64,000 nucleotides of DNA from positions 2,944,001-3,008,000 of the forward strand of contig OY776510.1 of assembly GCA_963675665.1 (NCBI GenBank), in the 5' to 3' direction. The DNA comes from Spirochaetia bacterium (GTDB taxonomy: Bacteria; Spirochaetota; Spirochaetia; UBA9216). This document shows positions 1-64,000 of the stretch, one piece after another; positions within the stretch are counted from its first letter, which is position 1; each line of letters begins with the position of its first letter. The notes beneath the pieces are model-generated. The model ran no database searches, was not told where the DNA came from, and saw nothing but the letters and a program-made list of their open reading frames with translations. A program made the translations under genes and the position numbers.

Positions 1-338
1 AACGGATCCAGTTCAATAATCGTTCCGTTCTTTACGTCACGATTCAGATATGCATAATCTTCCTGAATGATGTCGCATGATTCTTCACCTGAAGAAATTT
101 TATCAATAAACGGCCAATAATCATGCCAGCTGAATGTTTTAAATTCTATTTCTTTATTATTATGCAATTGCTGATATAATTCGATCACCTTTTCAGTTCT
201 TTCATCTCTTAATGTTGTTCCCCACCAGCATATGGTTAACGGCTTGTCATTAACTTTTTTATTCGTAATTACAAAAAAGAAAATAAGAATTAATAAAATG
301 AAAATCATTAAAGAAATCAGAATAATTTTCTTATTCAT
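1..338 (-). CDS. Extracellular solute-binding protein, family 1 sugar-type; only the N-terminal part is in the window
   Basis: Not in the ORF track because it is cut by the window edge. Manual translation gives MNKKIILISLMIFILLILIFFFVITNKK...LTICWWGTTLRDERT...FSWHDYW...DIIQEDY, i.e. an N-terminal hydrophobic anchor plus a WWG motif. The ATG overlaps the kinase stop (ATGAATAA). Confidence 0.75.
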   Translation of the reverse strand, partial: MNKKIILISLMIFILLILIFFFVITNKKVNDKPLTICWWGTTLRDERTEKVIELYQQLHNNKEIEFKTFSWHDYWPFIDKISSGEESCDIIQEDYAYLNRDVKNGTIIELDP

Positions 339-2052
339 AATGTTCTTCTTTAGAATTATTAAAGAAAGTGATAATTACGACGCTTCCTGAATGATTTTGT
401 ATAGTTATTTCTCCTCCAATCTGATTTACAAGGTTTTTTACAAGCAATAGTCCGAATGATTCTGTGCTGTCAATATCCAGGGCCGGAGGGAAGCCCGGGC
501 CATTATCTTTTATTGTCACAGTTATCTTTTTATTCATGCTTTCTATCTTTAAATACAGTTCGCAGGATCCGTCTGCAGATCTTCCATGTTGTGCAGAATT
601 TATAATAAGTTCGTTTAAAATAAGGGACAGACTGGTTGCAAGTTCAAGGTTTATATTAAGATGCGGGTAACTGATATTGCTCTTTATATAAGGATACATT
701 TCCATAATATATGAAAAGATACTTTTAATTAATAAATTTACTTCAATTCTTGCTAATGATTCCGACAGAAAAAGCGATTCATATATGCTTGACATGGCAT
801 TTATTCTGCTTTCAAGTTGTCTGGAGAATAAACCTATATCGCTATAATTTCCCTTTTCAATATTGATCAGGCTGAGAATCATTTGAAGATTGTTTTTAAC
901 CCGGTGATGTATTTCTTTCAGCAGGGTATCTTTTTCATATAATGCAGAATTAAGTTCTTTTTCATAAATGTCCCTTTCCCTGTTTCTTTTCTCAAGGGTG
1001 CCGGTCATGTCGTTTATTGCAAATGAAACTTCTTTAATCTCCTTCGGCATATTTTCAGGATCTATCCGGGTAGAAAAATCACCGGATTGAATACTTTTTA
1101 AAGAATAAATCAATTTTGCGAGTGATTTACCAATCAGAAGATAGCCTAGTATACTTGAAATAAACAAACTGCCGATTGCAGTTAATATTAACAGCAAAAC
1201 GCTTTTTAAAATGCTCTGTTTAATCGGCGTTACAAGTTCTGATTCACTGGTTTCCAGAAGCATGAAAAGGTAAGGGGACTGTGTGTCGGTCAGTCGTATT
1301 TTTTTATAGACTATTCTCGCTTTTTCTGTGCTTTTCATTTCAAGCTTGCCGGTATCAGGACCGGCCTCGATAGCCTCAAGGGTTTTTAAATCAATCATTG
1401 TACGGGTCTTCTCAGCTTCTTCATTTGATGAACAGAATATTCTGACGCCGTTGTTATCAGTTAAAATAAATCTGAAACGTTTTGTTTCATTCAGTTTATC
1501 GCTGAGCTTCTCATATGAGGATAGTGAGTAGATAACTGAAACACAGCCGGTTGGTTCGCCTTTACTGTTACGCAAGGTTATTGCATAAGCCAGTCGCGGT
1601 GCGCTGTTTATTTCAGCATAAAAAATGCCTGCCGTAAAACCGTTTCCGTCAAGTGCGGATTTTATAAAAGAATAATCTGAAAGCGTTGTTCGCGAATCTT
1701 CGTAGCCGGAATAAATAATCTTTCCGGTTTTATCAATCAGGTAAATATTCATATATTCCGGGTTCCGCCATAATACTTCCTTCAACAGGTATTGTTTGGA
1801 TAGCGGCTTTGTATCTTCAATTGCAAGCAGGACTGCCAAAGTCGACAGCGTTTGATATGTTGATGCATTTATTGTTTCCTGAACATAAGAAGTAAAATCA
1901 AGCTGTCTGAAGGCTTCATTTTCGATTTCCCGGGAAATTTTTTTTACATTCTCCACACCTATACGGGATATTACTATAAGCGAAGGGCCTATAGAAATAA
2001 TGATTATAATTAAAAATATTTTTATGAATGAAGCTCCAGGGAAACGGTCCAT
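331..2052 (-). CDS. Membrane sensor histidine kinase (Cache-like sensor, HAMP, HisKA_2, HATPase_c)
   Basis: Two TM segments, a HAMP-like GDFSTRI segment, H-box EIHHRVKNNLQ, N-box NELIINSAQHG, and DNGPGF/SFGL G-boxes. Confidence 0.9.
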   Translation of the reverse strand: MDRFPGASFIKIFLIIIIISIGPSLIVISRIGVENVKKISREIENEAFRQLDFTSYVQETINASTYQTLSTLAVLLAIEDTKPLSKQYLLKEVLWRNPEYMNIYLIDKTGKIIYSGYEDSRTTLSDYSFIKSALDGNGFTAGIFYAEINSAPRLAYAITLRNSKGEPTGCVSVIYSLSSYEKLSDKLNETKRFRFILTDNNGVRIFCSSNEEAEKTRTMIDLKTLEAIEAGPDTGKLEMKSTEKARIVYKKIRLTDTQSPYLFMLLETSESELVTPIKQSILKSVLLLILTAIGSLFISSILGYLLIGKSLAKLIYSLKSIQSGDFSTRIDPENMPKEIKEVSFAINDMTGTLEKRNRERDIYEKELNSALYEKDTLLKEIHHRVKNNLQMILSLINIEKGNYSDIGLFSRQLESRINAMSSIYESLFLSESLARIEVNLLIKSIFSYIMEMYPYIKSNISYPHLNINLELATSLSLILNELIINSAQHGRSADGSCELYLKIESMNKKITVTIKDNGPGFPPALDIDSTESFGLLLVKNLVNQIGGEITIQNHSGSVVIITFFNNSKEEHYE

Positions 2053-2144
2053 ATCGAATCAATTATATTATAACTGCTGATAAAGTCAAAAAGAAAAAAT
2101 TATTGTTATTATTGTTTAAGATTGCATTTGCAGCAATAAGGATG

Positions 2145-3097
2145 TTACCATGCCGTAAAATCAAAATCGGATTCGAGGTTTGATTCGATATTTTCTTCGA
2201 GCATAAAGAAAAAATCAATTCCGGTAATTTCTTCGACTTCATCTACGGAAACCGAAAATTCCGACAATGGTTTATTTGAAGGTTTATTGGGCAAGATAAA
2301 TCCTATTGCCTTTTTCTCCGGGCCGAAATAATCAAGGATTACCTTAAAATAATAGTCAGGCACGCTTACATTGTTTTACCGATTTTATTGAAAAGTCCCC
2401 CGGTAAGTACCGGTCCGGTTACAACATAAATTTCAAAATTCTCCACAACCTTTGTCCTTACCCAGCTTTCAAGTTCTTTCCATATCCCCCGGTTAAACCC
2501 AGGCGCCTGCGGGCTCATGTTGGATAAATAGAAAGAATCGCTGATTGATTCGGAAGACCATTTAAGATCAGCTGCAGGAGCAAGATGCCCTCTGTCGTAT
2601 CCAGATCCTTTATAATCGGACAACTCGGCCGAACCTGTTAGTATCTCAGGATCCGCCCTGAAATTGTCGGTACGATCATGCTCACCTTCTGTTTCGTCAC
2701 ATGTTAACAGGTAAGCAACCCACAACGCCTGTTCGTCGGCTTCACTGTATAAAAGCGAATATCCATGATGATGAATTATTGCGGCAGTATTTTTACAGTA
2801 GGGTAAAGCAAGTTCTTCAAACCCGTATGACTGAAAGACCAAGGGTTTGCCTTCATATTCATTAACAGATGTTGCGTCGGGCGGTTTGCACCGCAGGCAG
2901 GGTTCATACCCGCGGCTAATGGCTTCAGCGAGATCTACAGGAATACCGTTTCCCTTTAAAACTGGGCATTCTTCACGGTGGTATTTTGAACCGGATTTTG
3001 TAATAAAAACAGTTATTTCTTCAGAAAAGCAAATATTTGAAAGGACAGGAATCAGAAGCAGAGCAATAATATATCTTTTGTATAAGCCGATTTTCAT
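2145..3097 (-). pseudogene. DNA/RNA non-specific endonuclease (EndoG/NucA family) split by a 1-nt frameshift
   Basis: ORF 2366-3097 has a signal peptide, YDRGHLAP and NMSPQ..FNRGIW. ORF 2145-2363 supplies the family C-terminus (VPDYYFKV...VDEVEEITGIDFF). One extra A in the run at 2374-2377 joins them into about 317 aa. Confidence 0.8.
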
Positions 3098-3154
3098 TTA
3101 TAACACATCATCCCTGAACAATTATACCAGTATTTATTAATATCAGGTATGGGT

Positions 3155-3760
3155 TTAATGATACAGGGTCAGTAATTGGTTTATTTTTTCCGGAATACTT
3201 TCACGCGGGGGCCTGTCTTCGAGCCATGTTGTGAATAACCCGAATATATAACCTCTGATAGTATGAAGAATCTCAAATGAAGAAAATTTATCTGAAAGCT
3301 GACCTGTTTTCTGGGCCCTTTTAATAACATCCTCAAGGCTTTTGTTTGCATCGCGATAGGTATCCAGAAAATGATTAATGGCAACAGAATCTTCACGATA
3401 ATCTTCGTCAATTACCATCGGGAAAACCTGTGTAAGGATAATATGCAAAAGAGGCATATTATCATAATAAAATTCCGTAATCATTATTACCATTTGTTTC
3501 AGTACAGAAATAGGATTGGTTTCAATATCCTTGAATCGAATATTGTCCAGCGTAAAGTCATGATACTCCTGGTCAAGTATTGTATCGATGATTTCGGGAA
3601 TGCTTTTAAAATAATAGTAAAGACTGCTTTTGTCCATATCTATTGCGTCGGCAATCGATGCCAGTGTGACCTGTTTCCCGTATTTAACAAATAATTCTTT
3701 AGCAGCATCAAGAATTAGTGTTTTTTTCTGTTCCAGCCGTGATTTTTTTGATGCTTTCAT
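3155..3760 (-). CDS. TetR/AcrR family transcriptional regulator
   Basis: N-terminal ILDAAKELF...TLASIADAIDMDKSSLYYYFKS HTH; divergent from the catabolic operon. Confidence 0.92.
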   Translation of the reverse strand: MKASKKSRLEQKKTLILDAAKELFVKYGKQVTLASIADAIDMDKSSLYYYFKSIPEIIDTILDQEYHDFTLDNIRFKDIETNPISVLKQMVIMITEFYYDNMPLLHIILTQVFPMVIDEDYREDSVAINHFLDTYRDANKSLEDVIKRAQKTGQLSDKFSSFEILHTIRGYIFGLFTTWLEDRPPRESIPEKINQLLTLYH

Positions 3761-3931
3761 AAACCTGTCCGTTTAAAAATCCTGTATTCAGTATATAGCA
3801 CTCATTTTAGTATGGCAAGGTTCTTGACAAACAAACTGGAATAAAATTCTGAATATATGAAAAAATAATATTTCCAAAAAATATTCAAGAAGAAAATTTA
3901 ATAATATTTCAAAAAAATTTTGAAAAAAACA

Positions 3932-3965
3932 TTGACATAACGAATATACAATGTAAAATGTTCGT
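3932..3965 (+). promoter_or_regulatory. Sigma70-like promoter overlapped by an imperfect inverted repeat (candidate TetR operator)
   Basis: TTGACA(3932)-N16-TAAAAT(3954); inverted repeat ACGAATAT-N10-ATGTTCGT at 3940-3965. Confidence 0.55.
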
Positions 3966-3990
3966 ATAGAAGTTCATAAGAGGTGAAATT

Positions 3991-5352
3991 TTGAATAGTA
4001 AAGGGAAAAACATACCAAGAAGCTATAAAACTGCTATGCCCTGTGCTGTAAGTGCAGAAGGGATTTATATATATGATGATGATGGAAAACGTTATATAGA
4101 CGGATGCTGCGGAGCTTTAATTTCCAATATCGGCGAATGCGTACCGGAAGTGGTGGACGCAATAAGTGAGCAGCTTCGCACGCTGAATTTTGCTCATCCG
4201 TCAAGATGGCGGAATACTTCAACCGAAGGAGCTGCTGAAGAACTGGCGGAGCTTCTGCCTGATGATCTTAATAATGTCTGGTTTGTCAGCGGCGGAAGTG
4301 AAGCGAATGAATCAGCCGTCAAACTTGCCCGGCAATATTATACAGAACGGGACGGAAAGGGTTCTTCCAAAAATGAAATCATAGGTCGATGGAATTCCTA
4401 TCACGGCGCAACACTGGGATGTATGGCAATAGCCGGAAATATGTCGAGAAGAAGAACATTTGCCCAAATGTTTAAAGAGCATTCGAAAATTGAAACTCAT
4501 TATTGCTACCGATGCCCGTATGGTCTTGAATATCCGAAATGTAAAATAAAATGTGCATATGAGCTTGAGGATACCGTGAATCGTATTGGTGCAGAGTCGA
4601 TTGCAGCTTTTATTGCAGAGCCGATTGTCGGTTCAAGCATAGGGGCTTTAACTCCGCCTGATGAATACTGGCCTGTCGTACGTAAAATATGCAGCGATAA
4701 CGATATTTTGCTTATTGCCGATGAGGTTATGACCGGTATGGGTCGGACGGGTAAGGCTTTCTGTGTTGAGCACTGGAATGTCACTCCCGATATAATGACT
4801 TCGGCAAAGGGGCTTGCCGCAGGGTATATACCTGCAGGCGCGGTGTTCGCCCCGGATTATATAATGAACGTAATAAAGGCCGGCAGCGGAAGTTTTGCAA
4901 ACGGATATACATATAACGGCAATCCGGTTGCGTGTGCAGCGATATCGGCAGTAGCCAGGTATATAAAAAAGAACAGGCTTATAGAAAACGCAGCCCGTCA
5001 GGGGGAGATTCTTGCGAATGAACTGGTGAAGCTGAAAAGTCTGCCGATAGTCGGGGATATCCGTGGTCTGGGGTTGATGAGGGGCATTGAAATTGTTGCT
5101 GATGCTTCAACCAGGGAGCCTTTTCCAGCCGGGCTGCATGCTTCTTCCATGATTGCCCAGGAATGTATGAAAAGGGGACTTGTGATATATCCTTCGGGCG
5201 GTATGGTAAACGGAGGTACCCGGGGGGACAATTTCCTTATTGCTCCCGCCTTGATTGTAACGGAAGAACAAATCGTTGAAATTGTGGAAATACTGTATGA
5301 GAGCCTTAAGACGGTATCGGAGCGTTTGCTTGCCGGAAAAGCAGCAGTGTAA
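3991..5352 (+). CDS. Class III PLP aminotransferase, YodT-like
   Basis: SGGSEA, SYHG, AEPIVG, ADEVMTGMGRTG and SAKG (PLP Lys). The motif pattern recalls Bacillus YodT. TTG start after a GAGGTG RBS. Confidence 0.88.
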   Translation: MNSKGKNIPRSYKTAMPCAVSAEGIYIYDDDGKRYIDGCCGALISNIGECVPEVVDAISEQLRTLNFAHPSRWRNTSTEGAAEELAELLPDDLNNVWFVSGGSEANESAVKLARQYYTERDGKGSSKNEIIGRWNSYHGATLGCMAIAGNMSRRRTFAQMFKEHSKIETHYCYRCPYGLEYPKCKIKCAYELEDTVNRIGAESIAAFIAEPIVGSSIGALTPPDEYWPVVRKICSDNDILLIADEVMTGMGRTGKAFCVEHWNVTPDIMTSAKGLAAGYIPAGAVFAPDYIMNVIKAGSGSFANGYTYNGNPVACAAISAVARYIKKNRLIENAARQGEILANELVKLKSLPIVGDIRGLGLMRGIEIVADASTREPFPAGLHASSMIAQECMKRGLVIYPSGGMVNGGTRGDNFLIAPALIVTEEQIVEIVEILYESLKTVSERLLAGKAAV

Positions 5353-5392
5353 CATCCGGGGTATGAGCTTACTTGCAGAGGAGTTAATGTAA

Positions 5393-6082
5393 ATGGCAAA
5401 GAAAAGAATAAAACCGGTATTAACAGCAAAAGATGCGGTAAAGTGCATCTCCAGCGGTGCAACCATTATGGTCGGTGGTTTTAATTACGGAGGCATTCCC
5501 TATAGTCTGATTAAGGCGCTGGTAGAATCTGAAGTTAATGATCTCACTTTAATAAGCAATGACACAGCATATGAAGATGTTGGACAGGGATCGCTTGTTA
5601 AAAACGGCCAGGTTAAGAAGGTTATTGCTTCTCACATCGGCCTGAACAGGGCAACACAGAATTTATACAATGAGCATAAAATTGATCTGGAATTGATTCC
5701 CCAGGGAACTTTTGTAGAAAAAATACGGGCCGGCGGATTCGGGTTGGGCGGGTTTTTAACGCCGACGGGTATAGGAACTGAAGCTCAGAACGGAAAACAG
5801 CTTATTGATGTCGGAGGAAGAGAATATATTCTTGAACTTCCTATGGTCGCCGATGTTTCATTGATCCGCGCTTATAAAGCGGATCAGAACGGGAACCTTA
5901 TCTATTTTGGTACCAACCGGAATTTCAACCCGACAATGGCCACCGCCGGAAAGATTGTTATAGCAGAGGTTGATGATATTGTGGTTTCCGGTGAGATCAA
6001 TCCCAATGATGTTGTGACGCCCGGAATTCTGATCGATTATCTGGTCTTGAAGGAGGACACCTATTATGCTTCCCGTACTTGA
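5393..6082 (+). CDS. 3-oxoacid CoA-transferase subunit A (AtoD/CtfA/YodS family)
   Basis: MVGGF, ISND, SHIGLN, PQGTFVEKIRAGG, TPTGIGT and NFNPTMA motifs. Confidence 0.93.
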   Translation: MAKKRIKPVLTAKDAVKCISSGATIMVGGFNYGGIPYSLIKALVESEVNDLTLISNDTAYEDVGQGSLVKNGQVKKVIASHIGLNRATQNLYNEHKIDLELIPQGTFVEKIRAGGFGLGGFLTPTGIGTEAQNGKQLIDVGGREYILELPMVADVSLIRAYKADQNGNLIYFGTNRNFNPTMATAGKIVIAEVDDIVVSGEINPNDVVTPGILIDYLVLKEDTYYASRT

Positions 6083-6746
6083 TGAAGAAAAAGTCCGAAA
6101 TAGAATTGCAAAGAGAATAGCGCTGGAATTTGATGACGGTGATGTTGTCAATCTGGGCATAGGTATTCCCACCCTTGTATCCGATTATATTCCAACCGGT
6201 ATTGAAGTAGTATTTCAAACGGAAAACGGCGTCGTCGGGGCCGGTCCGAAACCTGAAGTTGACGACTGGCGTTTTATCGGTGCCGGAGGCAGGTGTCTTA
6301 CACTGCTGCCCGGTTCGGCTCTGGTGTCAAGCGAAGTCAGTTTCGGTTTAATCAGGGGAGGGCACATTGATTACACAGTGCTGGGAGCTCTGCAGGTAGA
6401 TGAAAAGGCTAATCTGGCCAGCTGGTGGATTCCCGGAAAACTTATTCCCGGTATGGGCGGCTCAATGGATCTCGTAACCGGCGTAAAAAATGTAATTATC
6501 GCCACAAGCCATGTCAATAAAAAGGGAGAAGCAAAGATTGTTAAAGATTGCAGCTTCCCGCTTACGGGAGTCGGCGTGGTAAGCATGATCGTAACGGAAT
6601 ACGCTGTAATGAGATTTATCGAAAGCAAGCTGGTTTTGTCTGAACTTGCGCCCGGAGTTACCGTAGAAGATCTCCGTGGGAGTACAACTGCGGAATTCGA
6701 AATTGCTAAAGAAATAATAATCATGAAAGGATGCGAAGATGAGTGA
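6066..6746 (+). CDS. 3-oxoacid CoA-transferase subunit B (AtoA/CtfB/YodR family)
   Basis: VNLGIGIPT, catalytic TENG, IRGGHID, GMGGSMDL. Confidence 0.93.
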   Translation: MLPVLDEEKVRNRIAKRIALEFDDGDVVNLGIGIPTLVSDYIPTGIEVVFQTENGVVGAGPKPEVDDWRFIGAGGRCLTLLPGSALVSSEVSFGLIRGGHIDYTVLGALQVDEKANLASWWIPGKLIPGMGGSMDLVTGVKNVIIATSHVNKKGEAKIVKDCSFPLTGVGVVSMIVTEYAVMRFIESKLVLSELAPGVTVEDLRGSTTAEFEIAKEIIIMKGCEDE

Positions 6747-7938
6747 GGCCGAAATAAAGGTGAAACCTGTAATTCTAAGCGCCTGCAGAACTCCCGGGGG
6801 AAAGTACGGAGGCACTCTGCAGAATGAAAAAGCTCCCGGGCTCGGCGCTCTGGTTTTAAAGGAAGCTCTGAAAAGGTCCGGTGTACCGGCGGAAAATATA
6901 TCCGAGATAGTAATGGGCAACGGCTGGCAGGCCGGTATAGGTGCCAATCCTGCAAGAATTGCAGGATGGAAAAGCGAAGTGCTTTCGGAAGTTCCGGCTG
7001 TCACTTTAAATAAGCGCTGCGGTTCCGGATTGCGATCTGTAATGCTGATAGCCGACCGTATCAGGCTTGGTGATATTAATGCAGGTATCGGCGGGGGGAT
7101 GGAAAGCGCCAGCAATGTGCCCTATATACTTCCTGAAGCAAGATGGGGGCACAGGATGGGCGATAAAACCACCCTGGATATTCTTCATAAGGACGGTTTT
7201 TTCTGTCCGTTATCAGAGATGATGATGGGCAATACAGCTGAAATACTTGCCGAAGAATACCATATCAGCAGAAGCGAACAGGATCTTTTTGCTTTGCGAA
7301 GTCACAGGAATGCCGTAGCGGCAATTGAGCAGGGCAAATTCCATAATGAAATCGTACCGGTTCATATAAAAAACAGAAAACAGGAATTTGATTTCGATAC
7401 AGACGAGATCCCCAGAAGCGATACTACGGAAGAAAAGCTTGCAAAACTGCCGACTATTTTTCAGGCCGACGGCACTGTTACCGCAGGAACAAGTTCGGCC
7501 CTGTGCGATGGAGCAAGCGCACTTGTCCTTGCGGCCCCTGATTGGGCGCAGGAAAGGGGACATAAACCAATGGCTGAAATCCTGGGTTATGCGTCTGCAA
7601 CGGTTCCTCCCGATCATATGGGTATAGGCCCGGTTGAAGCTGTTCCGAAAGCCTTGAAAATGGCAGGACTGAGCCTTGCCGATGTTGATCTGATTGAACT
7701 GAATGAAGCTTTTGCTGTTCAGGTATTGGCGGTTCAGCGGGAACTTTCATTTGATATGGATAAATGTAATATATACGGCGGCGCAATAGCCCTTGGACAC
7801 CCGATTGGCGCCACAGGAGCAAAAATACTGACAACTCTTACATATGCGCTTCAGAGTGAAGATAAGGAGATCGGTTTGGCAACTGCATGCATAGGAGGCG
7901 GTCAGGGTGTTGCCATGGTAATAAGAAGATTGAATTAA
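6739..7938 (+). CDS. Acetyl-CoA C-acyltransferase (thiolase)
   Basis: NKRCGSG, NEAFA, GHPIGATG and CIGGGQG catalytic motifs. Confidence 0.95.
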   Translation: MSEAEIKVKPVILSACRTPGGKYGGTLQNEKAPGLGALVLKEALKRSGVPAENISEIVMGNGWQAGIGANPARIAGWKSEVLSEVPAVTLNKRCGSGLRSVMLIADRIRLGDINAGIGGGMESASNVPYILPEARWGHRMGDKTTLDILHKDGFFCPLSEMMMGNTAEILAEEYHISRSEQDLFALRSHRNAVAAIEQGKFHNEIVPVHIKNRKQEFDFDTDEIPRSDTTEEKLAKLPTIFQADGTVTAGTSSALCDGASALVLAAPDWAQERGHKPMAEILGYASATVPPDHMGIGPVEAVPKALKMAGLSLADVDLIELNEAFAVQVLAVQRELSFDMDKCNIYGGAIALGHPIGATGAKILTTLTYALQSEDKEIGLATACIGGGQGVAMVIRRLN

Positions 7939-8031
7939 ATATTTAGAAGCCTCCTTAAAGGTTGAAACATGAATTTGAGAATAGGCAGGCAGAAGAATCT
8001 AATATTTATATAAAAGCTACAGGAGGATTTT

Positions 8032-8844
8032 ATGGGGAGAAGCAGGAAATTCACGGTAGCCGCAGTCCAGATGAAATCGGAAATGAAAAATACCGAGCTT
8101 AATCTGGAGCGGGCCATCGAATTTGTAGTAGAAGCTGCAAAAAAAGGGGCAGATATAGTGTGTTTGCCTGAACTTTTTTACACAGGTTATCATCTTAATG
8201 CTCATGACTTGCAGGATATTGCGGAGCCGGTAGATGGTAATATGGTTAACCGATTACAAAAAGTTGCCAGTGATAATCGGGTATACATAATAGGCGGGTA
8301 TGCAGAGTCTGTAAAGATTCTGGGAAGAATGTATAACTCGGCTATTTTTATAAACGATAAAGGTGAAGTCGTCGGTAATATGAGAAAGGTATATTTGTGG
8401 GGCGAGGAACGGTTGAAATTTCGCGAAGGCGATAAATTTCCTGTTTTTGATACTCCGCTTGGGAAAATCGGAATAATGATTTGTTATGATGCTGAATTTC
8501 CTGAACCCATGAGAATAATGGCATTAAAAGGCGCTGAAATTGTGTTTGTACCATCCGTATGGAGCTTTAATGCCGAGAAAAGATGGCATGTCGATCTGGA
8601 GGGCGGGGCATTATATAACCTGTTCTACACAGTCGGAACAAACACCATCGGAGACGGCGCCTGCGGCAGCTCCAAAATAGTCTCTCCTTATGCAAAAACA
8701 TTAGCCCAGGCCGCAACGGATAAGGAAGAGATTATATATTCAGAGATTGATCTGGATAATGTTATTAAAGCACGTTCAGAAATACCTTACCTGAATGATT
8801 TTAAAGAAGACACTTTTAGCATGGATGCGCTAAAAACTTATTAA
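8032..8844 (+). CDS. Carbon-nitrogen hydrolase (nitrilase superfamily amidase)
   Basis: Glu-Lys-Cys triad: LPELF, RKVYL, ICYDAEFPE. Confidence 0.9.
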   Translation: MGRSRKFTVAAVQMKSEMKNTELNLERAIEFVVEAAKKGADIVCLPELFYTGYHLNAHDLQDIAEPVDGNMVNRLQKVASDNRVYIIGGYAESVKILGRMYNSAIFINDKGEVVGNMRKVYLWGEERLKFREGDKFPVFDTPLGKIGIMICYDAEFPEPMRIMALKGAEIVFVPSVWSFNAEKRWHVDLEGGALYNLFYTVGTNTIGDGACGSSKIVSPYAKTLAQAATDKEEIIYSEIDLDNVIKARSEIPYLNDFKEDTFSMDALKTY

Positions 8845-8859
8845 AGAAGGAGTAAAGTA

Positions 8860-10128
8860 ATGTCGGAAACAACACTTACAAAAGATGCAAACACATCTTC
8901 AGCAAAGGCTTCTGAAAATTCGGTATACGAAGAAGGAGCCTTAAAAATCACCAGATTAACCAATAAGGAAGTACTGTTTACCATTATTGGTTGTGTAATC
9001 GGTTCGGGTTCACTTGGTACAGCATATGCTGCAAGATTAGCAGGCTGGCCAATTATAGCACTGTGGTTTGTAGTATCCGGTTTCTTGACTACATGTTCAA
9101 TGTTGTATGTAGCAGAAACAACTCTCAGAACAAAGAAATTTGTTCAGCTTCCGGGACTTGCGGAAAAGTATGTTGGAAAACCGGGAGCCGTTATAATCTT
9201 CCTGGCTGTTCTGGTCAATGCTCTCGGTTGTCTGATTGCATATTTTAACGGAAGCGGAGCTATAATTTCCCAGATGATTGGCGTGCCCAGATGGGTATCA
9301 ATGCTTATCTTTTTAATCCCGGCTGCAGGTGTTTCCTGGTTCGGTCTGAAGGCTACAGGAATCGGAGCAAAAGTACTTAGTTTCGGGATGATTATAATTC
9401 TCACTATTTTATGTATAGCAACATTTTTCTCCTCGAAGGTTGATTTCAGCAATGTAGTATTTGTAAACTGGAAATACGCAATTCCGCTTTTTAACGTAGC
9501 TGCATTCAGTTATATAGGACAATATCTGGTTCCGGATTTGGCCAGGGGTATGTCTCATAACCCGAGAGCTCTTGCTCCGGCAATTGTAAAAGGTATGATT
9601 ATCTCAGGTGTATTGCTGATATGTATACCATTCAGTGTTCTTCTGGTAAACGATCCTGCTGAAGTAACACAGGTCGCAACTCTCTCATGGGGAGAAGCAC
9701 TTGGATTATGGGCTTTCTTTATCGGTAATATTTATGCCCTTATAGCCATGCTTACATCCTACTGGGCAATAAAGACTACAATAGTAACCAATATCGTTGA
9801 TGTCTTTAAATTCCGGTCTGAATGGGATATTAAAACCAGATTGTCAATAACAGCTGTTGTAACAGCTATCCCGTTATTTCTTGCTATAACCGGTCTCGTC
9901 GGATTTGTAAATGCAATTTATGCTGCAGGCACTTTCGGCGGTATTGTAATGGCTATAATTCCTGTAATGATGCTCAGAAAATCAAGGAAGATTGGAGAAG
10001 TGGAACCTTCCTGGACCTGCAGCTGGTATTCTCATTCTTTCTTCCAGGGATTGCTGATTGTAGTTTATTCTCTTGCATTCATCTATGCAGTATTAAGCCT
10101 GTTCGGATTGTTGCCGGCCGGTTGGTAG
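8860..10128 (+). CDS. Amino acid permease (Trp/Tyr permease-like, APC superfamily)
   Basis: About 11 hydrophobic segments; IIGCVIGSGSLG TM1 motif; AFSY and LTSY motifs. Confidence 0.82.
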   Translation: MSETTLTKDANTSSAKASENSVYEEGALKITRLTNKEVLFTIIGCVIGSGSLGTAYAARLAGWPIIALWFVVSGFLTTCSMLYVAETTLRTKKFVQLPGLAEKYVGKPGAVIIFLAVLVNALGCLIAYFNGSGAIISQMIGVPRWVSMLIFLIPAAGVSWFGLKATGIGAKVLSFGMIIILTILCIATFFSSKVDFSNVVFVNWKYAIPLFNVAAFSYIGQYLVPDLARGMSHNPRALAPAIVKGMIISGVLLICIPFSVLLVNDPAEVTQVATLSWGEALGLWAFFIGNIYALIAMLTSYWAIKTTIVTNIVDVFKFRSEWDIKTRLSITAVVTAIPLFLAITGLVGFVNAIYAAGTFGGIVMAIIPVMMLRKSRKIGEVEPSWTCSWYSHSFFQGLLIVVYSLAFIYAVLSLFGLLPAGW

Positions 10129-10184
10129 AGCCGTTAATTATAAATGATTTAAAAACTGTCAGCTTACTTAATAAATTCTCTATT

Positions 10185-10211
10185 AAACCTCTGCCGGAAG
10201 GCAGGGGTTTT
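10185..10211 (+). terminator. Intrinsic terminator ending the catabolic operon
   Basis: AAACCTCTGCC-GGAA-GGCAGGGGTTTT stem-loop. Confidence 0.7.
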
Positions 10212-10280
10212 AACATTAATTGGATTCATAACGGTTTTCCGCTCAACTTATTAATGCTTCAGTTTAAAAAATGAAAAACC

Positions 10281-11408
10281 CTACCGGGAAAGCTTTTTTA
10301 CAAAACACCGCCTTCTTTTATGCTGACGATGTTCGTAGTGTCTCCATATATCCTGAACAGCTTTATTGTTTTCAAGTTCTCCGGAGGTTTCACAGCTTTT
10401 AATTCCGTTTCTGATTGCAGCCTTGTTTACTTCGGTCAGCATCAGCGCAATTATTCCCCGGCCCGAATATTCTTTTTTTACACCGATAAGATAAAGATCC
10501 AGCTTTTCAGGGTGTTTGAACGCATGCAGAATATGAAATATCCCAAACGGAAATAATCTGCCCCGGGCTTTTTGCAGCGCTTTTGTAAGCGACGGAAATG
10601 CAATTCCTGCAGCAATGACATTGTCGTTCTCATCCAGAACAAACTTCGTATAATCTGGAACAATGAAGCCGAAATACTGTTTGGTATAAAAATCTTTCTG
10701 TTTCTGTGTCAGAGGAACCGTGCCGAATAATTTTTCATAAGCCTCGTCAATTATTTCCCAGAAACCGGGAATATATGGTTTGAAATCCCCGGATTTTTTT
10801 GCATCAAGCAGCCTGATTCCGGAACGTTTGCAGATTAGATCATTAACATGAATTACTTTTTCAGGAATTTCATCGGGGACTTTGACCTCGAATTCAAGCC
10901 AGTCAACTTCCTTGCTGTAACCCAGTTTTTCCAGATGTACAGGATAATAGGAATAATTATATATCATGGGGTATGTGCCCTGCTCGTCAAATCCTTCAAC
11001 AAGCATGCCTTCTTCATCCAGGTCGGTAAAGCCCATCGGGCCTTCTATAGCCTCCATACCGTTTTCTGCGGACCATTTCTCTACGGCTGAAAAAAGCGCT
11101 GCTGAAACTTCTTCATCATCTATGAAGTCGAGCCAGCCGAATCTGGCTTTCTTTTCTCCCCATTTATTTACCAGTGCGTCATTGAGTATTCCGCCAATTC
11201 TTCCGGCAATCATGTCGTTTTTGAATGCAAGCCAGTATTTCGACCTGCAGTGTTCAAATGCAGGATTAATTTCAGAATTGAGGGTTTTCAGCTCATCCCT
11301 TATAAACGGAGGCGCCCAGTATTTGTTGTTTTTATAAAGCCGGAAAGGAAACTTTACAAACTGCCTGAGCTCCGATTTGGTTTTTACTTCTTTAATGATC
11401 ACGCTCAT
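10281..11408 (-). CDS. GNAT-fold protein (YghO-like)
   Basis: FVKFPFRLY, GRIGG, RFGWLDF, EGPMGFTD and GVKKEYSGRG acetyl-CoA motif. Confidence 0.8.
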   Translation of the reverse strand: MSVIIKEVKTKSELRQFVKFPFRLYKNNKYWAPPFIRDELKTLNSEINPAFEHCRSKYWLAFKNDMIAGRIGGILNDALVNKWGEKKARFGWLDFIDDEEVSAALFSAVEKWSAENGMEAIEGPMGFTDLDEEGMLVEGFDEQGTYPMIYNYSYYPVHLEKLGYSKEVDWLEFEVKVPDEIPEKVIHVNDLICKRSGIRLLDAKKSGDFKPYIPGFWEIIDEAYEKLFGTVPLTQKQKDFYTKQYFGFIVPDYTKFVLDENDNVIAAGIAFPSLTKALQKARGRLFPFGIFHILHAFKHPEKLDLYLIGVKKEYSGRGIIALMLTEVNKAAIRNGIKSCETSGELENNKAVQDIWRHYEHRQHKRRRCFVKKLSR

Positions 11409-11508
11409 GCATCCTCCGTAAAAAAAAGGAAGAATATTCAGGATAAATAGTACTATATACTATTTTTATCTTTTCAGAAACAAAAATGATTGATGAAAAA
11501 TCTTGCTT

Positions 11509-12081
11509 CTAATAGATGTTTTTGATTTCCATGTATCTGAAACAGCCCGTCAGATGATCATTAACCATTCCGGCGGATTGCATATAAGCATAGCAGATAG
11601 TAGATCCGCAGAATTTGAATCCTCTTTTTTTCAGGTCTTTCGACATTGCATCCGACACGGATGTTGAGGATGGCAGGTCTGATAATTTGCTGAATGGATT
11701 GTTAATACTCTTGCCTCCGGTAAAATGCCAGATATATTTATCAAAACTCCCGAATTCCTTTTTTACCTCAAGAAACGCCTGTGCGTTGGAAACGGCTGAT
11801 CTTATTTTCAGATTGTTTCGGATAATGCCGGGATTTTGCAGAAGTTCGGAAATTTCGGTTTCATTATATGCCGCCACTTTAACAGGATCGAAACCGTCAA
11901 ATGCCAGCCGGTAATTTTCCCGTTTGCGGAGAACTGTTATCCATGAAAGGCCGGCCTGTGCGCCTTCAAGTACAAGAAGTTCGAAGTGTTTGATATCATC
12001 ATGGACAGGTACTCCCCATTCTTCATCATGATATTGAACATAGAGAGGGTCATTTCCGCACCAGCTGCATCTGCGTTTCAT
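11509..12081 (-). CDS. tag: DNA-3-methyladenine glycosylase I
   Basis: RCSW, YHDEEWG, LEGAQAGLSW, GMVNDH...C. Confidence 0.96.
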   Translation of the reverse strand: MKRRCSWCGNDPLYVQYHDEEWGVPVHDDIKHFELLVLEGAQAGLSWITVLRKRENYRLAFDGFDPVKVAAYNETEISELLQNPGIIRNNLKIRSAVSNAQAFLEVKKEFGSFDKYIWHFTGGKSINNPFSKLSDLPSSTSVSDAMSKDLKKRGFKFCGSTICYAYMQSAGMVNDHLTGCFRYMEIKNIY

Positions 12082-12212
12082 ATTCTATCTTTAGCATATG
12101 GAACAATAAAAGAGAAGATGCTAAACGGTATGGCAATCGGAAGGAATCTGCAACTCGTGTAGGTAAAATATAGAAAAAATTGTAATAAAACACCATAAAA
12201 ACAATTATTAAT

Positions 12213-12240
12213 TTGACAAAAGTTAAATAGATGGTAAAAT
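12213..12240 (+). promoter_or_regulatory. Sigma70-like promoter of the sugar ABC operon
   Basis: TTGACA-N16-TAAAAT with an extended TG. Confidence 0.6.
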
Positions 12241-12308
12241 ATCAAATAAATCTAAATAAAGACTCTCATATAAAACATGAAGAGAGAAAGAAGGACGGAG
12301 GACTTAAA

Positions 12309-13262
12309 ATGAAAAAAAAGGTTGCAGTTTTTTTAATTGTTACAACTATTCTTTTTAGCGGAACAGTATTATTCGCAAGCGGTCAGCAGGACAAAGATGA
12401 TGGTCAGCTGAAAATTGTTTATTCGCAGATTGACCTTGTTAACCCGTTTTTTATTTCAAGGCTTGAAGGTGCAAAAGCCAAATGTGAAGAACTCGGAATA
12501 AAACTTATAGTAGACGATGCGCAGTGTGATGTTTCGAAGCAGGTTTCATCAATTGAAAATTATATTGCGCAGGGTGTTGACGGTATCATTATGATTTGTG
12601 TTGATACAGCGGCAATGACCGATGTGGTTGCCCAGGCAACAGACGCCGGGATTCCGGTTATGACTGTAATTACCCTTGTTGAAGGCTCATCGGCACAGTG
12701 CATACTCGATGAGTATGAGTTCGGTTACCAGGCCGGTTTGAATGCAGGTGAATGGGTTTCTGAAGAACTGGGCGGAAAGGCTGATTGTGCTATTCTCGGC
12801 TATCCCGATATGCCGCAGAATAAATACAGAATTGACGGAATGAGAGACGGTCTTCTTAAACTTGCTCCCGGTGCGAATATTGTATCGGATAATCAGTCGG
12901 CAAATAATACGGCAGACGGTATGAAATGTACCGAGGTGCTTCTTCAGGCAAACAAAGACCTTGAAGTTATAATATGTCATTCAGATGCTGTTGCGCTTGG
13001 CGCTTATGAAGCTGTAATTGCTGCAGATCGCGATAGCGACAGGTTCTTTATCGGCGGTATTGATGCAACTCCTCCGGGGCTTGACGCAATGAAGGAAGGC
13101 GGTATTTTCAGGGCAAGCGTAGATATGATGCCGTATGCCGAAGCTGCAAACGATATAGAGATGATGGTCGATCTTATTAACGGCAAAAAGGTTGAAGACC
13201 ATGTGATTTCTTTTGAAAGGGTGACCTGGAAGAATCTCGAAGAATATCTTGCCTCAAAATAA
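12309..13262 (+). CDS. Sugar ABC transporter substrate-binding protein (RbsB-like)
   Basis: Start moved to ATG 12309 after GGAGG. Signal MKKKVAVF...LFASGQQD, NPFF, GGIDAT. Confidence 0.9.
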   Translation: MKKKVAVFLIVTTILFSGTVLFASGQQDKDDGQLKIVYSQIDLVNPFFISRLEGAKAKCEELGIKLIVDDAQCDVSKQVSSIENYIAQGVDGIIMICVDTAAMTDVVAQATDAGIPVMTVITLVEGSSAQCILDEYEFGYQAGLNAGEWVSEELGGKADCAILGYPDMPQNKYRIDGMRDGLLKLAPGANIVSDNQSANNTADGMKCTEVLLQANKDLEVIICHSDAVALGAYEAVIAADRDSDRFFIGGIDATPPGLDAMKEGGIFRASVDMMPYAEAANDIEMMVDLINGKKVEDHVISFERVTWKNLEEYLASK

Positions 13263-13288
13263 TCAGAATACAGATTAATCATTTTATT

Positions 13289-13316
13289 GCAGTCGCCCGG
13301 TGCTCCGGGCGGCTGC
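13289..13316 (+). other. Intercistronic stem-loop after the SBP gene
   Basis: GCAGTCGCCCGG-TGCT-CCGGGCGGCTGC with no U-tract; typical mRNA-stabilising hairpin in ABC operons. Confidence 0.55.
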
Positions 13317-13337
13317 TGTATATATAAGGAGTCAGTT

Positions 13338-14828
13338 TTGATTAAAGATATTATCCTCGAGGCGAAAAATATCAGTAAGGGATTTCCCGGCGTTCAGGCT
13401 CTTGATGACGTGAAGTTTGATCTCAGAAAGGGCGAGGTTCATGCTTTAATAGGCGAAAACGGCGCCGGGAAATCTACTTTCATAAAAATATTAACCGGAG
13501 CTCATCAGCCTGACGGCGGACAGATCCTGCTGTCGGGAAAGAAACTTACCGATTTAACGCCACACCTTGCGATGAAATACGGTATTTCGGCGATTTACCA
13601 GGAGTTTAACCTGATCCCGTATTTAACGGTTGCAGAGAATATATTTTTTGGAAGGGAAATCACAAAATCAGTCTTTGTTGATATGGAGAAGATGAATAAG
13701 TCGGCTTCCGAAATTTTCAGGGCCATCGATGTAAATATAAATCCGAAGCTGCAGGTATCCGAGTTAACCGTTGCATATAAGCAGCTTGTAGAAATTGGTA
13801 AAGCCGTCAGTCAGAATTCCCGGATACTTATTTTTGATGAGCCGACGGCAGCGCTCACGAACAGGGAGACTGAAAACCTGTTCAAACTGATAAAAAAACT
13901 GAAAGCTGAAGGGGTCTCGATAATTTATATTTCACACAGGCTTGAAGAACTTCAGGAAATTGCGGACAGAATAACCGTTTTGCGTGACGGCCGATATATT
14001 GATACCCTGGATATTCACGAAACCGACAGGGCCGGGCTGATAAGCCTCATGGTCGGAAGAAAGCTTGGAGTAAATTTTCCGAGACCGTCTGCCGCCGGGG
14101 GTGAAGTACTTCTCGAAGTGAATAACCTGAGCACAGAAGGCTTTCTTAAGGATATAAATTTCAAGCTCAGGCGCGGAGAAATCCTCGGTTTCGGCGGCCT
14201 GGTAGGTGCCGGACGTACGGAGGTAGCCAGAGCGCTCTTCGGTCTGGACAGGATGGAATCAGGAGAGGTTTACATCAGGGGTTGTAAAGTCGAAAACAGA
14301 AGTCCGGCCAAAGCTATTGAAAACGGAATAGGTCTTATACCGGAGGACAGAAAAGACCAGGGGGTACTTCTTAATCTGTCGGTAAGGGAAAACATTGGTT
14401 ATACATTCACAAAACTTATAACAGACTGGATTTTTATAAACAGGAAAAAAGAGAAAACCCTAGTAGACGAATTCAGAAAGAAACTATCCATAAAATGTTC
14501 TTCCGCCGAACAGAGGGCGGCCAATCTGAGCGGCGGGAACCAGCAGAAAGTAGTGCTTGCAAAATGGCTTGCCGGCGACTGCGATGTTCTCATATTTGAC
14601 GAGCCGACACGCGGTATCGATGTCGGTGCAAAGCAGGAAATCTATAACCTGATAAAGGAACAGGCTGAAGCCGGAAAAGGAATAATCCTGATTTCTTCCG
14701 AAATGCCGGAACTTATTGGAATGTCCGAAAGGATAATCGTTATGCATGAAGGCGCCATAGAAGGTGTACTTTCGGCCGATGAAGTGAGTCAGGAGAAGAT
14801 CCTTGACCTTGCCTCGGGAACCAATTAA
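13338..14828 (+). CDS. Sugar ABC transporter ATP-binding protein (RbsA-like)
   Basis: GENGAGKST, two DEPT motifs, LSGGNQQK. TTG start after AAGGAG. Confidence 0.95.
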   Translation: MIKDIILEAKNISKGFPGVQALDDVKFDLRKGEVHALIGENGAGKSTFIKILTGAHQPDGGQILLSGKKLTDLTPHLAMKYGISAIYQEFNLIPYLTVAENIFFGREITKSVFVDMEKMNKSASEIFRAIDVNINPKLQVSELTVAYKQLVEIGKAVSQNSRILIFDEPTAALTNRETENLFKLIKKLKAEGVSIIYISHRLEELQEIADRITVLRDGRYIDTLDIHETDRAGLISLMVGRKLGVNFPRPSAAGGEVLLEVNNLSTEGFLKDINFKLRRGEILGFGGLVGAGRTEVARALFGLDRMESGEVYIRGCKVENRSPAKAIENGIGLIPEDRKDQGVLLNLSVRENIGYTFTKLITDWIFINRKKEKTLVDEFRKKLSIKCSSAEQRAANLSGGNQQKVVLAKWLAGDCDVLIFDEPTRGIDVGAKQEIYNLIKEQAEAGKGIILISSEMPELIGMSERIIVMHEGAIEGVLSADEVSQEKILDLASGTN

Positions 14829-14843
14829 ACAAAGGAGGATTTT

Positions 14844-15812
14844 ATGCCGGATGGGTTCAATCCGATAAAGTCGATTCGTAAACATGGAATTTTCTATGTC
14901 TGTATTGTAGTTTTTATTTTTTTTGCTGTTGCATCAGATGCATTTCTTACAAAAAACAATCTGATGAATGTTGTAAGGCAGGTATCAATGCTGGGGATAA
15001 CTGCGGTAGGAATGACTTGTGTAATACTGACCTCCGGAATAGATCTGACCGTCGGGTCTGTTCTGGGGCTTGCCGGAACAGTCTGCGCCAAACTGATGGT
15101 AGAGGCGGGGTTTCATCCGGTTATATCAGTCATACTCGCACTGGTCGCCGCATGTCTGTGCGGTATCGTCAGTGCGTTTATGATCACAACCGTGCGTATC
15201 CCTCCGCTTATTGCCACGTTGGGGTTAATGGGAACAATAAGGGGCGTAATATACATACTCTGCGGCGGGTTGCCGGTTTACGGTTTTACAAAGTCCTTCA
15301 AGATAATAGGGCAGGGATATATCGGTATAATTCCGGTTCCGGTTATCATAATGATCATAATATTTATAATAGGGCATCTTTTTCTCAACCGTTCAAGATA
15401 TGGCCGGTATATTTACGGTCTCGGCGGAAATGAAGAGGCTGCACGGCTTTCAGGTGTAAATATTCGGGGAATGAAGTATCTGACATATATATTTTCATCC
15501 CTCTGTGCGGGAATTGCCGGTATCGTAATGCTTTCACGGCTATTCAGCGCCCAGCCGACAACCGGAGACGGGTTTGAAATGAATGTAATCACTGCGGTTG
15601 TTCTGGGCGGAATAAGTATTGCCGGAGGCGAAGGAAAACTCAGCGGTGTAATAGCAGGTGTTATGATCATAGGAATTCTGACAAACGGAATGATTCTACT
15701 GAATATAGATTCTTACTGGCAAATGGTTGTTCAGGGAATTGTACTTCTAATGGCGGTAGGTGTGGACCAGTTAGGGAAGTCAATGAATGGAAAAGCAAAA
15801 AAAACTATATAA
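14844..15812 (+). CDS. Sugar ABC transporter permease (RbsC-like)
   Basis: GIDLTVGS, GGNEEAARLSG, AVVLGG. Confidence 0.95.
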   Translation: MPDGFNPIKSIRKHGIFYVCIVVFIFFAVASDAFLTKNNLMNVVRQVSMLGITAVGMTCVILTSGIDLTVGSVLGLAGTVCAKLMVEAGFHPVISVILALVAACLCGIVSAFMITTVRIPPLIATLGLMGTIRGVIYILCGGLPVYGFTKSFKIIGQGYIGIIPVPVIIMIIIFIIGHLFLNRSRYGRYIYGLGGNEEAARLSGVNIRGMKYLTYIFSSLCAGIAGIVMLSRLFSAQPTTGDGFEMNVITAVVLGGISIAGGEGKLSGVIAGVMIIGILTNGMILLNIDSYWQMVVQGIVLLMAVGVDQLGKSMNGKAKKTI

Positions 15813-15825
15813 TTTTCAAAAAATT

Positions 15826-15855
15826 AACCGGAATCCTTTATGTTTCCGGTTTTTA
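15826..15855 (+). terminator. Probable intrinsic terminator
   Basis: AACCGGAA-loop-TTCCGGTT followed by a T-run. Confidence 0.55.
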
Positions 15856-15921
15856 ATTAAAAAATGTTTTATAAATGGAATTTTTCATAATATAATTTAT
15901 AAATAAAACGTATCAGTAGGT

Positions 15922-16861
15922 TTGTTCATGGTTGATAACTTCTTGAAAATTATTCTGCTTGTTGAAGATGATGCAATCATTGCTCTTGAAGAAACATTTA
16001 CGCTGGAGAAAAACGGTTACACAGTGGTTTCGGTCTGCAGTGGAGAAGAAGCTGTTGAAATTGCCGTAAACAGTCAAAATATTGATCTTGTCCTTATGGA
16101 TATTAACCTGGGCGACGGAATGGACGGGATTGAGGCTGCCCGTCTTATACTGAAAGAAAAAGAGATTCCTCTAATATTTCTATCATCGCACATGGAAAAA
16201 GAGATTGTTGAGAAGACTGAGTGCGTCACATCATACGGATATATCACCAAGAACTCCAGTGAAGCTGTAATGCTGACCTCTATAAAAATGGCTTTCAAAC
16301 TTTTTGCTGCCCGGCAGGACATTAAAACAACTGATCAGTATCTAAAAAATGCAAACGATACCCTTGATTCGATATTTAACTCGATAAATGATGCTATTGC
16401 TTTAATAAATATGGATTCCCGGATTGAAAAATGTAATGAAGCATTCAAAATTATTTCAGGTCGAGACGAAAAAAATATTATCGGCATGAAGTGTATGGAT
16501 TTAATACATGAAAAAGGTTTACGCCCCCCTGAATGTCCTTTTATCAGAATGCTGAAAAGCGGCAAACGTGAAAAAATGGAACTCCCTTTAAACGGTAAAA
16601 TATATGAAGTTATAGTTGATCCGTTATTCGACAATGACGGGAAAATGATTAAAGCTGTGCATATTATTACTGATATAACCGAACGGAAGCAGGCTGAAGA
16701 GGCGCTGAATAAACAGTTAAGCGAATTGTTGCTGCCTGTAAAAGATGATGATATTAATTTAAAAAATCTATTAGATACGGACTCTCTCCGGAAGCTGCAG
16801 GATTCTTTTTGCTGATATAACAGGTGCGGCAGCTATCCCGATCCCTGCAGGACAAGTGTGA
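15922..16861 (+). pseudogene. Truncated REC-PAS-(PocR) signalling protein
   Basis: Receiver domain (LLVEDD, LMDINL, YITK) and PAS (..DITERKQAEE), then the start of a PocR-like domain (LLDTDSLRKLQDSF) that stops at 16815. The alternate frame continues ADITGAAA only to 16861. No output domain. Confidence 0.7.
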
Positions 16862-16943
16862 TTCCCTCCCGACTGTTGCAGCATAATTATGAATAAGCCC
16901 GGTTAGCCTTGTAATTATCGCTTCTTTCCGTTATGTTCAATTC

Positions 16944-18578
16944 ATGTTGACAGTTAGTGATATTACCCTTTCATTCGGAGAAAGGGTTCTCTTTAAAGAG
17001 GTAAATATTAAGTTCCTTCCGGGGAACTGTTATGGTGTAATTGGAGCAAACGGAGCCGGAAAATCTACATTTCTCAAGGTTTTATCGGGTGATCTTGAAG
17101 CGGACAAGGGAGAAGTAATAATTACTCCCGGCGAACGGATGGCTGTTCTGCAGCAGGACCAGTTTGCATTTGATGATTATTCGGTAATGCACACCGTTAT
17201 TATGGGGCATAAAAATCTCTATGAAATAATGATTGAAAAAGATGCCATATATGAGAAAGCCGATTTCAGTGAAGAAGACGGAATCAGGGCGGCGGAACTT
17301 GAAGGCGAATTTGCGGAAATGAACGGCTGGGAGGCGGAAAGCGAAGCTGCAACCCTGCTGAGCCAGCTTGGTATAAGCGAAGACCTGCATTATAAGCAGA
17401 TGGAGGAAATTGAACCGGCGCTCAAGGTTCGAATCCTTCTCGCTCAGGCTTTGTTCGGGAACCCGGACATTCTTTTGCTTGATGAGCCTACAAATAACCT
17501 CGATCTTGAATCAATTTCATGGCTCGAGGAATTCCTGTATAAATTTGATAATACAGTTATCGTAGTATCTCATGACCGGCATTTTCTTAACAAGGTTTGT
17601 ACGCATATTGCAGATGTTGATTTCGGAAAAATAAAGCTCTTTGTCGGAAATTACGATTTCTGGTATATGGCAAGCCAGCTGGCTCTCAAACAGATGAAGG
17701 ATGAGAAAAGACGCCGTGAAGACAAGGTTGCCGAACTGAAGGAATTTATCCAGCGGTTCAGTTCCAATGCGTCCAAGGCCAAACAGGCCACAAGCCGAAA
17801 AAAACTGATTGAAAAGCTTACTATAGACGACATCAAACCTTCATCGAGAAAATTCCCCTACGTCGATTTCAAGCCGGACAGGGACCCGGGTAATAATATC
17901 CTGACGATTGAGGGACTCAATAAAGAAGTTGACGGCGAACAGGTGATTAAGGACCTTTCCATCACTGTAAATAAGGGCGACAAGATTGCATTTGTCGGTC
18001 CTATGCACGCCTCCAAGACTGCATTGTATGATATCCTGTCGGGAATTATCGAACCGGACTCCGGCAGTTTCGAATGGGGAGTGACAATAAAAAACGGTTA
18101 CTTTCCAAAAGACAATACAACTTTCTTTGAGAACGAGATGACCATAGTAGAATGGCTGCAGCAGTATACTGAGGTGGAAGAAGAGTCTTTTGTAAGGGGT
18201 TTTCTCGGCAGAATGCTTTTCAGCGGTGAGGAAGCCCTTAAAAAAGTAAAGGTGCTGTCCGGAGGCGAGAAGGTAAGGTGCATGCTTTCAAAGCTTATGC
18301 TTGAAGGGGCGAATGCGCTTATATTCGACGAGCCTACAAACCATCTTGATCTTGAATCCATAACCGCCCTGAACAACGGTCTGATCAAATACCCCGGGGT
18401 GCTGCTTTTTAATTCGCATGACCACCAGTTTGTGCATACGGTTGCAAACCGCATAATAGAGTTTGCCCCGGACGGGATAATAGACCGGATGATGCCTTTT
18501 GACGATTACCTTGTCAATGAAGATGTGAAAACTCTCAGAGATGAACTGTGGCACGGACACCACGGGCTTTCAATCTGA
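16944..18578 (+). CDS. ABC-F family ATPase (YbiT-like)
   Basis: Two ABC domains (GANGAGKST, LDEPTNNLD, LSGGE, FDEPTNHLD), linker FSSNASKAKQATSR, no TM segments. Confidence 0.93.
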   Translation: MLTVSDITLSFGERVLFKEVNIKFLPGNCYGVIGANGAGKSTFLKVLSGDLEADKGEVIITPGERMAVLQQDQFAFDDYSVMHTVIMGHKNLYEIMIEKDAIYEKADFSEEDGIRAAELEGEFAEMNGWEAESEAATLLSQLGISEDLHYKQMEEIEPALKVRILLAQALFGNPDILLLDEPTNNLDLESISWLEEFLYKFDNTVIVVSHDRHFLNKVCTHIADVDFGKIKLFVGNYDFWYMASQLALKQMKDEKRRREDKVAELKEFIQRFSSNASKAKQATSRKKLIEKLTIDDIKPSSRKFPYVDFKPDRDPGNNILTIEGLNKEVDGEQVIKDLSITVNKGDKIAFVGPMHASKTALYDILSGIIEPDSGSFEWGVTIKNGYFPKDNTTFFENEMTIVEWLQQYTEVEEESFVRGFLGRMLFSGEEALKKVKVLSGGEKVRCMLSKLMLEGANALIFDEPTNHLDLESITALNNGLIKYPGVLLFNSHDHQFVHTVANRIIEFAPDGIIDRMMPFDDYLVNEDVKTLRDELWHGHHGLSI

Positions 18579-18585
18579 CTTATAT

Positions 18586-18656
18586 AAATATCAGAAACAA
18601 ACTTTTTTAAAACTCTGATAATCCAAAATCAGGATTATCAGGGTTTCCTGATATTT
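18586..18656 (+). terminator. Nested inverted repeat; probable terminator between ABC-F and nifS
   Basis: Inner arms 18610-18624/18632-18646; outer arms AAATATCAG/CTGATATTT. Confidence 0.5.
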
Positions 18657-18724
18657 TTATAAATTCAGATATCCATTCCTAAAACCTTGCCTTTCGACAG
18701 ATATATAGATATATTTCTAATATT

Positions 18725-19903
18725 ATGGATAGAGTTTACCTTGATAATAATGCAACAACCCTGGTTGATCCCCTTGTAAAAGACGCGATGGACCCTTTTT
18801 TTACAAAAATGTACGGGAACCCCAATTCACTGCACAGTTTCGGCACCGAAATACATCCCTACATGAGTATTGCGCTTGACAGGTTGTACGATGGCATAAA
18901 TGCCGATGATAAGGATGATATATTCATTAACAGCTGCGCTTCCGAGGGAAATAATACAGTAATTAAGTCGCTTTATTTCGACAGTGTTCTTAACAGTAAA
19001 AAAAACCGGATGATCACATCTGCAATTGAGCACCCGGCTGTTTCTAATGTATATTTGTTTCTTGAAAAACTTGGTGTCGATGTGAAATGGCTCCCGGTTA
19101 ACAGCCAGGGAATTGTTGATCCTGCCGAATTGCGAAAAGCTATTGATCCGGATAAAACAGCGCTTGTGTCGCTTATCTGGGCAAATAATGAAACCGGCCT
19201 GATAAACCCGGTTAAAGAGTACGGTGAAATCTGCCGTGAGAACGGAGTAAAACTGCATCTTGACGGAGTTCAGGCTATCGGGAAAATTCCTGTCGATGTT
19301 CAGGATGTTGAAGTCGATTATCTGACCTTCAGCGCCCATAAGTTTCACGGCCCGAAAGGAGTAGGCGGTCTGTATGTCCGAAACGGCGCAGGCATAACTC
19401 CCCTGATCCACGGCGGCGAACAGATGAACGGAAAACGCGCAGGCACCATCAATACCGCTTTCATGATAGGTATGGGACTTGCGCTGGAACTTGCCGTTAA
19501 AAACCTTGATTATGAAGCCACCGAAGTCCGCAGACTGCGCGATAAACTTGAAGACGCCATTCTTGAAATTGATGATGTCGAGGTTATTGGAAGCCGTGAT
19601 ATCCGGACGCCCAATACAATCCTGGCAAGTTTCAGGGGTATTGAGGGTGAAGCTTTCCTCTGGGATCTGAACCAGAAAGGAATAGCAGCATCAACCGGAA
19701 GTGCCTGCTCGTCGGAATCGCTGGAATCAAATCCGACCTTCCAGGCAATGCAGATAGGCGCTGATCTGGCCCATACAGGTATGAGATTCAGCCTGTCGCG
19801 TTATACAACTGAAGAAGAAATTGATTATGCTGTCGATGTTATCAAAGGTGCAGTAGAAAGATTGCGGAGAATCTCATCGACGAGCAACAGGGAATATATC
19901 TGA
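18725..19903 (+). CDS. nifS: Cysteine desulfurase, NifS type
   Basis: YLDNNATT, IEHPAV, SAHKFHGPKG, STGSACSS. Confidence 0.95.
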   Translation: MDRVYLDNNATTLVDPLVKDAMDPFFTKMYGNPNSLHSFGTEIHPYMSIALDRLYDGINADDKDDIFINSCASEGNNTVIKSLYFDSVLNSKKNRMITSAIEHPAVSNVYLFLEKLGVDVKWLPVNSQGIVDPAELRKAIDPDKTALVSLIWANNETGLINPVKEYGEICRENGVKLHLDGVQAIGKIPVDVQDVEVDYLTFSAHKFHGPKGVGGLYVRNGAGITPLIHGGEQMNGKRAGTINTAFMIGMGLALELAVKNLDYEATEVRRLRDKLEDAILEIDDVEVIGSRDIRTPNTILASFRGIEGEAFLWDLNQKGIAASTGSACSSESLESNPTFQAMQIGADLAHTGMRFSLSRYTTEEEIDYAVDVIKGAVERLRRISSTSNREYI

Positions 19904-19988
19904 GTTGGAGTAATTTGGAAAGCGGAATTTTTCAAATTAAATTACAGTAAACCTGCAACCGTGCAGGAAGCTATATATTGGAGAAGTC

Positions 19989-20954
19989 ATGGCTAAAAAT
20001 GATTTAATCGGCGGAGCTTTATGGGAAAATTATTCCGATAAAGTCAGCGACAGAATGAACAACCCGCGGTTTATGGGTGAAATCTCCGAGGAAGAGGCTG
20101 AAGCGAAGGGCGCAAAACTGATAATTGCAGATTTCGGAGCTGATTCATGCGGAGATGCTGTAAGACTTTACTGGATGGTTGACCCTAAAACCGATATTAT
20201 AATTGATTCCAAATACAAGAGCTTCGGATGCGGAACAGCTATCGCATCAAGTGACATAACGGCTGAACTATGCATAGGCAAAACTGTCGATGAAGCGGTT
20301 AAAATTACCAATATAGATGTTGAAAAAGCATTGCGTGATACCCCCGACAAGCCGGCAGTTCCTCCCCAGAAAATGCACTGTTCGGTAATGGCTTACGATG
20401 TAATAAAAAAAGCAGCTTCATTATACAAACAGGTTGATATGTCGGTTTTTGAAGATGAGGAAATTGTTTGCGAATGTGCAAGGGTCTCCCTGAGCACGAT
20501 CAAGGAAGTTATAAAGCTTAATGATTTGAAAACCGTTGAAGAGATTACCCAGTACACCAAGGCGGGAGCTTTCTGCAAATCCTGCATTAAACCCGGCGGG
20601 CATGAAGAGAGAAAATTTTATCTTGAAGATATTCTTCGTGATACGCGTGCCGAAATGGAACGCGAAAGGCTTAATTTCAGCAGCGAAACACAGACCTTCA
20701 GCGAAATGACCCTGATTCAGAAACATAAAAAAGTGGACAAGGCGATAACCGAATCGATTCTGCCGATTCTGAATGCGGACGGCGGAAGCGTTGAAGTCGT
20801 GGATATGCAGGAAGTGGACGATTATACCGACGTATATATCAAATACAAGGGGGCTTGCGCGGGCTGTGCGGCAAGCAGAACCGGTACATATGAGGCAATC
20901 GCCGACACGCTGAGAAAGAAAGTCGACGAATCAATCAGGGTCCACATTCTCTAA
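19989..20954 (+). CDS. nifU: Fe-S scaffold NifU (IscU + Fer2_BFD + Nfu domains)
   Basis: CGD, FGCG, KMHCS; CEC...CKSC; C-terminal GACAGC. Confidence 0.95.
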   Translation: MAKNDLIGGALWENYSDKVSDRMNNPRFMGEISEEEAEAKGAKLIIADFGADSCGDAVRLYWMVDPKTDIIIDSKYKSFGCGTAIASSDITAELCIGKTVDEAVKITNIDVEKALRDTPDKPAVPPQKMHCSVMAYDVIKKAASLYKQVDMSVFEDEEIVCECARVSLSTIKEVIKLNDLKTVEEITQYTKAGAFCKSCIKPGGHEERKFYLEDILRDTRAEMERERLNFSSETQTFSEMTLIQKHKKVDKAITESILPILNADGGSVEVVDMQEVDDYTDVYIKYKGACAGCAASRTGTYEAIADTLRKKVDESIRVHIL

Positions 20955-20965
20955 ACACCCGGAGG

Positions 20966-21901
20966 GTGGAAATGAAAGCTCAGAATGTAACCGAACTGAT
21001 CGGAGGGACTCCTCTGGTCAGGCTTAACCGTATATGCGGTAATGCAGAAGTTTATGCAAAACTTGAATATTTCAATCCCGGAAGTTCGGTAAAAGACAGA
21101 ATAGCACTGGCTTTAATTGAAGACGGAGAAAAAAGCGGATTAATAAACAGTGAAACTATCATTGTCGAACCCACAAGCGGCAACACAGGTATAGGTCTTG
21201 CGATGGTGTGTGCCGTCAAAGGATACAGGCTGATACTGACTATGCCTGAAACCGTCAGCCCTGAGCGAAGGCAGATCCTTGCCGGATTCGGGGCGGAACT
21301 TGTTCTGGTGTCCGGGAAGGGGGGAATGACGCCTGCAATTGAAAGAGCCCGTGAGATTGCAGCTGAAAATCCGGACAGTTATATGCCGGGACAGTTCTCA
21401 AACCCCGCAAATCCCGCTGCGCATGAGTTTACAACGGCCCGTGAAATATGGGATGATACCGGCGGAAAGATAGATATACTGGTTTGCGGTGTCGGCACCG
21501 GAGGAACAGTCAGCGGTACTGCAAGAGGGCTGCGCCGGCTGAACCCTGATCTGAAGGTTATTGCAGTGGAACCCGCGGATTCACCCGTGATTACCCAGCA
21601 CTTGAACGGACAGAAGCCGGCACCAGGCAGCCATGTCATTCAGGGAATAGGCGCAGGTTTTATTCCTGAAAATCTTGATATTTCACTAATCAGTGAGGTA
21701 ATATTGGTCACAAATGCCGATGCCCTGGAATATGCCAGGCGTCTGATGAAGGAAGAAGGCATTTTCGCCGGAATATCAGCGGGGGCGGCGGCCCGGGCTG
21801 CAGTTGAGATTGCCTCGAAGCCCGAAAATAAAGGTAAAACGGTTGTTTTTGTTGTTCCTGATACCGGTGAAAGATATCTGTCGCAGAATATATTCAGCTG
21901 A
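20966..21901 (+). CDS. cysK: Cysteine synthase A
   Basis: SVKDRIA, TSGNTG, GVGTGGT, IQGIG, PDTGERYLS. Confidence 0.95.
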   Translation: MEMKAQNVTELIGGTPLVRLNRICGNAEVYAKLEYFNPGSSVKDRIALALIEDGEKSGLINSETIIVEPTSGNTGIGLAMVCAVKGYRLILTMPETVSPERRQILAGFGAELVLVSGKGGMTPAIERAREIAAENPDSYMPGQFSNPANPAAHEFTTAREIWDDTGGKIDILVCGVGTGGTVSGTARGLRRLNPDLKVIAVEPADSPVITQHLNGQKPAPGSHVIQGIGAGFIPENLDISLISEVILVTNADALEYARRLMKEEGIFAGISAGAAARAAVEIASKPENKGKTVVFVVPDTGERYLSQNIFS

Positions 21902-21919
21902 TTAATTTGGAGAGTAAGA

Positions 21920-22813
21920 ATGTCAGGTTTCAAAGAAGAATTCAATATCAAGGAAATAACGGAAGAACTGTGCAAATCTGAATCTTACAGCAAGGTTTAC
22001 CTCAGATCCAGCGAGCACGATATTCATATGCCGTCAATTGATGAACTTGCAAAAGCGGTTGAACTGCTGCGGTCGGTCATATTTCCCGGTTACTTCATCC
22101 ATTCGGAACTGCGCGAAGATACAATGCATTATTACATAGGGAGCAGTCTTGATAAATGTTTTGCAATACTTTCAGAGCAGTTGAAACGGGGATACTGTTT
22201 TGCGTGCTCTTCAGAGACGGTATGCAATTTCTGTGAAACCAGGGCTGAAGAAGCCGCAGCGCATCTGCTGAAACGACTTCCGTATATCAGACACATGCTG
22301 TCGACAGATGCCGAAGCCGCTTATGAGGGTGATCCTGCGGCAAAAAGTATAGGAGAGGCTATTTTCTGTTATCCAAGCATACGGGCCCTGACGAACCACC
22401 GAATTGCGCACGAACTTTATCGCTTCGGTGTTCCAATAATACCAAGGCTAATCAGCGAAATGGCTCATTCCGAAGCAGGAATTGATATTCATCCCGGGGC
22501 GGAAATCGACGAGCATTTTTTCATAGATCACGGTACAGGCACCGTAATAGGTGAAACTTCTGTTATCGGAAAAAATGTTCAGATTTACCAGGGCGTAACA
22601 CTCGGTGCGCGAAGTTTTCCCAAGGATGAAGACGGCAAACCAATCAAGGATATCCCGCGACACCCAATAGTAAAAGACGGCGTTATCATATATGCCGGAG
22701 CTACTGTGCTCGGTCGCGTAACTATCGGTGAAAATGCTATGATTGGCGGTAATGTCTGGATAACGCGCGATGTCCCTGCCGGCGAGAGGGTTATTCAGCG
22801 GCGGGCGGACTAA
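21920..22813 (+). CDS. cysE: Serine O-acetyltransferase
   Basis: GDPAA, GIDIHPGA, FIDHGTG, RHP, hexapeptide repeats. Confidence 0.93.
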   Translation: MSGFKEEFNIKEITEELCKSESYSKVYLRSSEHDIHMPSIDELAKAVELLRSVIFPGYFIHSELREDTMHYYIGSSLDKCFAILSEQLKRGYCFACSSETVCNFCETRAEEAAAHLLKRLPYIRHMLSTDAEAAYEGDPAAKSIGEAIFCYPSIRALTNHRIAHELYRFGVPIIPRLISEMAHSEAGIDIHPGAEIDEHFFIDHGTGTVIGETSVIGKNVQIYQGVTLGARSFPKDEDGKPIKDIPRHPIVKDGVIIYAGATVLGRVTIGENAMIGGNVWITRDVPAGERVIQRRAD

Positions 22814-23972
22814 CACCGACATCAGCTGCGGCTGAATATAATGCATCAAAAAAGAACTGAAACTCATGTTCGGTGATTATCAGCGGGGGATCGATCCGCA
22901 GAAATGAGCCCCTGTACCCGGTAAGAAATCCCTGATCAACAAGCTGTAAATATATCTTTTTTGTCAGCCCGGGATTGATAAACTCAATTGCATACATCAA
23001 CCCCCTGCCGCGGACCTGAGCAACAGCGTCAAGTTCCTCAAGACCTTCAAGTTTTTCCAGGAACAGCCTGCCGTTGATCTCTGCTTTTTCAATCAGGCAG
23101 TTTTCATTTATCACCCTGATTACCTCGCGCGCAACGGCGGCGCCCAGCGGATCATTCTGATGTGACTGGGCATATTTAAACGGACGACCCTCAAGTTCCA
23201 TGGTTATTCCGGCATTTAAGGCTGCAACACTGACGGGATAACCGTTGCCGATACCTTTCCCGATGGCAATCATGTCAGGTTCTATATCATAATGATTGTA
23301 TCCGAACCATTTGCCGGTTCTGCCTATTCCGGTAGTAACCTCGTTGACGATGATTTTTCCGCCGTTTTTTCTGACTTTGTCCGAAATGGTTTTAATTAAT
23401 GCTTTCGGGGGAAACCTGACAAAACCCGATGAACTTCCGGGTTCAAAAATAAAGTCTGAAATTCCGTCAGGGATATCACTGATTAAAGGACAATCTGCGC
23501 TGCATACATCAGCATTAACGCAATTTACACAGCCGGCCCAGTCAAAACAGTACCAGCCGGACTCTCTTCTTCCGACCGAAGAAAAGGCTCCGAGGTATGA
23601 ATCTTTCATTGTCATTGAAAGCGGTTTTCCGGTAAGATGGCGGGCAATCTGTCTTGATATCTCTATTGCTTCGCTTCCTGAGCACAGGAACACGGCTTTA
23701 CCGTCCGGCATCCCCGTCTTCTCCAGTACCGTTTCAGCGGCTTCCTCGACAATCCGGGTTGAATAACAAAAGCCGGCCTGTACAAGTGAACCGAGCTGGT
23801 TAATTATGGTTTGATTAATCTCTTTCCGCTGATGTCCGAGAGACATGCACCAGACTCCGGATTCAAGATCCATATAGTAATTGCCGGCCCGGTTTTTAAT
23901 GTATAGTCCGTTTCCTTCTGTTATGTCGGGTAAAAGAAGTTCATGCCCGCTGCAGTTAAAAACGTGTTTCAT
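22791..23972 (-). CDS. Class III PLP-dependent aminotransferase family protein (atypical NEV motif)
   Basis: SGSEA, EPG, NEVTTGIGRTG, IGKG, RGRGLM. The ATG at 23972 overlaps the MocR stop (ATGA). Confidence 0.85.
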   Translation of the reverse strand: MKHVFNCSGHELLLPDITEGNGLYIKNRAGNYYMDLESGVWCMSLGHQRKEINQTIINQLGSLVQAGFCYSTRIVEEAAETVLEKTGMPDGKAVFLCSGSEAIEISRQIARHLTGKPLSMTMKDSYLGAFSSVGRRESGWYCFDWAGCVNCVNADVCSADCPLISDIPDGISDFIFEPGSSSGFVRFPPKALIKTISDKVRKNGGKIIVNEVTTGIGRTGKWFGYNHYDIEPDMIAIGKGIGNGYPVSVAALNAGITMELEGRPFKYAQSHQNDPLGAAVAREVIRVINENCLIEKAEINGRLFLEKLEGLEELDAVAQVRGRGLMYAIEFINPGLTKKIYLQLVDQGFLTGYRGSFLRIDPPLIITEHEFQFFFDALYSAAADVGVSPPAAE

Positions 23973-25438
23973 ATGCAATTCTCCCTTATGGTTTCACTGA
24001 TTATTTTTATCCCCTGTTCAATCTCATCCGGAAGGGTTTTTGAGAGCGATATTCTGACGCAGATATTCCGGGACGGATCTTGAAAATATAAACTGCCGGG
24101 ACTTACAGCAACGCCTTTGCTAAGAAGCTCGGACAGAAACTGTTTTTCACTTATCGGCGGATTATCCCAATATACAAGAAAAGTATAGCCGCCCGAAGGT
24201 TTCGTATACCGGACGTAATCGAGTGATAAATACCGGCGGGCGGCTTTCATGGCGGCATTGATTCTTTCGCGGTACCTGGTGTGGACCTTTTTCAGAAAAT
24301 ATTCGAATTTCCCCTGTTTAAGAAAATCTGTCAGAGCCATCTGTATAAGGGGGTTTCCCGATAACCGGGTTACCCTTCTTATTTCCGCCAGCCTGTCTAT
24401 TAATTTCGGAGAGGCGGCAATCCATCCGGTTCTGAGTCCGGGGAACAGTATCTTTGAAAAAGTGCCGACATAGATAACAATGCCGCTGCTGTCCATTGAT
24501 TTTATCGGAAGTATTGTTTCTCCATGATACTTCAATTCTTCAAGAAAACCGTCCTCAAGAATCGGCACATTATACAGGCTGCATAACTCAAGGAGTTTTT
24601 CCCTGTTTTTCTGGCTGATCGACAGGCCCGAAGGGTTCTGAAAACTGGGCATTGTATAAAGAAGGGAACAGTTATTATTTTCGAGTATTTCCTCAAGTGC
24701 ATGAATGTTCATGCCGCTGTCCGTTAACGGGATCGGCGCTGTGGTGCCGCCGTTGCAGGCAACAAGGGACGGAAGATAACTGTAGGTGGGTTCCGAACAA
24801 ACGACAGTATCTCCCGGATGCAGCAGCGCCTTTAATACCAGGTCAATAGCATCCTGACTTCCGTTTGTAACAAGAATATTCTTTTCAGATATATAGATCT
24901 GGTGGCGGCCAAGATACTTGGAAAGCTCTTTTCTGAATTCCATGTTCCCCTTCGGATCTTCGTACGACATAGCCGTTTCCGGATCGCTTTGAAGTATTCT
25001 GTTAATGCTTTTTCTGAATTCTTCAACAGGCCAGTATGCGGGATCTGAAGACAGCGTCGTAAAATCGATCTTGCAGTTTTGCGGATACTGGATGCCGCCT
25101 GATGCCATTTTTTCGGACATTCTTTTATATGAAGGCGACAGTTTTTCATCCCAGTTGATCCCGGTTTCGTTTATATTTTTCGAACTGGTAATATCGGGAC
25201 GGTTTCTGATTCTTGAATAGCTTCCCGGTCTGCTCTCAATATAACCGAGGCTCCATAATTCTTCATATGCCTTGCATACAGTAGTTCTGTTTACTTCAAG
25301 GTGAACCGACAAAGCCCTGGTCGAAGGCAGGATATCACCGTCTTTAAGGGCCTGATTTTTAATCATTGATTCAATCTGTTTTGCGATCTGTTTATGTAAA
25401 GTGTCTTCGGATTTTCGATCTATAGTTACCAGAATCAT
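23969..25438 (-). CDS. MocR/GabR family regulator (GntR HTH + PLP domain)
   Basis: LPSTRAL..VNRTTV..AYEEL HTH, FQNPSG, GTFSKILFPGLRTGW. Start at ATG 25438 after CAGGAG. Confidence 0.92.
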   Translation of the reverse strand: MILVTIDRKSEDTLHKQIAKQIESMIKNQALKDGDILPSTRALSVHLEVNRTTVCKAYEELWSLGYIESRPGSYSRIRNRPDITSSKNINETGINWDEKLSPSYKRMSEKMASGGIQYPQNCKIDFTTLSSDPAYWPVEEFRKSINRILQSDPETAMSYEDPKGNMEFRKELSKYLGRHQIYISEKNILVTNGSQDAIDLVLKALLHPGDTVVCSEPTYSYLPSLVACNGGTTAPIPLTDSGMNIHALEEILENNNCSLLYTMPSFQNPSGLSISQKNREKLLELCSLYNVPILEDGFLEELKYHGETILPIKSMDSSGIVIYVGTFSKILFPGLRTGWIAASPKLIDRLAEIRRVTRLSGNPLIQMALTDFLKQGKFEYFLKKVHTRYRERINAAMKAARRYLSLDYVRYTKPSGGYTFLVYWDNPPISEKQFLSELLSKGVAVSPGSLYFQDPSRNICVRISLSKTLPDEIEQGIKIISETIRENCI

Positions 25439-25479
25439 TCTTCTCTCCTGATACTCAAAATAGCAGCAGAGCGGATGAT

Positions 25480-25520
25480 TGGCAACAGCCAAATATTGTC
25501 TGAATTGAACAGACCAATTA
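25480..25520. promoter_or_regulatory. Candidate MocR operator (direct plus inverted repeats)
   Basis: CAGCCAA...TTGTCTG-N7-CAGACCAA immediately upstream of the MocR gene, a MocR-type arrangement. Confidence 0.45.
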
Positions 25521-25530
25521 CCATAACCGC

Positions 25531-25561
25531 AAAAAAATAGGCTGCATTTTGAATGCAGCCC
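25531..25561 (-). terminator. Intrinsic terminator after the CysRS-like/VOC pair
   Basis: GGCTGCATT-loop-AATGCAGCC followed by a T-tract on the minus strand. Confidence 0.7.
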
Positions 25562-25602
25562 CTAAAATATATCTTCCGGCTGTATCAGCCGCTATGAAAA
25601 AA

Positions 25603-25968
25603 TCAGTCTACCTCGGATACCGTAAGAATATTTTTGTCGTGATCGTAGAATTTCAGCATGCGCATGCCCTGTTCCGAAAATTCAACAATATCGCCTTTAA
25701 GTGTTACCTCTTCAGCCAGCAGGTGTGCCTTGAATGAATCAAGATCTGCAACACCGAACGTCATAAACTCGTTTACCGGGTAGGGGGCATCCTGTTTCCA
25801 CTGATTTATTGCAATATAAGCATTTGTTACTCCGGGAACAGCCATTTCAACCCATCCGTCGGATTCAAAAGCCCGTTTGAACCCAAGAACCTTTTCGTAG
25901 AAAGTTTCGGTTTTCCTGATATCCCTTGACCATATGAAGGTTATTGAATGTTTATAATTAATACTCAT
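25603..25968 (-). CDS. VOC/glyoxalase family protein
   Basis: FYEKVLG, FGVADLD, FYDHDKNIL; 121 aa. Confidence 0.85.
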   Translation of the reverse strand: MSINYKHSITFIWSRDIRKTETFYEKVLGFKRAFESDGWVEMAVPGVTNAYIAINQWKQDAPYPVNEFMTFGVADLDSFKAHLLAEEVTLKGDIVEFSEQGMRMLKFYDHDKNILTVSEVD

Positions 25969-27231
25969 TTAGAACTCCTGTAAATTCATGTTTTTATGAG
26001 GGTAAATTACATTGAGAACATTGTCAATTTTTTCAAGATTTTTATTCAGTTTTTTTTGCTGTAAATCTGATAACGGCTGTGTTCCGCTCAGGTCGGAGAG
26101 TTTTTTTATGATTGAATGAACGGCATTAAAACCCTCTCCGAGAGAAAGGTCGTTGTCAAGTTCTTTCTCAAAGGCAGCCGGTATTCTGTCAATCAATAAG
26201 CCGGCCTGTGAATTGTCGTTTGTATTTCCGGAGCATATTGAAGAGATCAGGGATCTGAAATTCCTGATAATATCTGTACTTTGTTTAAAGGCTTTTTCCG
26301 TATAATTAAGCTTTTTACGGTAATGTTTATAGGTAAGAAAAAACCTGATGTCCCGCCAGTCGGCGCCGGATGCCGCGAGGGTTTCGGGATAAATGATATT
26401 CCCGCGGCTTTTGGACATTGTTTTACCGTCCACTATCAGATGGGCTCCGTGCATATAGTAATTGGCGTAATCTTTACCTGTAAAAGCCTCCATTACGGCG
26501 ATGTTGTAATCATGGTGACGGTAGATATTATCTATTCCGCCGCAGTTAATATCAATTTGATCACCGAGGCTCATTGCAACAATTGCCGGATCCTGAATGT
26601 TCCATGAAGGCCTGCCGCGTCCTATTGCAGTGTCCCAGTAAGGATGGTAGGGATCATTTTTATAATTATGCCAGAGTATGAAGTCTCCCATATTCCACCG
26701 GTTGCCGTTGTATGTGTCTTTTCTGAAATGTCTTTTTCTGTCGGGCCAGCGGTTCATATCCAGGCGGAACAGCTTTCCAAAATTATTTATTTTCAGGGGA
26801 TCGAAAAAATAATCCTCTTTATGTTCATAGACGATTTTTTTCTCAATAAGATTCTGAATTATTCGCACCGACTGATCTATGCTTTTGGTAGCCGGTATAA
26901 GATGATCGGGCATAATAAAACCGAACCCGTCCAGGCCTTCCCTGAAAATGGCCAGCACATCATCGGTCAGCGATTTTACATTCGTTTTTTTTCTTTTTGC
27001 TTCGTTTATGGCTTTGTCCTCAATATCGGTTAGGTTCATTGCCCTTTCGACATTGTAACCCTTGTAACGAAGGTATCTGACAAGAAGATCTTCATAGAGA
27101 AAAGTCCGGTAATTACCGATATGAGCTTTCTGATAAATCGATGGTCCGCAAGTGAATATTTTTACATTTTTCCCTTCGCGCGGCTTAAATATTTCGATGC
27201 TGCGTGACATGGTGTTGTATAACTTCAGCAA
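25969..27231 (-). CDS. Cysteinyl-tRNA synthetase paralog (altered active site, no anticodon domain)
   Basis: TCGP, HIGN, NLTDIEDK, DFILW and TMSKS are present. WHIEC is replaced by WNIQD and HHxNE by HHDYN. The protein ends after the DALR-like helical domain. Confidence 0.88.
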   Translation of the reverse strand: MLKLYNTMSRSIEIFKPREGKNVKIFTCGPSIYQKAHIGNYRTFLYEDLLVRYLRYKGYNVERAMNLTDIEDKAINEAKRKKTNVKSLTDDVLAIFREGLDGFGFIMPDHLIPATKSIDQSVRIIQNLIEKKIVYEHKEDYFFDPLKINNFGKLFRLDMNRWPDRKRHFRKDTYNGNRWNMGDFILWHNYKNDPYHPYWDTAIGRGRPSWNIQDPAIVAMSLGDQIDINCGGIDNIYRHHDYNIAVMEAFTGKDYANYYMHGAHLIVDGKTMSKSRGNIIYPETLAASGADWRDIRFFLTYKHYRKKLNYTEKAFKQSTDIIRNFRSLISSICSGNTNDNSQAGLLIDRIPAAFEKELDNDLSLGEGFNAVHSIIKKLSDLSGTQPLSDLQQKKLNKNLEKIDNVLNVIYPHKNMNLQEF

Positions 27232-27313
27232 TCCATACTCCTCTGTTATTATGAATATAAGCAGACTTGGGGAAAAAGTCGACTTAATTAGTTATTTAAT
27301 GTATATTAAAGCC

Positions 27314-27928
27314 ATGAGCAGAATAGACGTTCTGAAAAAACATTACGAACCAAGGCTTGAAAAATACAGGGATAATTCAAGGGTGCTGGACTGGGAAAGC
27401 CGGGATGCACAGTACAAACGTTTCAGAGCTCTTACGGATAACCTTGATCTCCGGGGAAAATCATTTCTGGATATAGGCTGCGGCTGCGGAGATTTCTTCG
27501 GACTGCTTGGTGAACTTGGAATTAAGGCTTTATATACCGGCGTGGATATCCTTGAAAAAATGATTGATCGCGCTGTTAAATGCTATCCCGAAGCTGATTT
27601 TTGCTGCGCTGATATCTTTGACAAGGATTTTTGTGCCGGAAAGCAGTTCGGATGTCCCGTATTCGATATTACCTACACGTCCGGAATATTCAATCTGAAT
27701 GCAGGCAATAATGAAAAATTCCTTAAAAAGGCGGTTCCGGTAATGGCCCGGCTTGCCGACGAAGCGTTTGCATTCAATCTGCTGGATCCTGCGTCGCCTG
27801 ATCGGGATGAAAGATACTTTTATTATGAACCTGAAAAAGCCTGCCGGCTTGCAGAACCGTATTCAAGCGGTATAAAAATTATTAAGGGATATCTGGCAAA
27901 CGATTATACTCTTATATGTATGAAGTGA
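27314..27928 (+). CDS. Class I SAM-dependent methyltransferase
   Basis: LDIGCGCG, YTGVD, SGIFN. Start moved to ATG 27314 because the ORF-track start overlaps the divergent gene. Confidence 0.88.
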   Translation: MSRIDVLKKHYEPRLEKYRDNSRVLDWESRDAQYKRFRALTDNLDLRGKSFLDIGCGCGDFFGLLGELGIKALYTGVDILEKMIDRAVKCYPEADFCCADIFDKDFCAGKQFGCPVFDITYTSGIFNLNAGNNEKFLKKAVPVMARLADEAFAFNLLDPASPDRDERYFYYEPEKACRLAEPYSSGIKIIKGYLANDYTLICMK

Positions 27929-27937
27929 CGGAGAGGC

Positions 27938-28774
27938 ATGATGAAAAAGTTCAATATTGCATTAATACAGTCTGATGTTACCGAGTCCAAAGAAAAAAAT
28001 CTGAAAAATGCTGAAAAACTGGTTATGGATGCGGCCGAATCGGGAGCTGACCTGGCTGTTTTGCCGGAGATGTTTATCTGTCCGTACAATTCCAAAAGAT
28101 TTCCGGAATTCGCGGAACCGTCAAACGGTCCGTCGGCAGAGCGTCTGGCAAGACTGGCGGAGAAGGCCGGCTTATATTTTATTGCGGGAACAGTTCCGGA
28201 AATAGACGATGAACAACGCATCTACAACACATCATACATTTTTTCATCAGACGGCAGCCTGGCAGGGAAGCACAGAAAAATTCATCTTTTCGACATCAAT
28301 ATTGAAGGCGGAATCAGTTTCAAGGAATCAGAAGCCCTCTCTCCGGGTAAAACAGCAACGATTGTCGAAACTCCCTGGGGCCGGATCGGCATTGCTGTAT
28401 GTTTTGACCTGAGATTTGCCGAATTGTTTCGTTTTATGGCTGATGAAGGCGCGCATACTATTGTTGTCCCGGGTGCTTTTAACATGACTACCGGACCGGC
28501 CCACTGGGAGTTGACGTTCCGTATGCGTGCTGTTGACAATCAGGTTTTTATGGCCGGCTGCGCTCCGGCCCGAAACAGGGAAGCCGGGTATATATCCTGG
28601 GCCAATTCGATTATTACCGACCCATGGGGAAGAGTTCTTGAAAAACTCGGAACTGAAGAATCAATTCTGCTTCATGAAATAGACCCTGGTTATGCGTATG
28701 ATATACGAAACCAGCTTCCGATTTTATCCGGAGTCAAAAAAGAGGGATACACTACGCAGGATGGAGGCAGGTAA
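27938..28774 (+). CDS. Carbon-nitrogen hydrolase (Nit2/omega-amidase-like)
   Basis: LPEMF, HRKIHLFDI, CFDLRFAE, AFNMTTGPAHW, RAVDNQ. Confidence 0.92.
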   Translation: MMKKFNIALIQSDVTESKEKNLKNAEKLVMDAAESGADLAVLPEMFICPYNSKRFPEFAEPSNGPSAERLARLAEKAGLYFIAGTVPEIDDEQRIYNTSYIFSSDGSLAGKHRKIHLFDINIEGGISFKESEALSPGKTATIVETPWGRIGIAVCFDLRFAELFRFMADEGAHTIVVPGAFNMTTGPAHWELTFRMRAVDNQVFMAGCAPARNREAGYISWANSIITDPWGRVLEKLGTEESILLHEIDPGYAYDIRNQLPILSGVKKEGYTTQDGGR

Positions 28775-28778
28775 ACTG

Positions 28779-29051
28779 CTATTGTTCCAAAATCCGATCC
28801 AGTTCGTCCGAGCGTTTCTGGACAGCGTTTCTGTACACAGCTATTAACCTGTCTTTTTCGTTTTGTCCTATTTTTCTGTATTCACCGTCAAGAGAATTTT
28901 TGGGAACAATTTTGTGGATCTTTAATTCTGCAAGAGACGGCATAGGCTCTCTGGTGTAATATATAACATAATCGTGAAGATCGTCAAAATCCTCTATGTA
29001 TTCAAGATATTCATTGGTTCCAAGATCAAATATATCGCCCTTCTGCGGCAT
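28779..29051 (-). CDS. Hypothetical protein, 90 aa
   Basis: Open frame with an AGGAG RBS, filling the gap between genes; no recognised motif. Confidence 0.6.
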   Translation of the reverse strand: MPQKGDIFDLGTNEYLEYIEDFDDLHDYVIYYTREPMPSLAELKIHKIVPKNSLDGEYRKIGQNEKDRLIAVYRNAVQKRSDELDRILEQ

Positions 29052-29057
29052 ATAAAA

Positions 29058-29374
29058 CTCCTATAAGAAATTCCTGCATGGATGCAGGTATCTGAGGGTG
29101 TAGTTTGAAAAGATATTTTCAAACTACTAAATGATAAAATAACACGGATGTTATTTTATCATTCCTCCTATAAAACTTTCCGCCATGGAGGGCGGTTTCA
29201 TTACAGGAAGTTTGCATCAGCAAACTTCAAAATGATAAAATCACAAGGAAGTGATTTTATCATTCCTCCTGTAAAACTTTCCGCCATGGAGGGCGGTTTC
29301 ATTACAGGAAGTTTGCATCAGCAAACTTCAAAATGATAAAATCACAAGGAAGTGATTTTATCATTCCTCCTGTA
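29058..29374 (+). repeat. Tandem array of triple-hairpin units with CANGGANG loops (candidate structured RNA or REP-like element)
   Basis: Units 29165-29265 and 29266-29366 (101 bp, 1 mismatch), a diverged unit at 29058-29164, and a partial unit at 29367-29374. Confidence 0.9.
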
Positions 29375-29427
29375 TCTGTATTAAAAACATACTATGCTGA
29401 TTTTGCATATTAGTCTATAATTCGGCT

Positions 29428-29883
29428 ATGATTCCTGAAGATGTACGTGAATTTCTGGATAGACATAAACTGGAAGCTGTTGAGTTTGAAGAAGGCAGTA
29501 CGCCGACCGCAGAAACTGCAGCTATGAAACTGGAAGTAAAAACCGGTCAGATTGCAAAATCAATACTGCTCAAGGCAAAAAAAGGCAATTTCTGTCTTGT
29601 TGTCTGCGCAGGCGACAAAAGAATAGATTCAAAAAAGGCGAAGGAGCTGATCGGATCAAAAATCAGGATGGCGAATGCGGAAGAACTCTATGATATTCTG
29701 GGTTTTAAACCCGGAGAAGTTTGTCCGTTCCGCAATTCCGATATTCCGTATTTTATTGATGAAAGTCTCTCTGTTTACGATACTGTCTACCCTGCAGCAG
29801 GAACTGATTCGTCAGGTGTCCCTGTGGCGTATGACAAGCTTATAGAAATTACCGGTGCGGGAGTATGCGATATAACTGGCTGA
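29428..29883 (+). CDS. YbaK/EbsC family aminoacyl-tRNA deacylase
   Basis: TPTAETAA, QIAKSIL, G..PGEVCPF, YPAAG. Confidence 0.88.
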   Translation: MIPEDVREFLDRHKLEAVEFEEGSTPTAETAAMKLEVKTGQIAKSILLKAKKGNFCLVVCAGDKRIDSKKAKELIGSKIRMANAEELYDILGFKPGEVCPFRNSDIPYFIDESLSVYDTVYPAAGTDSSGVPVAYDKLIEITGAGVCDITG

Positions 29884-31148
29884 CGGCCGTTGCGGCTGTT
29901 TTTTTTACAGTATTACTATCCTCCTGTAACGGCAGTCCCGGAGTTATTGTCCCTGATTTCAGCGAATACGACGGTCTTTATCCCGGGAATGTCGAGGTTT
30001 CCGCCGTCTATGGATTGAATTCAGCAAAGCTGCCTGTTTTCGAAGCGCTTGCAGAGGAATTCAGTAAAATAAATGAATGGGGAATAAAAGTAAATATCCG
30101 GCAGGCTGAAATCAGTTCAGCCGATATGGCAATTATATCACCGCCGGAAGCATCAAGACTGCTGAGAGAAGGGCAGAGCGAAGAACTTTCTCCGCTGCTG
30201 TCGCATCCTGTCTGGAAAATAGCCGACGGAAGGCGGGGGTTTTATTCCGCTGCAAGGAAGCAGACCGACTATTGGGACTTCAGCCTGAAAGTAACTTCAA
30301 TTCCGCTTTCAATGGATGCATGCATTCTGATTGTAAACGACGACCTTCTGAAAGAAGCAGGTTTTGAAAAAATACCGGGTAACTGGAAATTTATGCACTA
30401 TATGATGTATAAAATAAAAAAACTGACCGGCCGGCCTGCAATGGGCATGGAGTTTAACTCACAGTCGGTTGTTCCGTTTATTCATGCCCGCGGCGGGTCA
30501 ATCCGGAGCCCTGCAGGAATAACCTACAGCCTGATTAATCCCGTCGTAAACAGAACTCTCCGTTATATAAGACGACTCAATAAAAAGAATATGCTGTCTT
30601 CCAATAATTACAGATACAGTAATCAGACAGAATTTGCATTCGGCAAGTTGCCGATGGTTTTTACCGGCATCGACGGGTTGAAAGCTTACAGCGAACTTAT
30701 TTCAATGACCTCGCCCGAACTACAGTGGAGCGCCGCTCTTCTTCCGACAAGGCGTCCCGGCGGCGGTGTTACGGTAAACTGTACGCATACCGCCGCAGTA
30801 CTTAAAGGTCCTGTTGAAAAACGACTGGCTTCGTGGCTGTTTATCAGATGGCTTGCAGAACCAGAACAGCAGATAAAGATTTCTTCAATGACTTATTCCC
30901 TCCCTGCGGAAAAATCAGCGCTTCAAAAAATTATTGACGAAAAACCGGAGGCATTTGTTCCGCAGTGGCTGCAGGCAGCGTCGGCAATTAGTGATGCCCA
31001 TATGGAGTATATACCTGACCTTCCGGATTATGAAACAGTTTCGGAACGTTTTAATGAGCTTGTCAATCGCTATATCGGAAACGGCGGGTGGATCTGGCTG
31101 GATACCATCAGACTTGAATACGAGATTAAAAAAGGCGGAGAAAAATGA
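29865..31148 (+). CDS. Extracellular solute-binding lipoprotein
   Basis: Lipobox LLSSC; PLSMD..LIVNDDLLKEAG, FAFGK, ASWLFIRWL (SBP family 1-like). Confidence 0.75.
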   Translation: MRYNWLTAVAAVFFTVLLSSCNGSPGVIVPDFSEYDGLYPGNVEVSAVYGLNSAKLPVFEALAEEFSKINEWGIKVNIRQAEISSADMAIISPPEASRLLREGQSEELSPLLSHPVWKIADGRRGFYSAARKQTDYWDFSLKVTSIPLSMDACILIVNDDLLKEAGFEKIPGNWKFMHYMMYKIKKLTGRPAMGMEFNSQSVVPFIHARGGSIRSPAGITYSLINPVVNRTLRYIRRLNKKNMLSSNNYRYSNQTEFAFGKLPMVFTGIDGLKAYSELISMTSPELQWSAALLPTRRPGGGVTVNCTHTAAVLKGPVEKRLASWLFIRWLAEPEQQIKISSMTYSLPAEKSALQKIIDEKPEAFVPQWLQAASAISDAHMEYIPDLPDYETVSERFNELVNRYIGNGGWIWLDTIRLEYEIKKGGEK

Positions 31149-31480
31149 AGAAAACGATAATGGTTTCCAACACATGGCGGCCGGAGCAGAACTCGGTCTG
31201 CGCACACTGTGGAGCGGAAATTCAATATGCGTGGGGAGATTATTCATTCAGATATTATGAACAGAAAGACAAGTCGGATATTTGTGTAATATGTAAATCC
31301 TGCGCAGCATCATTGAAGAATAACGATAAAAAAATACGTGTAATAAATCGTTCTCCGCTGATGGATATGATTAATTTAAAGAATTCGGGCTGGAAATCGC
31401 AGCAAACACAGTCATTCGGCGGCAGCGGAGTCTCGCGTACTGAAGTCGATTCTTCTGATGAAAAAAAGGCTGATAAATGA
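31145..31480 (+). CDS. Hypothetical Cys-rich protein (CxxC...CxxCxxC)
   Basis: ATGA overlap with the upstream gene and a GGAG RBS; CAHC and CVICKSC motifs. Confidence 0.55.
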   Translation: MKKTIMVSNTWRPEQNSVCAHCGAEIQYAWGDYSFRYYEQKDKSDICVICKSCAASLKNNDKKIRVINRSPLMDMINLKNSGWKSQQTQSFGGSGVSRTEVDSSDEKKADK

Positions 31481-32689
31481 AATCAGCCCAAGGGCTGCAA
31501 AAACAGTCCTGTATGCGGCGCCTGTGGACATCGGCATGATATCGAGCAGCTTTCCGCTTAAAAGCGATATGCCTATGCTTGCAGGAAGCATGACAATCGG
31601 GGCTGTCGCGAAATAATCCGTAACATCGGTTCTGCCTGAAATGTGCTTGACAGCAGGCGCGTAAACAAGGCTTCGAATTGCACGGGATAAACCGAACAGA
31701 ACACTTGCAACAAGAAAATAAGGAAGCCCCGCGGCAAATATAAGAAGAATAATACCGGTTATGCTGCATATTCTTGCAAAGAAGCATTTCGTTTTTATAT
31801 TCAGCAGGTTAAATGTACCGAATGCAACATTTGCGGATATCTGTCCGGCATAGTTGAGGCCGACAAATACACCCGCGGCGGCGGCAGGTGAGATACCGAA
31901 ACATTCGACGGCATAATTGGCATAAAAAGAAATGACTGCAACCACTGCATACATTTCAAGATCGCTCAGCAGAAAAAGCAGAACATTTTTGTTTCTGACA
32001 ACCCTTTTAAGTGATTCGGCCGAGTAGCGAAAAAAGCCTGTGGAGGTCGAGTCTTTTTCGGTTAAGGTGTCCGGTTCCTTCGTAAGTAAAAAAGCAAAAG
32101 CCCCTGTAAAAAAGACTGATCCGCAGAAGATAAAAAGTTTTGAAGAGGTCAAAGCTGTAATCTCACGGTTTGTGAAATAACCTGCAATAAGAAAGCTGCT
32201 TAAAAGTCTTCCTATCGACTGAAAAGTCATCATGACAGAGAACGCAGGAAAAACCTGTTTCAGATTGAACAGCTTTACCAGGAAATTTTGCCAGACAGGC
32301 ATTGTAAGCCCGATTCCTGCATTAAACAGAATATAGGCAATAAAAAAAACAACTATTGTGGACGGCAGAAATGTTGCCGTAATTAAAAGATAAATTCCAA
32401 AAAATAAAACGGTAACAGCCGGAAACAGGTGATACACAATGACCAAAGTCCGTTTTCTTGAAATATTGCGCGACTGATAGGCGGATACAATTCCGAGAAA
32501 AGCCTGCCCGGCAAAAAGAAATGCCGGAATAAAGCCTATCAGAAAATTGGTGGCGCCGAGTTTTGCCAGAAAAAGCTGGAGAAATGTTGATTCAAAAACA
32601 AGAGGAAGTCCCAGTCCCCACAAAAACTCAACCAGTGAAATCCCGGCTGTATTCAGAAAAAAACGGCTGTTATCTTTATACTCTTCCAT
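31412..32689 (-). CDS. MFS transporter
   Basis: About 12 hydrophobic segments in two halves. Confidence 0.8.
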   Translation of the reverse strand: MEEYKDNSRFFLNTAGISLVEFLWGLGLPLVFESTFLQLFLAKLGATNFLIGFIPAFLFAGQAFLGIVSAYQSRNISRKRTLVIVYHLFPAVTVLFFGIYLLITATFLPSTIVVFFIAYILFNAGIGLTMPVWQNFLVKLFNLKQVFPAFSVMMTFQSIGRLLSSFLIAGYFTNREITALTSSKLFIFCGSVFFTGAFAFLLTKEPDTLTEKDSTSTGFFRYSAESLKRVVRNKNVLLFLLSDLEMYAVVAVISFYANYAVECFGISPAAAAGVFVGLNYAGQISANVAFGTFNLLNIKTKCFFARICSITGIILLIFAAGLPYFLVASVLFGLSRAIRSLVYAPAVKHISGRTDVTDYFATAPIVMLPASIGISLLSGKLLDIMPMSTGAAYRTVFAALGLISFISLFFIRRIDFSTRDSAAAE

Positions 32690-32740
32690 TAACCGCGATA
32701 TTATACTAAAGTACTTATTATTTTCAATACAGGATATCTG

Positions 32741-33433
32741 ATGAAATACAGGCTGCTGATTTTTGATCTGGATAATACGATTTTCGATTATAACCGTGCA
32801 GAAAACTTCGCGCTTGGAAAAACACTTTCGGCTTTCGGATGCAACCCGACCGAAGATTTGAAGGCTTCATACCGGGAAATAAACGAACAGACCTGGCAGC
32901 GTCTTGAAAAAGGTGAAATTACATCAGAAGAACTGAGAACAATCAGGTTTGAGAAATTTGCAGAAGCTCATAACCTCGACTGGGATGCGCAGCAGATAAG
33001 CAGAATCTACCTGGAGAACCTGGGTCTGGGCGGTTTTCTGATAGAAGGGGCTGATACTCTGCTATTCGAAATCAGAAATGATTTTATCATTGCGTCGGTG
33101 ACGAACGGAATATCTGATGTTCAGCGTGCAAGGCTGTCGAATTCAACATTGAACGGTTTTTTTAACCCGCTGATTATTTCGGATGAAGTCGGAGTTGCCA
33201 AACCCGATCCCGGTATTTTTAATATTCTTCTTGAAAAAGCCGGGTTTGACGACAGACGGTCTGTTCTGATGATTGGCGACAGCCTGACCTCTGATATAGC
33301 CGGCGCGGCCGCTGCCGGTATAGACAGCTGCTGGTATAATCCCGATGGTATTTCACCGGATCCTGAAATAACACCTGAATACATGGTGTCGGAACTTAAC
33401 GATGTTAAGGAAATTATCTACAGGGAGGAATAA
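32741..33433 (+). CDS. HAD hydrolase, YjjG-like nucleotidase
   Basis: FDLDNT, TNG, KPDP, IGDSLTSD. Confidence 0.9.
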   Translation: MKYRLLIFDLDNTIFDYNRAENFALGKTLSAFGCNPTEDLKASYREINEQTWQRLEKGEITSEELRTIRFEKFAEAHNLDWDAQQISRIYLENLGLGGFLIEGADTLLFEIRNDFIIASVTNGISDVQRARLSNSTLNGFFNPLIISDEVGVAKPDPGIFNILLEKAGFDDRRSVLMIGDSLTSDIAGAAAAGIDSCWYNPDGISPDPEITPEYMVSELNDVKEIIYREE

Positions 33434-33801
33434 TGGCTTATTCTGATGATTTTATAAGGCAACTGAGAAAAAGATCGGAAAAGAGTACAATAAAGGCATC
33501 AACTCTGCGGAGTATGCTTTTTAATAATCTTGAAGGAGTTCCCGAAGATCTTGGATGGGATATTTTTAATCTCTTTTTCCCGGATACAGGTGATGATTCA
33601 ATGCTGAATTCAGAGACAGCGGAACGGCTTGCTCTTGTGATAGATCTTTTTGTGGGCGAGTATGATGAGAATAATATAGAGCTTACAGATGAAGAGCTTG
33701 AATATATCAGTGACGGAGTAAATGATTATGCTCTTGAACTTACGGATGATATTCTGATGAATGTAATGAAAGCGGCGGTAGCCAGGGGATTGATGGGATA
33801 A
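33433..33801 (+). CDS. Hypothetical acidic protein
   Basis: TAATG overlaps on both sides and a GGAGG RBS. Confidence 0.75.
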   Translation: MAYSDDFIRQLRKRSEKSTIKASTLRSMLFNNLEGVPEDLGWDIFNLFFPDTGDDSMLNSETAERLALVIDLFVGEYDENNIELTDEELEYISDGVNDYALELTDDILMNVMKAAVARGLMG

Positions 33802-34379
33802 TGTATTTTAACGAAGAATTAAAACCCGGGATGCGGGGGTATATAAAGAATACCGCATGGACAGGATTTGTATACGGACTTGCAGCGCTGGTTTTCGGTG
33901 TGTTTGCAGTAATTACGCCTTCAGGAACGCTCAGCGTATTTGTCGGCGCAATCGGTTTTCTGGTGCTTGTACACGGTGCGGTACTTGCAGCGGCTTCTCT
34001 GCTCGGAATAAAACGTGACCCCCAGTGGTATATCGGTCTGGTTTCAGGCCTGCTTCAGCTTCTGCTCGGACTCTTCATTATTACCAGATCTGAAAATATC
34101 TCCAATACCGCCCTCATGCTTTCCACCGTGGGAATAGGTCTTGTCGGCATATTTACCGGAACCTTCAGTCTTATAAGCGCAATACGGTACAGGGATATTG
34201 TCAGCAATGTTTGGCCGCAGATCCTTCGCGGAGGACTTCTTTTTATTGTCGGTGTTTCCATGCTTCTTGCCCCGTTCGGTTTCGGTACCGCAATGGTCAG
34301 AACCGTCGGCGTTATGGCAGCCTTATTCGGGATATTCCAGTTGTGGACTTCCTTCAAACTTGTAAAAGAGCTTAACTGA
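33801..34379 (+). CDS. HdeD/DUF308-like membrane protein
   Basis: Six TM helices in repeated pairs. Confidence 0.72.
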   Translation: MYFNEELKPGMRGYIKNTAWTGFVYGLAALVFGVFAVITPSGTLSVFVGAIGFLVLVHGAVLAAASLLGIKRDPQWYIGLVSGLLQLLLGLFIITRSENISNTALMLSTVGIGLVGIFTGTFSLISAIRYRDIVSNVWPQILRGGLLFIVGVSMLLAPFGFGTAMVRTVGVMAALFGIFQLWTSFKLVKELN

Positions 34380-35014
34380 TGACAAATATAAAGGTAAAAA
34401 CATATTGTCTCGGAATGTGGCAGACAAATTCTTACCTGCTGACCGCAGAGGGCAAAGAAAACTGCTGGATTATCGACGCCGGGTTTGAGCCCGAACCGAT
34501 GATTGATGATTTAAAGACCGAAAAGCTGAAGCCGGAAATGCTGATCTATACTCATGCGCATCTTGATCATATCGCCGGAACAGCAGCAATCAAATCGGCT
34601 TTTCCCGGGATAAGAACTGCAATTTCGGAAACTGAAGCAACTTTTCTCGGGGATGCGTCCAGAAATCTTTCATCGTCGGCAGGAATGAATATAACGGTCG
34701 ACAATGCTGATGTCCTGCTTGCAGACGGGCAGGAACTTGTTTTTGAAGAACTTGTTTTCAGGGTGATTACAACTCCCGGGCACAGCCCCGGCGGAATTTG
34801 TCTGTATCAGGATGAAACAAAACTGCTCTTTTCAGGCGATACGCTTTTCCAGGGCTCTGTGGGTCGCTATGATTTTCCGACTTCAAGCGGAGAAGACCTG
34901 TTTCGTTCCATAAAGGAAAAACTGCTGATTTTACCCGATGATACAAATGCTTTCCCCGGGCACGGGGGCCCCACAACCATCGGGGCAGAAAAACGCAATA
35001 ATCCCTTTCTGTAA
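34379..35014 (+). CDS. MBL-fold hydrolase (glyoxalase II-like)
   Basis: THAHLDH, TPGHSPG, SGDTLF, PGHG. Confidence 0.92.
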   Translation: MTNIKVKTYCLGMWQTNSYLLTAEGKENCWIIDAGFEPEPMIDDLKTEKLKPEMLIYTHAHLDHIAGTAAIKSAFPGIRTAISETEATFLGDASRNLSSSAGMNITVDNADVLLADGQELVFEELVFRVITTPGHSPGGICLYQDETKLLFSGDTLFQGSVGRYDFPTSSGEDLFRSIKEKLLILPDDTNAFPGHGGPTTIGAEKRNNPFL

Positions 35015-35079
35015 AAAAAGCTGCACATGCATTAAAAATAAATGTTATATTTATACACATTAATAATTAACGGAGAATC

Positions 35080-36786
35080 GTGATGTCCAGAACCAAAGAT
35101 ATAAACAACCCCTGGATAAATCTTGAACCATGGAGAGGCAAAATTTTCAACGGTGAATTCCCGACTTTGCCCGAGCTTTTCGAGATTTCCAGAATCCGAT
35201 ACCCGGAACGAAGGTGTTTTACCTGCTATGATCCGGAACTGTTTTTTACCTACAGTGAAGCCTTTGAGAAAATTGAAAAAGTATCAAATTATCTGCTCGG
35301 CACATGTCTGAAAAAGGGCGATCGTGTAGGGCTTACAGGAAAAAACTCTCCTGAATGGGCCATCGCCTACCTGGCGATTTTAAGCGCAGGAGGAACAGTT
35401 GTTCCGGTAGATTATTCTCTTAAAAACGATGAAATTCTGAAACTGCTGGAATATGCTGAAATTAATATTTTATTCGTTGATGAAGAAAGGTTTGAAGATC
35501 TAAATCCCCCGTCATTCCGGGGAAAGCTCAGCAAATTCTCTTTATCGCCTGCAAAGCCGGGTTATATTCTTGATATTGATTTCAATGAAAAGATAGATCA
35601 TGAAAAACCTGCAGAAGACGATACCGCGGCAATTCTTTTTACTTCCGGCACCACCGGAGATCCGAAAGGCGCGATGCTGACCCATAAGAATTTCGTGTCC
35701 GATTGTTTTATGTTTCAGGGGAATATGAATATTTACGAGACCGATGTTTTTTATGCCCTGCTTCCGATACACCATTCTTATACAATGCTGGCCGTTTTCA
35801 TCGAAGCAATTTCTGTGGGCGCCGAACTGGTTTTTGCCAAGAAGGTTGTTGTCAAGCAGATTTTCAAGGACCTTAAAGAAGCGAAGGTTACGATGTTTCT
35901 CGGCATCCCGATGCTGTTCAACAAGATAATAAAAGGCCTGATGAACGGCATCAGGGAAAAGGGGATTGTTGTTTACGGACTAATCCGAGCAATGATGGGC
36001 TTCAGCGGGCTGGTTAAAAAAATCACCGGAGTAAACATCGGCAAGAAGCTTTTCAAGGGAATCCTTGCAAAGGTATCGCTTGATACCAACAGAATATGCA
36101 TATGCGGCGGAGGTCCGCTGCCGGCTGAAACATTCAAATATTTCAACCAGTTCGGCATAGATTTTGTGGTCGGTTACGGACTTACCGAGGCTGCTCCCGG
36201 TCTGACTCTTAATCCTATTTACGCCTATCGTGAAAATTCTATAGGAAAGATAATTCCGCTTGCTGAAATGAAGGTTCTTGACCCGGACGGAGACGGAACG
36301 GGCGAGCTTATCGCACGCGGACCTAACATCATGAAAGGTTATTACAAGAATGATGAAGCCACAAAAGCCGCGTTTACAGCTGACGGCTGGCTTCTGACCG
36401 GTGATTCGGGCTATATAGACGACGATAATTACGTTTATCTGACCGGCAGGAAAAAGAACATGATTGTGACCGAGGGCGGAAAGAATGTCTTTCCCGAGGA
36501 GATCGAAGATCATTTCCAGCTGTTTGATGAAATAGAGCAGATCCTTGTGCGGGGATATGTTCTTGATGAAAAAATGAAGACCGAAGGAATCGAGGCCGTT
36601 ATCTTTCCGTCTGATGATTTCTCAAAAAACAAATCTGAAGAAGAAGTAAAACAGCGGATGGATGAAATAATTTCACTCGTAAACAGAGAGCTTCTGCCTT
36701 ACAAGCGGATATCACGGATTTCCCTGAGATCAGATGAGATGGAAATGTCGTCGACAAAGAAGATAAAACGATTCAAGGTTGATTAA
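35080..36786 (+). CDS. Long-chain acyl-CoA synthetase (AMP-binding)
   Basis: FTSGTTGDPKG, GYGLTE, TGD, GRKKN. Confidence 0.9.
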   Translation: MMSRTKDINNPWINLEPWRGKIFNGEFPTLPELFEISRIRYPERRCFTCYDPELFFTYSEAFEKIEKVSNYLLGTCLKKGDRVGLTGKNSPEWAIAYLAILSAGGTVVPVDYSLKNDEILKLLEYAEINILFVDEERFEDLNPPSFRGKLSKFSLSPAKPGYILDIDFNEKIDHEKPAEDDTAAILFTSGTTGDPKGAMLTHKNFVSDCFMFQGNMNIYETDVFYALLPIHHSYTMLAVFIEAISVGAELVFAKKVVVKQIFKDLKEAKVTMFLGIPMLFNKIIKGLMNGIREKGIVVYGLIRAMMGFSGLVKKITGVNIGKKLFKGILAKVSLDTNRICICGGGPLPAETFKYFNQFGIDFVVGYGLTEAAPGLTLNPIYAYRENSIGKIIPLAEMKVLDPDGDGTGELIARGPNIMKGYYKNDEATKAAFTADGWLLTGDSGYIDDDNYVYLTGRKKNMIVTEGGKNVFPEEIEDHFQLFDEIEQILVRGYVLDEKMKTEGIEAVIFPSDDFSKNKSEEEVKQRMDEIISLVNRELLPYKRISRISLRSDEMEMSSTKKIKRFKVD

Positions 36787-37961
36787 TGATATTTTTAACC
36801 CGTCTTCCTGTTAAACTGATTACATTTCTTGCGATTGTTTTAATCTCTGTTTTTCAGGTAATCGGTGAAGCGGTCTATATAGACGATACGGGTTTTGTGC
36901 TCGAGCCTCCCGTAGGCTGGGAAGTGATGGACGTAACCGAATCACGCTGGACTTTCAACGACTTTACAGGCGACGCTTTTATGCAGATAAAGGTATATCC
37001 GGGCGGCGAATATTCTTCGGCGGAAGCGCTTTTTAACGGCGTAAGCGGCAGTATAAATGCGGAAGCCGAAGGCGATACATTTGACCTGTACGGCCGTGAG
37101 GCCGTATTTGCCGTAATTGAATTCAATTCAGCCGGTTTTGATTATTCCGGTTACGGACTCTTTACCGACGGGGAAGATTTCGATTTGACCATACTGTCTT
37201 TTGCTTCGGCTGAAAGCGCTTCCATGCTGAACGACTACATTCTGTCGGCCCTGGATTCTTTTGCGCTGTCGCCGGTGCTCATGAACAACCCCGGGCCTGT
37301 CAGCAGGTATTATCTTGAATCTTACGGCAGTCCTGAGCGGGTAGAGACGGCGACAGTATTTGAAAACGAGAAGATCAGCTGGAAGGTGAATGCGCATGAG
37401 ATAGAAGCATCACAGCTTCTGATTGAGAGGGAAGCGGCAATACTGGCCGACTTCAAGCCTGGAACAGCACCCGGCGACGAAGCTTGGGAACGTTACTACA
37501 GGATGATTTACCGCGACAGTTATTCCAGGCTTGATTATCCGGCGGAGCTTCTGAAAGAACGGCTTCTCCAAAATGACGACGGTTCAGGTAATTACTTTCC
37601 GCAGCGGCTTTTAAGCTGGGTGCAGGGTTTTGAATACCTCCGGACTGAAGGCTCTGATCTGATCAGCCCGCTTTCCGCCGCAGCTTTTGAAGAAGGCGAC
37701 TGCGACAGCCGGGCGCTTCTTTACATTATTCTTTTAAATCATTATGGTATTGATTCCGCGCTGATGGTGTCTTCTGTTTACAGCCACGCAATGGCGGCTG
37801 TAGATACTGACGGTCCCGGCGCAAGGATAAACGTAAACGGCAGCGGCTATCTTGTAGCGGAAACTACCGACGACGTTGACATCGGTATGATTGCCGCCGA
37901 CATGGCGGACCCGGCAAAATGGCTTGTAATACCGCTGATGGAGAAGGAACCATGGAATTAA
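36786..37961 (+). CDS. Exported protein with a C-terminal transglutaminase-like Cys-His domain
   Basis: N-terminal hydrophobic signal; GDCDSRALL...HAMAAV...AETT. Confidence 0.6.
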   Translation: MIFLTRLPVKLITFLAIVLISVFQVIGEAVYIDDTGFVLEPPVGWEVMDVTESRWTFNDFTGDAFMQIKVYPGGEYSSAEALFNGVSGSINAEAEGDTFDLYGREAVFAVIEFNSAGFDYSGYGLFTDGEDFDLTILSFASAESASMLNDYILSALDSFALSPVLMNNPGPVSRYYLESYGSPERVETATVFENEKISWKVNAHEIEASQLLIEREAAILADFKPGTAPGDEAWERYYRMIYRDSYSRLDYPAELLKERLLQNDDGSGNYFPQRLLSWVQGFEYLRTEGSDLISPLSAAAFEEGDCDSRALLYIILLNHYGIDSALMVSSVYSHAMAAVDTDGPGARINVNGSGYLVAETTDDVDIGMIAADMADPAKWLVIPLMEKEPWN

Positions 37962-38257
37962 AGGGATTTCAGAGAAGTTATCTTGTAAAGCTTGCTCATA
38001 ATATAAAACCATCCGTAATGCTTGGATCGAAAGGTCTCACCGAACAGCTTTCAAAGCAGACTGAAGTGATGCTTGAACAGCATGAACTTGTAAAAGTGAA
38101 ATTTATCGACTATAAAAAAAGCCGGCAGGAGCTTTCAGAACAACTGTGCAGGACGGTTGATGCTGAACTTGTCAGAATAATAGGCAATGTGGCTATACTT
38201 TACAGACATGCCCGTGAGCCCGTGCACAGAAATATCAGTCTTCCCGAAAAAAAATAA
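37952..38257 (+). CDS. yhbY: YhbY/CRM RNA-binding protein
   Basis: QRSYL..LAH.IKP.V.LG..GL, HELVKVK, IG...ILYR. Start at ATG 37952. Confidence 0.9.
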   Translation: MELKGFQRSYLVKLAHNIKPSVMLGSKGLTEQLSKQTEVMLEQHELVKVKFIDYKKSRQELSEQLCRTVDAELVRIIGNVAILYRHAREPVHRNISLPEKK

Positions 38258-38356
38258 ATTTTATATAAGAAAAAGAGCTAAAAACTTCACAAAAATAGTG
38301 AAAAAATATAAACTTATGGTATTCTTATAAGTACAATCATATAGAGGAGAAATCGT

Positions 38357-39274
38357 ATGAAAACAAAAAATTTGGTTTTAGTACTGATAATCGTATTGCT
38401 CAGTACGGCCTTTTTCGGATGTGACGCAATCAATGCGGCTTTGGACGGAGCATTTCTGAAGGCTACACAGGTAGATGTTGACACTCTGCCGACATTTTCC
38501 GGTGATACTCCGACAAGCGACGATGAGGTGATGATGGGATTCGGAGAAGGAATGTCTCTGATCATGAACGCCATGCCGATGTCACGCGTGCTGGGAGATG
38601 ATTACGAACCTGTAATGAAGGTTATGGATCTTATCGTTCCGGGCCTTGCCGAATCAAGAGCGGCCTCATCAAGGGCAGGCTCTGCTAATTACACAGTTTC
38701 GGTTACCGACGAGACCTTGGAAAGTGATTATGAAACAGGTGATTACCGTGATGACGGAGACCTGACAATCGTTAAAGCTGAAATATCAGCGCAGGCAGAT
38801 ACCGACAGCGTTCTTGATCCGACTGCAATTTCCGAAGTTTCAGCAAAGGTTGAAGGCGAGCTTGAATTGGTCATCGAGAACATTATTGATTATGATTATA
38901 ATGATGTGACTTATGCATATGACATTGTTTATTCAAAAATCAATGAATGTCAGCTGAATGCAAAAGGAAGCATCGAAGCAGATGCTACAATAGGTTCCGA
39001 CGGATATCCTGAAGAAGTCAATGCATATGTAGCAATAGATATTTCCCTTGGCTTTTCACTTTCATCAGATGACGCGCCCGCAGGAAAATACCTGTTCAAC
39101 TTCAACTATGTTGACAGCGCTACTGTAACCGAGTCTGATGTTACCGGTGGTGACGTAACAGGCGACGGCGAAGATTTTGTTATAACCATTGAAGTATACG
39201 GAAACAGCGGCTCTCTTGTCCGAAGTGTAACATACACTCAGGACGAACTGATGGACTTGGGAATGTCTATGTAA
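38357..39274 (+). CDS. Acidic lipoprotein, unknown function
   Basis: Spirochaete-type lipobox AFFGC; Asp/Glu-rich. Confidence 0.8.
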   Translation: MKTKNLVLVLIIVLLSTAFFGCDAINAALDGAFLKATQVDVDTLPTFSGDTPTSDDEVMMGFGEGMSLIMNAMPMSRVLGDDYEPVMKVMDLIVPGLAESRAASSRAGSANYTVSVTDETLESDYETGDYRDDGDLTIVKAEISAQADTDSVLDPTAISEVSAKVEGELELVIENIIDYDYNDVTYAYDIVYSKINECQLNAKGSIEADATIGSDGYPEEVNAYVAIDISLGFSLSSDDAPAGKYLFNFNYVDSATVTESDVTGGDVTGDGEDFVITIEVYGNSGSLVRSVTYTQDELMDLGMSM

Positions 39275-39290
39275 TCCGTTTTGTTTTAAA

Positions 39291-39322
39291 AAAAAAGCGC
39301 CCGGCATTCCCGGGCGTTTTTT
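39291..39322 (+). terminator. Intrinsic terminator
   Basis: AAAAAAGCGCCCGG-CATT-CCCGGGCGTTTTTT. Confidence 0.8.
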
Positions 39323-39484
39323 ATTCATAAACCTATTCTAAAAAGTATTACTGACCGTCGCATCTGACCGCCCTGTTTTTTTATTTTTGACTAAAATCAT
39401 TTGTTAAAATATTTTATTTGATTTTTTAATGATATGTGATAGATTTTATTTAAAGATAAAAAAATAATTATTAGGAGATAATTT

Positions 39485-40339
39485 ATGAAAAGAAAATCAA
39501 AATCGTTTTTACTTTTATCTGTCATTGCACTTTTAATTATCACGGCATTTTCCTGTAGTCTGTTCTCGGCTTTGCCCGATTACGCCGGCGAGGAAGTAAA
39601 AGTTGACAAGGACACCGGCTTTTTCAAGGAAGACATGACCTATAAAAGAGCATCACCACCATATACTTATGAGTATTCTTTCAAAGCAGACGGTACTTAT
39701 GAATATATCAGAATGTATTGGAACAGTACGGATGAGGAATGGGAACATAATTCCGGATTGAAAGGAACATATTCATGGGATCCGGATACATTGGTTCTGA
39801 ACAAGATATATACCAAGCTTTGGGACAATACTGCGCAAGAATATTTTGAACCTGCATCTTATCCTTATGAGGTTGAATATTTATCATATTTTACCACTAC
39901 AAATTACTACGGAGAATATGAGGTTTACAAGCAGGATGAAACCGATGAAACCGTTTGGACAGCGACTTATTCCTCTTCTTATGAAGACACAAGTAAGTAT
40001 TCGGAGACAGTGTCTTTTACGTATAATGAAGATGCAATGACCTTTTCATACACAGAATCGTCAACTGAAAGTTATGAAGGAGAATTTACCGACAAGGATG
40101 AATCTGAATCCAGCGGAACAATAATAAGCGTTTTCCCGGAAGATACAAAATTTAAAAGGGGCAACACTGTTACAGTAACGATGAGCGGAACATCAAAATC
40201 CAGGGATTGGGATCCGGTAGACGACTGGTACGATTGGTCGACCCCGTCGACGTATCAGGACTCCCAGACAATGCTTCACATGGGCGACTTTATAATTATG
40301 AATCCGACAACCGAATCAATGAGAACTCTTGAGTTTTAA
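39485..40339 (+). CDS. Acidic lipoprotein, unknown function
   Basis: Lipobox AFSC; FKADGTY..GTYSW beta-strand motif. Confidence 0.8.
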   Translation: MKRKSKSFLLLSVIALLIITAFSCSLFSALPDYAGEEVKVDKDTGFFKEDMTYKRASPPYTYEYSFKADGTYEYIRMYWNSTDEEWEHNSGLKGTYSWDPDTLVLNKIYTKLWDNTAQEYFEPASYPYEVEYLSYFTTTNYYGEYEVYKQDETDETVWTATYSSSYEDTSKYSETVSFTYNEDAMTFSYTESSTESYEGEFTDKDESESSGTIISVFPEDTKFKRGNTVTVTMSGTSKSRDWDPVDDWYDWSTPSTYQDSQTMLHMGDFIIMNPTTESMRTLEF

Positions 40340-40364
40340 GAAGTACTATTGAATTACGGATGAC

Positions 40365-40402
40365 AACGGGCTGTCCTGTTTTAACGGACAGCCCGTTTTT
40401 TT
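40365..40402 (+). terminator. Intrinsic terminator between convergent genes
   Basis: AACGGGCTGTCC-loop-GGACAGCCCGTT followed by a T-run. Confidence 0.8.
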
Positions 40403-40893
40403 TACTGTTCTTCGTATTTAAGCACCTCTTCGTTTACATATTCAAGACTTATGCCGACCTGGGCGAACATGCGTTCGGATTCTTCCCCGGCATGATATTT
40501 TTTTTCACACACAACACGGGTTATTCCGCAGTTGATTATAAGCATGGCGCAAGTCCGGCAGGGCGTCATCCGGCAGTAAAGGGTTGCGCCGTCTATGCTT
40601 ATTCCGCGTCTTGCCGCCTGGCAGATTGCATTCTGTTCGGCGTGCACCGTGCGTACACAGTGCTGGGTTATGGAGCCGTCTTCATGGAGCATCTTTTTCA
40701 TCTGGTGCCCGACATCGTCGCAATGCGGCAGCCCACGCGGAGAACCGACATAACCGGTAACCAGTATCTGCCGGTCTTTTGCAATAACGCAGCCGCTGCG
40801 GCCCCTGTCGCAGGTAGCCCTTTTCGAGATTGAGTTGGCCACCTCCATGAAATATTCATCCCAGCTGGGTCTGTTGTATTTTTCTTTCGACAT
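40402..40893 (-). CDS. dCMP deaminase family protein
   Basis: RPSWDEYFM, HAEQNA, PCRTC. Confidence 0.93.
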   Translation of the reverse strand: MSKEKYNRPSWDEYFMEVANSISKRATCDRGRSGCVIAKDRQILVTGYVGSPRGLPHCDDVGHQMKKMLHEDGSITQHCVRTVHAEQNAICQAARRGISIDGATLYCRMTPCRTCAMLIINCGITRVVCEKKYHAGEESERMFAQVGISLEYVNEEVLKYEEQ

Positions 40894-41010
40894 AGCATGC
40901 TCCGGTAGTTTTTAATAAAAACAGTATAACATCGACCTAAAAAAAAAGTAATTGCCAAATAATGTGATAAGTTTAATATTAATGATACAAACAGAAAAAG
41001 AGGTGAAATA

Positions 41011-41481
41011 ATGAAAAAAGCCATAATCAGTCTGATAATAATTAGTCTTGCTGTATTCATTTTCGGATGCGACCTTCTGGGCGCCGGCTGGTTTCTGCCT
41101 GATTTTATGGGATCCTGGGCAATCGAAGAAGTAACTACGGATCCTCTCCCGATGACGTCAAGAATGCTCTGGAGTTTTGCAAGGGAAGAATGGGAACTGT
41201 GGTATCAATTCAAGTATGAAGATGAAGACTGGCAGAGTATGGGCGCAAACCGTGGAACGCTTACATCGGAAGGCGGTACAATAACGATGACGCTTACCCA
41301 TGAAAAAATTGTCGACCCGGAAACCTGGCTAATAGCCGACGATACTGAATGGACAGCCGTTGAGGATGCAGGTTCGGCAGCGGTTATAACCTGGTCAGTT
41401 GCCGGAGATGAATTAACAATTACGGATTCGGACGGAGAAAAAACCGTATTAACCCGGGTAACAGACACTGAGGCTGAGTAA
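41011..41481 (+). CDS. Small acidic lipoprotein (lipocalin-like beta protein)
   Basis: Lipobox IFGC; GSW...TWSVAGDELTITD. Confidence 0.78.
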   Translation: MKKAIISLIIISLAVFIFGCDLLGAGWFLPDFMGSWAIEEVTTDPLPMTSRMLWSFAREEWELWYQFKYEDEDWQSMGANRGTLTSEGGTITMTLTHEKIVDPETWLIADDTEWTAVEDAGSAAVITWSVAGDELTITDSDGEKTVLTRVTDTEAE

Positions 41482-41562
41482 TATAATAAGAAAAAATGTT
41501 GAATTTTACTCTTTAAAGTGTAATACTTTGTAACACAATAAACATACACTTAAGGAGTAAAC

Positions 41563-41985
41563 ATGAAAAAATTTATTGTTGCGCTTGTTGTTCTGATTGC
41601 CGTTTTTGGCATGACATCATGCAGTCTTGTAAACGGTCTTTTCTATCCGTATATCGGGACCTGGGAGAATGCAGACGACGGCGGAAAGATTACAATCATT
41701 CTTGAAAAAGACAGTTATGAAATGATTATGCAGTACGAAGATGCAGACGGCAGCTTCGTAAACTATTCAGCTGTAAGAGGCGAACTGGTTGTTGAGAGTG
41801 ATACAATGATTATGTACACGGACGAATACAGGGAAGCAGATGACGACGGAGTTTTTCCGGACGAATGGACTGAGGCAGAAGGCCTTATGGCTCTTCCCCA
41901 GACCGGAACATGGGTTGTTGAAGGAGATACTCTGACTTTTACCGACACAGACAGCGAAGATATAGTTTTTACGGAAGTAAAGTAA
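41563..41985 (+). CDS. Small acidic lipoprotein, paralog of the upstream gene
   Basis: Lipobox MTSC; GTW...TWVVEGDTLTFTD. Confidence 0.78.
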   Translation: MKKFIVALVVLIAVFGMTSCSLVNGLFYPYIGTWENADDGGKITIILEKDSYEMIMQYEDADGSFVNYSAVRGELVVESDTMIMYTDEYREADDDGVFPDEWTEAEGLMALPQTGTWVVEGDTLTFTDTDSEDIVFTEVK

Positions 41986-42000
41986 ATCAATTTCAGCTTA

Positions 42001-42043
42001 AAAAAAAGATGTCCGAACCGAAAGGCGGCGGACATCTTTTTTT
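42001..42043. terminator. Bidirectional intrinsic terminator
   Basis: A-run-GATGTCCG...CGGACATC-T-run between convergent genes. Confidence 0.8.
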
Positions 42044-42063
42044 ATTCAATCAGCTATAATGTT

Positions 42064-43719
42064 TTATTCATGTTCAAGTTTTAAAGTTAAAGTCGGAGCA
42101 TTGCAGACTTCGTCCGGACCGTAATACTGGATAGCTCCCGGAAACCTGAAGCTTGTCTTTATTGCCCATTCAGCCCTTTTGGCAGCGAAGGCCTTAAACG
42201 GGGCTCCGTCCAGTTCAACCAGCGCTTTCTTTATAACCGGTTTGTTCTTTCCATGCCTTACTTCAAGGTTCATCATCATGGTTACCGGGATTCCTCCGGC
42301 AATCCATTCGGAAGCCGGTTTAGAAAGATTTTTTACCGAAGACATATAACCTGTAAGGCCGTTGGCTATCAGCGTAAAAGCAGTATAACCGAGCACATAG
42401 CAGTAATCAGCGTCGAAGTTGGACGGGAAGGCGCAACGTCCCTCATATCCGAAGAAGTGGTGCTGATGGCTGAAACTGCCCTTGAATTTCCCTTCGCTTT
42501 TAAGCTCTTTCAGTTTATTCTCGACCATTTCAATAAGCAGTATTTCCGTTTCTATTCTGGATACCTGTACGTTTCCATGCGGGTCCCTGTCCATCAGAAG
42601 CTGACGCTGAATATTGTTGGGTAGAGATGAAAATACGTAGGATGAGTCTTTTGAAAGGTTCTTGTTTATCCACTCGGACTGTTCCTCGAAAGTATTGAGA
42701 GTATTATAGTATGCAGCTTTTTCAGCAAGCAGATCATTAAGTTCGCTGATGAGAGCGCCCATTTCAGGAATGAACTCGATCAGCCCTTCCGGAACAAGAA
42801 CTACGCCGAAGTTTTCGCCGTTCTCGGAACGTTTTACAACTACATCAGACAGGTCTTCAACAATTTCGTTGAGACTGGTTTTTTTGGTCTCGACTTCTTC
42901 CGAAATGATTGTATAGCTGGGCTGTGTCTGAAGGGCACATTCAAGTCCGATGTGAGATGCCGAACGTCCCATCAGCTTGATAAAGTGCCAGTATTTTTTG
43001 GCCGAGTTGGCATCGCGTTCTATATTTCCGATAAGTTCCGAATATGTTTTTGTTGCAGTATCGAAACCGAAAGAAGCTTCGATATGCTCGTTTTTAAGGT
43101 CCCCGTCGATTGTCTTTGGACATCCTATAACCTGAACCCCGGCGTCTTTGCCTGCAAAATATTCGGCAAGCATTGCAGCGTTTGTGTTTGAATCGTCTCC
43201 GCCGATAATTACTATCGCTGTAATATTATTCTTTTTGCATACTTCAAGGCTTGTATCAAACTGTTCACTGGTTTCAAGTTTGGTTCGGCCTGAGCCGATG
43301 ATATCGAAACCTCCGGTATTGCGGTAATCGTCAAGATAGCCGGCGGTGATTTCAATCTTTTTATCTTCAACAAGGCCGGACGGTCCGCCAAGAAAGCCGT
43401 AAAGTTTTGATTCGGGATTACCCGCCTTGATACCGTCAAAAAGTCCTGCAATAACATTATGTCCGCCGGGGGCCTGGCCGCCGGAAAGAACAACGCCGAC
43501 ATTAATTTTTTTGCCGGCACCGGCGTTTGCAGCTTCAACAAGTTTCGCAATCGGCATGCCGTAGGTTTTGGGGAAAATCTGTTTGAGTTCATTCCGGTCG
43601 GATACCGACTCAGTTGCTTTTCCTTTTTCAATACTGATACTTCCGACATCTTTTTTTAGAATTTCAGGAAGATGCGGTTTGTAGTTATAACGATCTTTTT
43701 GAAGAGGTGATAGATTCAT
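42064..43719 (-). CDS. pfp: Pyrophosphate-dependent phosphofructokinase
   Basis: [13 protein letters not shown] (PPi-type Asp), PKTIDGD, MGR, GYEGR; long-clade size. Confidence 0.95.
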
Positions 43720-43890
43720 ATTACTTATTCTCCTTTGAATTGGCTTAGGGTAACTCTAATAACCCTAAATTAGTGTTATTCCTTTCTAAACTCAATATAT
43801 AAAAAAAACAGGAATAGCACAAGATTGCATTAATAAGATAATTTTGTAAAAAAGGTGGAAATATGTGCCGTTTTATTGTAGCCTGAAAAT

Positions 43891-45099
43891 ATGGCTGTAT
43901 TTAAAATGAAAAACCGGATACAAAATTATGCCTGGGGTTCGACAACTGCGATTCCGGAACTTCTGGGTTTTGAAAATGATGAAAAAAAACCGATGGCGGA
44001 ATTATGGATGGGCGCCCATCCCAAAGCTCCGTCGATAGCAGTAGGTTCCGACGGAGATGAAACCGCGCTTAACCGGCTAATATCAGAATCTCCGGTTGAT
44101 TTTCTCGGCCCTGAGGCAGAGGAACGTTTTGAAGGACGGCTGCCTTATTTGTTCAAGGTGCTTGCCGCCGGAACTCCGCTTTCAATTCAGGCCCACCCAA
44201 ATCGTAAGCAGGCAAGGGCGGGCTTTAACCGTGAAAATGATGCCGGAATTGCTTTGGATGCATTTGAACGCAATTACAAGGATGATAATCATAAACCTGA
44301 AATAATCTGTGCTCTGAGTGAATATCATGCAATGCGGGGATTCAGGCCGGTTGAAGAGATTGCGTCCAATTTCAGGAAAATTGCTATTCCGGATATTGAA
44401 GATGCGGTAGCATTACTTGAAGCTGCTTCGGATATTAAAAATGCTCTGCAGACATTTTTCACAATGATGATGAAGCTGTCCGACGCATCGCGTTTAAAAC
44501 TTATAAGCAACGCTCTCGCGCTATGTAACGACAATGATGAAAAGCTTCCGGGAAGCCGCTGGATCCGGAGGCTGTCGGAGCTATATCCGGGAGACATTGG
44601 AATAGTCAGTCCTCTGTACCTGAATGTTGTAACGCTTCAGCCCGGTGAGGCAATGTATCTGCCGGCCGGTGTTCTGCACGCATATCTCGAAGGGTTTGGA
44701 ATGGAGCTGATGGCAAACTCGGATAATGTGCTCCGGGGCGGACTGACGCCGAAGCATGTTGATGTGTCCGAGCTGCTTGCAACGCTTGATTTTCGCCCCG
44801 GGAAGCCTGAAATACTTCGGCCCGAAAAGATCTCCGAATATGAATCGGCATACAAAACTGAAGCGCGGGAGTTTTATCTTTCACGGATTGAACTCCATGG
44901 AAACAGTTACAGTATTCCGAAGCAGGTTTACGGCCCCGGGTTTCCGTCAATCTTTATCTGTCTTGAAGGCTGTATTGATATTACCGACGGAAACAGCATT
45001 GTTTCCATGAAGCGGGGCGAAACCGTATTCGTATCATTCGGCAGCCGTCCGACTCTGAACGGCACCGGGATACTGTTCAGGGCTTCAGTTCCGGAATAG
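43891..45099 (+). CDS. manA: Mannose-6-phosphate isomerase, class I
   Basis: YAWG, ELWMGAHP, LSIQAHP, HKPE, HAY, SDNVLRGGLTPK. Confidence 0.95.
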   Translation: MAVFKMKNRIQNYAWGSTTAIPELLGFENDEKKPMAELWMGAHPKAPSIAVGSDGDETALNRLISESPVDFLGPEAEERFEGRLPYLFKVLAAGTPLSIQAHPNRKQARAGFNRENDAGIALDAFERNYKDDNHKPEIICALSEYHAMRGFRPVEEIASNFRKIAIPDIEDAVALLEAASDIKNALQTFFTMMMKLSDASRLKLISNALALCNDNDEKLPGSRWIRRLSELYPGDIGIVSPLYLNVVTLQPGEAMYLPAGVLHAYLEGFGMELMANSDNVLRGGLTPKHVDVSELLATLDFRPGKPEILRPEKISEYESAYKTEAREFYLSRIELHGNSYSIPKQVYGPGFPSIFICLEGCIDITDGNSIVSMKRGETVFVSFGSRPTLNGTGILFRASVPE

Positions 45100-45102
45100 C
45101 AG

Positions 45103-45561
45103 ATGAAGATATATATTGATGCGGATTCCTGCCCCCAGTCAGTCAGGGAAATAATCGCCAGAGCGGCGGTCAGACGCGGAGTGAATGCTGTCTATGTTGC
45201 CAACCATAACATCCCGATTCCTGAAGACAGGTTGTTAAGTATGGTGATTGTTGAGAAGGGAGAGGGGGTTGCCGACCGGTATATCATTGACCAGTCCGAA
45301 GCCTGCGATCTGGCAGTAACCCGGGATATTCCGCTTGCGGCTGAACTGGTTGAAAAGGGTCTTACTGTTATCAATGACCGCGGCGACCACTTTACAACCG
45401 AAAATATTCGCGAAAGGCTGTCCATACGTGATCTGATGAAAGGTTTTCGGGAATCCGGTATAATGCCTGATGGAGAACGCAGTTTTGGTCCCAAAGAGGT
45501 TCAGAAGTTTGCAGCGGTCTTTGATCGGGAATTGACAAAAATATTAAAAAAACAACATTGA
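45103..45561 (+). CDS. YaiI/YqxD (DUF188) family protein
   Basis: IDADSCP, AD..I, TRDIPLA. Confidence 0.88.
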   Translation: MKIYIDADSCPQSVREIIARAAVRRGVNAVYVANHNIPIPEDRLLSMVIVEKGEGVADRYIIDQSEACDLAVTRDIPLAAELVEKGLTVINDRGDHFTTENIRERLSIRDLMKGFRESGIMPDGERSFGPKEVQKFAAVFDRELTKILKKQH

Positions 45562-45568
45562 AGTCCGT

Positions 45569-46966
45569 TTAAAAATCGGCGCTGTGAACAGTTCTCGGAA
45601 ACGGTATAACGTCGCGTATATTCTGCATTCCGGTCATATACTGAATAAGACGTTCAAACCCAAGGCCGAAGCCAGAATGCGGGACCGAGCCGTAGCGGCG
45701 CAGGTCGAGATACCACCAGTAGTCTTCCGCTGTAAGCCCCATGTCTTCAATCCGTTTCGTCAGTTTTTCGAGACTGTCTTCGCGCTGGCTGCCGCCTATG
45801 ATTTCACCGAGTCTGGGGACAAGCACGTCCATGGCCCGCACGGTTTTTTCATCGTCGTTCATTTTCATATAGAACGCTTTTATGTCCTTCGGGTAATCAG
45901 TGACGATTACCGGGCCCCTGAAAACTGTTTCTGTCAGATACTTCTCGTGTTCAGACTGAAGATCCACACCCCAGGACGGTTTGAATTCAAAACCGGAGGT
46001 GTTCTTTTCAAGTTCCTTCATTGCATCTGTATAGCTGACCCGATGAAATTCCGAATTAACGACGGAAACAAGAGAATCTATTATTCCTTTTTCGATAAAT
46101 TTATTAAAAAGTTCCATATCTTCGGTGCAATTATCAAGCACATAGCCTATTACGTATTTAATAAAGGATTCGGCTACATCCATGTTTCCGTCAAGAGCGC
46201 AAAAAGCCATTTCCGGTTCAATCATCCAGAATTCGGCAAGATGGCGCGCAGTGTTGGAATTCTCAGCCCTGAAAGTAGGACCGAAAGTATAAACGTTTGA
46301 ATGGGAAAGAGCGTATATTTCAGCTTCAAGCTGGCCGCTTACCGTCAGCGAAGCTCTTTTGCCGAAAAAATCCCTGCTGTAGTCAACTGCCCCGTTTTCT
46401 CTGGGAATTTCATTAAGGTCGAGAGTTGTTACCTGGAACATCTCGCCGGCGCCCTCGCAGTCGCTTGCGGATATTATAGGGGTATGGATATAGTAAAACC
46501 CGTTTTCCTGGAAAAACTTGTGAACAGCATAACTTGCCGTGCTTCTTACCCTTGTAACAGCGCCGAGAGCATTGGTTCTGGGTCGGAGATGTGCAATTTC
46601 ACGCAGAAACTCAAAGCTGTGCCGCTTTTTCTGAAGCGGGTAACTGTCGGCAGGAGCTTCACCAAGCAGTCGAATTTCGTTAGCCTGAAGCTCAACCGAC
46701 TGGTTTTGCCCCGGCGATTCGGCAAGAATCCCGTCGACTTCAATGCCCGCCCCGGTTGAAAGTTTCTGCAGAAGATCTTCCGGATTATATTTTTCCTTGT
46801 CGATGATTACCTGAAGGTTTTTCAGGCATGACCCGTCTGAAAGTTCGAAAAAACAGACGTTCTTTGAATCACGCTTTGTTCTTATCCATCCGCAAACTGT
46901 TTTTGATTTGTTGTCGGGATTCATTAGCAGTATTTCTTTTATTGACGGTCTCATGTTATACTCCAA
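45569..46966 (-). CDS. asnS: Asparaginyl-tRNA synthetase
   Basis: [34 protein letters not shown]. Confidence 0.97.
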
Positions 46967-46974
46967 AAAAATTA

Positions 46975-47035
46975 CTGTCGTGGACGGCAGCCGCTGAATA
47001 AGAGAATAAGCACAAGGATGTATTTATTCTCTTAT
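46975..47035 (+). other. Two hairpins with GGA-containing loops
   Basis: CTGTC-GTGGAC-GGCAG and ATAAGAGAATAAGCAC-AAGGAT-GTATTTATTCTCTTAT. Confidence 0.65.
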
Positions 47036-47087
47036 ATGTAGTAACATAGTTAAGGCGCTAAGTCAAACTTAACATACTTGCGGGAGA

Positions 47088-47432
47088 TTGATTTTGGGTA
47101 TACAGATAATCGGAACAAAAAAATGCAGAGAAACACAGAAAACCGAACGGTACTTCAGAGAAAGACAATACCAGTATCATTTTGTAGATCTCAGTCAAAG
47201 GGCGCTCAGCATCGGGGAGCTTAAATCAATAACAGCGGCAATAGGCGTTGATGAATTGATTGACACTGAATCAAAATTTTACAAAAAGAAGGGAATGGCT
47301 TATATGGAATTTGATCCTCTCGAAGAGCTTGAAGAGCACCCCGAGCTGATGAAAACTCCGGTTGTCAGAAACGGCAGCAAAGCCGTCCTTGGATTTCGCC
47401 CTGATCAATGGGAAGATCTGATGGGAGATTAA
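47088..47432 (+). CDS. ArsC/Spx-like thioredoxin-fold protein
   Basis: GTKKCRET.K..RYF, P.LMKTPVV. Confidence 0.85.
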   Translation: MILGIQIIGTKKCRETQKTERYFRERQYQYHFVDLSQRALSIGELKSITAAIGVDELIDTESKFYKKKGMAYMEFDPLEELEEHPELMKTPVVRNGSKAVLGFRPDQWEDLMGD

Positions 47433-47436
47433 TGCA

Positions 47437-48702
47437 GTGATAGAAATTGAATCTGAAATCGGAAATCTGCAGAAGGTTATTATTCATTCTCCGGGCCGCG
47501 AAATTCAGGACATGACTCCTGAAATGGCCGAAAAGCTTCTGTACAATGATATTATTCCTCTGTCTGTTGTCAGCCGTGAACACGACAATTTTAAAAGAAT
47601 TCTTAAGCGCGTTTCCGAGGTTTATGAATATGTCGATCTTATGAATGAGGTTTTTTCGGATGATTCAACAAGAAATAATTTTATTGACAGACTTGTAAGA
47701 ATAGCAGATATTAAAGACCGGCAGAGCGAGCTTAAGGATATGACTCCTGCTGATTTAACCGGATGCCTGATTACCGGTTTGCCGCAGAAAAAGAACAGCC
47801 TTGAAAAATACCTTTCAAAAATTGTCTATGATATTAACCCGCTGCCGAATTTTTATTTTACGCGTGATGCCGCCATGGTTTTCGGCTCGAAGGTTACAAC
47901 CGGCTGTATGGCCAACTCCGTCAGACAGCCGGAAGCCGAGATAGCGGCGGCTGTTTTTTCTTCACACCCGGCTCTTGAAAACGACGGTTTTCTTCTGGCC
48001 GGTCATGAAGCTTCTGCCGAGAGAATCCCCGGTTTCCGTATAGAAGGCGGCGATTTTATAGTTTTATCCGGCAGCCATCTGGTTATTGGTTGTTCCGAGC
48101 GTACAAGCGCATCTGCAATTGATGCTGTAGCAAGACGCGCGGCAGCTTCGATGGGTGAGAATGTTTCATTTGACGGACGGATTGTAATCTTTGCGGTCAT
48201 TCTTCCGTACGAGAGGGCTACAATTCACCTGGATATGATCTTTACCCTGATCAACCGCGGAGAAGCTATGGTTTATGAACCGTATATCTGCGGCTGCAAC
48301 AGGCTGAAAGTTGTTAAATATGAGCTTATAGAAGGAAAAGAACCTGTTCTAACCGAAGTTCCGGATTTGCTGAAAGCATTAAGCAGCGAAGGGTTTGATC
48401 TCAGGCCGGTTTATTGCGGCAACGCTGATCCTGTTCAGCAACAGCGGGAACAATGGCTCAGCGGTAATAATTTTTTCGCTATTGCGCCCGGCAAGATCAT
48501 CGGTTATGCATGCAATAACTATACAATGGACGCTCTTTCCGGCGCCGGTTATGATATTAAAACGGATGCGGATTTTTTAACAGGCGGAGATTCAATTGAT
48601 CGGTATGAAAAACTTGTGATCGGAATAAGCGGGGTTGAACTTGCCCGGGGCGGCGGCGGTGCAAGGTGTATGACATTGCCTGTAAAGCGGATGAAGATAT
48701 AA
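47437..48702 (+). CDS. arcA: Arginine deiminase
   Basis: SEIG.L..V, NFYFTRD, IEGGD, HLD, GGARCMT. Confidence 0.88.
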   Translation: MIEIESEIGNLQKVIIHSPGREIQDMTPEMAEKLLYNDIIPLSVVSREHDNFKRILKRVSEVYEYVDLMNEVFSDDSTRNNFIDRLVRIADIKDRQSELKDMTPADLTGCLITGLPQKKNSLEKYLSKIVYDINPLPNFYFTRDAAMVFGSKVTTGCMANSVRQPEAEIAAAVFSSHPALENDGFLLAGHEASAERIPGFRIEGGDFIVLSGSHLVIGCSERTSASAIDAVARRAAASMGENVSFDGRIVIFAVILPYERATIHLDMIFTLINRGEAMVYEPYICGCNRLKVVKYELIEGKEPVLTEVPDLLKALSSEGFDLRPVYCGNADPVQQQREQWLSGNNFFAIAPGKIIGYACNNYTMDALSGAGYDIKTDADFLTGGDSIDRYEKLVIGISGVELARGGGGARCMTLPVKRMKI

Positions 48703-48717
48703 GGACATCAGGATTAC

Positions 48718-49494
48718 ATGAAAACAGAAGGGTTAAGATACGCCGTCCTTGGAAGCGGGTCATCGGCTAATTCATATATATTCGATTACAACGGGTTTGC
48801 AATAATTATAGATAACGGATTTTCCTGCAAGCAGGCTGTTGAAAGGGCTTCAGCGCTTGGATTCGATACCGGAAATGTTAAGTATATTTTTTTGACGCAC
48901 TCGCATGACGATCATTTCAGGGGAATTGAAGTCCTTTCAAGAAAGCTTCAGGCGCCGGTTGTCATTCATGAGGAGCTTAATGTAAACCGCAAGCTCAGAA
49001 CTCATTTTTACAAGAGAAAAAATATTAAACCCGGTCCTTTTTACAATGAGGGTGATTTGAGGTTCAAAGCATTCCGGACATCGCATGATTCCGATTTTTC
49101 AATATCGTATCATTTTGAACTGGGGCAGGTTGTTTTTACAATAATTTCAGATACCGGAACCGTAAGCCGCGAGATGGTAGAACTTGCCGCCAAATCCGAT
49201 GTGCTTTTTCTTGAAGCAAACTATAACGAGAAAATGCTGCTTGAGGGCCCGTATCCGTTTTACCTGAAGCAGAGGATTGCTTCAGCCAGGGGGCATTTGT
49301 CGAATGCTGATGCAATGAAGTTTCTGAACGAAGCAGGGCTGAGGGAGGATTCACGGCTCAAGGAAGTTTATTTCTGCCATCTCTCATCAACCAATAATAC
49401 TCCGGATGTTCTTGCCGAAGATGCGGCTTCAATGCTTGAATGGAAAGGGAGCTGGGTAATCTGTCCCAAGGGAGAACCTGTTGCTTGCAATTAA
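48718..49494 (+). CDS. MBL-fold hydrolase (YycJ/WalJ-like)
   Basis: GSGSSANS, THSHDDH, SHD, DTG, EANY, GHLSN. Confidence 0.88.
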   Translation: MKTEGLRYAVLGSGSSANSYIFDYNGFAIIIDNGFSCKQAVERASALGFDTGNVKYIFLTHSHDDHFRGIEVLSRKLQAPVVIHEELNVNRKLRTHFYKRKNIKPGPFYNEGDLRFKAFRTSHDSDFSISYHFELGQVVFTIISDTGTVSREMVELAAKSDVLFLEANYNEKMLLEGPYPFYLKQRIASARGHLSNADAMKFLNEAGLREDSRLKEVYFCHLSSTNNTPDVLAEDAASMLEWKGSWVICPKGEPVACN

Positions 49495-49522
49495 GCGATA
49501 TAAAAGTTAATCTTTAATCAAT

Positions 49523-50563
49523 ATGAAGAATACAAACAACCTTAGAATCCTGACTGTGGAAAGAGCAATAACTCCACAGGAACTCAGAAACGAATTCCCG
49601 ATTTCAGACAACAGCAGTGAAACTGTTTACAACAGCAGAAGGATTATTAAAGATATAGTCGAAGGGCGTGATAAACGTTTTCTTGCTATAACCGGACCAT
49701 GCTCTATTCATGATGAAGTTGCAGCCCTGGAATATGCCGAGAGGCTTAATAAACTCAGAATAAAATATGAAGACCGCCTGTATATTGTAATGCGGGTATA
49801 TTTTGAGAAACCGCGAACAACTATCGGATGGCGGGGAATGATTATAGATCCCGATCTCGACGGCTCCTATAATATTAACAAGGGGCTGAAAAGAGCGAGG
49901 AGTCTTATGTCGAAAATAACCGAAATAGGAATGCCTACAGCAACCGAGGTGCTTGATCCTATTATTCCGCAATATATAGCTGATTTACTGAGCTGGGCAG
50001 CCGTAGGCGCCCGTACAACAGAGAGCCAGACCCATCGCAATATGGTCAGCGGATTGTCCATGCCGGTAGGATTCAAGAACGGAACCGACGGAAATGTTGA
50101 AAAGGCGATAAACGCCATTGAATCGGCAAGAAGTTCTCACAGTTTTCTTGGAATTGATGACGACGGCCGGACATGTATTTTAAGCACAGCCGGAAACGAA
50201 GCAACAAACCTTATCCTGCGCGGCGGTGATATCGGCCCCAATTACTATGAAGAAACAGTAGAAAATGCCGAAGAACTTTTTGAACGACAGGGAATGACAG
50301 CATCGATTGTAGTGGACTGCAGCCATGCAAATTCCGGTAAAAAACATCAGCGGCAATTCCGTGTGCTGCGTTCGGTTCTTGAACAGCGCCGGCGTCATCC
50401 TTCATTGATGGGCGTTATGATTGAAAGTAATCTGCTTTCGGGAAACCAGAAGATTCCGGCCGATATCAAAAACCTGGCATACGGTGTTTCTGTCACGGAT
50501 GAATGTGTAGGCTGGGATATTACCGAGCAGATGATGGATTATGCCTGGACTGAGTTGGGCTGA
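49523..50563 (+). CDS. DAHP synthase, class I-alpha (AroF/G/H family)
   Basis: GPCSIHD, KPRTT, GARTTESQ, DCSHANS. Confidence 0.95.
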   Translation: MKNTNNLRILTVERAITPQELRNEFPISDNSSETVYNSRRIIKDIVEGRDKRFLAITGPCSIHDEVAALEYAERLNKLRIKYEDRLYIVMRVYFEKPRTTIGWRGMIIDPDLDGSYNINKGLKRARSLMSKITEIGMPTATEVLDPIIPQYIADLLSWAAVGARTTESQTHRNMVSGLSMPVGFKNGTDGNVEKAINAIESARSSHSFLGIDDDGRTCILSTAGNEATNLILRGGDIGPNYYEETVENAEELFERQGMTASIVVDCSHANSGKKHQRQFRVLRSVLEQRRRHPSLMGVMIESNLLSGNQKIPADIKNLAYGVSVTDECVGWDITEQMMDYAWTELG

Positions 50564-50594
50564 AGATTTATAAATATTTAGGGAGATCTAAAAA

Positions 50595-51164
50595 ATGAAA
50601 AAGCTTTTACTGTTTCTTGCCGAAGGATTTGAAGAAGTTGAAGCTGTAACCCCGATTGATTTTATGAGAAGAGCAGGAATCGGGGTTGTAACCGTTGGAA
50701 TCGGGGTAAATCCGGTTTCAGGGGCACACGGTATTAAAATTGAAGCGGATATCGGGTTGTCGGATATTACTGATGCCGCGGCGGCCGCTGAAACATACGA
50801 CGGTCTTGTCTTTCCGGGAGGAATGCCCGGTGCTGAAAATATAGCCGCAGAAAAAATTGTTTCAGAGATGATCGAAGCTTTCAATGAGCAGAGTAAAATT
50901 ATTGCCGCAATCTGTGCCTCTCCCGGGGTAATCCTTGCCGGAACAAGCGTACTTGACGGCAGAAAAGCTACATGTTATCCGGGCTTTGAATCAAGATTTT
51001 CCAATTCAACACAGCCCTCTGATGAAAGAGTAGTTATTGACGGCAATATCATTACAAGCCGGGGGCCCGGCACGGCCGCGGAGTTTTCAATCGAGCTGAT
51101 AAGGCAGTTCGCCGGTGACAAAACTGCTAATCAAATCAGAACAGGCACTTTACAGAATGTATAA
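50595..51164 (+). CDS. DJ-1/ThiJ (YajL-like) protein
   Basis: GFEEVEA, PGG, AICASP, TSRGPGT. Confidence 0.92.
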   Translation: MKKLLLFLAEGFEEVEAVTPIDFMRRAGIGVVTVGIGVNPVSGAHGIKIEADIGLSDITDAAAAAETYDGLVFPGGMPGAENIAAEKIVSEMIEAFNEQSKIIAAICASPGVILAGTSVLDGRKATCYPGFESRFSNSTQPSDERVVIDGNIITSRGPGTAAEFSIELIRQFAGDKTANQIRTGTLQNV

Positions 51165-51291
51165 AAGATTTCTTGCCGCAATTGCATTTATTATTTTTGC
51201 ATCAGCACTTGTCTTCTTTTCAGCACGTGAACTGCCGCAGCAGGAAGTAACTGAAAAACCGGTAAAGACTGTAATAAGGCTTGCCAGGTAA
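51157..51291 (+). CDS. Putative 44-aa membrane-anchored small protein
   Basis: MYKRFLAAIAFIIFASALVFFSARELPQQEVTEKPVKTVIRLAR; overlaps the DJ-1 stop and lies before the terminator. Confidence 0.45.
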   Translation: MYKRFLAAIAFIIFASALVFFSARELPQQEVTEKPVKTVIRLAR

Positions 51292-51330
51292 CCCGGAAAA
51301 TAATTTGCGGGTCATATACCGCCTGGAAAT

Positions 51331-51371
51331 AAAAAAAGCCCGGAAGAATCATGATTCATCCGGGCTTTTTC
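51331..51371. terminator. Bidirectional intrinsic terminator
   Basis: AAAAAAAGCCCGGA...TCCGGGCTTTTT between convergent genes. Confidence 0.8.
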
Positions 51372-51395
51372 AGGTAAACTCAAAGCTGAGATTTA

Positions 51396-52772
51396 TCAGC
51401 AACTGCAATTTCCGCAGCAGCAACCGCCTTTTTTTTGTCCGGGTTTACAAATTATTTTATCAAGGCCGTTCCATTTCTTCAAATCTTTCGGAAGGCCGGC
51501 TTCACGTTCCTTGTTTATATAATCAGTCTCTTCAAAATGATATTTGTATTTTGTATGAACGTTATAAGTCCCTTCAAGCAGAGCATATGTATCTTCAGTC
51601 ATAACAAGCTCTTCGTTTGTTGGAATAACATATATTTTGACTTTGGAATCATCAGCGCTGATGCATGTTTCAGCATTTCTGGTCATGGAAGCTATATTCT
51701 TTTCATCGTCAAGCTTTACGCCCATATACTCAAGACCTTCGCAAGCCAGTTTTCTTGTAATAGGGCCCCTTTCGCCGACTCCTGCTGTAAAAACAATTGC
51801 ATCGGCCCCCCCGATTGCTGCGGAGTACGCTCCGATATATTTTTTAATTCGGTAAGATTCAATTGCCTGGCAGAGTATTGCACGCTCATCTCCGCCTTCT
51901 GCGGCTATCTCTATATCGCGTCTGTCTACCCATTTCTCGGTAATGCCGAGTACACCGCTTTCCTTGTTTAGAGCTTTTTCAACTTCGGCGGCGCTCATGC
52001 CTGTTTTGTCCATTATAAAGAACGCTATTGCAGGATCAACATCGCCCGACCTGGTTCCCATAACAAGACCTTCAAGCGGGGTGAGCCCCATTGATGTATC
52101 GAAAGAACATCCGTTTTTTACTGCATTTATGCTTGCCCCGTTTCCGATGTGCGCTATAACAAGATTGGTTTCAAACGGATCTTTTCCGAGAAGCACAGCT
52201 GCACGCTTGGCTGTATATAAAAATGAAGTACCGTGAAAACCGTATCGTCTTACGCCGTAATCTTTGTACCAGCTGTAAGGCAGGGCGTAAATGTATGAAG
52301 ATTCGGGCATTGTCTGATGCCATGCCGTATCCATGATGGCGCAATGTTTAACGTCCGGCAGGATAGCCTCTGCCGCTTCAATTCCTATCAGGTTTGCAGG
52401 AATATGAAGCGGAGCAAGCTGTTCGAGTTCACGGAATGTTCTCATTGCCTCATCGTTGATGATGCATGATTTTGCAAACTTTTCCGCTCCGTGCACAACC
52501 CGGTGCCCGACAGCCTTGATTTCGTTGATATTGCTGATAGCGCCGTATTCGGGGCTGAGAATTGAGTCTATCAGAAGCTTCATTGCTTCTTTGTGAGTTG
52601 GGCAGGGGCTTTCAATTTTTACTTCATCATGGCCCTTTGCCTCATGTTTTATAAAGCTTCCTTCAATACCGATTCGTTCAACTATTCCGGTGGCAAGTGT
52701 TTCCATATTGTCCCAGTCGTAAAGCTGATATTTAAGGGACGAACTCCCGCAGTTAAGGGTTAGTATTACCAA
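51396..52772 (-). CDS. ackA: Acetate kinase with C-terminal extension and Cys-rich tail
   Basis: NCGSSSLK, GHRVVHG, DTAWH, YGFHGTS, GLTPLEG, PTNEE. Confidence 0.93.
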   Translation of the reverse strand: MVILTLNCGSSSLKYQLYDWDNMETLATGIVERIGIEGSFIKHEAKGHDEVKIESPCPTHKEAMKLLIDSILSPEYGAISNINEIKAVGHRVVHGAEKFAKSCIINDEAMRTFRELEQLAPLHIPANLIGIEAAEAILPDVKHCAIMDTAWHQTMPESSYIYALPYSWYKDYGVRRYGFHGTSFLYTAKRAAVLLGKDPFETNLVIAHIGNGASINAVKNGCSFDTSMGLTPLEGLVMGTRSGDVDPAIAFFIMDKTGMSAAEVEKALNKESGVLGITEKWVDRRDIEIAAEGGDERAILCQAIESYRIKKYIGAYSAAIGGADAIVFTAGVGERGPITRKLACEGLEYMGVKLDDEKNIASMTRNAETCISADDSKVKIYVIPTNEELVMTEDTYALLEGTYNVHTKYKYHFEETDYINKEREAGLPKDLKKWNGLDKIICKPGQKKGGCCCGNCSC

Positions 52773-52874
52773 TTATTTCCTCCTGATTATTATGCAATGA
52801 CTAGTGTTTATTTTAATCATACATAAATATTCACAATTTTCAAGCAGGAGAAAAATATTGAATTAAATAAAAGT

Positions 52875-54215
52875 ATGAGGATTCAGATTCTTGTTATTCT
52901 CTCTTCAGTGATTTTTATTTTTTCAGCAAACAGCAATCCTTCATTGAAAACAGAGCTTTCCGATGAGAATTTTATGAACCGCCTGAGATTTACAGGCGAA
53001 TATACCAGGCTCAGTCTGGCATTTTCCATTAATGATAAGGGATTCGATTGGGCTGAGCCTTCTTTTGTATCACCGGTTATTTCAGCGGGGCGGATGGAGC
53101 TGAAAGGTCTGCCGAGAGAGCTGTTCAATCCCGACGGAACTGCTCCTGGTTCGTCCGTGTTTAGTGAAAACAGCCGGTTGAGGATAACAGATTCGTTCGA
53201 CAGAAGTTCAAGATTCGGCATTACTTCAGAAACAGGAGTTACTTCCTGGATCTTTCGGACAAACAGCGGATTGATTTCGGCCGGAATTGTTTCAACAATC
53301 TGCAATTATAAATATTTTGAAGCGGACACCTGTATTTCAGCCGGGACCTGCCCCGATACTGCTGCTGATTCATGGTTTGCCGATCATTCGGTATTGCCCG
53401 GGCAGATTAGCCTGAATGCAGCGGCGGAACTGCGGTTTGGAACTGAATTTCCTGTTTCTGAAACAGCTGAAAATACCGGACGCAGAATAATGAGAAATGA
53501 TTCGGCGGGCAAAATGGCAGCGGCGTCGTTTCTGGCAGGTTTAAGCATGCCGGAATATACAATGCCCGGGTTTTTTGTCCGTTCAGTTTTTTCAGCGGGA
53601 AGCAGAGCAGCCGGCATCAGGGGGCTTTTCCAATGGGTTGACGATGCATATATTCCGCCTTCAGGCAGATCTGCCTCATACAGAAATTCAGCAGGTTTAA
53701 ATGTCCATGCGGGCATTTATTCAGAAATTCTTGAAGCAGTATTCAGCTGCGGATATTTTTACAGACAGGCTGCTCCCGAAGTTCTTCCGGGAAAAATAAT
53801 CGGTCAGGTACAGGAGGTCGAAGCCGGTATAAAACTGGATACAGGTGTTCTTTGTTTTAATATTGATTCCGCCGGAAGTCTTGAACATGATATAAACGGC
53901 CGACAGCAGGCCGGAGCGGATTTTGATGTCGATGTAAAAATTTATCTGGGCCCGGTGATATCAAATGTGAGCGGCGGAATGGATTTTGATAATATATGGA
54001 ACTGCACCTCAACAGACAGGAATTGGTATGGAGGAGCAGGCCTCCGGATTAAAGCACAAATACTTGATTGCAGCTTTAACTATGTTTACAGGGACGGTGA
54101 GCATTGTTTTAACCCGGGAATGAAAATAGCAACTTCAAAAGGTAAAATCAACGCTTCGGTTGAAATAATAAACGGCGGAATAGTCGATTTTTCTGCGGGA
54201 TTTCAATCCGAATAA
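52875..54215 (+). CDS. Exported hypothetical protein, possible outer-membrane beta-barrel
   Basis: Signal peptide; many Gly/aromatic alternating strands; ends VDFSAGFQSE. Confidence 0.55.
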   Translation: MRIQILVILSSVIFIFSANSNPSLKTELSDENFMNRLRFTGEYTRLSLAFSINDKGFDWAEPSFVSPVISAGRMELKGLPRELFNPDGTAPGSSVFSENSRLRITDSFDRSSRFGITSETGVTSWIFRTNSGLISAGIVSTICNYKYFEADTCISAGTCPDTAADSWFADHSVLPGQISLNAAAELRFGTEFPVSETAENTGRRIMRNDSAGKMAAASFLAGLSMPEYTMPGFFVRSVFSAGSRAAGIRGLFQWVDDAYIPPSGRSASYRNSAGLNVHAGIYSEILEAVFSCGYFYRQAAPEVLPGKIIGQVQEVEAGIKLDTGVLCFNIDSAGSLEHDINGRQQAGADFDVDVKIYLGPVISNVSGGMDFDNIWNCTSTDRNWYGGAGLRIKAQILDCSFNYVYRDGEHCFNPGMKIATSKGKINASVEIINGGIVDFSAGFQSE

Positions 54216-54326
54216 GAATGAACATTATTTCGGGACGTGAGAAAAAGTGATGTTATTCGTTGCATTTTTATCCTTTTACGGTTAAAATCTTTTTATAAAA
54301 AATATCAATAATTCAGGAGCGAAGAA

Positions 54327-55553
54327 ATGGAAAAACTGCTAGTAATAAATTGCGGCAGCTCATCGCTGAAATATGAAGTATATACTATGCCGAACCGTCA
54401 GAGTCTCGGGAAGGGACTTGTTGAGCGCATCGGTGAACCTATGGGCAATATTTCACAGAAATCAGATCGCGGAGTCTTTGAGGAAAATGCACCGCTGTCT
54501 GATCATGAAGCTGCAATGGCGCTTGTAAAAAAGGCGTTAACTGATTCCGAAAAAGGCCTTATCGAATCAATAGAGGAGATAACCGGGGTAGGACACAGAA
54601 CAGTACACGGAGGTGAGGATTACTCATCATCGGTAATAATTGACGATGATGTAATTTCGGCCATAAGGCGCAATGCCGATTTGGCGCCGCTTCATAATCC
54701 GGCAAATCTGATGGGAATAAATGCCGCCATGGAAATGCTTCCCGGCGTTCCGCAGGTGGCCGTATTCGACACGGCGTTCCACCAAACCCTTGCCCCGTCT
54801 TCATATCTGTACGGCTTGCCGCGCGAGCTTTATACAAAATATAAAATCCGGCGATATGGTTTTCACGGAACAAGTCACCGCTATGTTTCAACCGAAGCGC
54901 TGAAGCTGATGAAACGATCTGTAGAGAATACAAATGTAATTTCGTGCCACCTGGGAAATGGAGCATCGATAACGGCAATCAGGCAGGGAAAATCGGTAGA
55001 AACTTCAATGGGATTCACCCCGCTCGAAGGTCTTGTGATGGGTACCCGCAGCGGAGACCTGGATCCTGCAATAATTCTTTTTTTGCTGGAAAAGGGTTTT
55101 ACCAAAGAAGAAATAAATAAAATGATTAATAAAGAGGGCGGGCTGCTTGGGCTTTCCGGCATCTCCAACGATATGAGAGATATCCACATCGAAGCTGACA
55201 AAGGAAATGCATATGCAATCGAAGCCCTTGAAGTATTTGCACACAAGATTCGTCAGTATATTGGAGCATACGCTGCAAACATGGTTAAAGTGGATGTGCT
55301 TGTATTCACCGGAGGAATAGGTGAAAACGATATCCGGATGCGAGAAATGATCTGTCACAGGCTGGAAAATATCGGTATAGTTATGGACTATGAATTAAAC
55401 AAGGTGAACGGTTCAAAACCGGGAATAGTTTCCAAGGACTATTCACCAGTTACTATTGTAATAATGCCGACAAATGAAGAGCTTCAGATTGCTATTGATA
55501 CTTACGATCTTATAAACGAGAAATTTAAAAGCTGGATGCTTATTAAAGAGTAA
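54327..55553 (+). CDS. ackA: Acetate/propionate kinase (second paralog)
   Basis: NCGSSSLK, GHRTVHGG, APLHN, DTAFH, YGFHGTSH, PTNEE. Confidence 0.92.
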   Translation: MEKLLVINCGSSSLKYEVYTMPNRQSLGKGLVERIGEPMGNISQKSDRGVFEENAPLSDHEAAMALVKKALTDSEKGLIESIEEITGVGHRTVHGGEDYSSSVIIDDDVISAIRRNADLAPLHNPANLMGINAAMEMLPGVPQVAVFDTAFHQTLAPSSYLYGLPRELYTKYKIRRYGFHGTSHRYVSTEALKLMKRSVENTNVISCHLGNGASITAIRQGKSVETSMGFTPLEGLVMGTRSGDLDPAIILFLLEKGFTKEEINKMINKEGGLLGLSGISNDMRDIHIEADKGNAYAIEALEVFAHKIRQYIGAYAANMVKVDVLVFTGGIGENDIRMREMICHRLENIGIVMDYELNKVNGSKPGIVSKDYSPVTIVIMPTNEELQIAIDTYDLINEKFKSWMLIKE

Positions 55554-55611
55554 TATTAACAGGGAGGTTTCCCTTAATATAGGTGTTTGGAATTGCTGAA
55601 AGGAATTCCCG

Positions 55612-55649
55612 GGAGCGGAGATCAGTTTGATTTCCGCTCCTGTTTTTTT
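55612..55649 (+). terminator. Intrinsic terminator
   Basis: GGAGCGGAGATCA-GTT-TGATTTCCGCTCC followed by a T-run. Confidence 0.78.
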
Positions 55650-55653
55650 GCGT

Positions 55654-56991
55654 TTAGATGCCCTGAAGAATTTTAGCTATTTCAAAATAGATTGTAAGAC
55701 CGGCAACATCGATAACTGTTGCCATCAATGGTGCAGACATAACCGTAGGGTCAAATCCGAGGCGGTTAATAAGAAGCGGAGCAAGAGTTCCTACAAGTGT
55801 TGAGAATAGAACCACGAATGCAAGAGCTGCTCCTATAGTAATTGATTGTGAAAGGTTAACGCCGGGAGGAAGAAAAAAGCTTCTTGCAATAATTACACTG
55901 CCTGTTATCAGGCCCATCAGTATGCCCACCGCTATTTCTTTTAATAAGATTTTTGCGGCATCACGGGAATGAATCTCTCCGGTTGCAAGTCCTCTTATCA
56001 TTAATGTTGAGGCCTGGCTTCCGGAATTACCCCCTGTCTGGGTTATTACCGGCATAAATATGAAAAGGAATGCTGCTGTTGTTATAAGCTCCGAATAATG
56101 GTCTACCACATTTGTTGAAAATGTTCCCAGCAACAGAAGGACAATCAGCCACGGAACTCTTTTTTTTACAAGACCCCAGATTGAACTGTCGAGATACCGG
56201 TCTACATTACCGGTCATGGCCCCCATCTTATAGGTGTCCTCGGTATGCTCCTCCCTGATAACATCGATGATATCATCAAAAGTGACTATACCGAGCATCT
56301 GGTTGCGGCTGTCTACAACCGGCAGAGCGATGAGGTCATAGGTTTCAAGGGTTTTTGCAACTTCTTCCTGGTCAGTTTCTTCGTGAACCGAGATATAACT
56401 CGTCTGCATTATATCGTTAATTTTGGCGCTGTCTTCAGACTTCAGAAGTTCCCGGAGCGAAACAACGCCCAGAAGCCTCTGGAATTCATCAAGAATATAG
56501 AGATAATACACTGTTTCAACTTCATGCGCGCCTTTTCGGACAAAGTTTAATGCCTGGCCCACTGTAATCCCGGCGCGAAGCGCAAGGTATCGGGGCGTCA
56601 TCAGGCCTGCAGCATCGTCTTCATCAAAACGGAGAAGGAAAAGCGTTTCACGTTTAGCTTCTTCCGACAGGCTGTTCCATGCCTCTTTTCTTACCTCGGG
56701 TGAAACCGATTGTATAAAGTCGGCAAGGTCGTCAGGATCCATTTCAGAGAGTATCTGGTGGATGCTCTGGGTGGAAAGCGATTCGACGAGTTTTTCCTGC
56801 TCGGTATTCGACAGCGAATTGAGCAGATCTACTTTGTATTCCAGGCGAAGATTGATCATTATTTTTAAAGCTTCATCGTTGTTGAAAGAGTCCCATTCCT
56901 CGAGAATCTCTGCCAGCGGAAGATCTGCAAGAAGTGCTTTGAGTTCTTCAGGAGGCATTCCGTCAATTTTCAGTTTATCTTTCAATTCCAT
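55654..56991 (-). CDS. mgtE: Magnesium transporter MgtE
   Basis: MgtE_N, a CBS pair, RVPWL, GGNSGSQ, DP...SAP..AT..D. Confidence 0.95.
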   Translation of the reverse strand: MELKDKLKIDGMPPEELKALLADLPLAEILEEWDSFNNDEALKIMINLRLEYKVDLLNSLSNTEQEKLVESLSTQSIHQILSEMDPDDLADFIQSVSPEVRKEAWNSLSEEAKRETLFLLRFDEDDAAGLMTPRYLALRAGITVGQALNFVRKGAHEVETVYYLYILDEFQRLLGVVSLRELLKSEDSAKINDIMQTSYISVHEETDQEEVAKTLETYDLIALPVVDSRNQMLGIVTFDDIIDVIREEHTEDTYKMGAMTGNVDRYLDSSIWGLVKKRVPWLIVLLLLGTFSTNVVDHYSELITTAAFLFIFMPVITQTGGNSGSQASTLMIRGLATGEIHSRDAAKILLKEIAVGILMGLITGSVIIARSFFLPPGVNLSQSITIGAALAFVVLFSTLVGTLAPLLINRLGFDPTVMSAPLMATVIDVAGLTIYFEIAKILQGI

Positions 56992-57089
56992 CGATCTGTA
57001 CCTCCTTGAATATGTCTAATACAGGATAACCTAATTGAGATTTTATGAAAAGCATAAAATTGTCAATACGTATTAACTAATTGATTCCG

Positions 57090-58007
57090 TTATTGAAAAT
57101 TACCGATGAACTGAATCTCCGGTTCAAGGTCAAAGCCGTAGGCATCCTTTACCTTTGCTGTGCAGAGTTTAATCAGTTTATGGATATCGGCGGAGGTTGC
57201 ATTGCCTCTGTTGATAAAAATATTTGCGTGTTCGGCTGATATTTCCGCATCGCCGATCCTGGTGCCGCGGAGGCCCAGCGAATCAATTATGGCGCCCGAC
57301 GGTTTGCCGAAGGCCCGGTTGTTTTTAAAAACGGACCCGGCGCTGGGGCCGCTGTAATGGCCTTTGCGTTCCCGATCAGTCCGGTTTTCAAGCATGGTTG
57401 CCGATATGATTTTTTTATCCTTTCGGCTCAGAAGGAATTCCGCTTCAAGGATTACATAATCCCTGTTTTGAAATGGGGACTTTTTATATCCGAAACTTTC
57501 CGGAGCAGCATTAAGGATTCGTGTTTTCCGGGTCTCGTCAAGATATTTTACAGACAGCAGGATGTCTGAGACGGACAACCCGTAACAGCGGGCATTCATC
57601 CAGACCGCCCCGCCTATTGTCCCGGGCATGCCGTAGAAAGCATCAAAGCCGGAAAGGCCTTCTTTAAGCGCCGCTTCTGCAGCGTCGTCAATCAATACTC
57701 CGCAGCCGCAGGCAACCTGCAGCCCTTCTTTGAATTCAATGCGGTTCAGGCCGGCAGTTTCAATTACTATTCCGTTGAATCCTGCGTCGGACACAAGAAT
57801 GTTCGCGCCACCGCCCAGAATAAAGTGTGGGGTCTCGCAGGATTCTGCAGCTTTTAATATCTGTACAAGCTCATTCGTATCAGCAGGCGAACAGAAAACA
57901 TCAGCAGGGCCGCCGGTTTTAAAAGTTGTATGAAGAGACATCGGTTCATTGAATACTATTTTGCCCTTCGTGTTGATTTTTTTAAGTATATTCCGTAAAT
58001 TATCCAC
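57090..58007 (-). CDS. murB: UDP-N-acetylmuramate dehydrogenase
   Basis: HTTFKTGG, GGGAN, PGTIGGA..MNA, SAGSVFKN, HAN, LEPE. Confidence 0.95.
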   Translation of the reverse strand: MDNLRNILKKINTKGKIVFNEPMSLHTTFKTGGPADVFCSPADTNELVQILKAAESCETPHFILGGGANILVSDAGFNGIVIETAGLNRIEFKEGLQVACGCGVLIDDAAEAALKEGLSGFDAFYGMPGTIGGAVWMNARCYGLSVSDILLSVKYLDETRKTRILNAAPESFGYKKSPFQNRDYVILEAEFLLSRKDKKIISATMLENRTDRERKGHYSGPSAGSVFKNNRAFGKPSGAIIDSLGLRGTRIGDAEISAEHANIFINRGNATSADIHKLIKLCTAKVKDAYGFDLEPEIQFIGNFQ

Positions 58008-58074
58008 AGACAGATTTTACTTTAAAACAGACTGATGATCCATAGATGCTATTTATATCAAGCGGGAGGTTCGG

Positions 58075-59490
58075 GTGAACATAAACTTATATAACACTCT
58101 TGGCAGAGAGCTGCAGGAATTCAAGCCGATTAATGAAAAAGAGGTCGGCCTGTACTGTTGCGGGCCTACCGTTTATAACTATGCGCATATCGGAAATCTG
58201 AGAACATACGTATTTGAAGACTTGCTTAGAAGGGTATTGGAATACGCCGGTTACAATGTAAACCATGTAATGAATGTGACGGACGTCGGCCATCTGACCG
58301 GCGATCAGGACGACGGAGAAGACAAACTTGAAAAGAGCGCCCGTGAAACAGGCAAATCTCCGACGGAGATAGCAGAATTTTATACCGATGCTTTTTTCAG
58401 GGATATCGACAGGCTTAATATCATCAGACCGAAAACAGCCTGTGTTGCTACAAAACACATCGGCAATATGATAGGACTTATAAAAAGGCTTGAAGCCGGC
58501 GGATTTACATATATTGAAGGCGGAAACGTATATTTCGACACTGAAAAATTTGCCGGATACGGTGAGCTTGCGCTTCTTGATCGGCAGAAGCTTAAAGCCG
58601 GGGCCAGAATTGCCGTTGACGGAAATAAAAAGAACCCTGCCGATTTTGTTCTCTGGTTTACCAAATCAAAGTTTGAAAATCATATAATGCAGTGGGATTC
58701 TCCCTGGGGTACGGGCTATCCGGGGTGGCATATAGAATGCTCGGCTATGAGCATGAAGTATCTCGGCGAGCAATTCGACATTCACTGCGGCGGAATTGAT
58801 CATATACCAATTCATCATACAAACGAGATAGCACAGTCTGAGGCCGCTACCGGCAGGAAATGGGTTAACTACTGGATTCATGGTGAATTTCTTCTGATGG
58901 ACAAGCAGAAAATGGCAAAATCCGCCGGTAATTTTCTTACGCTCCAGACCCTGGTAGACAAGGGATATGATCCTCTCGATTACAGGTATTTCTGCCTGGG
59001 AGGTCATTACCGATCACAGCTTGTTTTTAATTTTGAATCGCTTGATGCCGCCCGGAATGCGCGAAGAAATCTGGTTGAAAGAATTGAAGAGCTGAAATCA
59101 TTCGCTGAGCCTGCTCATGCAGATAGTCTTGGCGAAAGGGCCGGGGGTATAATCAACCGTTTCAATGAAAGCCTTATAAACGATCTTAATGCGCCCAGGG
59201 CCCTTGCCGAATTATGGCAATTGCTCAAGGACAACGATATATCGCCCGAAGATAAACTTGGCGCTGCAATTGAGATGGATCGGGTATTCGGCCTGCAGCT
59301 GTCTGAAATAGAAGCTCCGGCAGCCGAATTGTCGGATGCGGAAATATCAATAATTCGGGATCGTGAACAGGCAAGGGCCGATAAAAACTGGGGAAAAGCC
59401 GACGAACTGAGGGATAAACTGCTGTCTTTGGGTATTGAAATAAAGGATACTTCAGACGGAACACAATGGAAAAAGAGAGGTAACCGTTAA
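58075..59490 (+). CDS. cysS: Cysteinyl-tRNA synthetase (canonical)
   Basis: [30 protein letters not shown], and the anticodon domain R..AR..K.W..AD.LR. Confidence 0.97.
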
Positions 59491-59534
59491 AATGAAAGTT
59501 TTTAACGGTCGTCTGTAACTAACTGTAAGGTTCG

Positions 59535-60071
59535 TTGTTTGTTATGATAGATGAAGAGAGGGTTGTTGAGTCCTTCGAGCAGGTTTATGAAGAAACATTT
59601 ACAATCCTCATAAGAATTGCATACCATATAACCGGTAATGCAGATGTTAGCGAAGAATTATGTCAGGAGGCTTTCTTAAAATATATCAGCCGTCCCGTCA
59701 GGATACCTACTGTTGAACAATCAAAATACTGGCTGATAAGAGTTGTTAAGAACCTCTGCTACAATTATGTCAAAAGAAAAGGGCGTGAGAGCCGTGCTTT
59801 TGATAAAGTCAAGGAGTTGCCGCTTCCCGAAACTGTAAACGGTGAGCAGGAACTTATCAAGAAGGAGCAGATTGAAACTGTTCAGGCCGCATTAATGATG
59901 CTGCCGTTTAATCTGCGAACGGTTTTAATTCTGAAAGAATACGGGCAGCTCAGCTATAAAGAGATCGCCTCTATTCTGAGAATAACAGAAGGTAACGTGA
60001 AAGTAAGAGTATTCAGAGCAAGAGTGAGTCTGGAGGAAATTCTTTCCAAGGAGGGATTTAATGTGTCCTGA
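59535..60071 (+). CDS. ECF sigma factor
   Basis: EELCQEAF, WLIRVVKN, LSYKEIA, VKVRVFRAR. The exact start is uncertain. Confidence 0.9.
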   Translation: MFVMIDEERVVESFEQVYEETFTILIRIAYHITGNADVSEELCQEAFLKYISRPVRIPTVEQSKYWLIRVVKNLCYNYVKRKGRESRAFDKVKELPLPETVNGEQELIKKEQIETVQAALMMLPFNLRTVLILKEYGQLSYKEIASILRITEGNVKVRVFRARVSLEEILSKEGFNVS

Positions 60072-60606
60072 CCGGGAGTTGATTTCAGCCTTTTTTGATG
60101 ATGAGACGAATGAACGATGGTCATCCGAACTTAAAGAGCATATCGAAAATTGTACAGAATGTTCGGTGAATTATAAAAAAGTAAAAGAACTCAGTATTTC
60201 TCTAAGAAGTATTAACGTGCCCGGCGAAAACGAGATTAGATCCAGGGTCTATTCCGCGGTGGAACGGCGGCGTGCTGTATTTAATACCGAACCGTTCTGG
60301 AAAAGGCATGTCGAGATTTCATATCCTGCCCTTATGGGCGCTGCCGCCGTAGTAGCAGTTCTTTGCGCCGCGATGCTGATAGGATTAACCCGGTTTTCCG
60401 GACAGCAGCAATATATTGTTGAAGAGATAAAGGAAGAGCCGTTGCCGATAAATGTACAGCTGATCAGTATAGAGGATGCAGCTGCATATCTGCTTTCGGA
60501 TGATTCGGGCTTTGACGTTCTGATAACGATACCGTCTGCAAAAGGGCTTTCGGTTTCAGGAGAACCGCAGCTTATCAGGGAAGCTGATTATAAACGAAGC
60601 CAATAG
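60061..60606 (+). CDS. Zinc-binding (ZAS) membrane anti-sigma factor
   Basis: N-terminal C...HxxxCxxC (HIENCTEC) plus one TM helix, overlapping the sigma gene. Confidence 0.82.
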   Translation: MCPDRELISAFFDDETNERWSSELKEHIENCTECSVNYKKVKELSISLRSINVPGENEIRSRVYSAVERRRAVFNTEPFWKRHVEISYPALMGAAAVVAVLCAAMLIGLTRFSGQQQYIVEEIKEEPLPINVQLISIEDAAAYLLSDDSGFDVLITIPSAKGLSVSGEPQLIREADYKRSQ

Positions 60607-60616
60607 GATAGCAATT

Positions 60617-61105
60617 GTGAAGCAGATAGTATTTGGAATTTCTCTTCTCATTTTATTTTTATTTCCTTTTACTGCCCGGGCTGATGATCTTGGTTATGAA
60701 TTTATCGAAGGGAAGCAGATTTCAGTAAATATCACAACAAGAATTCTGGGTGAAGAAAACGATACTATCTGGCATATGGACAGCTCGAAAGTAACAGTTT
60801 CGGGCGAAACGATTAAGCTGAAACTGTCAGGCGACAATCTCGTTGTAATAGCTGATATAACTCCATACCTGAATCAGGACAATACCATATTTCTGGTTGC
60901 AAAAGGTGAAATATTTCTTTCGGACAATACTGACAGTGAAGATGTAAAGTACTATACTACCCTTAAGAGTCTGCCGGTTGATGTCGGTGAAAAGGTTATA
61001 TTTTTCCCGCTGGGCATGGCATATGACTCCAACAGCAATTTTTACAGTATGGAAATGGAGATTCAGGTGCTTTCTGTTGAAGACGCCGGCAGTTCAGCTG
61101 ATTAG
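60617..61105 (+). CDS. Exported hypothetical protein
   Basis: Signal peptide ending ARA; in the ECF operon. Confidence 0.7.
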   Translation: MKQIVFGISLLILFLFPFTARADDLGYEFIEGKQISVNITTRILGEENDTIWHMDSSKVTVSGETIKLKLSGDNLVVIADITPYLNQDNTIFLVAKGEIFLSDNTDSEDVKYYTTLKSLPVDVGEKVIFFPLGMAYDSNSNFYSMEMEIQVLSVEDAGSSAD

Positions 61106-61107
61106 GA

Positions 61108-62763
61108 ATGATAAAAAATATTATAAAAGGCAGAATCATAATACCGTTACTGATTCTGGCAGCAGTATGCACTTTCTTTGTATTAAATGCTGTCGGATAC
61201 TACAGATTTCCCGTTATAAACGATATCCAGCCAGCAGTAGCATATCCCGGTGAATTTATAACCATAAACGGTTCTTTTTTCGGTGATACCCGCAAAGGCG
61301 CGGAAGTGAGAATAGCCGGAGAACGCCCCCTTTCGGATTCATATCAACAATGGAGCGATACCCGGATAGTTGTTAAAGTCCCCCCCGAGGTAAGCTCCGG
61401 TATGGTTACTGTAAAAACGAGACGCGGTAAAAGCAACGGCATTCTTTTTACAAACCGCGAGCATATACCGATTATCCTTACCGGGCCGCAAAAGCCGGGA
61501 TATCCGTACATGGAAACTGTAGAACCGAACAGCGGAGCAGTAGGGTCTTTTATTATAATAAGCGGATTGAATTTCGGACATGAACGAAGCAACGCAGAAA
61601 TCTATTTTACCGCTGCCGCTGCCAATGAAGAAGTTTCGGACAGCGAAGATTCTCTGTCCGGATCAATTAAATGTTCAGAGATTGATTATGATTATGAAAG
61701 CTGGGATGAGCAGCAGATAAAAGTTTATGTCCCGGACGGCGCCGCTTCAGGAAATATCCGTATAAAAACTGATCGCGGCCTCAGCAACGCATTGTATTTC
61801 GAGGTTACCGGAACTGCCGGCACAAAAAGCTTCGGTGATAAAATGGGTTTTCAGGTCGAATACGGCATTGATATATCTTCAGCAGACGGCGCCGGCGGAA
61901 ACGGGCTGGATTTATGGGTTCCTGCCGTACGTGCGGGGTTGTATCAGCGTAAGGTTGAGACGGTGACGGAACCTCTTCCGTTGTGGGAAGATTATTACGG
62001 TTTAATGCGGTATCATTTCGATAATCTGGGTAACAGTGAAAATTACGGAGTATCAATTAATTCGTGGCTGGAACGCTATGAGATTGAAACCCGTTTGACA
62101 GCCTCCAGGGTAAAACCCGTTTATAATGAGGAACGAAGACTTTATACAGTTTATACAAGCGATGAAAACCTGATTCCTTCGGATTCCCAATCTGTTGTCG
62201 ACGCCGTTGCCTCGGCAGTTAAACGGGAACGCAACCCTTATCTTAAAGCTAATGCAATATACCTGTATTTGCTGAAAAATCTGGAATACATATCCAAGCC
62301 CTCAAGCTCATCGATACTGAGAAATCTTGAGGACGGTCAGGGAGATTCATATACATACAGTATATTATTTACGGCCATGTGCAGGGCATCGGGGATTCCT
62401 GCAAGACCGGCTGCCGGAGTGCTCGTTTATAATAACAAGCAGTCTACCAACCATTATTGGGCCGAATTTTATATTGAGGGTTTCGGCTGGATTCCTGTTG
62501 ATGCATCTTTGGGTGATGGTGCAAGATTCGGTAATTTTCCGATTGACGAGGAAATAGATCCTGTGGAATACTATTTCGGTAGCCTTGATAATCATCATAT
62601 TTGCCTGACCAGAGGCGTCGTTCCCGTCAGACAGATTTACCCCGAAGGAAGTATTTCCGGACGGAAAGGGCTATACTCTCTTCAGACAATATATGAAGAA
62701 TCTTTTGGTTTATCTTCATATTCTTCGTACTGGAGGGCTGTCAGAATCATTGACTGGTGGTAA
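61108..62763 (+). CDS. IPT/TIG-repeat protein with a transglutaminase-like domain
   Basis: Two IPT repeats (I.G..FG...W....I.V.VP); CRASGIPAR, HYWAEFY, WIPVD. Confidence 0.82.
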   Translation: MIKNIIKGRIIIPLLILAAVCTFFVLNAVGYYRFPVINDIQPAVAYPGEFITINGSFFGDTRKGAEVRIAGERPLSDSYQQWSDTRIVVKVPPEVSSGMVTVKTRRGKSNGILFTNREHIPIILTGPQKPGYPYMETVEPNSGAVGSFIIISGLNFGHERSNAEIYFTAAAANEEVSDSEDSLSGSIKCSEIDYDYESWDEQQIKVYVPDGAASGNIRIKTDRGLSNALYFEVTGTAGTKSFGDKMGFQVEYGIDISSADGAGGNGLDLWVPAVRAGLYQRKVETVTEPLPLWEDYYGLMRYHFDNLGNSENYGVSINSWLERYEIETRLTASRVKPVYNEERRLYTVYTSDENLIPSDSQSVVDAVASAVKRERNPYLKANAIYLYLLKNLEYISKPSSSSILRNLEDGQGDSYTYSILFTAMCRASGIPARPAAGVLVYNNKQSTNHYWAEFYIEGFGWIPVDASLGDGARFGNFPIDEEIDPVEYYFGSLDNHHICLTRGVVPVRQIYPEGSISGRKGLYSLQTIYEESFGLSSYSSYWRAVRIIDWW

Positions 62764-62836
62764 AATAGGGTTATGATTAAGCGTTGTGACGCCGATATTA
62801 TATTAGACGAAAAATACTATTCTGGTTAGGTGGTGT

Positions 62837-64000
62837 ATGGATAATCCTTTACAACTCTCTCTGCAGACATTCCGAAAGGGCTCTTATATCATTGTCGAGG
62901 GCAAACAGAAGGCTGATTATTTCTACATCATAAGAAACGGTAAAGTCCGAATCAGCAAGGAAGTTGAGATTGTTGAAGAAGTAGGCGGTAATGTCCTCTC
63001 GCCGGGAGATTTTTTCGGCGTTGTTTCTACAATGTCTTCGCACAGTCACATTGAAACTGCACAGGCGTTAACCGACTGCGCGCTTATCACTGTTCATCGT
63101 GAACAGTACGGCCTGCTTATCGAAAGAAATGCTCCTGTAGCAATGAAAATAATACAGCAGTTTTCCCAGAAGATGAGATTTCTTGATGAAGCGTTAACAC
63201 GCATCACTTTTAAAACAATTGCTGAAGACGATATATCGCACCTTTTCAAGGTCGCAGAGTACTACGCAAGGCAGAGTCAGTATAATCAGGCCTATTATGC
63301 ATACCATCAGTATATCAAATACAGTCCGGGCGGTGATAATATAAATACCGCAAAGGAGCGGATGGCCAAGATTAAACCCTACGCAAAAGTTGTATATCTG
63401 GACGGAGACGAGCAGAACTTCACCAGGACCTACCCGAAAGACACAATGATTTTCAGCGAAAGTCAGCCCGGGCAGGAATTGTATATTATACAGAAAGGCA
63501 GCGTGAAAATTACCAAGATAGTAAATGACAATGAACAGTTGCTTGCCCTGCTGAAACCGGGCGATATATTCGGTGAAATGTCGCTGCTTGAAAACAAACC
63601 GAGATCAGCCTCTGCTATTGCGCATGATGAAACAGTGCTTATGGCTGTAAATAATGCAAACTTTAACAGGATGGTAGCTTCACAGCCGCAGATTATTTCA
63701 AAACTTACCCAGCTTCTGTCGGAAAGGATATGGTTTATCTACAAACAGCTTGCAAATACGCAGTTGAGTGATTCTCTCGGCCGTATGTACGACGCTTTAC
63801 TGATTCAGCTTGAAAAGCTCCGGGTACCGATGGGCAGCCAGCCTTATACATTTGATTTCGGTCCGCAGGAACTGATCAACCTTGTCGGGCTTCCCAAAGA
63901 TGAGGGCAACGTCCTGATAAGAAAAATGTTTGAAAACAGCAAGGTTAAAGTTCTGAATAATAAAATACACCTGACCAATACTGAAGAGGTTGAAAAACAG
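62837..64000 (+). CDS. Tandem cyclic-nucleotide-binding (Crp/Fnr-like) protein; runs off the window end
   Basis: Manual translation MDNPLQLSLQTFRKGSYIIVEG..FYII..G.V..PGDFFG, with a second cNMP domain LYIIQKG.V..PGDIFGEMSLL..PRSASA. Confidence 0.85.
   Translation, partial: MDNPLQLSLQTFRKGSYIIVEGKQKADYFYIIRNGKVRISKEVEIVEEVGGNVLSPGDFFGVVSTMSSHSHIETAQALTDCALITVHREQYGLLIERNAPVAMKIIQQFSQKMRFLDEALTRITFKTIAEDDISHLFKVAEYYARQSQYNQAYYAYHQYIKYSPGGDNINTAKERMAKIKPYAKVVYLDGDEQNFTRTYPKDTMIFSESQPGQELYIIQKGSVKITKIVNDNEQLLALLKPGDIFGEMSLLENKPRSASAIAHDETVLMAVNNANFNRMVASQPQIISKLTQLLSERIWFIYKQLANTQLSDSLGRMYDALLIQLEKLRVPMGSQPYTFDFGPQELINLVGLPKDEGNVLIRKMFENSKVKVLNNKIHLTNTEEVEKQ

Follow-up and report, generated by a model that had tools for sequence, protein, structure and literature searches.

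The DNA analysed here, called the window throughout, is a stretch of 64,000 nucleotides from a Spirochaetia bacterium. The ORF listing of the window contains all seven genes that a first-pass annotation had described, at the same positions and in the same order, and its account of the gene content (a TetR regulator, an aminotransferase, CoA-transferase A/B, a thiolase, an amidase, a permease and a terminator-like hairpin) is confirmed. The locus is arranged as follows.

3155-3760, minus strand: TetR-family regulator, divergent from the operon (TetR_N, 36.5 bits)
3761-3990, no strand: divergent promoter region (sites given below)
3991-5352, plus strand: class III (omega/beta-type) PLP aminotransferase, AT (Aminotran_3, 318 bits)
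5393-6082, plus strand: family I 3-oxoacid/acetate CoA-transferase, subunit A (TIGR02429, 224.9 bits, cut-off 128.5)
6066-6746, plus strand: CoA-transferase, subunit B (TIGR02428, 283.1 bits, cut-off 243.55)
6739-7938, plus strand: thiolase, acetyl-CoA C-acyltransferase (TIGR01930, 441.2 bits, cut-off 240.55)
7939-8031, plus strand: 93-nt spacer between the conserved block and the cassette of amidase and permease
8032-8844, plus strand: nitrilase-superfamily amidase of the PH0642 / P. abyssi 'nitrilase' type (CN_hydrolase, 191 bits)
8860-10128, plus strand: HAAAP-family (Trp_Tyr_perm) amino-acid permease (PF03222, 91 bits, cut-off 22)
10185-10210, plus strand: putative terminator hairpin with an 11-bp stem and a GGAA loop (folding against shuffles)

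The AT gene begins with a TTG start codon, and its ribosome-binding site, GAGGTG (3980-3985), lies five bases upstream. The CoA-transferase A and B genes overlap by 17 nt, and the overlap between the B and thiolase genes is 8 nt, an arrangement consistent with translational coupling. On the plus strand of the spacer at 7939-8031, the consensus scan found no terminator-like or promoter-like site, and the spacer folds no better than shuffled sequences (z -0.32, 71 of 200 shuffles as good). The hairpin at 10185-10210 has a folding energy of -18.5 kcal/mol (z -4.33, with none of 200 shuffles as good); it is followed by only four U and was not called by the consensus terminator scan.

Upstream of AT lies a strong promoter-like site, TTGACA (3932-3937) and TAAAAT (3954-3959) separated by 16 nt, an 11/12 match. 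The first-pass annotation had pointed to a repeat at 3940-3965 as the target of TetR. A palindrome is indeed present there (ACGAA-N16-TTCGT, 3941-3966), but it is weak, with 5-bp arms and 8 of 13 positions complementary by our own count; it was absent from the output of the repeat search with seed 6, which gave instead a perfect palindrome, TTTCAAAA/TTTTGAAA, at 3907-3925. A divergent TetR gene also adjoins AT in three related loci, L001 (68% identity), L004 (49%) and L041 (48%), and L033 carries a TetR homolog (43%) about 8 kb from its AT. No operator common to the window and the three relatives with the divergent arrangement was found, and because of this lack of conservation the identity of the operator in the window is only tentative.

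The AT carries an invariant Cys4 motif (C172, C175, C184 and C188). Among NCBIfam models it is matched best by PRK06917 (478.6 bits) and PRK07483 (461.8 bits), neither of which reaches its cut-off (535 and 485, respectively), and its top PDB match is 3i4j (1.4e-79). Among its top PDB matches are proteins deposited as amine, putrescine and GABA transaminases. The specificity of class III ATs is not readable from sequence, which counts against the reading that we consider best. Both CoA-transferase subunits exceed the curated cut-offs and are of the family I 3-oxoacid type, while the AtoD-type model stays below its cut-off on subunit A (263 bits, cut-off 315). The thiolase N and C domains score 270.9 and 166.2 bits (Pfam); the next-best thiolase models, BktB and acetoacetyl-CoA thiolase, are below their cut-offs, as are all acetoacetyl-specific equivalogs.

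We found 154 relatives and kept the best 80 loci, 79 of which have an AT ORF. Of these loci, 32 are well flanked (6.5 kb or more on each side), and representatives of the recurrent neighbour families across the 80 loci were annotated with Pfam. Thiolase and CoA-transferase genes lie within 9 kb of AT on the same strand in 28 of the 32 well-flanked loci (27 with family I A/B and one with family III); in the other four (L013, L020, L048 and L066) the CoA-transferase, the thiolase or both are missing. TRAP importer genes are present in 26 and an RpiR-type regulator in 24 of the 32. A family III CoA-transferase replaces A/B in three loci (L002, L003 and L014), which points to CoA transfer as such as the essential step. 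AT relatives in Spirochaetales and Synergistota share 55-71% identity, and subunit A shares 61-79% in the type I loci. AT, CoA-transferase and thiolase form a module that Spirochaetales and Synergistota have conserved and that is widespread in anaerobic amino-acid fermenters. The window has an AT of the same RWNSYHG/Cys4 subfamily together with CoA-transferase, thiolase and an importer, and differs in having another kind of importer and an additional amidase. In the closest locus, L001 (TetR 68%, AT 70%, CoA-transferase A 79% and B 75%, thiolase 78%), a TAXI binding protein, a DUF1850 protein and a fused permease occupy the place of the window's amidase and permease. The best solved relative of the module's TAXI binding protein is 1us4/1us5 (8.3e-42), which we take to be glutamate-binding.

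Outside this module the AT clade is less uniform. Relatives at 41-44% identity lie near ectoine-utilisation genes (Rhizobium), near acyl-CoA dehydrogenases (B. mycoides) or beside a small protein only (E. coli plasmids), contexts that suggest a functionally diverse wider clade. A plasmid locus of Limimaricola (L082) encodes RpiR, a beta-keto-acid cleavage enzyme (BKACE), an AT and an SDR. Like the window, it joins an AT from the same broad clade (43% identity) to an enzyme that processes a beta-keto acid, here by cleavage with acetyl-CoA; unlike the window, it has BKACE in place of CoA-transferase and thiolase and carries neither importer nor amidase. The BKACE-AT pairing is an alternative route for beta-keto acid disposal. 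In Synergistota, the SDRs adjoining the module cannot be clearly classed as 3-hydroxybutyrate dehydrogenases.

The amidase is a nitrilase-superfamily member by its CN_hydrolase fold and Glu-Lys-Cys set, and its catalytic set is intact, with E47, K119, E126 and C151 invariant in 17 aligned sequences. Its PDB matches are 3ivz (5.7e-37), 1j31 and Nit2 (3.1e-34). In the glutamine transaminase / omega-amidase (Nit2) pathway, a transaminase works together with an amidase of the nitrilase superfamily, which hydrolyses the keto-amide formed, and the window offers a similar pair. However, its AT is class III rather than a glutamine transaminase, and we rejected the operon amidase as a Nit2 orthologue: it matches mouse Nit2 at 3.1e-34, against 6e-85 for a paralog at 27938-28774, which is the true Nit2 orthologue of the window and only 28% identical to the operon amidase. 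The permease reaches no specificity equivalog (araaP 82.5 bits against a cut-off of 350, TyrP 29.3 against 482).

Neither an amidase nor a permease like those of the window occurs in any of the 80 related loci (best 80 of 154). The amidase relatives are Clostridia-type fermenters, and there the two genes appear to travel together without AT. This linkage was deduced from contigs of exactly equal size in two lists rather than from viewed DNA: the top-120 lists for amidase and permease share 16 such contigs (15 besides the window's genome), compared with 3 for AT-amidase and 1 for AT-permease (2 and 0 besides the window's genome). Fourteen of the 15 are long enough for both genes, several being only 2.7-3.7 kb, and one (1512 bp) is too short, which means that some matches are due to chance. 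The one amidase homolog with readable context (Fusobacterium, 47%) has no permease alongside. The GC content of the cassette is 0.41, against 0.446 +/- 0.029 for 33 other genes, and composition gives no foreign mark. On this comparative evidence, the operon is a mosaic, in which amidase and permease would be a separate cassette added to a conserved core.

Our model, to which we give an even chance, is that of a TetR-controlled six-gene catabolic operon in two parts, the core module and the amidase-permease pair, fed by an imported beta-amino-acid amide. The first part (TetR, AT, CoA-transferase A/B and thiolase) would be a local copy of the conserved module, which elsewhere nearly always comes with a TRAP importer, usually TAXI-type, and never with an amidase; in the second, the amidase and the HAAAP permease would take the place of that importer, apparently co-transcribed with the first. 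What the analysis shows is the gene families and their order, the conservation of the first part, the absence of the second from the relatives and an intact catalytic set in the amidase; all substrates, the step order, the ligand of TetR and a functional coupling between the two parts are what we infer.

A rival reading does without that coupling. The cassette may be autonomous in this operon, as it is found without AT elsewhere; it would then import and hydrolyse an unrelated amide or carbamoyl amino acid, and the AT substrate would arrive through another transporter or arise within the cell. The 15 equal-size contigs, taxonomic affinities that differ from those of AT, and the 93-nt gap that follows the overlapping core genes all speak for such independence. 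A probable second AT paralog (P0008, 63% identity) comes from a contig of the same length as that of the window's own genome, and a canonical TRAP-linked module may thus exist elsewhere in this genome. However, neither a terminator nor a promoter signal is seen in the junction, the module includes an importer in 26 of the 32 well-flanked relatives, and the permease is the operon's only importer, exactly at the position of the TRAP genes of L001; we regard independence as possible but rather unlikely. A different order of steps would follow if the CoA-transferase first activated the 3-amino acid and AT then acted on the 3-aminoacyl-CoA ester. PMC3149608 describes such an enzyme, Kat, a HemL-like acyl-CoA beta-transaminase that acts on CoA esters only and yields acetoacetyl-CoA for the thiolase encoded beside it; it is a class III AT, as is the window AT, and delivers a 3-oxo compound. 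In lower lysine fermentation a C4 unit is turned into acetyl-CoA by a CoA-transferase of the acetoacetate type together with a thiolase, much as would happen in the window. Gene content cannot separate the two orders. Nevertheless, Kat is excluded as the closest relative of the window AT, which belongs to another subgroup: no HemL model is among its best 25 of 69 NCBIfam matches, and no glutamate-1-semialdehyde aminomutase among its 60 best PDB matches. Moreover, kamA, kamDE, kdd and kce are absent from the window and from the annotated recurrent neighbour families, and the CoA-transferase scores as the 3-oxoacid/acetate type. We judge this order improbable. Another difference from lysine fermentation is the importer in the module, which implies an external substrate. 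The Mesorhizobium beta-transaminase described in PMC3149608, a class III, aminomutase-like enzyme that deaminates free 3-aminobutyrate, is of a different subgroup from the window AT, and no linkage of its gene to those for CoA-transferase or thiolase is known. Finally, AT could be an ordinary omega-amine transaminase (for putrescine, GABA, taurine or diaminobutyrate) beside a separate ato-type CoA-transferase and thiolase pair for acetoacetate or short-chain acids. Although the names of its PDB matches and the Rhizobium relative near ectoine-utilisation genes agree with this, the linkage of AT to CoA-transferase and thiolase across two phyla, two gene orders and the family III replacement would be hard to explain, and the aldehyde dehydrogenase that such a route needs is absent from the annotated recurrent neighbour families. 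This makes the proposal extremely improbable.

The first-pass annotation had favoured N-epsilon-acetyl-beta-lysine as substrate, by analogy with the B. subtilis kamA-yod cluster, whose gene order we take to be kamA-yodP-yodQ-yodR-yodS-yodT and in which, as in the window, a class III AT gene adjoins those for CoA-transferase A/B. The window lacks the aminomutase, the AblB/YodP acetyltransferase and the M20 deacetylase of that cluster and has a thiolase, a nitrilase-family amidase and a permease instead. The structure 3I4J, the best PDB match of the window AT, is also reported as the closest to YodT (39%) in PMC6522883, which lists the function of YodT as unknown; this is an indirect sign of a possible YodT link. 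Under this proposal, the operon would scavenge the osmolyte from methanogens, AT would act as N6-acetyl-beta-lysine transaminase, CoA-transferase and thiolase would give acetyl-CoA and 4-acetamidobutyryl-CoA, and deacetylation would fall to the amidase. The Pseudomonas beta-lysine pathway, with its N6-acetyl-beta-lysine transaminase and 4-acetamidobutyryl-CoA deacetylase, has the same reaction logic of C3 transamination, CoA activation, thiolysis and amide hydrolysis, and the proposed chemistry is coherent with it; we know of no gene sequences for its enzymes, and the conserved module differs in having no amidase. The AT family is found in MAGs of Synergistota and Spirochaetales, which often live alongside methanogens in anaerobic habitats. 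Released GABA could be handled by a second class III AT, encoded together with a MocR-type regulator at 22791-25492, and N-acetyl-beta-lysine is widespread as an osmolyte of methanogens (PMC1224877).

Against this, the amidase is missing from all 80 related loci, indicating that the conserved module needs no deacetylase, and its nearest solved relatives are named as Pyrococcus nitrilase/amidase-type proteins and Nit2, not as N-acyl-lysine deacylases. TRAP systems take carboxylate-bearing, mostly anionic solutes, and lysine derivatives, being cationic or zwitterionic, are a poor fit for them; the presence of such systems in most relatives argues against a cationic beta-lysine for the core module. 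The first-pass annotation was right that synthesis genes are absent: across the 64 kb, no lysine 2,3-aminomutase or AblB/YodP-type acetyltransferase domain was found in the 60 ORFs scanned, and a neighbouring GNAT-like ORF had no match to any model of beta-lysine acetyltransferases, even with E values as high as 10 allowed. The M20-type deacetylase YodQ is likewise not in the window, the operon hydrolase being a CN_hydrolase. The view of the amidase as a stand-in for YodQ does not hold: amidase and permease form a cassette of their own, whose relatives are Clostridia-type fermenters. Nothing points specifically to N-epsilon-acetyl-beta-lysine, which we consider a very improbable substrate, and of the earlier proposal only the general idea survives. 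Its alternatives, beta-glutamine and 3-aminobutyrate derivatives, agree no less well with the new evidence.

Returning to the two-part operon, our model suggests that it imports an amide-bearing beta-amino-acid derivative, with the amidase either freeing the substrate or hydrolysing a 3-oxo-amide after transamination. AT would transaminate the 3-amino carboxylic acid to a 3-oxo acid, the family I CoA-transferase would convert this to 3-oxoacyl-CoA, probably with acetyl-CoA as donor, and the thiolase would cleave it to acetyl-CoA and a second acyl-CoA. The recurrence of core and importer fits this chain as first proposed, except for its amide hydrolysis, since the amidase lies outside the conserved module. 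Candidate substrates are 3-aminobutyrate, beta-glutamate/beta-glutamine and beta-lysine derivatives. The simplest would be 3-aminobutyrate, giving acetoacetate and then two acetyl-CoA with no further enzyme required, although we know of no natural amide of it. Beta-glutamate would be the next candidate, its product 3-oxoglutarate being cleaved or decarboxylated to acetoacetate. The idea of a self-contained import and catabolism operon is supported. The probable role of the operon is to convert a beta-amino acid taken up from outside to acetyl-CoA, and the acyl-CoA products would yield ATP through acetate kinase.

ORF mapping, together with Pfam and NCBIfam scans, upheld the gene list and gene order that the first-pass annotation had given for the operon:

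3155-3760, minus strand: TetR regulator (TetR_N, 36.5 bits)
3991-5352, plus strand: class III aminotransferase, hereafter AT, with a TTG start and GAGGTG five bases upstream (Aminotran_3, 318 bits)
5393-6082: CoA-transferase A (TIGR02429, above cut-off)
6066-6746: CoA-transferase B (TIGR02428, above cut-off)
6739-7938: thiolase (TIGR01930, above cut-off)
8032-8844: CN_hydrolase amidase (191 bits)
8860-10128: Trp_Tyr_perm-family permease (91 bits)

We refer to AT, CoA-transferase A/B and thiolase as the core module, and to the amidase and permease as the cassette. Upstream of AT lies a promoter close to consensus (TTGACA at 3932 and TAAAAT at 3959, 11 of 12 positions), and the predicted terminator corresponds to a strong hairpin at 10185-10210 (-18.5 kcal/mol, z -4.33), but with just four U behind it. 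The TetR operator proposed at 3940-3965 fared less well: its 5-bp arms exist but are weak, the repeat search did not recover it, and the four TetR-linked intergenic regions of the window and its relatives revealed no common operator when aligned. The view that this is a catabolism-only unit was borne out, with aminomutase, kdd, kce and beta-lysine acetyltransferase not found in the rest of the 64 kb. Convergent to the operon is a 375-aa ORF (10281-11408, minus strand) carrying a weak C-terminal GNAT match (23 bits). It had neither a PDB match nor an NCBIfam match beyond E 0.1, and we ruled it out as an AblB-type beta-lysine acetyltransferase.

Several other loci in the window deserve mention. 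The segment 22791-25492 (minus strand) encodes a regulator of GntR/MocR type that has an aminotransferase-like domain and, immediately downstream of it, a further class III aminotransferase of 395 aa; by analogy with gabR-gabT, which the pair resembles, this may serve a GABA route. Two cysteinyl-tRNA-synthetase-like genes are present, at 25969-27231 (minus strand) and 58075-59490 (plus strand). The 420-aa protein of this type has no match to the C-terminal anticodon-binding domain and adjoins a glyoxalase-family gene and a methyltransferase; such a paralog could be a cysteine ligase instead of a tRNA synthetase. Six consecutive ORFs of 112-391 aa (36786-41985), without a Pfam family at E up to 1e-5, come after an AMP-binding enzyme gene, and a 446-aa ORF without a Pfam match sits between two opposite-strand acetate/butyrate-kinase-family genes at 51396-55553.

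We then analyzed the identity of AT. Its top NCBIfam models, PRK06917 (478.6 bits, cut-off 535) and PRK07483 (461.8 bits, cut-off 485), both scored below cut-off; they are unnamed 'aspartate aminotransferase family' models, and a search for literature on PRK06917 found none. The top solved structure is 3i4j, an uncharacterised Deinococcus protein (1.4e-79), followed in the PDB ranking by amine, putrescine and GABA transaminases. In a review of B. subtilis PLP enzymes, 3I4J (39%) is also the nearest structure to YodT, whose function is given as unknown (PMC6522883), which is compatible with the YodT analogy drawn in the first-pass annotation. A second clear candidate was Kat, the 3-aminobutyryl-CoA transaminase of variant lysine fermentation, which is described as HemL-like, its gene being located among lysine-fermentation genes (PMC3149608). 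As AT is not HemL-like, with no HemL model among the best 25 of its 69 NCBIfam matches, and has no lysine-fermentation genes alongside, Kat was rejected as its closest relative.

The close relatives of AT (55-71% identity) belong to Spirochaetales and Synergistota, while a wider clade at 41-44% identity is found in unrelated gene contexts. Among plasmid and phage genes there was no counterpart of the YodT context; a B. mycoides plasmid AT (41%) adjoins acyl-CoA dehydrogenases and MFS transporters. On an E. coli IncF plasmid (locus 6017-8898), an RpiR regulator, an AT relative (41%) and a small hypothetical gene lie between IS5-type elements near annotated tetracycline and aminoglycoside resistance genes, an arrangement that looks like a hitch-hiking metabolic fragment.

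AT carries a CxxC...CxxxC motif (HYCYRCP..YP.C...C; window 4504-4554) formed by C172, C175, C184 and C188. It is invariant across 17 aligned relatives; of 120 close homologs all but one (119) have it, as do 94 of the 150 distant representatives. The motif is missing from 3i4j, 6fyq and all PDB chains matching that segment, and the large class III AT subfamily bearing it has no solved structure. The four cysteines may bind Zn or an Fe-S cluster.

To place AT in its genomic context, species-representative genomes were scanned with the 17-sequence alignment. This yielded 154 AT relatives, of which the best 80 loci were kept; their ORFs were called and matched against the window proteins, and the neighbours were clustered. 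One clustering family, mostly antisense and without a Pfam match, was treated as an ORF-calling artefact. Among the 79 loci with an AT ORF (from the best 80 of 154), CoA-transferase A or B was nearby in 54 and thiolase in 51. When only the 32 loci flanked by 6.5 kb or more on each side were counted, thiolase and CoA-transferase occurred on the same strand within 9 kb in 28, TRAP transporter genes in 26 and an RpiR-type regulator in 24; the module was incomplete in four (L013, L020, L048 and L066).

The usual Synergistota order is RpiR, AT, TAXI binding protein, fused TRAP permease, CoA-transferase A/B and thiolase. In an alternative layout, whose enzymes are more divergent (~45% identity), the order is thiolase, A/B, AT, DctQ/M/P and a PucR regulator. 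One Synergistaceae locus (L053, about 10000-21300) holds both back to back, as AT-TAXI-TRAP-CoA-transferase A/B-thiolase and then thiolase-A/B-AT, which suggests that the two layouts are paralogous modules serving different substrates. A family III CoA-transferase replaces A/B in three Spirochaetota loci, and a Limimaricola plasmid AT relative (43%) neighbours an RpiR gene, a beta-keto-acid cleavage enzyme (BKACE) and an SDR. All of these variants preserve one logic: an importer, a transaminase, CoA activation or transfer, and C-C cleavage beside a 3-oxo group. This shared logic is the best available evidence that the AT subfamily would convert a 3-amino acid, once imported, to the 3-oxo acid. 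We dropped 3-hydroxybutyrate dehydrogenase as an acetoacetate marker, since the Synergistota SDR was non-specific when checked and the Limimaricola SDR, though PHB_DH-like, scored below cut-off (209 vs 307 bits).

The window copy differs from these loci in its importer. At the nearest locus (L001; TetR 68%, AT 70%, A 79%, B 75% and thiolase 78% identical), a TAXI binding protein, DUF1850 and a fused permease occupy the place of the amidase and permease, and none of the 80 loci held an amidase- or permease-like ORF, even at E up to 1e-3. Relatives of the amidase were instead found in Anaeromicrobium (69%), Acidaminobacter, Tindallia, Anaerosphaera, Tissierellia and Acidaminococcus, and those of the permease in Wukongibacter (72%), Phascolarctobacterium and Fusobacterium. 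Linkage within the cassette was assessed by equal sizes of the longest contigs between two top-120 homolog lists. The amidase and permease lists had 16 identical contig sizes, 15 besides the window's genome, of which at least one is necessarily due to chance; 14 of these 15 contigs are big enough for both genes, several being just 2.7-3.7 kb. The control pairs had only three sizes in common (AT-amidase) and one (AT-permease). The top amidase match with a counterpart in the permease list (78% identity) pairs with the top permease match (76%), both on 9316-bp contigs. These matching sizes, unlike the controls, indicate that amidase and permease are probably a conserved pair that elsewhere lacks AT linkage. 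By the same measure, P0008, an AT homolog 63% identical, lies on a 5,150,563-bp contig equal in size to that carrying the window's amidase and permease; the window's genome probably has a second AT copy, which perhaps carries the canonical TRAP-linked module.

The operon amidase retains invariant Glu47, Lys119, Glu126 and Cys151. It is nearest to the Pyrococcus PH0642/P. abyssi 'nitrilase' group (5.7e-37), then to Nit2 (3.1e-34). The window's true Nit2/omega-amidase orthologue is a second CN_hydrolase (27938-28774, plus strand; 6e-85 to mouse Nit2), to which the operon amidase is 28% identical. In the protein atlas, the operon amidase matched generic CN-hydrolase clusters only. The GC content of the cassette is a little low yet inside the window's range and does not mark it as foreign. 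We interpret the swap of the importer for a permease-amidase cassette as showing modular evolution; where the ancestral importer system would accept an acid, the window copy would probably take the corresponding amide.

Starting from what is directly observed, namely the families, how their genes are ordered, the pattern in which they are conserved and catalytic residues that are intact, our model proposes that the core module degrades an imported 3-amino acid to acetyl-CoA and that, in the window, the substrate is imported as an amide. We give this reading an even chance. A free 3-amino carboxylate would be converted to a 3-oxo acid and, after CoA transfer, to acetyl-CoA plus a second acyl-CoA. 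The simplest fitting substrate would be 3-aminobutyrate, because its route via acetoacetate to two acetyl-CoA requires no further enzyme. TRAP systems favour anionic carboxylates, and the TAXI binding proteins of the relatives are related to 1us4/1us5 (8.3e-42), a glutamate-binding protein; beta-glutamate would consequently be an attractive candidate as well. In the window operon, where permease and amidase stand in for the TRAP system, the substrate would arrive as an amide. Several observations weaken the model: the unrelated contexts of the wider AT clade, the four of 32 well-flanked loci without part of the module, the dependence of the cassette linkage on contig-size coincidences, and a Fusobacterium amidase homolog (47%), the only homolog locus readable in context, which stands alone among unrelated neighbours without a permease.

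Among the alternatives, functional independence of the cassette from the core module is somewhat unlikely; in the window, the 93-nt spacer that links thiolase to the cassette shows neither a terminator nor a promoter signal. It is quite doubtful that a CoA ester is formed first, with AT acting afterwards. We regard N-acetyl-beta-lysine as a very unlikely specific substrate, and an unrelated omega-amine function of AT as most improbable. In the literature searched, whose coverage leaves out most subscription journals, we found nothing relevant on acetamidobutyryl or acetyl-beta-lysine with transaminase, on a BKACE-aminotransferase pairing or on beta-glutamate catabolism, and no description of a transporter-linked AT/CoA-transferase/thiolase module.

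A narrower version of the imported 3-amino acid model, which we consider decidedly speculative, is that the core module would be an undescribed Synergistota and spirochaete route for methanogen-released beta-amino-acid osmolytes, chiefly beta-glutamate, with the window copy as a derived beta-glutamine version. Glutamate-type TAXI-TRAP systems would import beta-glutamate and the window's permease beta-glutamine, AT and the amidase forming a beta-analogue of the glutamine transaminase/omega-amidase pathway towards 3-oxoglutarate and then acetyl-CoA. Methanogen solutes of this kind that are on record include beta-glutamate, beta-glutamine and N-acetyl-beta-lysine (PMC1224877). If true, this narrower version would define a methanogen-fermenter cross-feeding link and be the first pathway by which these solutes are broken down.

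In its workings the operon resembles lysine fermentation's lower half, but without an aminomutase and with an AT that is not HemL-like. It can also be likened to what the yod genes of B. subtilis have been guessed to do, although it lacks the aminomutase, acetyltransferase and M20 deacetylase. None of the enzyme families is unusual, and the chemistry predicted for them simply combines known reactions; the novelty is the conserved gene module, which in its transporter-linked form spans dozens of Synergistota and Spirochaetales species. Identifying the substrate, if achieved, would assign a function to the class III AT subfamily bearing the four cysteines, and would allow the module to serve as a gene marker of how beta-amino acids are turned over in digesters, guts and sediments.

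Follow-up and report, generated by a model that had tools for sequence, protein, structure and literature searches.

The window analysed here is a stretch of 64,000 nucleotides from a Spirochaetia bacterium (contig OY776510.1). It carries a paralog of cysteinyl-tRNA synthetase (CysRS), directly followed by a small VOC gene and preceded by a divergent methyltransferase gene, as well as the canonical cysS of the same genome, which we used as a comparator. These genes and the signals around them are, in window positions:

25969..27231, minus strand, CysRS-like paralog, an open reading frame of 420 aa with a TTG start
25603..25968, minus strand, VOC gene (glyoxalase/bleomycin-resistance fold; Pfam Glyoxalase), 121 aa, directly downstream of the paralog
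25975..25979, minus strand, Shine-Dalgarno-like AGGAG preceding the VOC gene, which lies within the 3′ end of the CysRS-like reading frame
25529..25561, minus strand, intrinsic-terminator-like hairpin and T-run, about 40 nt past the VOC stop
27254..27282, minus strand, weak sigma-70-like promoter match (9/12) 5′ of the TTG start, a consensus match only
27314..27928, plus strand, divergent class I SAM methyltransferase (Pfam Methyltransf_25/11), with an inferred ATG at 27314
58075..59490, plus strand, canonical cysS, 471 aa (tRNA-synt_1e, E=1.5e-98)

The stop codon of the paralog (TAA, 25971-25969) abuts the ATG of the VOC gene (25968). The hairpin that follows the VOC gene has a 10-bp stem at 25561-25539, with 5 GC pairs, and then the T-run, in agreement with the terminator given in the original prediction. 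From the stop-start junction, the Shine-Dalgarno sequence and the terminator, the VOC gene is predicted to be co-transcribed with the CysRS-like gene in the lineage of the window. Sigma-70-like consensus matches numbered 8, against 5.4 expected by chance. The VOC protein itself scores 35.1 bits on Pfam Glyoxalase, above the cut-off of 20.6.

The paralog is built from a class I Rossmann catalytic core, a CP domain, an SC fold and a helix bundle. Pfam tRNA-synt_1e (PF01406) matches residues 15-318 (E=1.1e-69). In the canonical cysS of the window, residues 418-465 match the C-terminal CysS_C domain (PF23493), for which the paralog gave no match at E<=0.01. Its AlphaFold (AF2) model, confident at a pLDDT of 89, has the CysRS fold: Foldseek yields TM scores of 0.82-0.86 to CysRS structures, the best being 0.86 to 8qhp, and of 0.79-0.80 to structures of the ligase MshC. 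The gene had been predicted to lack an anticodon domain, which is correct for CysS_C, but four C-terminal helices (residues 312-406) form a helix bundle in the model, so that this part of the anticodon-binding region is kept. Using the curated NCBIfam cut-offs as thresholds, the paralog reaches 294.5 bits on the cysS equivalog TIGR00435 (model positions 1-402 of 466), below the cut-off of 340, and 193.3 bits on the MshC model TIGR03447, far under its cut-off of 485.1. The fold of CysRS and its class I signatures (HIGH and the second Lys of KMSKS) are both present. The motifs on which the comparison with CysRS turns are the following:

27148..27150, minus strand, codon of Cys28, equivalent of a retained zinc ligand, within FTCGPSIY
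27112..27123, minus strand, HIGN (the HIGH signature), residues 37-40; the family described below has H37, G39 and N40 at 100% conservation
26590..26604, minus strand, WNIQD, residues 210-214, aligned to E. coli W205-H206-I207-E208-C209
26503..26517, minus strand, HHDYN, residues 239-243, aligned to E. coli H234-H235-E236-N237-E238
26407..26421, minus strand, TMSKS loop, residues 271-275, with the second Lys kept and the first variable
26686..26769, minus strand, CP-domain segment, residues 155-182, containing a basic, R/K-rich motif peculiar to the family, with the W162-P163 insertion and NGNRWN

The zinc ligands of CysRS select the cysteine thiolate. We take these ligands to be C28, C209, H234 and E238, an assignment whose source is reportedly Newberry et al. 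2002. The paralog is 34% identical to the canonical cysS of the window in a pairwise alignment, in which FTCGPSIY and HIGN are retained and the WHIEC/HHxNE motifs of CysRS (WHIEC from 58726 and HHTNEI from 58813 on the plus strand, in the canonical gene) are replaced by WNIQD/HHDYN. HHDYNIAV is aligned to HHTNEIAQ, and the alignment also includes the paralog segment GRPSWNIQDPAI and, from the canonical gene, DIHCGG. The swaps to WNIQD, DINCGG and HHDYNIAV, first noticed by eye, are thereby borne out. Alignment to E. coli CysRS (1li5) equates C28 with C28, N211 with H206, Q213 with E208, D214 with C209, N229 with H224, H239 with H234 and N243 with E238. Two of the four zinc-ligand positions are changed, Cys209 to Asp and Glu238 to Asn, exactly as had been stated, and the changes extend to His206 (Asn), Glu208 (Gln), His224 (Asn), Pro233 (Arg) and Asn237 (Tyr). 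These substitutions distinguish the paralog from canonical CysRS together with the CP insertion, the missing CysS_C, a basic pI and a score below the equivalog cut-off. On the other hand, both share the fold, the CP domain, the SC fold and the helix bundle, and HIGN, MSK, GGxD, Gly29, Thr68/Asp69, Trp205, Cys28 and His234 are all retained in the paralog. HIGN and TMSKS had been called intact; this is true of HIGN and of the MSK core, but the first Lys of KMSKS is a T.

Judged by its sequence, the gene belongs to an old and conserved family of CysRS-derived paralogs that has so far not been described. The best 120 database matches are 49-97% identical to it and mostly 400-447 aa long, and the motifs proved conserved among them, P[SA]WNIQD in 109/120 and HHDY in 118/120. 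A genome scan with family-specific patterns returned 111 relatives; 80 loci were kept, 66 with Spirochaetota names and 14 with Desulfobacterota or delta names. The ESM Atlas contains a Spirochaetota cluster with 190 members, besides further CysRS-like clusters of proteins about 400 aa long. Searches of the literature by motif and by CysRS-paralog and truncation terms did not return a description of the family, and the search of proteins of 736-2100 aa yielded no fused family forms, the 3 proteins recovered (33-37% identity) being all canonical-type fusions.

Identity across the family ranges from 43 to 97%, and the pocket is nearly invariant over this range. In 75 aligned rows, the residues at positions 206, 208 and 209 are Asn, Gln and Asp in 73 rows each, position 238 is Asn in 70, Thr in 4, Ser in 1 and Glu in none (0/75), and the Tyr of HHDYN, at the Asn237 position, is found in 74. 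The retained residues are equally constant: Cys28 and His234 in 74 rows each, Trp205 in at least 73, and the second Lys of KMSKS (K274) in 74, with a first position that varies (K in 26 rows, T in 20, P in 13 and S in 12). A set of 104 full-length relatives from outside the family, counted without any motif filter, gives the opposite picture, with His206, Glu208 and Glu238 in 104 of 104, Cys209 in 97 and Asp209 in the other 7. An earlier canonical set had been picked by a WHxEC and HH..E regex and is thus invariant at those columns by construction. The dN/dS ratio lies between 0.061 and 0.298 in the 8 of 11 family pairs with finite dS. Since the new residues are near-invariant and dN/dS is low, we conclude that the substitutions were selected and are not the product of decay, as the original prediction had argued.

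The family forms one clade, on a long stem, with a support of 100 in a FastTree phylogeny of 193 rows and with an SH-aLRT of 100 in an IQ-TREE mixture-model phylogeny of 67 rows. In both trees the canonical cysS of the window falls outside this clade, among full-length CysRS. P0132, a protein of 411 aa with a canonical pocket, was placed as sister of the family by FastTree (support 93) and was not recovered as such in the mixture tree, in which the other short forms make up a clade of their own inside the canonical radiation. Because the two placements differ, we make no claim on the lineage in which the family originated.

Since the zinc pocket that serves cysteine selection is remodelled, these enzymes probably activate something other than cysteine; with Cys28 and His234 essentially invariant, the family proteins probably still have a metal site. 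We rate slightly above even the chance that the family enzyme is an ATP-dependent, amino-acid-adenylating ligase with a new side-chain or metal chemistry. The retained class I machinery would bind ATP and the alpha-amino-acid backbone and make the aminoacyl-adenylate; the substrate would be a small alpha-amino acid, handled with altered side-chain or metal chemistry; and the activated amino acid would be passed to an acceptor recognized without an anticodon, through the basic and conserved CP domain. That the substrate might be a beta-substituted alanine, Ser or Dap for instance, is purely a guess. Taken as a whole the original prediction is partly supported; where it spoke of a non-cysteine substrate and of a small-molecule ligase, it was inferring.

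It is rather unlikely that cysteine, or a different amino acid with a thiol or selenol group, is still activated at a re-tuned three-ligand Cys/Asp/His zinc site, by an enzyme that would then be either an MshC-like ligase in the making of a low-molecular-weight thiol or, like CysRS*, one that serves a special tRNA. Zinc sites of the Cys/Asp/His type, of which protein farnesyltransferase has an example, are able to bind a thiolate, so that cysteine may be the substrate, and the constancy of Cys28, His234 and Trp205 (at least 73 of 75 rows) is in line with this. Asp209 also occurs, with Glu238 retained and an otherwise canonical pocket, in 7 of the 104 full-length CysRS-like proteins, and the stronger argument for a new substrate is the combined change of His206, Glu208, Glu238, His224, Pro233 and Asn237. 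The first three of these are present in all 104 full-length proteins and in most other short CysRS-type forms. The surroundings of the gene in the clade of the window, with cysE-cysK-nifU-nifS, a Nit-family amidase, a YbaK-like deacylase and the VOC gene, speak for cysteine, but the cysteine-related neighbours are confined to this one clade, in 6-8 of 81 loci.

Comparison with known CysRS paralogs bears on the same question. In the available part of a 2022 review, the characterised types are MshC and CysRS*, both of which use cysteine (PMC9437257), and both are also devoid of the anticodon domain in the available text of the two sources (PMC9437257, PMC5389517). MshC, the Cys:GlcN-Ins ligase of mycothiol synthesis, is a CysRS-derived protein of about 410 aa that lacks the C-terminal anticodon domain and, as described in the accessible portion of PMC5370406, acts independently of tRNA. 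The likeness lies in a CysRS-like core without this domain (TM 0.79-0.80), whereas the family paralog stays at 193 bits where the MshC model asks for 485, has a changed pocket, and comes from Spirochaetota and Desulfobacterota hosts instead of Actinomycetota. In MshC the substrate is cysteine and the zinc cysteines are retained.

CysRS* comes from Desulfobacterales, where members of the paralog family are found as well. According to the available sections of Mukai et al. 2016/2017 (PMC5389517), it is encoded downstream of selC*-selB* and has PTVS in CP1. This published description sets it apart, since selC*/selB*-like neighbours were not found in our loci and PTVS occurs in no family protein, the family CP1 segment having the W-P insertion and the basic motif. 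Indeed, ARAGORN found no tRNA gene adjoining the family gene in the 80 loci or the window; tRNA genes were present in 3 of the 80 loci only (tRNA-Gly in L049, tRNA-Met in L066 and L068), none of them adjacent. Likewise, none of the 34 annotated recurrent neighbour clusters was of the selB/EF-Tu type.

If the family is indeed an amino-acid-adenylating ligase, its CP domain offers a hint on the acceptor. This domain is relatively the most constrained part of the family proteins, with an identity of 0.63 against 0.52 overall, compared with 0.42 against 0.41 in canonical CysRS. The helix bundle is constrained in equal proportion in both (0.26/0.52 in the family, 0.21/0.41 in canonical CysRS), and the most conserved segment in absolute terms is the C-terminal Rossmann half with the KMSKS loop, at 0.74. 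W162 and P163 are conserved in at least 98% of family members, and at least 98% of the canonical rows in the regex-picked set have a gap there. Furthermore, the median pI is 8.9 in the family (n=68) and 6.1 in full-length CysRS (n=84), with 9.15 for the paralog and 5.5 for the canonical cysS of the window. The basic pI and the very high conservation of the CP domain are indirect hints of a polyanionic acceptor, for example RNA, and the lack of a common operon partner in the 81 loci points the same way. Against it stand the absence of adjacent tRNA genes in the 80 loci and of Rfam elements near the gene in the 17 loci covered.

Truncated synthetase paralogs in which adenylation was kept and transfer redirected to a new acceptor provide a model for this. 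EpmA/PoxA is a synthetase paralog without an anticodon domain that aminoacylates a protein. GluQ-RS (YadB), also without one, aminoacylates a tRNA base, as related in the available part of the review (PMC9437257). Their parents are class II LysRS and GluRS, respectively, and not CysRS. We lean slightly towards a polyanionic macromolecular acceptor, a tRNA acceptor end or another RNA as for GluQ-RS and CysRS*, rather than a small molecule of the kind used by MshC. A fuller scenario, in which a non-cysteine and possibly non-proteinogenic amino acid is put on RNA (a tRNA end or a modified base) or on a protein independently of the anticodon, is conceivable but we hold it only tentatively. If true, it would represent a previously unknown aminoacylation or modification route without anticodon reading, in anaerobic spirochaetes and sulfate reducers. 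The family would be a case in which the zinc-thiolate selectivity filter of CysRS was rebuilt and subsequently fixed across two phyla, and a natural template for engineering enzymes with the CysRS fold; to learn what it activates and what it transfers this to could bring to light a new metabolite, a new RNA or protein modification, or a new way to tune a synthetase pocket.

The original prediction had joined the CysRS-like and VOC genes in a two-gene unit, which we considered as an obligate two-component small-molecule pathway. The two-gene unit is supported locally, by abutting codons, the Shine-Dalgarno sequence before VOC and one terminator after both genes. In addition, wherever a VOC homolog was found within 8 kb of a family gene, it lay directly downstream on the same strand, at 2-34 nt in the six relatives with clean ORF calls. 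However, this amounts to 8 of 81 loci, all from the clade of the window, and the partner is absent from the other 73. Given this distribution, the VOC gene is an addition particular to one clade and lies outside the core that defines the system. The usual positions of the metal-binding His/Glu quartet of glyoxalase I-type enzymes are not uniformly conserved in 7 aligned VOC proteins: five have H and two have N at position 7, E41 is invariant and the C-terminal Glu position varies (E/Q/S). On these grounds we find an obligate pairing quite improbable. The best PDB matches of the VOC protein are weak (PluN2, E=2e-4; 4hc5, E=5e-4). Complex prediction with the CysRS-like protein, run without controls, scored 0.00 and is given no weight in either direction.

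There is even less to recommend a pseudo-synthetase that has lost its catalytic activity and would act in structure or regulation. The variable first Lys of KMSKS and the lack of a conserved partner or pathway context would suit it, but HIGN, the MSK Lys, GGxD and Thr68/Asp69 are 97-100% conserved, the Rossmann half bearing KMSKS is the best conserved segment and the gene is under purifying selection, all of which makes loss of activity very unlikely. The least probable reading, rejected as the main one, is a zinc-sparing back-up CysRS for zinc limitation: two zinc ligands are indeed swapped for harder O/N ligands, and Zur-regulated proteobacterial paralogs do exist as extra copies beside the housekeeping enzyme (Haas et al. 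2009, PMC2770081), but in the available part of that paper these keep the zinc residues and sit with COG0523, znu or zur, whereas the family does neither, having no zinc-homeostasis gene among its annotated recurrent neighbours, no CysS_C, and a Cys28 and His234 that are still invariant.

No partner is conserved family-wide in the 81 loci; the most persistent neighbour is a homolog of the divergent methyltransferase, adjoining the family gene in 11 of them. Co-directional neighbours differ by clade (VOC, an ABC-2 exporter, rpe/glmS or an aldolase), which would also fit small-molecule chemistry. No Rfam element was found near the gene in the window and in 17 of the 80 loci, and all that was matched overall was one tRNA and, in other parts of the window, three copies of TD-2. 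PADLOC gave no defence match for the CysRS-like, VOC or Nit proteins, and a weak mad2 match for the methyltransferase.

The cysteinyl-tRNA synthetase (CysRS)-like gene of the window, the VOC gene downstream of it and the window's canonical cysS, which served as comparator, are arranged as follows.

Features of the gene pair and of the comparator
25969-27231, minus strand: CysRS-like ORF, 420 aa, TTG start
25603-25968, minus strand: VOC ORF, 121 aa, ATG start at 25968, abutting the CysRS-like ORF
25979-25975, minus strand: AGGAG before the VOC start, read in the sequence
25561-25539, minus strand: 10-bp hairpin and T-run, 3′ of the VOC stop
58075-59490, plus strand: canonical cysS, catalytic domain plus CysS_C at residues 418-465

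Because the CysRS-like gene ends in a TAA (25971-25969) that directly adjoins the VOC ATG (25968), with AGGAG ahead of it and the hairpin and T-run after the VOC stop, a shared two-gene transcript is well supported by the sequence, and the local unit with a VOC gene and a terminator that had been proposed stands. Pfam PF01406, the catalytic domain of class I CysRS, matches residues 15-318 of the CysRS-like protein (E=1.1e-69), and pairwise alignment gives 34% identity to the canonical protein. Against the NCBIfam cysS equivalog model the protein reaches 294.5 bits, short of the cut-off of 340, and aligns to no more than positions 1-402 of the 466 in the model; for MshC the score is 193.3 bits, where the cut-off is 485.1, and the Pfam search found no match to CysS_C. 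The VOC protein is a single domain (Pfam Glyoxalase, 35.1 bits; cut-off 20.6). Its closest solved relatives are weak, namely PluN2, an N-demethylindolmycin synthase (E=2e-4), and a glyoxalase/bleomycin-resistance protein (E=5e-4), and NCBIfam returned only marginal bleomycin-binding-protein matches (E about 0.002); possibly the VOC product is a binding protein and not a metalloenzyme.

The rewired motifs of the original prediction are borne out by their coordinates and by alignment with both the window's cysS and E. coli CysRS (1li5). FTCGPSIY and HIGN are retained and KMSKS reads TMSKS, while WHIEC has become WNIQD (H206N, E208Q, C209D), DIHxGG has become DINCGG (H224N) and HHxNE has become HHDYN (N237Y, E238N); numbering is the same as in E. 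coli up to residue 103, with an offset of +5 around the pocket. The zinc ligands of CysRS are reported to be C28, C209, H234 and E238 (Newberry et al. 2002). The pocket columns were then compared, with no motif filter, across 75 rows of the family (the relatives conserving WNIQD/HHDYN), 104 full-length non-family proteins and 14 other short forms, the last of which mostly keep the canonical set, with exceptions.

Pocket columns (E. coli numbering), family against full-length non-family proteins
Cys28: family C 74/75; full-length C 104/104
His206: family N 73/75; full-length H 104/104
Glu208: family Q 73/75; full-length E 104/104
Cys209: family D 73/75; full-length C 97, D 7 (n=104)
His224: family N 53, A 8 and others (n=75); full-length H 103/104
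Pro233: family R 74/75; full-length P 98/104
His234: family H 74/75; full-length H 104/104
Asn237: family Y 74/75; full-length N 86/104
Glu238: family N 70, T 4, S 1 (n=75); full-length E 104/104
Lys269: family K 74/75; full-length K 104/104

Conservation of 97-100% in the family extends to G29, P30, Y33, H37, G39, N40, R42, D48, T68, D69, D72, K73, W187, W210 (W205), G231-G232-D234, H239-H240, H261, M272-S273-K274, N278, R296 and Y304-R305, the parts of the class I site that hold ATP and the alpha-amino-acid backbone. Outside the pocket, Y to F at 26, 142 and 151 is fixed in the family, as are T31S and K188H.

A word-indexed protein search scored 8000 candidates, of which 5230 reached E<=1e-10. 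Among the best 120 (49-97% identity, mostly 400-447 aa), those that bear a name are called 'class I tRNA ligase family protein' or 'cysteinyl-tRNA synthetase' and come from Spirochaetes MAGs. The predicted motif conservation is found in the 120, with P[SA]WNIQD in 109 and HHDY in 118. Exhaustive search of 50%-identity representatives recovered a handful of family members at 347-396 bits, followed by a gap down to about 275 bits, the level at which ordinary CysRS sets in. Scanning one genome per species (185,579 species) with the family-specific peptides [IV]DINCGGI and DNIYRHHD gave 181 pattern matches, 111 confirmed relatives and 80 loci kept, 66 of them Spirochaetota-type and 14 Desulfobacterota or delta-proteobacterial by record name. 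Two of these loci (L069 and L075, at 46% and 48% query identity) lie on two contigs of one MAG record set, and some genomes may carry two family copies.

By the Nei-Gojobori method, dN/dS was finite in 8 of 11 pairs (0.061-0.298), six of these at dS<1 (0.088-0.298); synonymous sites were saturated in the other three, which include both window pairs. The family is one clade both in FastTree (193 rows, 75 of the family; support 100) and, on a long stem, in IQ-TREE under the LG+C20 mixture (SH-aLRT 100; 67 rows, comprising 27 family, 9 other short and 31 full-length proteins, 28 of the last drawn at random). Since the window's canonical cysS groups with ordinary CysRS, apart from the family clade, in both trees, the paralogy is old. 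As judged from its sequences, with near-invariant pocket residues across the family and low finite dN/dS, the CysRS-like gene belongs to a family under selection and is not a decaying copy, as had been proposed.

Identity with known paralog types was rejected in each case: CysRS on NCBIfam score, ligand set and domain content, MshC on score, host and pocket, and CysRS* on gene context and the PTVS motif; a Zur-type back-up CysRS was likewise rejected. In its accessible text, a 2022 review of synthetase duplication gives CysRS* and MshC as the only functions of CysRS paralogs (PMC9437257), and that of the 2010 survey by Aravind and colleagues treats MshC and MetRS paralogs, with no mention of the family found in it (PMC2922099). 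Searches of an open-access library for the motifs and for CysRS paralogs returned nothing relevant describing the family.

Structure prediction, proposed at the outset as a check, gave a confident AlphaFold model (pLDDT 89, pTM 0.89) with a CysRS fold by Foldseek (8qhp, TM 0.86; full-length tRNA-bound E. coli CysRS, 1u0b_B, TMq 0.84 and TMt 0.77) and slightly lower values for MshC (TM 0.79-0.80). Its C-terminus consists of four helices (residues 312-406), and AARS Online describes the helix bundle as the anticodon-binding superfamily common to CysRS and its relatives (PMC11580382). As the four helices of the model correspond to this shared bundle, only the CysRS-specific C-terminal module is missing; the claim that the protein has no anticodon domain thus holds for CysS_C and fails for the bundle. 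A W162-P163 insertion is fixed in the family, within a basic, near-invariant segment of the CP domain (…RWPxxKxRFKRDTYNGNRWNxGDFILWH). In D. tiedjei CysRS, according to Mukai et al. (PMC5389517), CP1 around residues 164-167 recognises the first acceptor-stem base pair, and the insertion would fall in that same segment, the numbering being approximate. The median pI is 8.9 in the family (n=68, range 5.5-9.8) against 6.1 in full-length CysRS (n=84), and in the window 9.15 against 5.5 for canonical cysS. At comparable divergence, excess conservation in the family is relatively greatest in the CP domain (identity 0.63 versus 0.52 overall; canonical CysRS 0.42 versus 0.41), whereas the helix bundle is under the same proportional constraint (family 0.26/0.52, canonical CysRS 0.21/0.41).

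The CysRS-like protein is an intact enzyme of CysRS fold that is under selection. Its adenylation signatures are complete, the pocket for side chain and metal has been rebuilt and CysS_C is lacking; the surface is basic and the CP domain hyper-conserved. Such an enzyme would make an aminoacyl-adenylate from a small alpha-amino acid, probably with a side chain of roughly cysteine size that carries a polar gamma atom, because Thr68, Gly29 and Trp205 are kept. A metal is probably still bound, since Cys28 and His234 are kept, and a zinc site of Cys/Asp/His can bind a thiolate. For this reason continued use of cysteine is the main alternative, although we consider it unlikely: His206, Glu208 and Glu238, invariant in 104/104 full-length relatives, have been lost together, which argues that the canonical zinc-thiolate mechanism no longer does the selecting.

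Neighbourhoods were compared across the 80 loci and the window region (81 sources, 1092 ORFs called and clustered), with the target ORF recovered in 70 (missed in L019, L033, L037, L039, L046, L056, L058, L059, L062, L073 and L075). The VOC cluster lies at +1 in 8 of these 70, and phmmer against the 1092 ORFs found a VOC homolog in the same 8 of 81, that is, in the window's own clade (L001-L004, L006, L008 and the window) plus L035, so that coupling to VOC as a general feature is not sustained. In this group cysE, cysK, nifU and nifS occur in 7-8 loci each, and a Nit-family hydrolase, a YbaK-like gene and a 427-aa protein in 6 each. The most persistent neighbour is a divergent SAM methyltransferase (11/81, with L036, L049 and L057 additional). 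In other clades, the family gene is directly followed by an ABC ATPase and an ABC-2 permease (9 loci), lies beside a DHO-dehydrogenase-like gene (10), follows MORN-glmS-rpe (5) or OsmC-hydrolase, HPF and CorC (3), adjoins clpS (3), or is flanked by an aldo-keto reductase and a class II aldolase (2-3). ORF clustering found no family-wide conserved partner among the 81 sources; no tRNA gene adjoins the family gene in the 80 loci, no Rfam element lies close to it in the 17 loci scanned, and a search for fusions found no fused forms. As regards the acceptor, a small molecule has the precedent of MshC and the operon links, each in single clades, to VOC, ABC-exporter or sugar-metabolism genes. We lean instead towards RNA or another polyanion: the pI is basic, the CP domain is constrained, the helix bundle has kept its relative constraint, and the neighbourhoods are scattered and of housekeeping type.

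Around the pair, a nifS-nifU-cysK-cysE operon (18725-22813, plus strand; TIGR03403 at 600 bits, TIGR02000, TIGR01139 at 417 bits and a cysE/EpsC-like gene) is convergent to the CysRS-like/VOC unit, an arrangement conserved only in the window's own clade (7-8/81 loci). Between the VOC gene and cysE lie a MocR-type regulator (331.7 bits with the PdxR model, cut-off 320) and a class III aminotransferase (22791-25492, minus strand). This pair is absent at that position in relatives (homologs of the aminotransferase in 1/81, the window, and of MocR in 3/81) and looks like an insertion specific to the window's genome. The longest methyltransferase ORF (27152-27928, plus strand) opens with a GTG at 27152, from which it would run 80 nt into the 5′ part of the CysRS-like gene; ATG 27314 is the likelier start, as homologs have about 205-212 aa, and about 80 nt then remain between the two genes as a divergent promoter region. 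Three tandem copies of the TD-2 motif (RF03162; 29072-29369, plus strand; 55-56.5 bits, gathering score 48.7), which form a 101-nt tandem array (2.5 copies, 95% matches), lie directly upstream of a YbaK/EbsC-like deacylase gene (29428-29883); 8 related loci gave no TD-2 match.

Other CysRS-like lineages of about 405-413 aa without CysS_C were seen among the database proteins (P0167, P0263, P0232, P0132, P0141 and P0145), some with partly rewired pockets (P0167 N206/Q208/C209/T238; P0263 L208/D209/I238; P0232 G238). In the IQ-TREE tree such short lineages group together as a separate clade (SH-aLRT 95), and short CysRS paralogs may have neofunctionalised more than once. In the ESM Atlas, Chloroflexota, Mycoplasmatota and Bathyarchaeota have CysRS-like clusters of about 400 aa. 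A WHIED/HHE[AC]E clade, 7/104 of the full-length set (P0151, P0193, P0201, P0234, P0253, P0257 and P0260) and mostly full-length, has Asp for Cys209, keeps Glu238 and often has Cys at 237. Finally, P0130 (768 aa) and P0181 (783 aa) fuse a PALP (CysK-like) domain to a complete CysRS including CysS_C, so that one chain carries cysteine synthesis and tRNA charging.

Follow-up and report, generated by a model that had tools for sequence, protein, structure and literature searches.

Three tandem TD-2/TD-1 family cassettes with A-N-GGA-N hexaloops beside a conserved small gene of a spirochaete

Described motifs and RNAs with similar hairpins

The structured motifs TD-1 (RF03155) and TD-2 (RF03162), which are partners in the Rfam clan CL00124, were described by Weinberg et al. 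in 2007 (PMC1950547). The copies reported there come from Treponema denticola only (36 for TD-2 and 28 for TD-1). TD-1 lies on the strand opposite to TD-2 and has two hairpins in common with the TD-2 reverse complement, and an overlap with reverse-complemented TD-2 copies is reported for seven copies of TD-1 (PMC1950547). TD-1 is said to be 'usually in a 5' regulatory configuration', and the supplementary table places it upstream of a gene in 27 of 29 instances, with 2 exceptions (PMC1950547); the copies analysed here have the same setting when their reverse strand is considered. The parts of that paper considered here give no function for TD-1 or TD-2 and draw no link to CsrA (PMC1950547). 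Mentions of either motif beyond this publication were not found in the literature searched.

Hairpins of the form C-A-N-GGA-N-G represent the high-affinity consensus bound by CsrA and RsmE, and Proteobacteria possess one to three dedicated genes for RNAs that act as CsrA sponges. CsrB, CsrC and RsmX/Y/Z consist of hairpin arrays with GGA in the loops, as does the array reported here. They are, however, products of dedicated genes, one to few per genome, each with its own promoter and terminator, whereas the cassettes studied here are dispersed and such signals were not found by consensus scan. AYGGAY-type loops are likewise present in TwoAYGGAY (RF01731) and in the reverse complement of Bacillaceae-1. 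Both motifs are multi-copy and without an assigned function; they differ from the present cassettes in that two hairpins sit on a common basal stem, and their hosts are Pseudomonadota and Bacillota. They have been proposed to be CsrA-binding small RNAs (PMC4333381), and multi-copy TwoAYGGAY has been discussed as a possible 'multivalent Csr/Rsm sponge' (bioRxiv 10.64898/2026.09.22.753630).

Three TD-2 copies in tandem

The window, i.e. the whole stretch of DNA that was analysed, comprises 64,000 nt. Within it, a 376-nt spacer between two divergent genes houses an array (29058-29374) in which direct reading reveals three tandem units of three hairpins each (HP1, HP2 and HP3). Tandem Repeats Finder assigns to 29120-29374 a period of 101 nt with 2.5 copies and 95% matches. 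The layout is given below, with unit boundaries set from a CTCCT box and with scores of the Rfam TD-2 model and of our own covariance model, R1.

29058-29164: unit 1 as bounded by the CTCCT box, 107 nt
29072-29167, + strand: TD-2 copy of unit 1 (RF03162, 55.3 bits; R1, 96.4 bits)
29073-29088, 29100-29127 and 29130-29163: HP1 (loop ATGGAT), HP2 and HP3 (loop ACGGAT) of unit 1
29165-29265: unit 2 as bounded by the CTCCT box
29179-29268, + strand: TD-2 copy of unit 2 (RF03162, 56.5 bits; R1, 105.9 bits)
29180-29195, 29207-29228 and 29231-29264: HP1 (loop ATGGAG), HP2 and HP3 (loop AAGGAA) of unit 2
29266-29366: unit 3 as bounded by the CTCCT box
29280-29369, + strand: TD-2 copy of unit 3 (RF03162, 56.5 bits)
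29281-29296, 29308-29329 and 29332-29365: HP1, HP2 and HP3 of unit 3

Unit 2 differs from unit 3 at one of 101 positions (29170 A versus 29271 G), while an alignment of units 1 and 2 has 78 identical columns out of 109. Unit 1 is thus an older, diverged copy and units 2 and 3 are a very recent duplicate pair. The stem differences between unit 1 and units 2 and 3 are all two-sided, and direct reading found no broken pair. All six outer loops of the array (HP1 and HP3) have the form C-ANGGAN-G on the + strand, exactly as the original prediction, which proposed a CsrA sponge RNA at this site, had claimed; the hairpins that it quoted were each recovered at their places by direct reading and in an inverted-repeat listing.

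The array is clearly not a product of chance. A core pattern that left the loops free matched three times in the window against 0.00 expected from 100 shuffles, and the + strand of the array folds at -139.9 kcal/mol compared with -74.3 in shuffled sequences (z = -10.6); the corresponding z for the - strand is -12.9. In the entire 64-kb window, the six loops of the array are the sole noncoding A-N-GGA-N hexaloops whose stem has 5 or more pairs. A 62-aa open reading frame within the array (29148-29336, + strand) has no Pfam family and was treated as an artefact because the repeat itself creates the frame.

At Rfam gathering thresholds the whole window yielded exactly three matches, all of them to TD-2 on the + strand. 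They scored 55.3, 56.5 and 56.5 bits against a gathering threshold of 48.7 and spanned positions 1-98 of the 98-position model. The array therefore consists of three members, in tandem, of TD-2/TD-1, a family of structured cassettes in spirochaete intergenic regions. What had escaped the original prediction is that this motif is already catalogued: the units are a new tandem-array member of a known family in a spirochaete other than T. denticola, and not a new class. In common with TD-2, the units have three disjoint hairpins and GGA loops, a conserved middle stem (AGUUU/AAACU) and a third stem rich in A/U, and TD-2 as described is multi-copy, like the family members found here. By contrast, the published description is restricted to T. 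denticola (PMC1950547), while the present window has a G+C content of 43.4% and the protein encoded next to the array belongs to a contig of 5.15 Mb, and the subgroup to which the array belongs has in addition a Shine-Dalgarno (SD)-type box on each side and is present here as a three-unit tandem array.

Other families matched less well. The best - strand match of the array to TD-1 (29226-29341) reached 17.4 bits against a gathering threshold of 64.5, so that the array is not a member of that family. When 28900-29550 was searched at E <=10, TD-2 alone was above threshold, and TwoAYGGAY, TD-1, CRISPR-DR21, GcvB and snoRNA/miRNA entries were far below their cut-offs; TwoAYGGAY scored 25.2 bits against a gathering threshold of 43 (E = 0.16). 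CsrB, CsrC and RsmX/Y/Z gave no match at the gathering threshold or at E values up to 10. We also considered two further types of structured element. An integron attC site was ruled out on account of three separate hairpins in place of one long imperfect one, and of the housekeeping neighbours. ANTAR-type dual hairpins, whose hexaloops carry A1 and G4, were rejected too, since an Rfam match to this type was lacking, the hairpins are separated by about 45 nt, and none overlaps a terminator.

Relatives, covariation and the outer loops

Genome contigs were scanned with a pattern in which five stem blocks were fixed and both outer loops were left free. It matched at least 119 loci, many of which represent chance matches or matches to a Lachnospiraceae repeat. 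Model R1, built from five copies, was run on 100 of the 120 sources, the 20 loci left out being non-spirochaete, non-Lachnospiraceae matches. Real copies are present at no fewer than 16 spirochaete loci outside the window, which belong to Treponema MAGs, Spirochaeta sp. UBA9216, Spirochaetales and Spirochaetaceae MAGs, and a Thalassospirochaeta MAG. Among the matches listed, 11 of the 16 spirochaete loci were above the Rfam TD-2 threshold (13 matches), and the nearest relatives of the array units are found in non-Treponema Spirochaetales MAGs (loci L072, L089, L070 and L062). As to the host, homologues of the 90-aa protein encoded next to the array carry the names of Spirochaetales MAGs, and the closest copies, among the matches listed, are in Spirochaeta/Spirochaetales MAGs.

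The Lachnospiraceae repeat is a look-alike; among the matches listed, 0 of 4 Lachnospiraceae loci exceeded the Rfam TD-2 threshold.

With R1 at E <=1e-5 we obtained 22 copies from the window and the 16 loci, among the matches listed. Across the 21 distinct copies, standard pairing holds in 98.9% of 568 cells, and two-sided changes are seen for 23 of 28 pairs, figures that are to be read with the alignment being fitted to the model and with the pattern-fixed stem blocks being unable to vary in pattern-found copies. None of 500 shuffles equalled the real values, and artificially slid partners paired in only 37-52% of cases. The three-hairpin structure of TD-2 is thus supported by covariation across the 21 distinct copies, and the pairing-preserving stem changes that had been pointed out between the units of the array hold and extend to 22 copies, including those from other spirochaete genomes.

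Both outer loops had been left unconstrained in the scan. In the 22 copies, the A-N-GGA-N hexaloop is matched exactly by 34 of 44 loops, and GGA is present in 38 (18 of 22 for HP1, 20 of 22 for HP3). The first hexaloop position is A in 38 of 40 cases and the sixth is mostly U. The loops are closed by a C-G pair in 19 of 20 (HP1) and 18 of 21 (HP3) distinct copies. Because GGA recurs in most copies even though the scan left the loops unspecified, the CsrA-like signature is family-wide and under selection, and the A-N-GGA-N loops together with their C-G closing pair are a selected feature of the family as a whole. The alternative contained in the original prediction, a dispersed repeat maintained under selection, was correct in that TD-2 is a multi-copy family; copies elsewhere with unconserved loops, which it had named as evidence against itself, were not encountered. 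Tandem arrays recur as well: locus L071 has three copies within 500 nt plus a fourth.

A second model (R2), for which the 22 copies were all used, was run on the window with filters switched off. Besides the three units and palindromic echoes of these on the - strand, it returned one further significant match:

46974-47037, + strand: two-hairpin relative without HP2 (R1, 25.7 bits, E = 0.011; R2, 29.2 bits, E = 2.2e-4)

Its loops are GTGGAC and AAGGAT, and it directly precedes a - strand gene similar to that for asparaginyl-tRNA synthetase (asnS-like), with GGAG-N6-ATG and the ATG at 46954. The nifS-nifU spacer (19902-19968, - strand) has a like layout at a non-significant score (R2, 17.5 bits, E = 0.08). 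Rfam reported no TD family at either of the two places.

Gene context, strand and possible functions

The genes and signals that flank the array are as follows.

28779-29051, - strand: open reading frame of a conserved gene for a 90-aa protein, its start codon facing the array
29058-29062, - strand: AGGAG SD box of the 90-aa gene (CTCCT on the + strand), 6 nt before the ATG at 29051
29164-29169, - strand: SD-like AGGAGG (CCTCCT on the + strand) between units 1 and 2
29265-29270 and 29366-29371, - strand: further copies of the AGGAGG box
29389-29417, - strand: candidate promoter TAGACT-N17-TAGTAT, from direct reading
29428-29883, + strand: gene with a YbaK/aminoacyl-tRNA editing domain (PF04073, E = 1.3e-29)

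The 90-aa protein has 28 homologues of 78-103 aa with 66-100% identity (100% being the protein itself), two of which are named 'hypothetical protein, Spirochaetales bacterium'; matches to a Pfam family were not found. Judging by these homologues, the gene is real and conserved. Its AGGAG box and the boxes at the end of each unit are homologous and form a family of direct repeats. Among the matches listed, a CTCCT or CCTCC box follows HP3 within at most 10 nt in 10 of 23 copies examined. With this box after HP3 and an SD box before the ATG, each cassette of the subgroup is bracketed by SD-type boxes that are oriented with the strand of the genes. On the other side of the array, a perfect TATAAT (29416-29421) ends 6 nt before the ATG of the YbaK-domain gene, and no SD box was seen there. 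The mRNA of this gene thus looks leaderless, and the array would not be required in it.

The same geometry is found at other loci. With TD-2 written as the + strand, 14 of the 15 left neighbouring reading frames (p = 0.0005) and 12 of 15 right ones (p = 0.018) are on the - strand, among the matches listed; these figures come from crude frame calls, in which the longest frames of 70 aa or more that did not overlap were taken as neighbours, and they include two loci with two rows apiece. In the direction of the genes, 11 of 19 copies among the matches listed show the order HP1 reverse, 0-22 nt of mostly U-rich linker, (A)GGAG or AGGA, 3-10 nt, and ATG. The genes behind the cassettes are unrelated to each other and include, besides the 90-aa gene and the asnS-like gene, rpiB, znuA, leuA and genes for a pectate lyase and a CAAX protease; the copy at L072 is located between tal and rpiB-tkt.

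This fixed register before the ribosome-binding site (RBS) of the left gene, often between co-directional genes, is most simply understood if the cassette is part of a leader. Based on the - strand SD boxes on both sides and on the position before a start codon, we propose tentatively, and with somewhat less than even confidence, that the array is a structured leader cassette of the - strand 90-aa gene. It would mainly be read leftward as a leader of about 330 nt of the gene at 28779-29051 and would act in cis by affecting either leader stability or access to the RBS, which sits in an A/U-rich open stretch right after a G+C-clamped hairpin. Unequal recombination between the repeated SD boxes would shift the number of units. 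Selection holds each copy to three hairpins, with A-N-GGA-N hexaloops closed by C-G in the outer two.

Leftward transcription could start at TAGACT-N17-TAGTAT (29417-29389), which the original prediction had regarded as a plausible - strand promoter. Direct reading confirms that the sequence is present; as a promoter it is a modest candidate with just 8 of 12 consensus positions, and it is not listed by the promoter scan because 8 of 12 falls under the cut-off. If active, it would start a transcript about 8 nt before the array. The scan found 4 promoter-like sites compared with 3.5 expected by chance, and those nearest to the array are on the - strand. A + strand promoter near the array was not found by this consensus scan, a weak test whose outcome concurs with the earlier caveat that no clear one can be seen. 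On the same strand, only the short HP1 stems within the units score as terminator-like in the consensus scan.

Several further candidates for signals in the array were tried and rejected. Promoters inside the unit consist on either strand of poor hexamers, none of which is conserved across copies. HP1 and HP3 do not qualify as intrinsic terminators, the HP1 stem having just 5 bp and that of HP3 being A/U-rich, although HP1 is listed by the scan as a site on either strand. If a leader peptide began at a - strand AGGAGG-A-ATG, its SD-ATG spacing would be 1 nt and, in unit 1, a stop would follow after 3 codons, and direct reading of the T. denticola-like copies shows that the ATG is missing there.

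The following observations speak against a leader. In the TD-2 orientation the wobble cells comprise 10 G·U/U·G versus 3 A·C/C·A (one-sided p = 0.046), which weakly favours the + strand; the support is weak because related copies share several G·U cells, and the number of independent events is thus smaller. Moreover, the match of the loops to the CsrA/RsmE-type consensus falls on the + strand, whereas the NUCCNU loops of the - strand have no known reader, so that a leader model leaves the loops unexplained. Folding energy picks no strand: of 21 copies, 10 are more stable on the TD-2 strand and 11 on the opposite one.

A possible reader of the - strand loops is the SD sequence itself. Their UCC might act as an anti-SD element, either in cis, with the reversed HP1 loop forming a pseudoknot with the SD box 8-12 nt downstream, or in trans, in the manner of the C-rich loops of staphylococcal small RNAs. 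Complementarity does exist between the loops and the GGA in the SD boxes on either side of the units, a 5-bp stem, a 6-nt loop and a linker of 8-12 nt would permit an H-type pseudoknot, and direct reading found 5-6 nt of complementarity in a few copies (L056 and L071b). In most copies, however, pairing would be limited to UCC·GGA (3 bp); direct reading put potential loop-SD pairing at just 3-4 bp for the majority, and no consistent covariation is seen between the variable loop positions and the SD flanks. Anti-SD pairing would also assign no role to the first loop position, conserved as A on + and U on -, or to the closing C-G pair. We consider it very improbable.

The loops would be accounted for if the + strand were transcribed and bound CsrA. 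In one form of this proposal, the triple array titrates CsrA by means of three dimers; in another, the element brings CsrA to those transcripts that carry it. Since the HP1 and HP3 loops resemble two high-affinity hairpins about 60 nt apart, each unit could be clamped by a single CsrA dimer. The 34 exact hexaloops and 38 GGA-containing loops of 44, their C-G closure and the fact that the scan pattern did not specify them argue for such a function, as do the 10 G·U versus 3 A·C cells, the modelling of TD-2 on the + strand by both Rfam and Weinberg et al. (PMC1950547), the recurrence of tandem arrays as at L071, and the TwoAYGGAY and Bacillaceae-1 precedents. Relatives have csrA: in T. denticola it is TDE2355 within flgN-flgK-flgL-fliW-csrA (PMC9481697), and in Leptospira it lies beside fliW (PMC8668096). 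For Leptospira biflexa, one CsrA-regulating noncoding RNA was predicted by motif density (PMC4863578).

Gene context lowers the probability of a CsrA sponge. The several GGA hairpin loops typical of CsrB and RsmZ are present as six + strand hexaloops, but a promoter and terminator of their own on the GGA strand were not found by consensus scan, again a weak test. What lies upstream of HP1 is the start of an opposite-strand gene that varies by locus, and every one of dozens of free-standing sponge genes would have to possess a promoter within unrelated coding sequence. At most of the loci listed, the TD-2 orientation is antisense to both neighbours, and it abuts an RBS on the other strand, which is at odds with a free-standing + strand gene of the CsrB type. 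Dozens of dispersed copies, such as the 36 of T. denticola (PMC1950547), are unlike dedicated sponge genes, and neither the Rfam CsrB/CsrC/RsmX/Y/Z families nor TwoAYGGAY (25.2 bits versus 43) is matched. In addition, csrA and fliW are absent from the window (Pfam search of 65 window ORFs), and the fliW-adjacent clade of CsrA is described as antagonised by FliW (PMC8668096). Hence, of the sponge originally predicted, the structure, the compensatory changes and the loops stood, while the idea of an independent + strand gene lacks a promoter, a terminator and a match to the Csr/Rsm families. A + strand CsrA decoy or CsrA-binding RNA is in our view rather doubtful.

A reading at the level of DNA is that the array is a selfish or neutral repeat of the REP/MITE type, its hairpins and loops being recognised by a recombinase or transposase that works on single-stranded DNA, or the units spreading through recombination at the SD boxes and lacking any RNA function themselves. 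Consistent with this, the family is multi-copy and located beside unrelated genes, adjacent units in arrays are near-identical (1 difference in 101), and the same box is present on both sides, with L002 and L056 sharing 11 nt in each flank by direct reading. The excess of G·T on one strand fits DNA hairpins, too, and TwoAYGGAY of Pseudomonas, which is linked to REP arrays and highly variable in copy number (bioRxiv 10.64898/2026.09.22.753630), offers an analogy. REP and BIME elements are likewise short structured intergenic repeats that often lie between co-directional genes, as does the copy between tal and rpiB-tkt. They differ in that the cassettes have no GTAG-type head, inverted pairs or associated RAYT gene, are diverged with compensation, and keep a fixed register to the downstream RBS.

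Divergence is one argument against a DNA repeat of this kind. Copies within one genome are very diverged and yet retain pairing (the four at L071; unit 1 versus units 2 and 3 versus 46974), and such compensatory changes point to selection at each locus rather than to a recent burst. No terminal inverted repeats were seen, and the flanking boxes are not target-site duplications because they are alike at all loci. A transposase was absent among the 65 window ORFs (Pfam), an IS-type HTH frame was found at just 1 of 12 flanked loci among the matches listed, and plasmid and phage collections gave zero matches. Judged by terminal inverted repeats, locus-specific target-site duplications, near-identical copies and a linked transposase taken together, the cassettes do not classify as a mobile repeat of the REP/MITE type. 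We regard an origin as a plain DNA repeat as quite unlikely.

With the leader cassette as our tentative preference, it is nevertheless tempting to speculate on a bolder, though unlikely, alternative in which TD-2 units are genuine CsrA-binding modules that accommodate one dimer per unit on the HP1 and HP3 loops and serve as RNA antagonists in spirochaetes, in addition to the protein FliW, the sole control assumed for CsrA there. If so, these antagonists would not be single genes but dozens of dispersed cassettes that can be amplified into arrays like that at 29058-29374, and because the cassettes are antisense to RBSs, antisense transcription would tie the titration of CsrA to neighbouring gene expression.

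Our analysis contributes to the characterization of two motifs that have been catalogued since 2007 with no function assigned. It extends the TD-2 family past T. denticola to several Spirochaetales lineages and adds three features to its description: both outer loops are under strong selection for A-N-GGA-N, one subgroup is locked in register to an RBS on the opposite strand, and the family forms tandem arrays. What was a vague motif is thereby narrowed to two sharp alternatives that are cheap to test, namely that it is a leader cassette or that it serves as a CsrA decoy. Should CsrA not bind, TD-2 would be a clear example of a structured cassette linked to translation starts; if it does, TD-2 would be the first such RNA partner of CsrA in a phylum for which FliW alone is considered.

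A look-alike repeat in Lachnospiraceae

Among the matches listed from the pattern scan of genome contigs, a multi-copy three-hairpin repeat arranged like TD-2 was also seen in Lachnospiraceae and Eisenbergiella genomes, at the following loci (L-numbers denote scan matches).

L003, L009, L012, L014, L018, L019, L022, L028, L035-L037, L043, L044, L050
L052-L055, L057, L059, L066, L069, L073, L077, L078, L080, L085-L087
L092, L096, L101, L103, L106, L109, L111, L116, L118

Common to this repeat and TD-2 are the AGTTT/AAACT middle stem, an A/T-rich third stem with CCTCC 5-7 nt beyond it, and the orientation relative to neighbouring genes, a likeness that is partly imposed by the search pattern. 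Unlike TD-2, however, the Lachnospiraceae repeat lacks GGA loops, and none of the four loci tested gave an Rfam match. Read on the strand of the genes, it is flanked on either side by a direct repeat of approximately 15 nt (GCTTCGGCATGGAGG) whose end is the Shine-Dalgarno sequence, with the ATG of the gene coming after the downstream copy. Folding was more stable for the pattern-sense strand in 26 of the 33 distinct copies.

Clustered TD-2 copies, a relative and a spacer of similar layout

In one Treponema MAG contig (L071, positions 2966-5120), four TD-2 copies lie within 2.2 kb in a single orientation, three of them within 500 nt. Stem sequences diverge strongly between these copies, yet compensation is complete. 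Two further elements were noted in the window.

46974-47037 (+): two-hairpin relative of the TD-2 unit, loops GTGGAC and AAGGAT, middle hairpin absent
19902-19968 (-): nifS-nifU spacer with the G+C-clamped hairpin CCTGCA-ACCG-TGCAGG

The former is flanked by a divergent asnS-like gene, whose start it immediately precedes, and by an ArsC-family gene. In the nifS-nifU spacer the hairpin is followed by 12 nt, GGAG, 5 nt and ATG, which is the same arrangement as in the TD-2 subgroup that adjoins gene starts; its match to our TD-2 covariance models was non-significant (17.5-19.9 bits; E = 0.08-0.19).

Other genes in the window

Two pairs of similar genes are present.

25969-27231 (-) and 58075-59490 (+): cysteinyl-tRNA-synthetase-like genes
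51396-52772 (-) and 54327-55553 (+): acetate kinase genes, on opposite strands and less than 3 kb apart

The cysteinyl-tRNA-synthetase-like gene on the minus strand is the shorter copy, without a match to the C-terminal anticodon-binding domain. A DNA/RNA non-specific endonuclease gene (PF01223; 2145-3097, minus strand) is broken into two adjacent ORFs that cover consecutive profile parts (17-153 and 161-217) in different frames; either the gene is a pseudogene with a frameshift or the sequence contains an error here. At the start of the YbaK-like gene (29416-29430 on the plus strand, up to and including the start codon), a perfect TATAAT ends 6 nt before the ATG and no Shine-Dalgarno sequence was seen before this start codon, which suggests that the YbaK-like mRNA may be leaderless.
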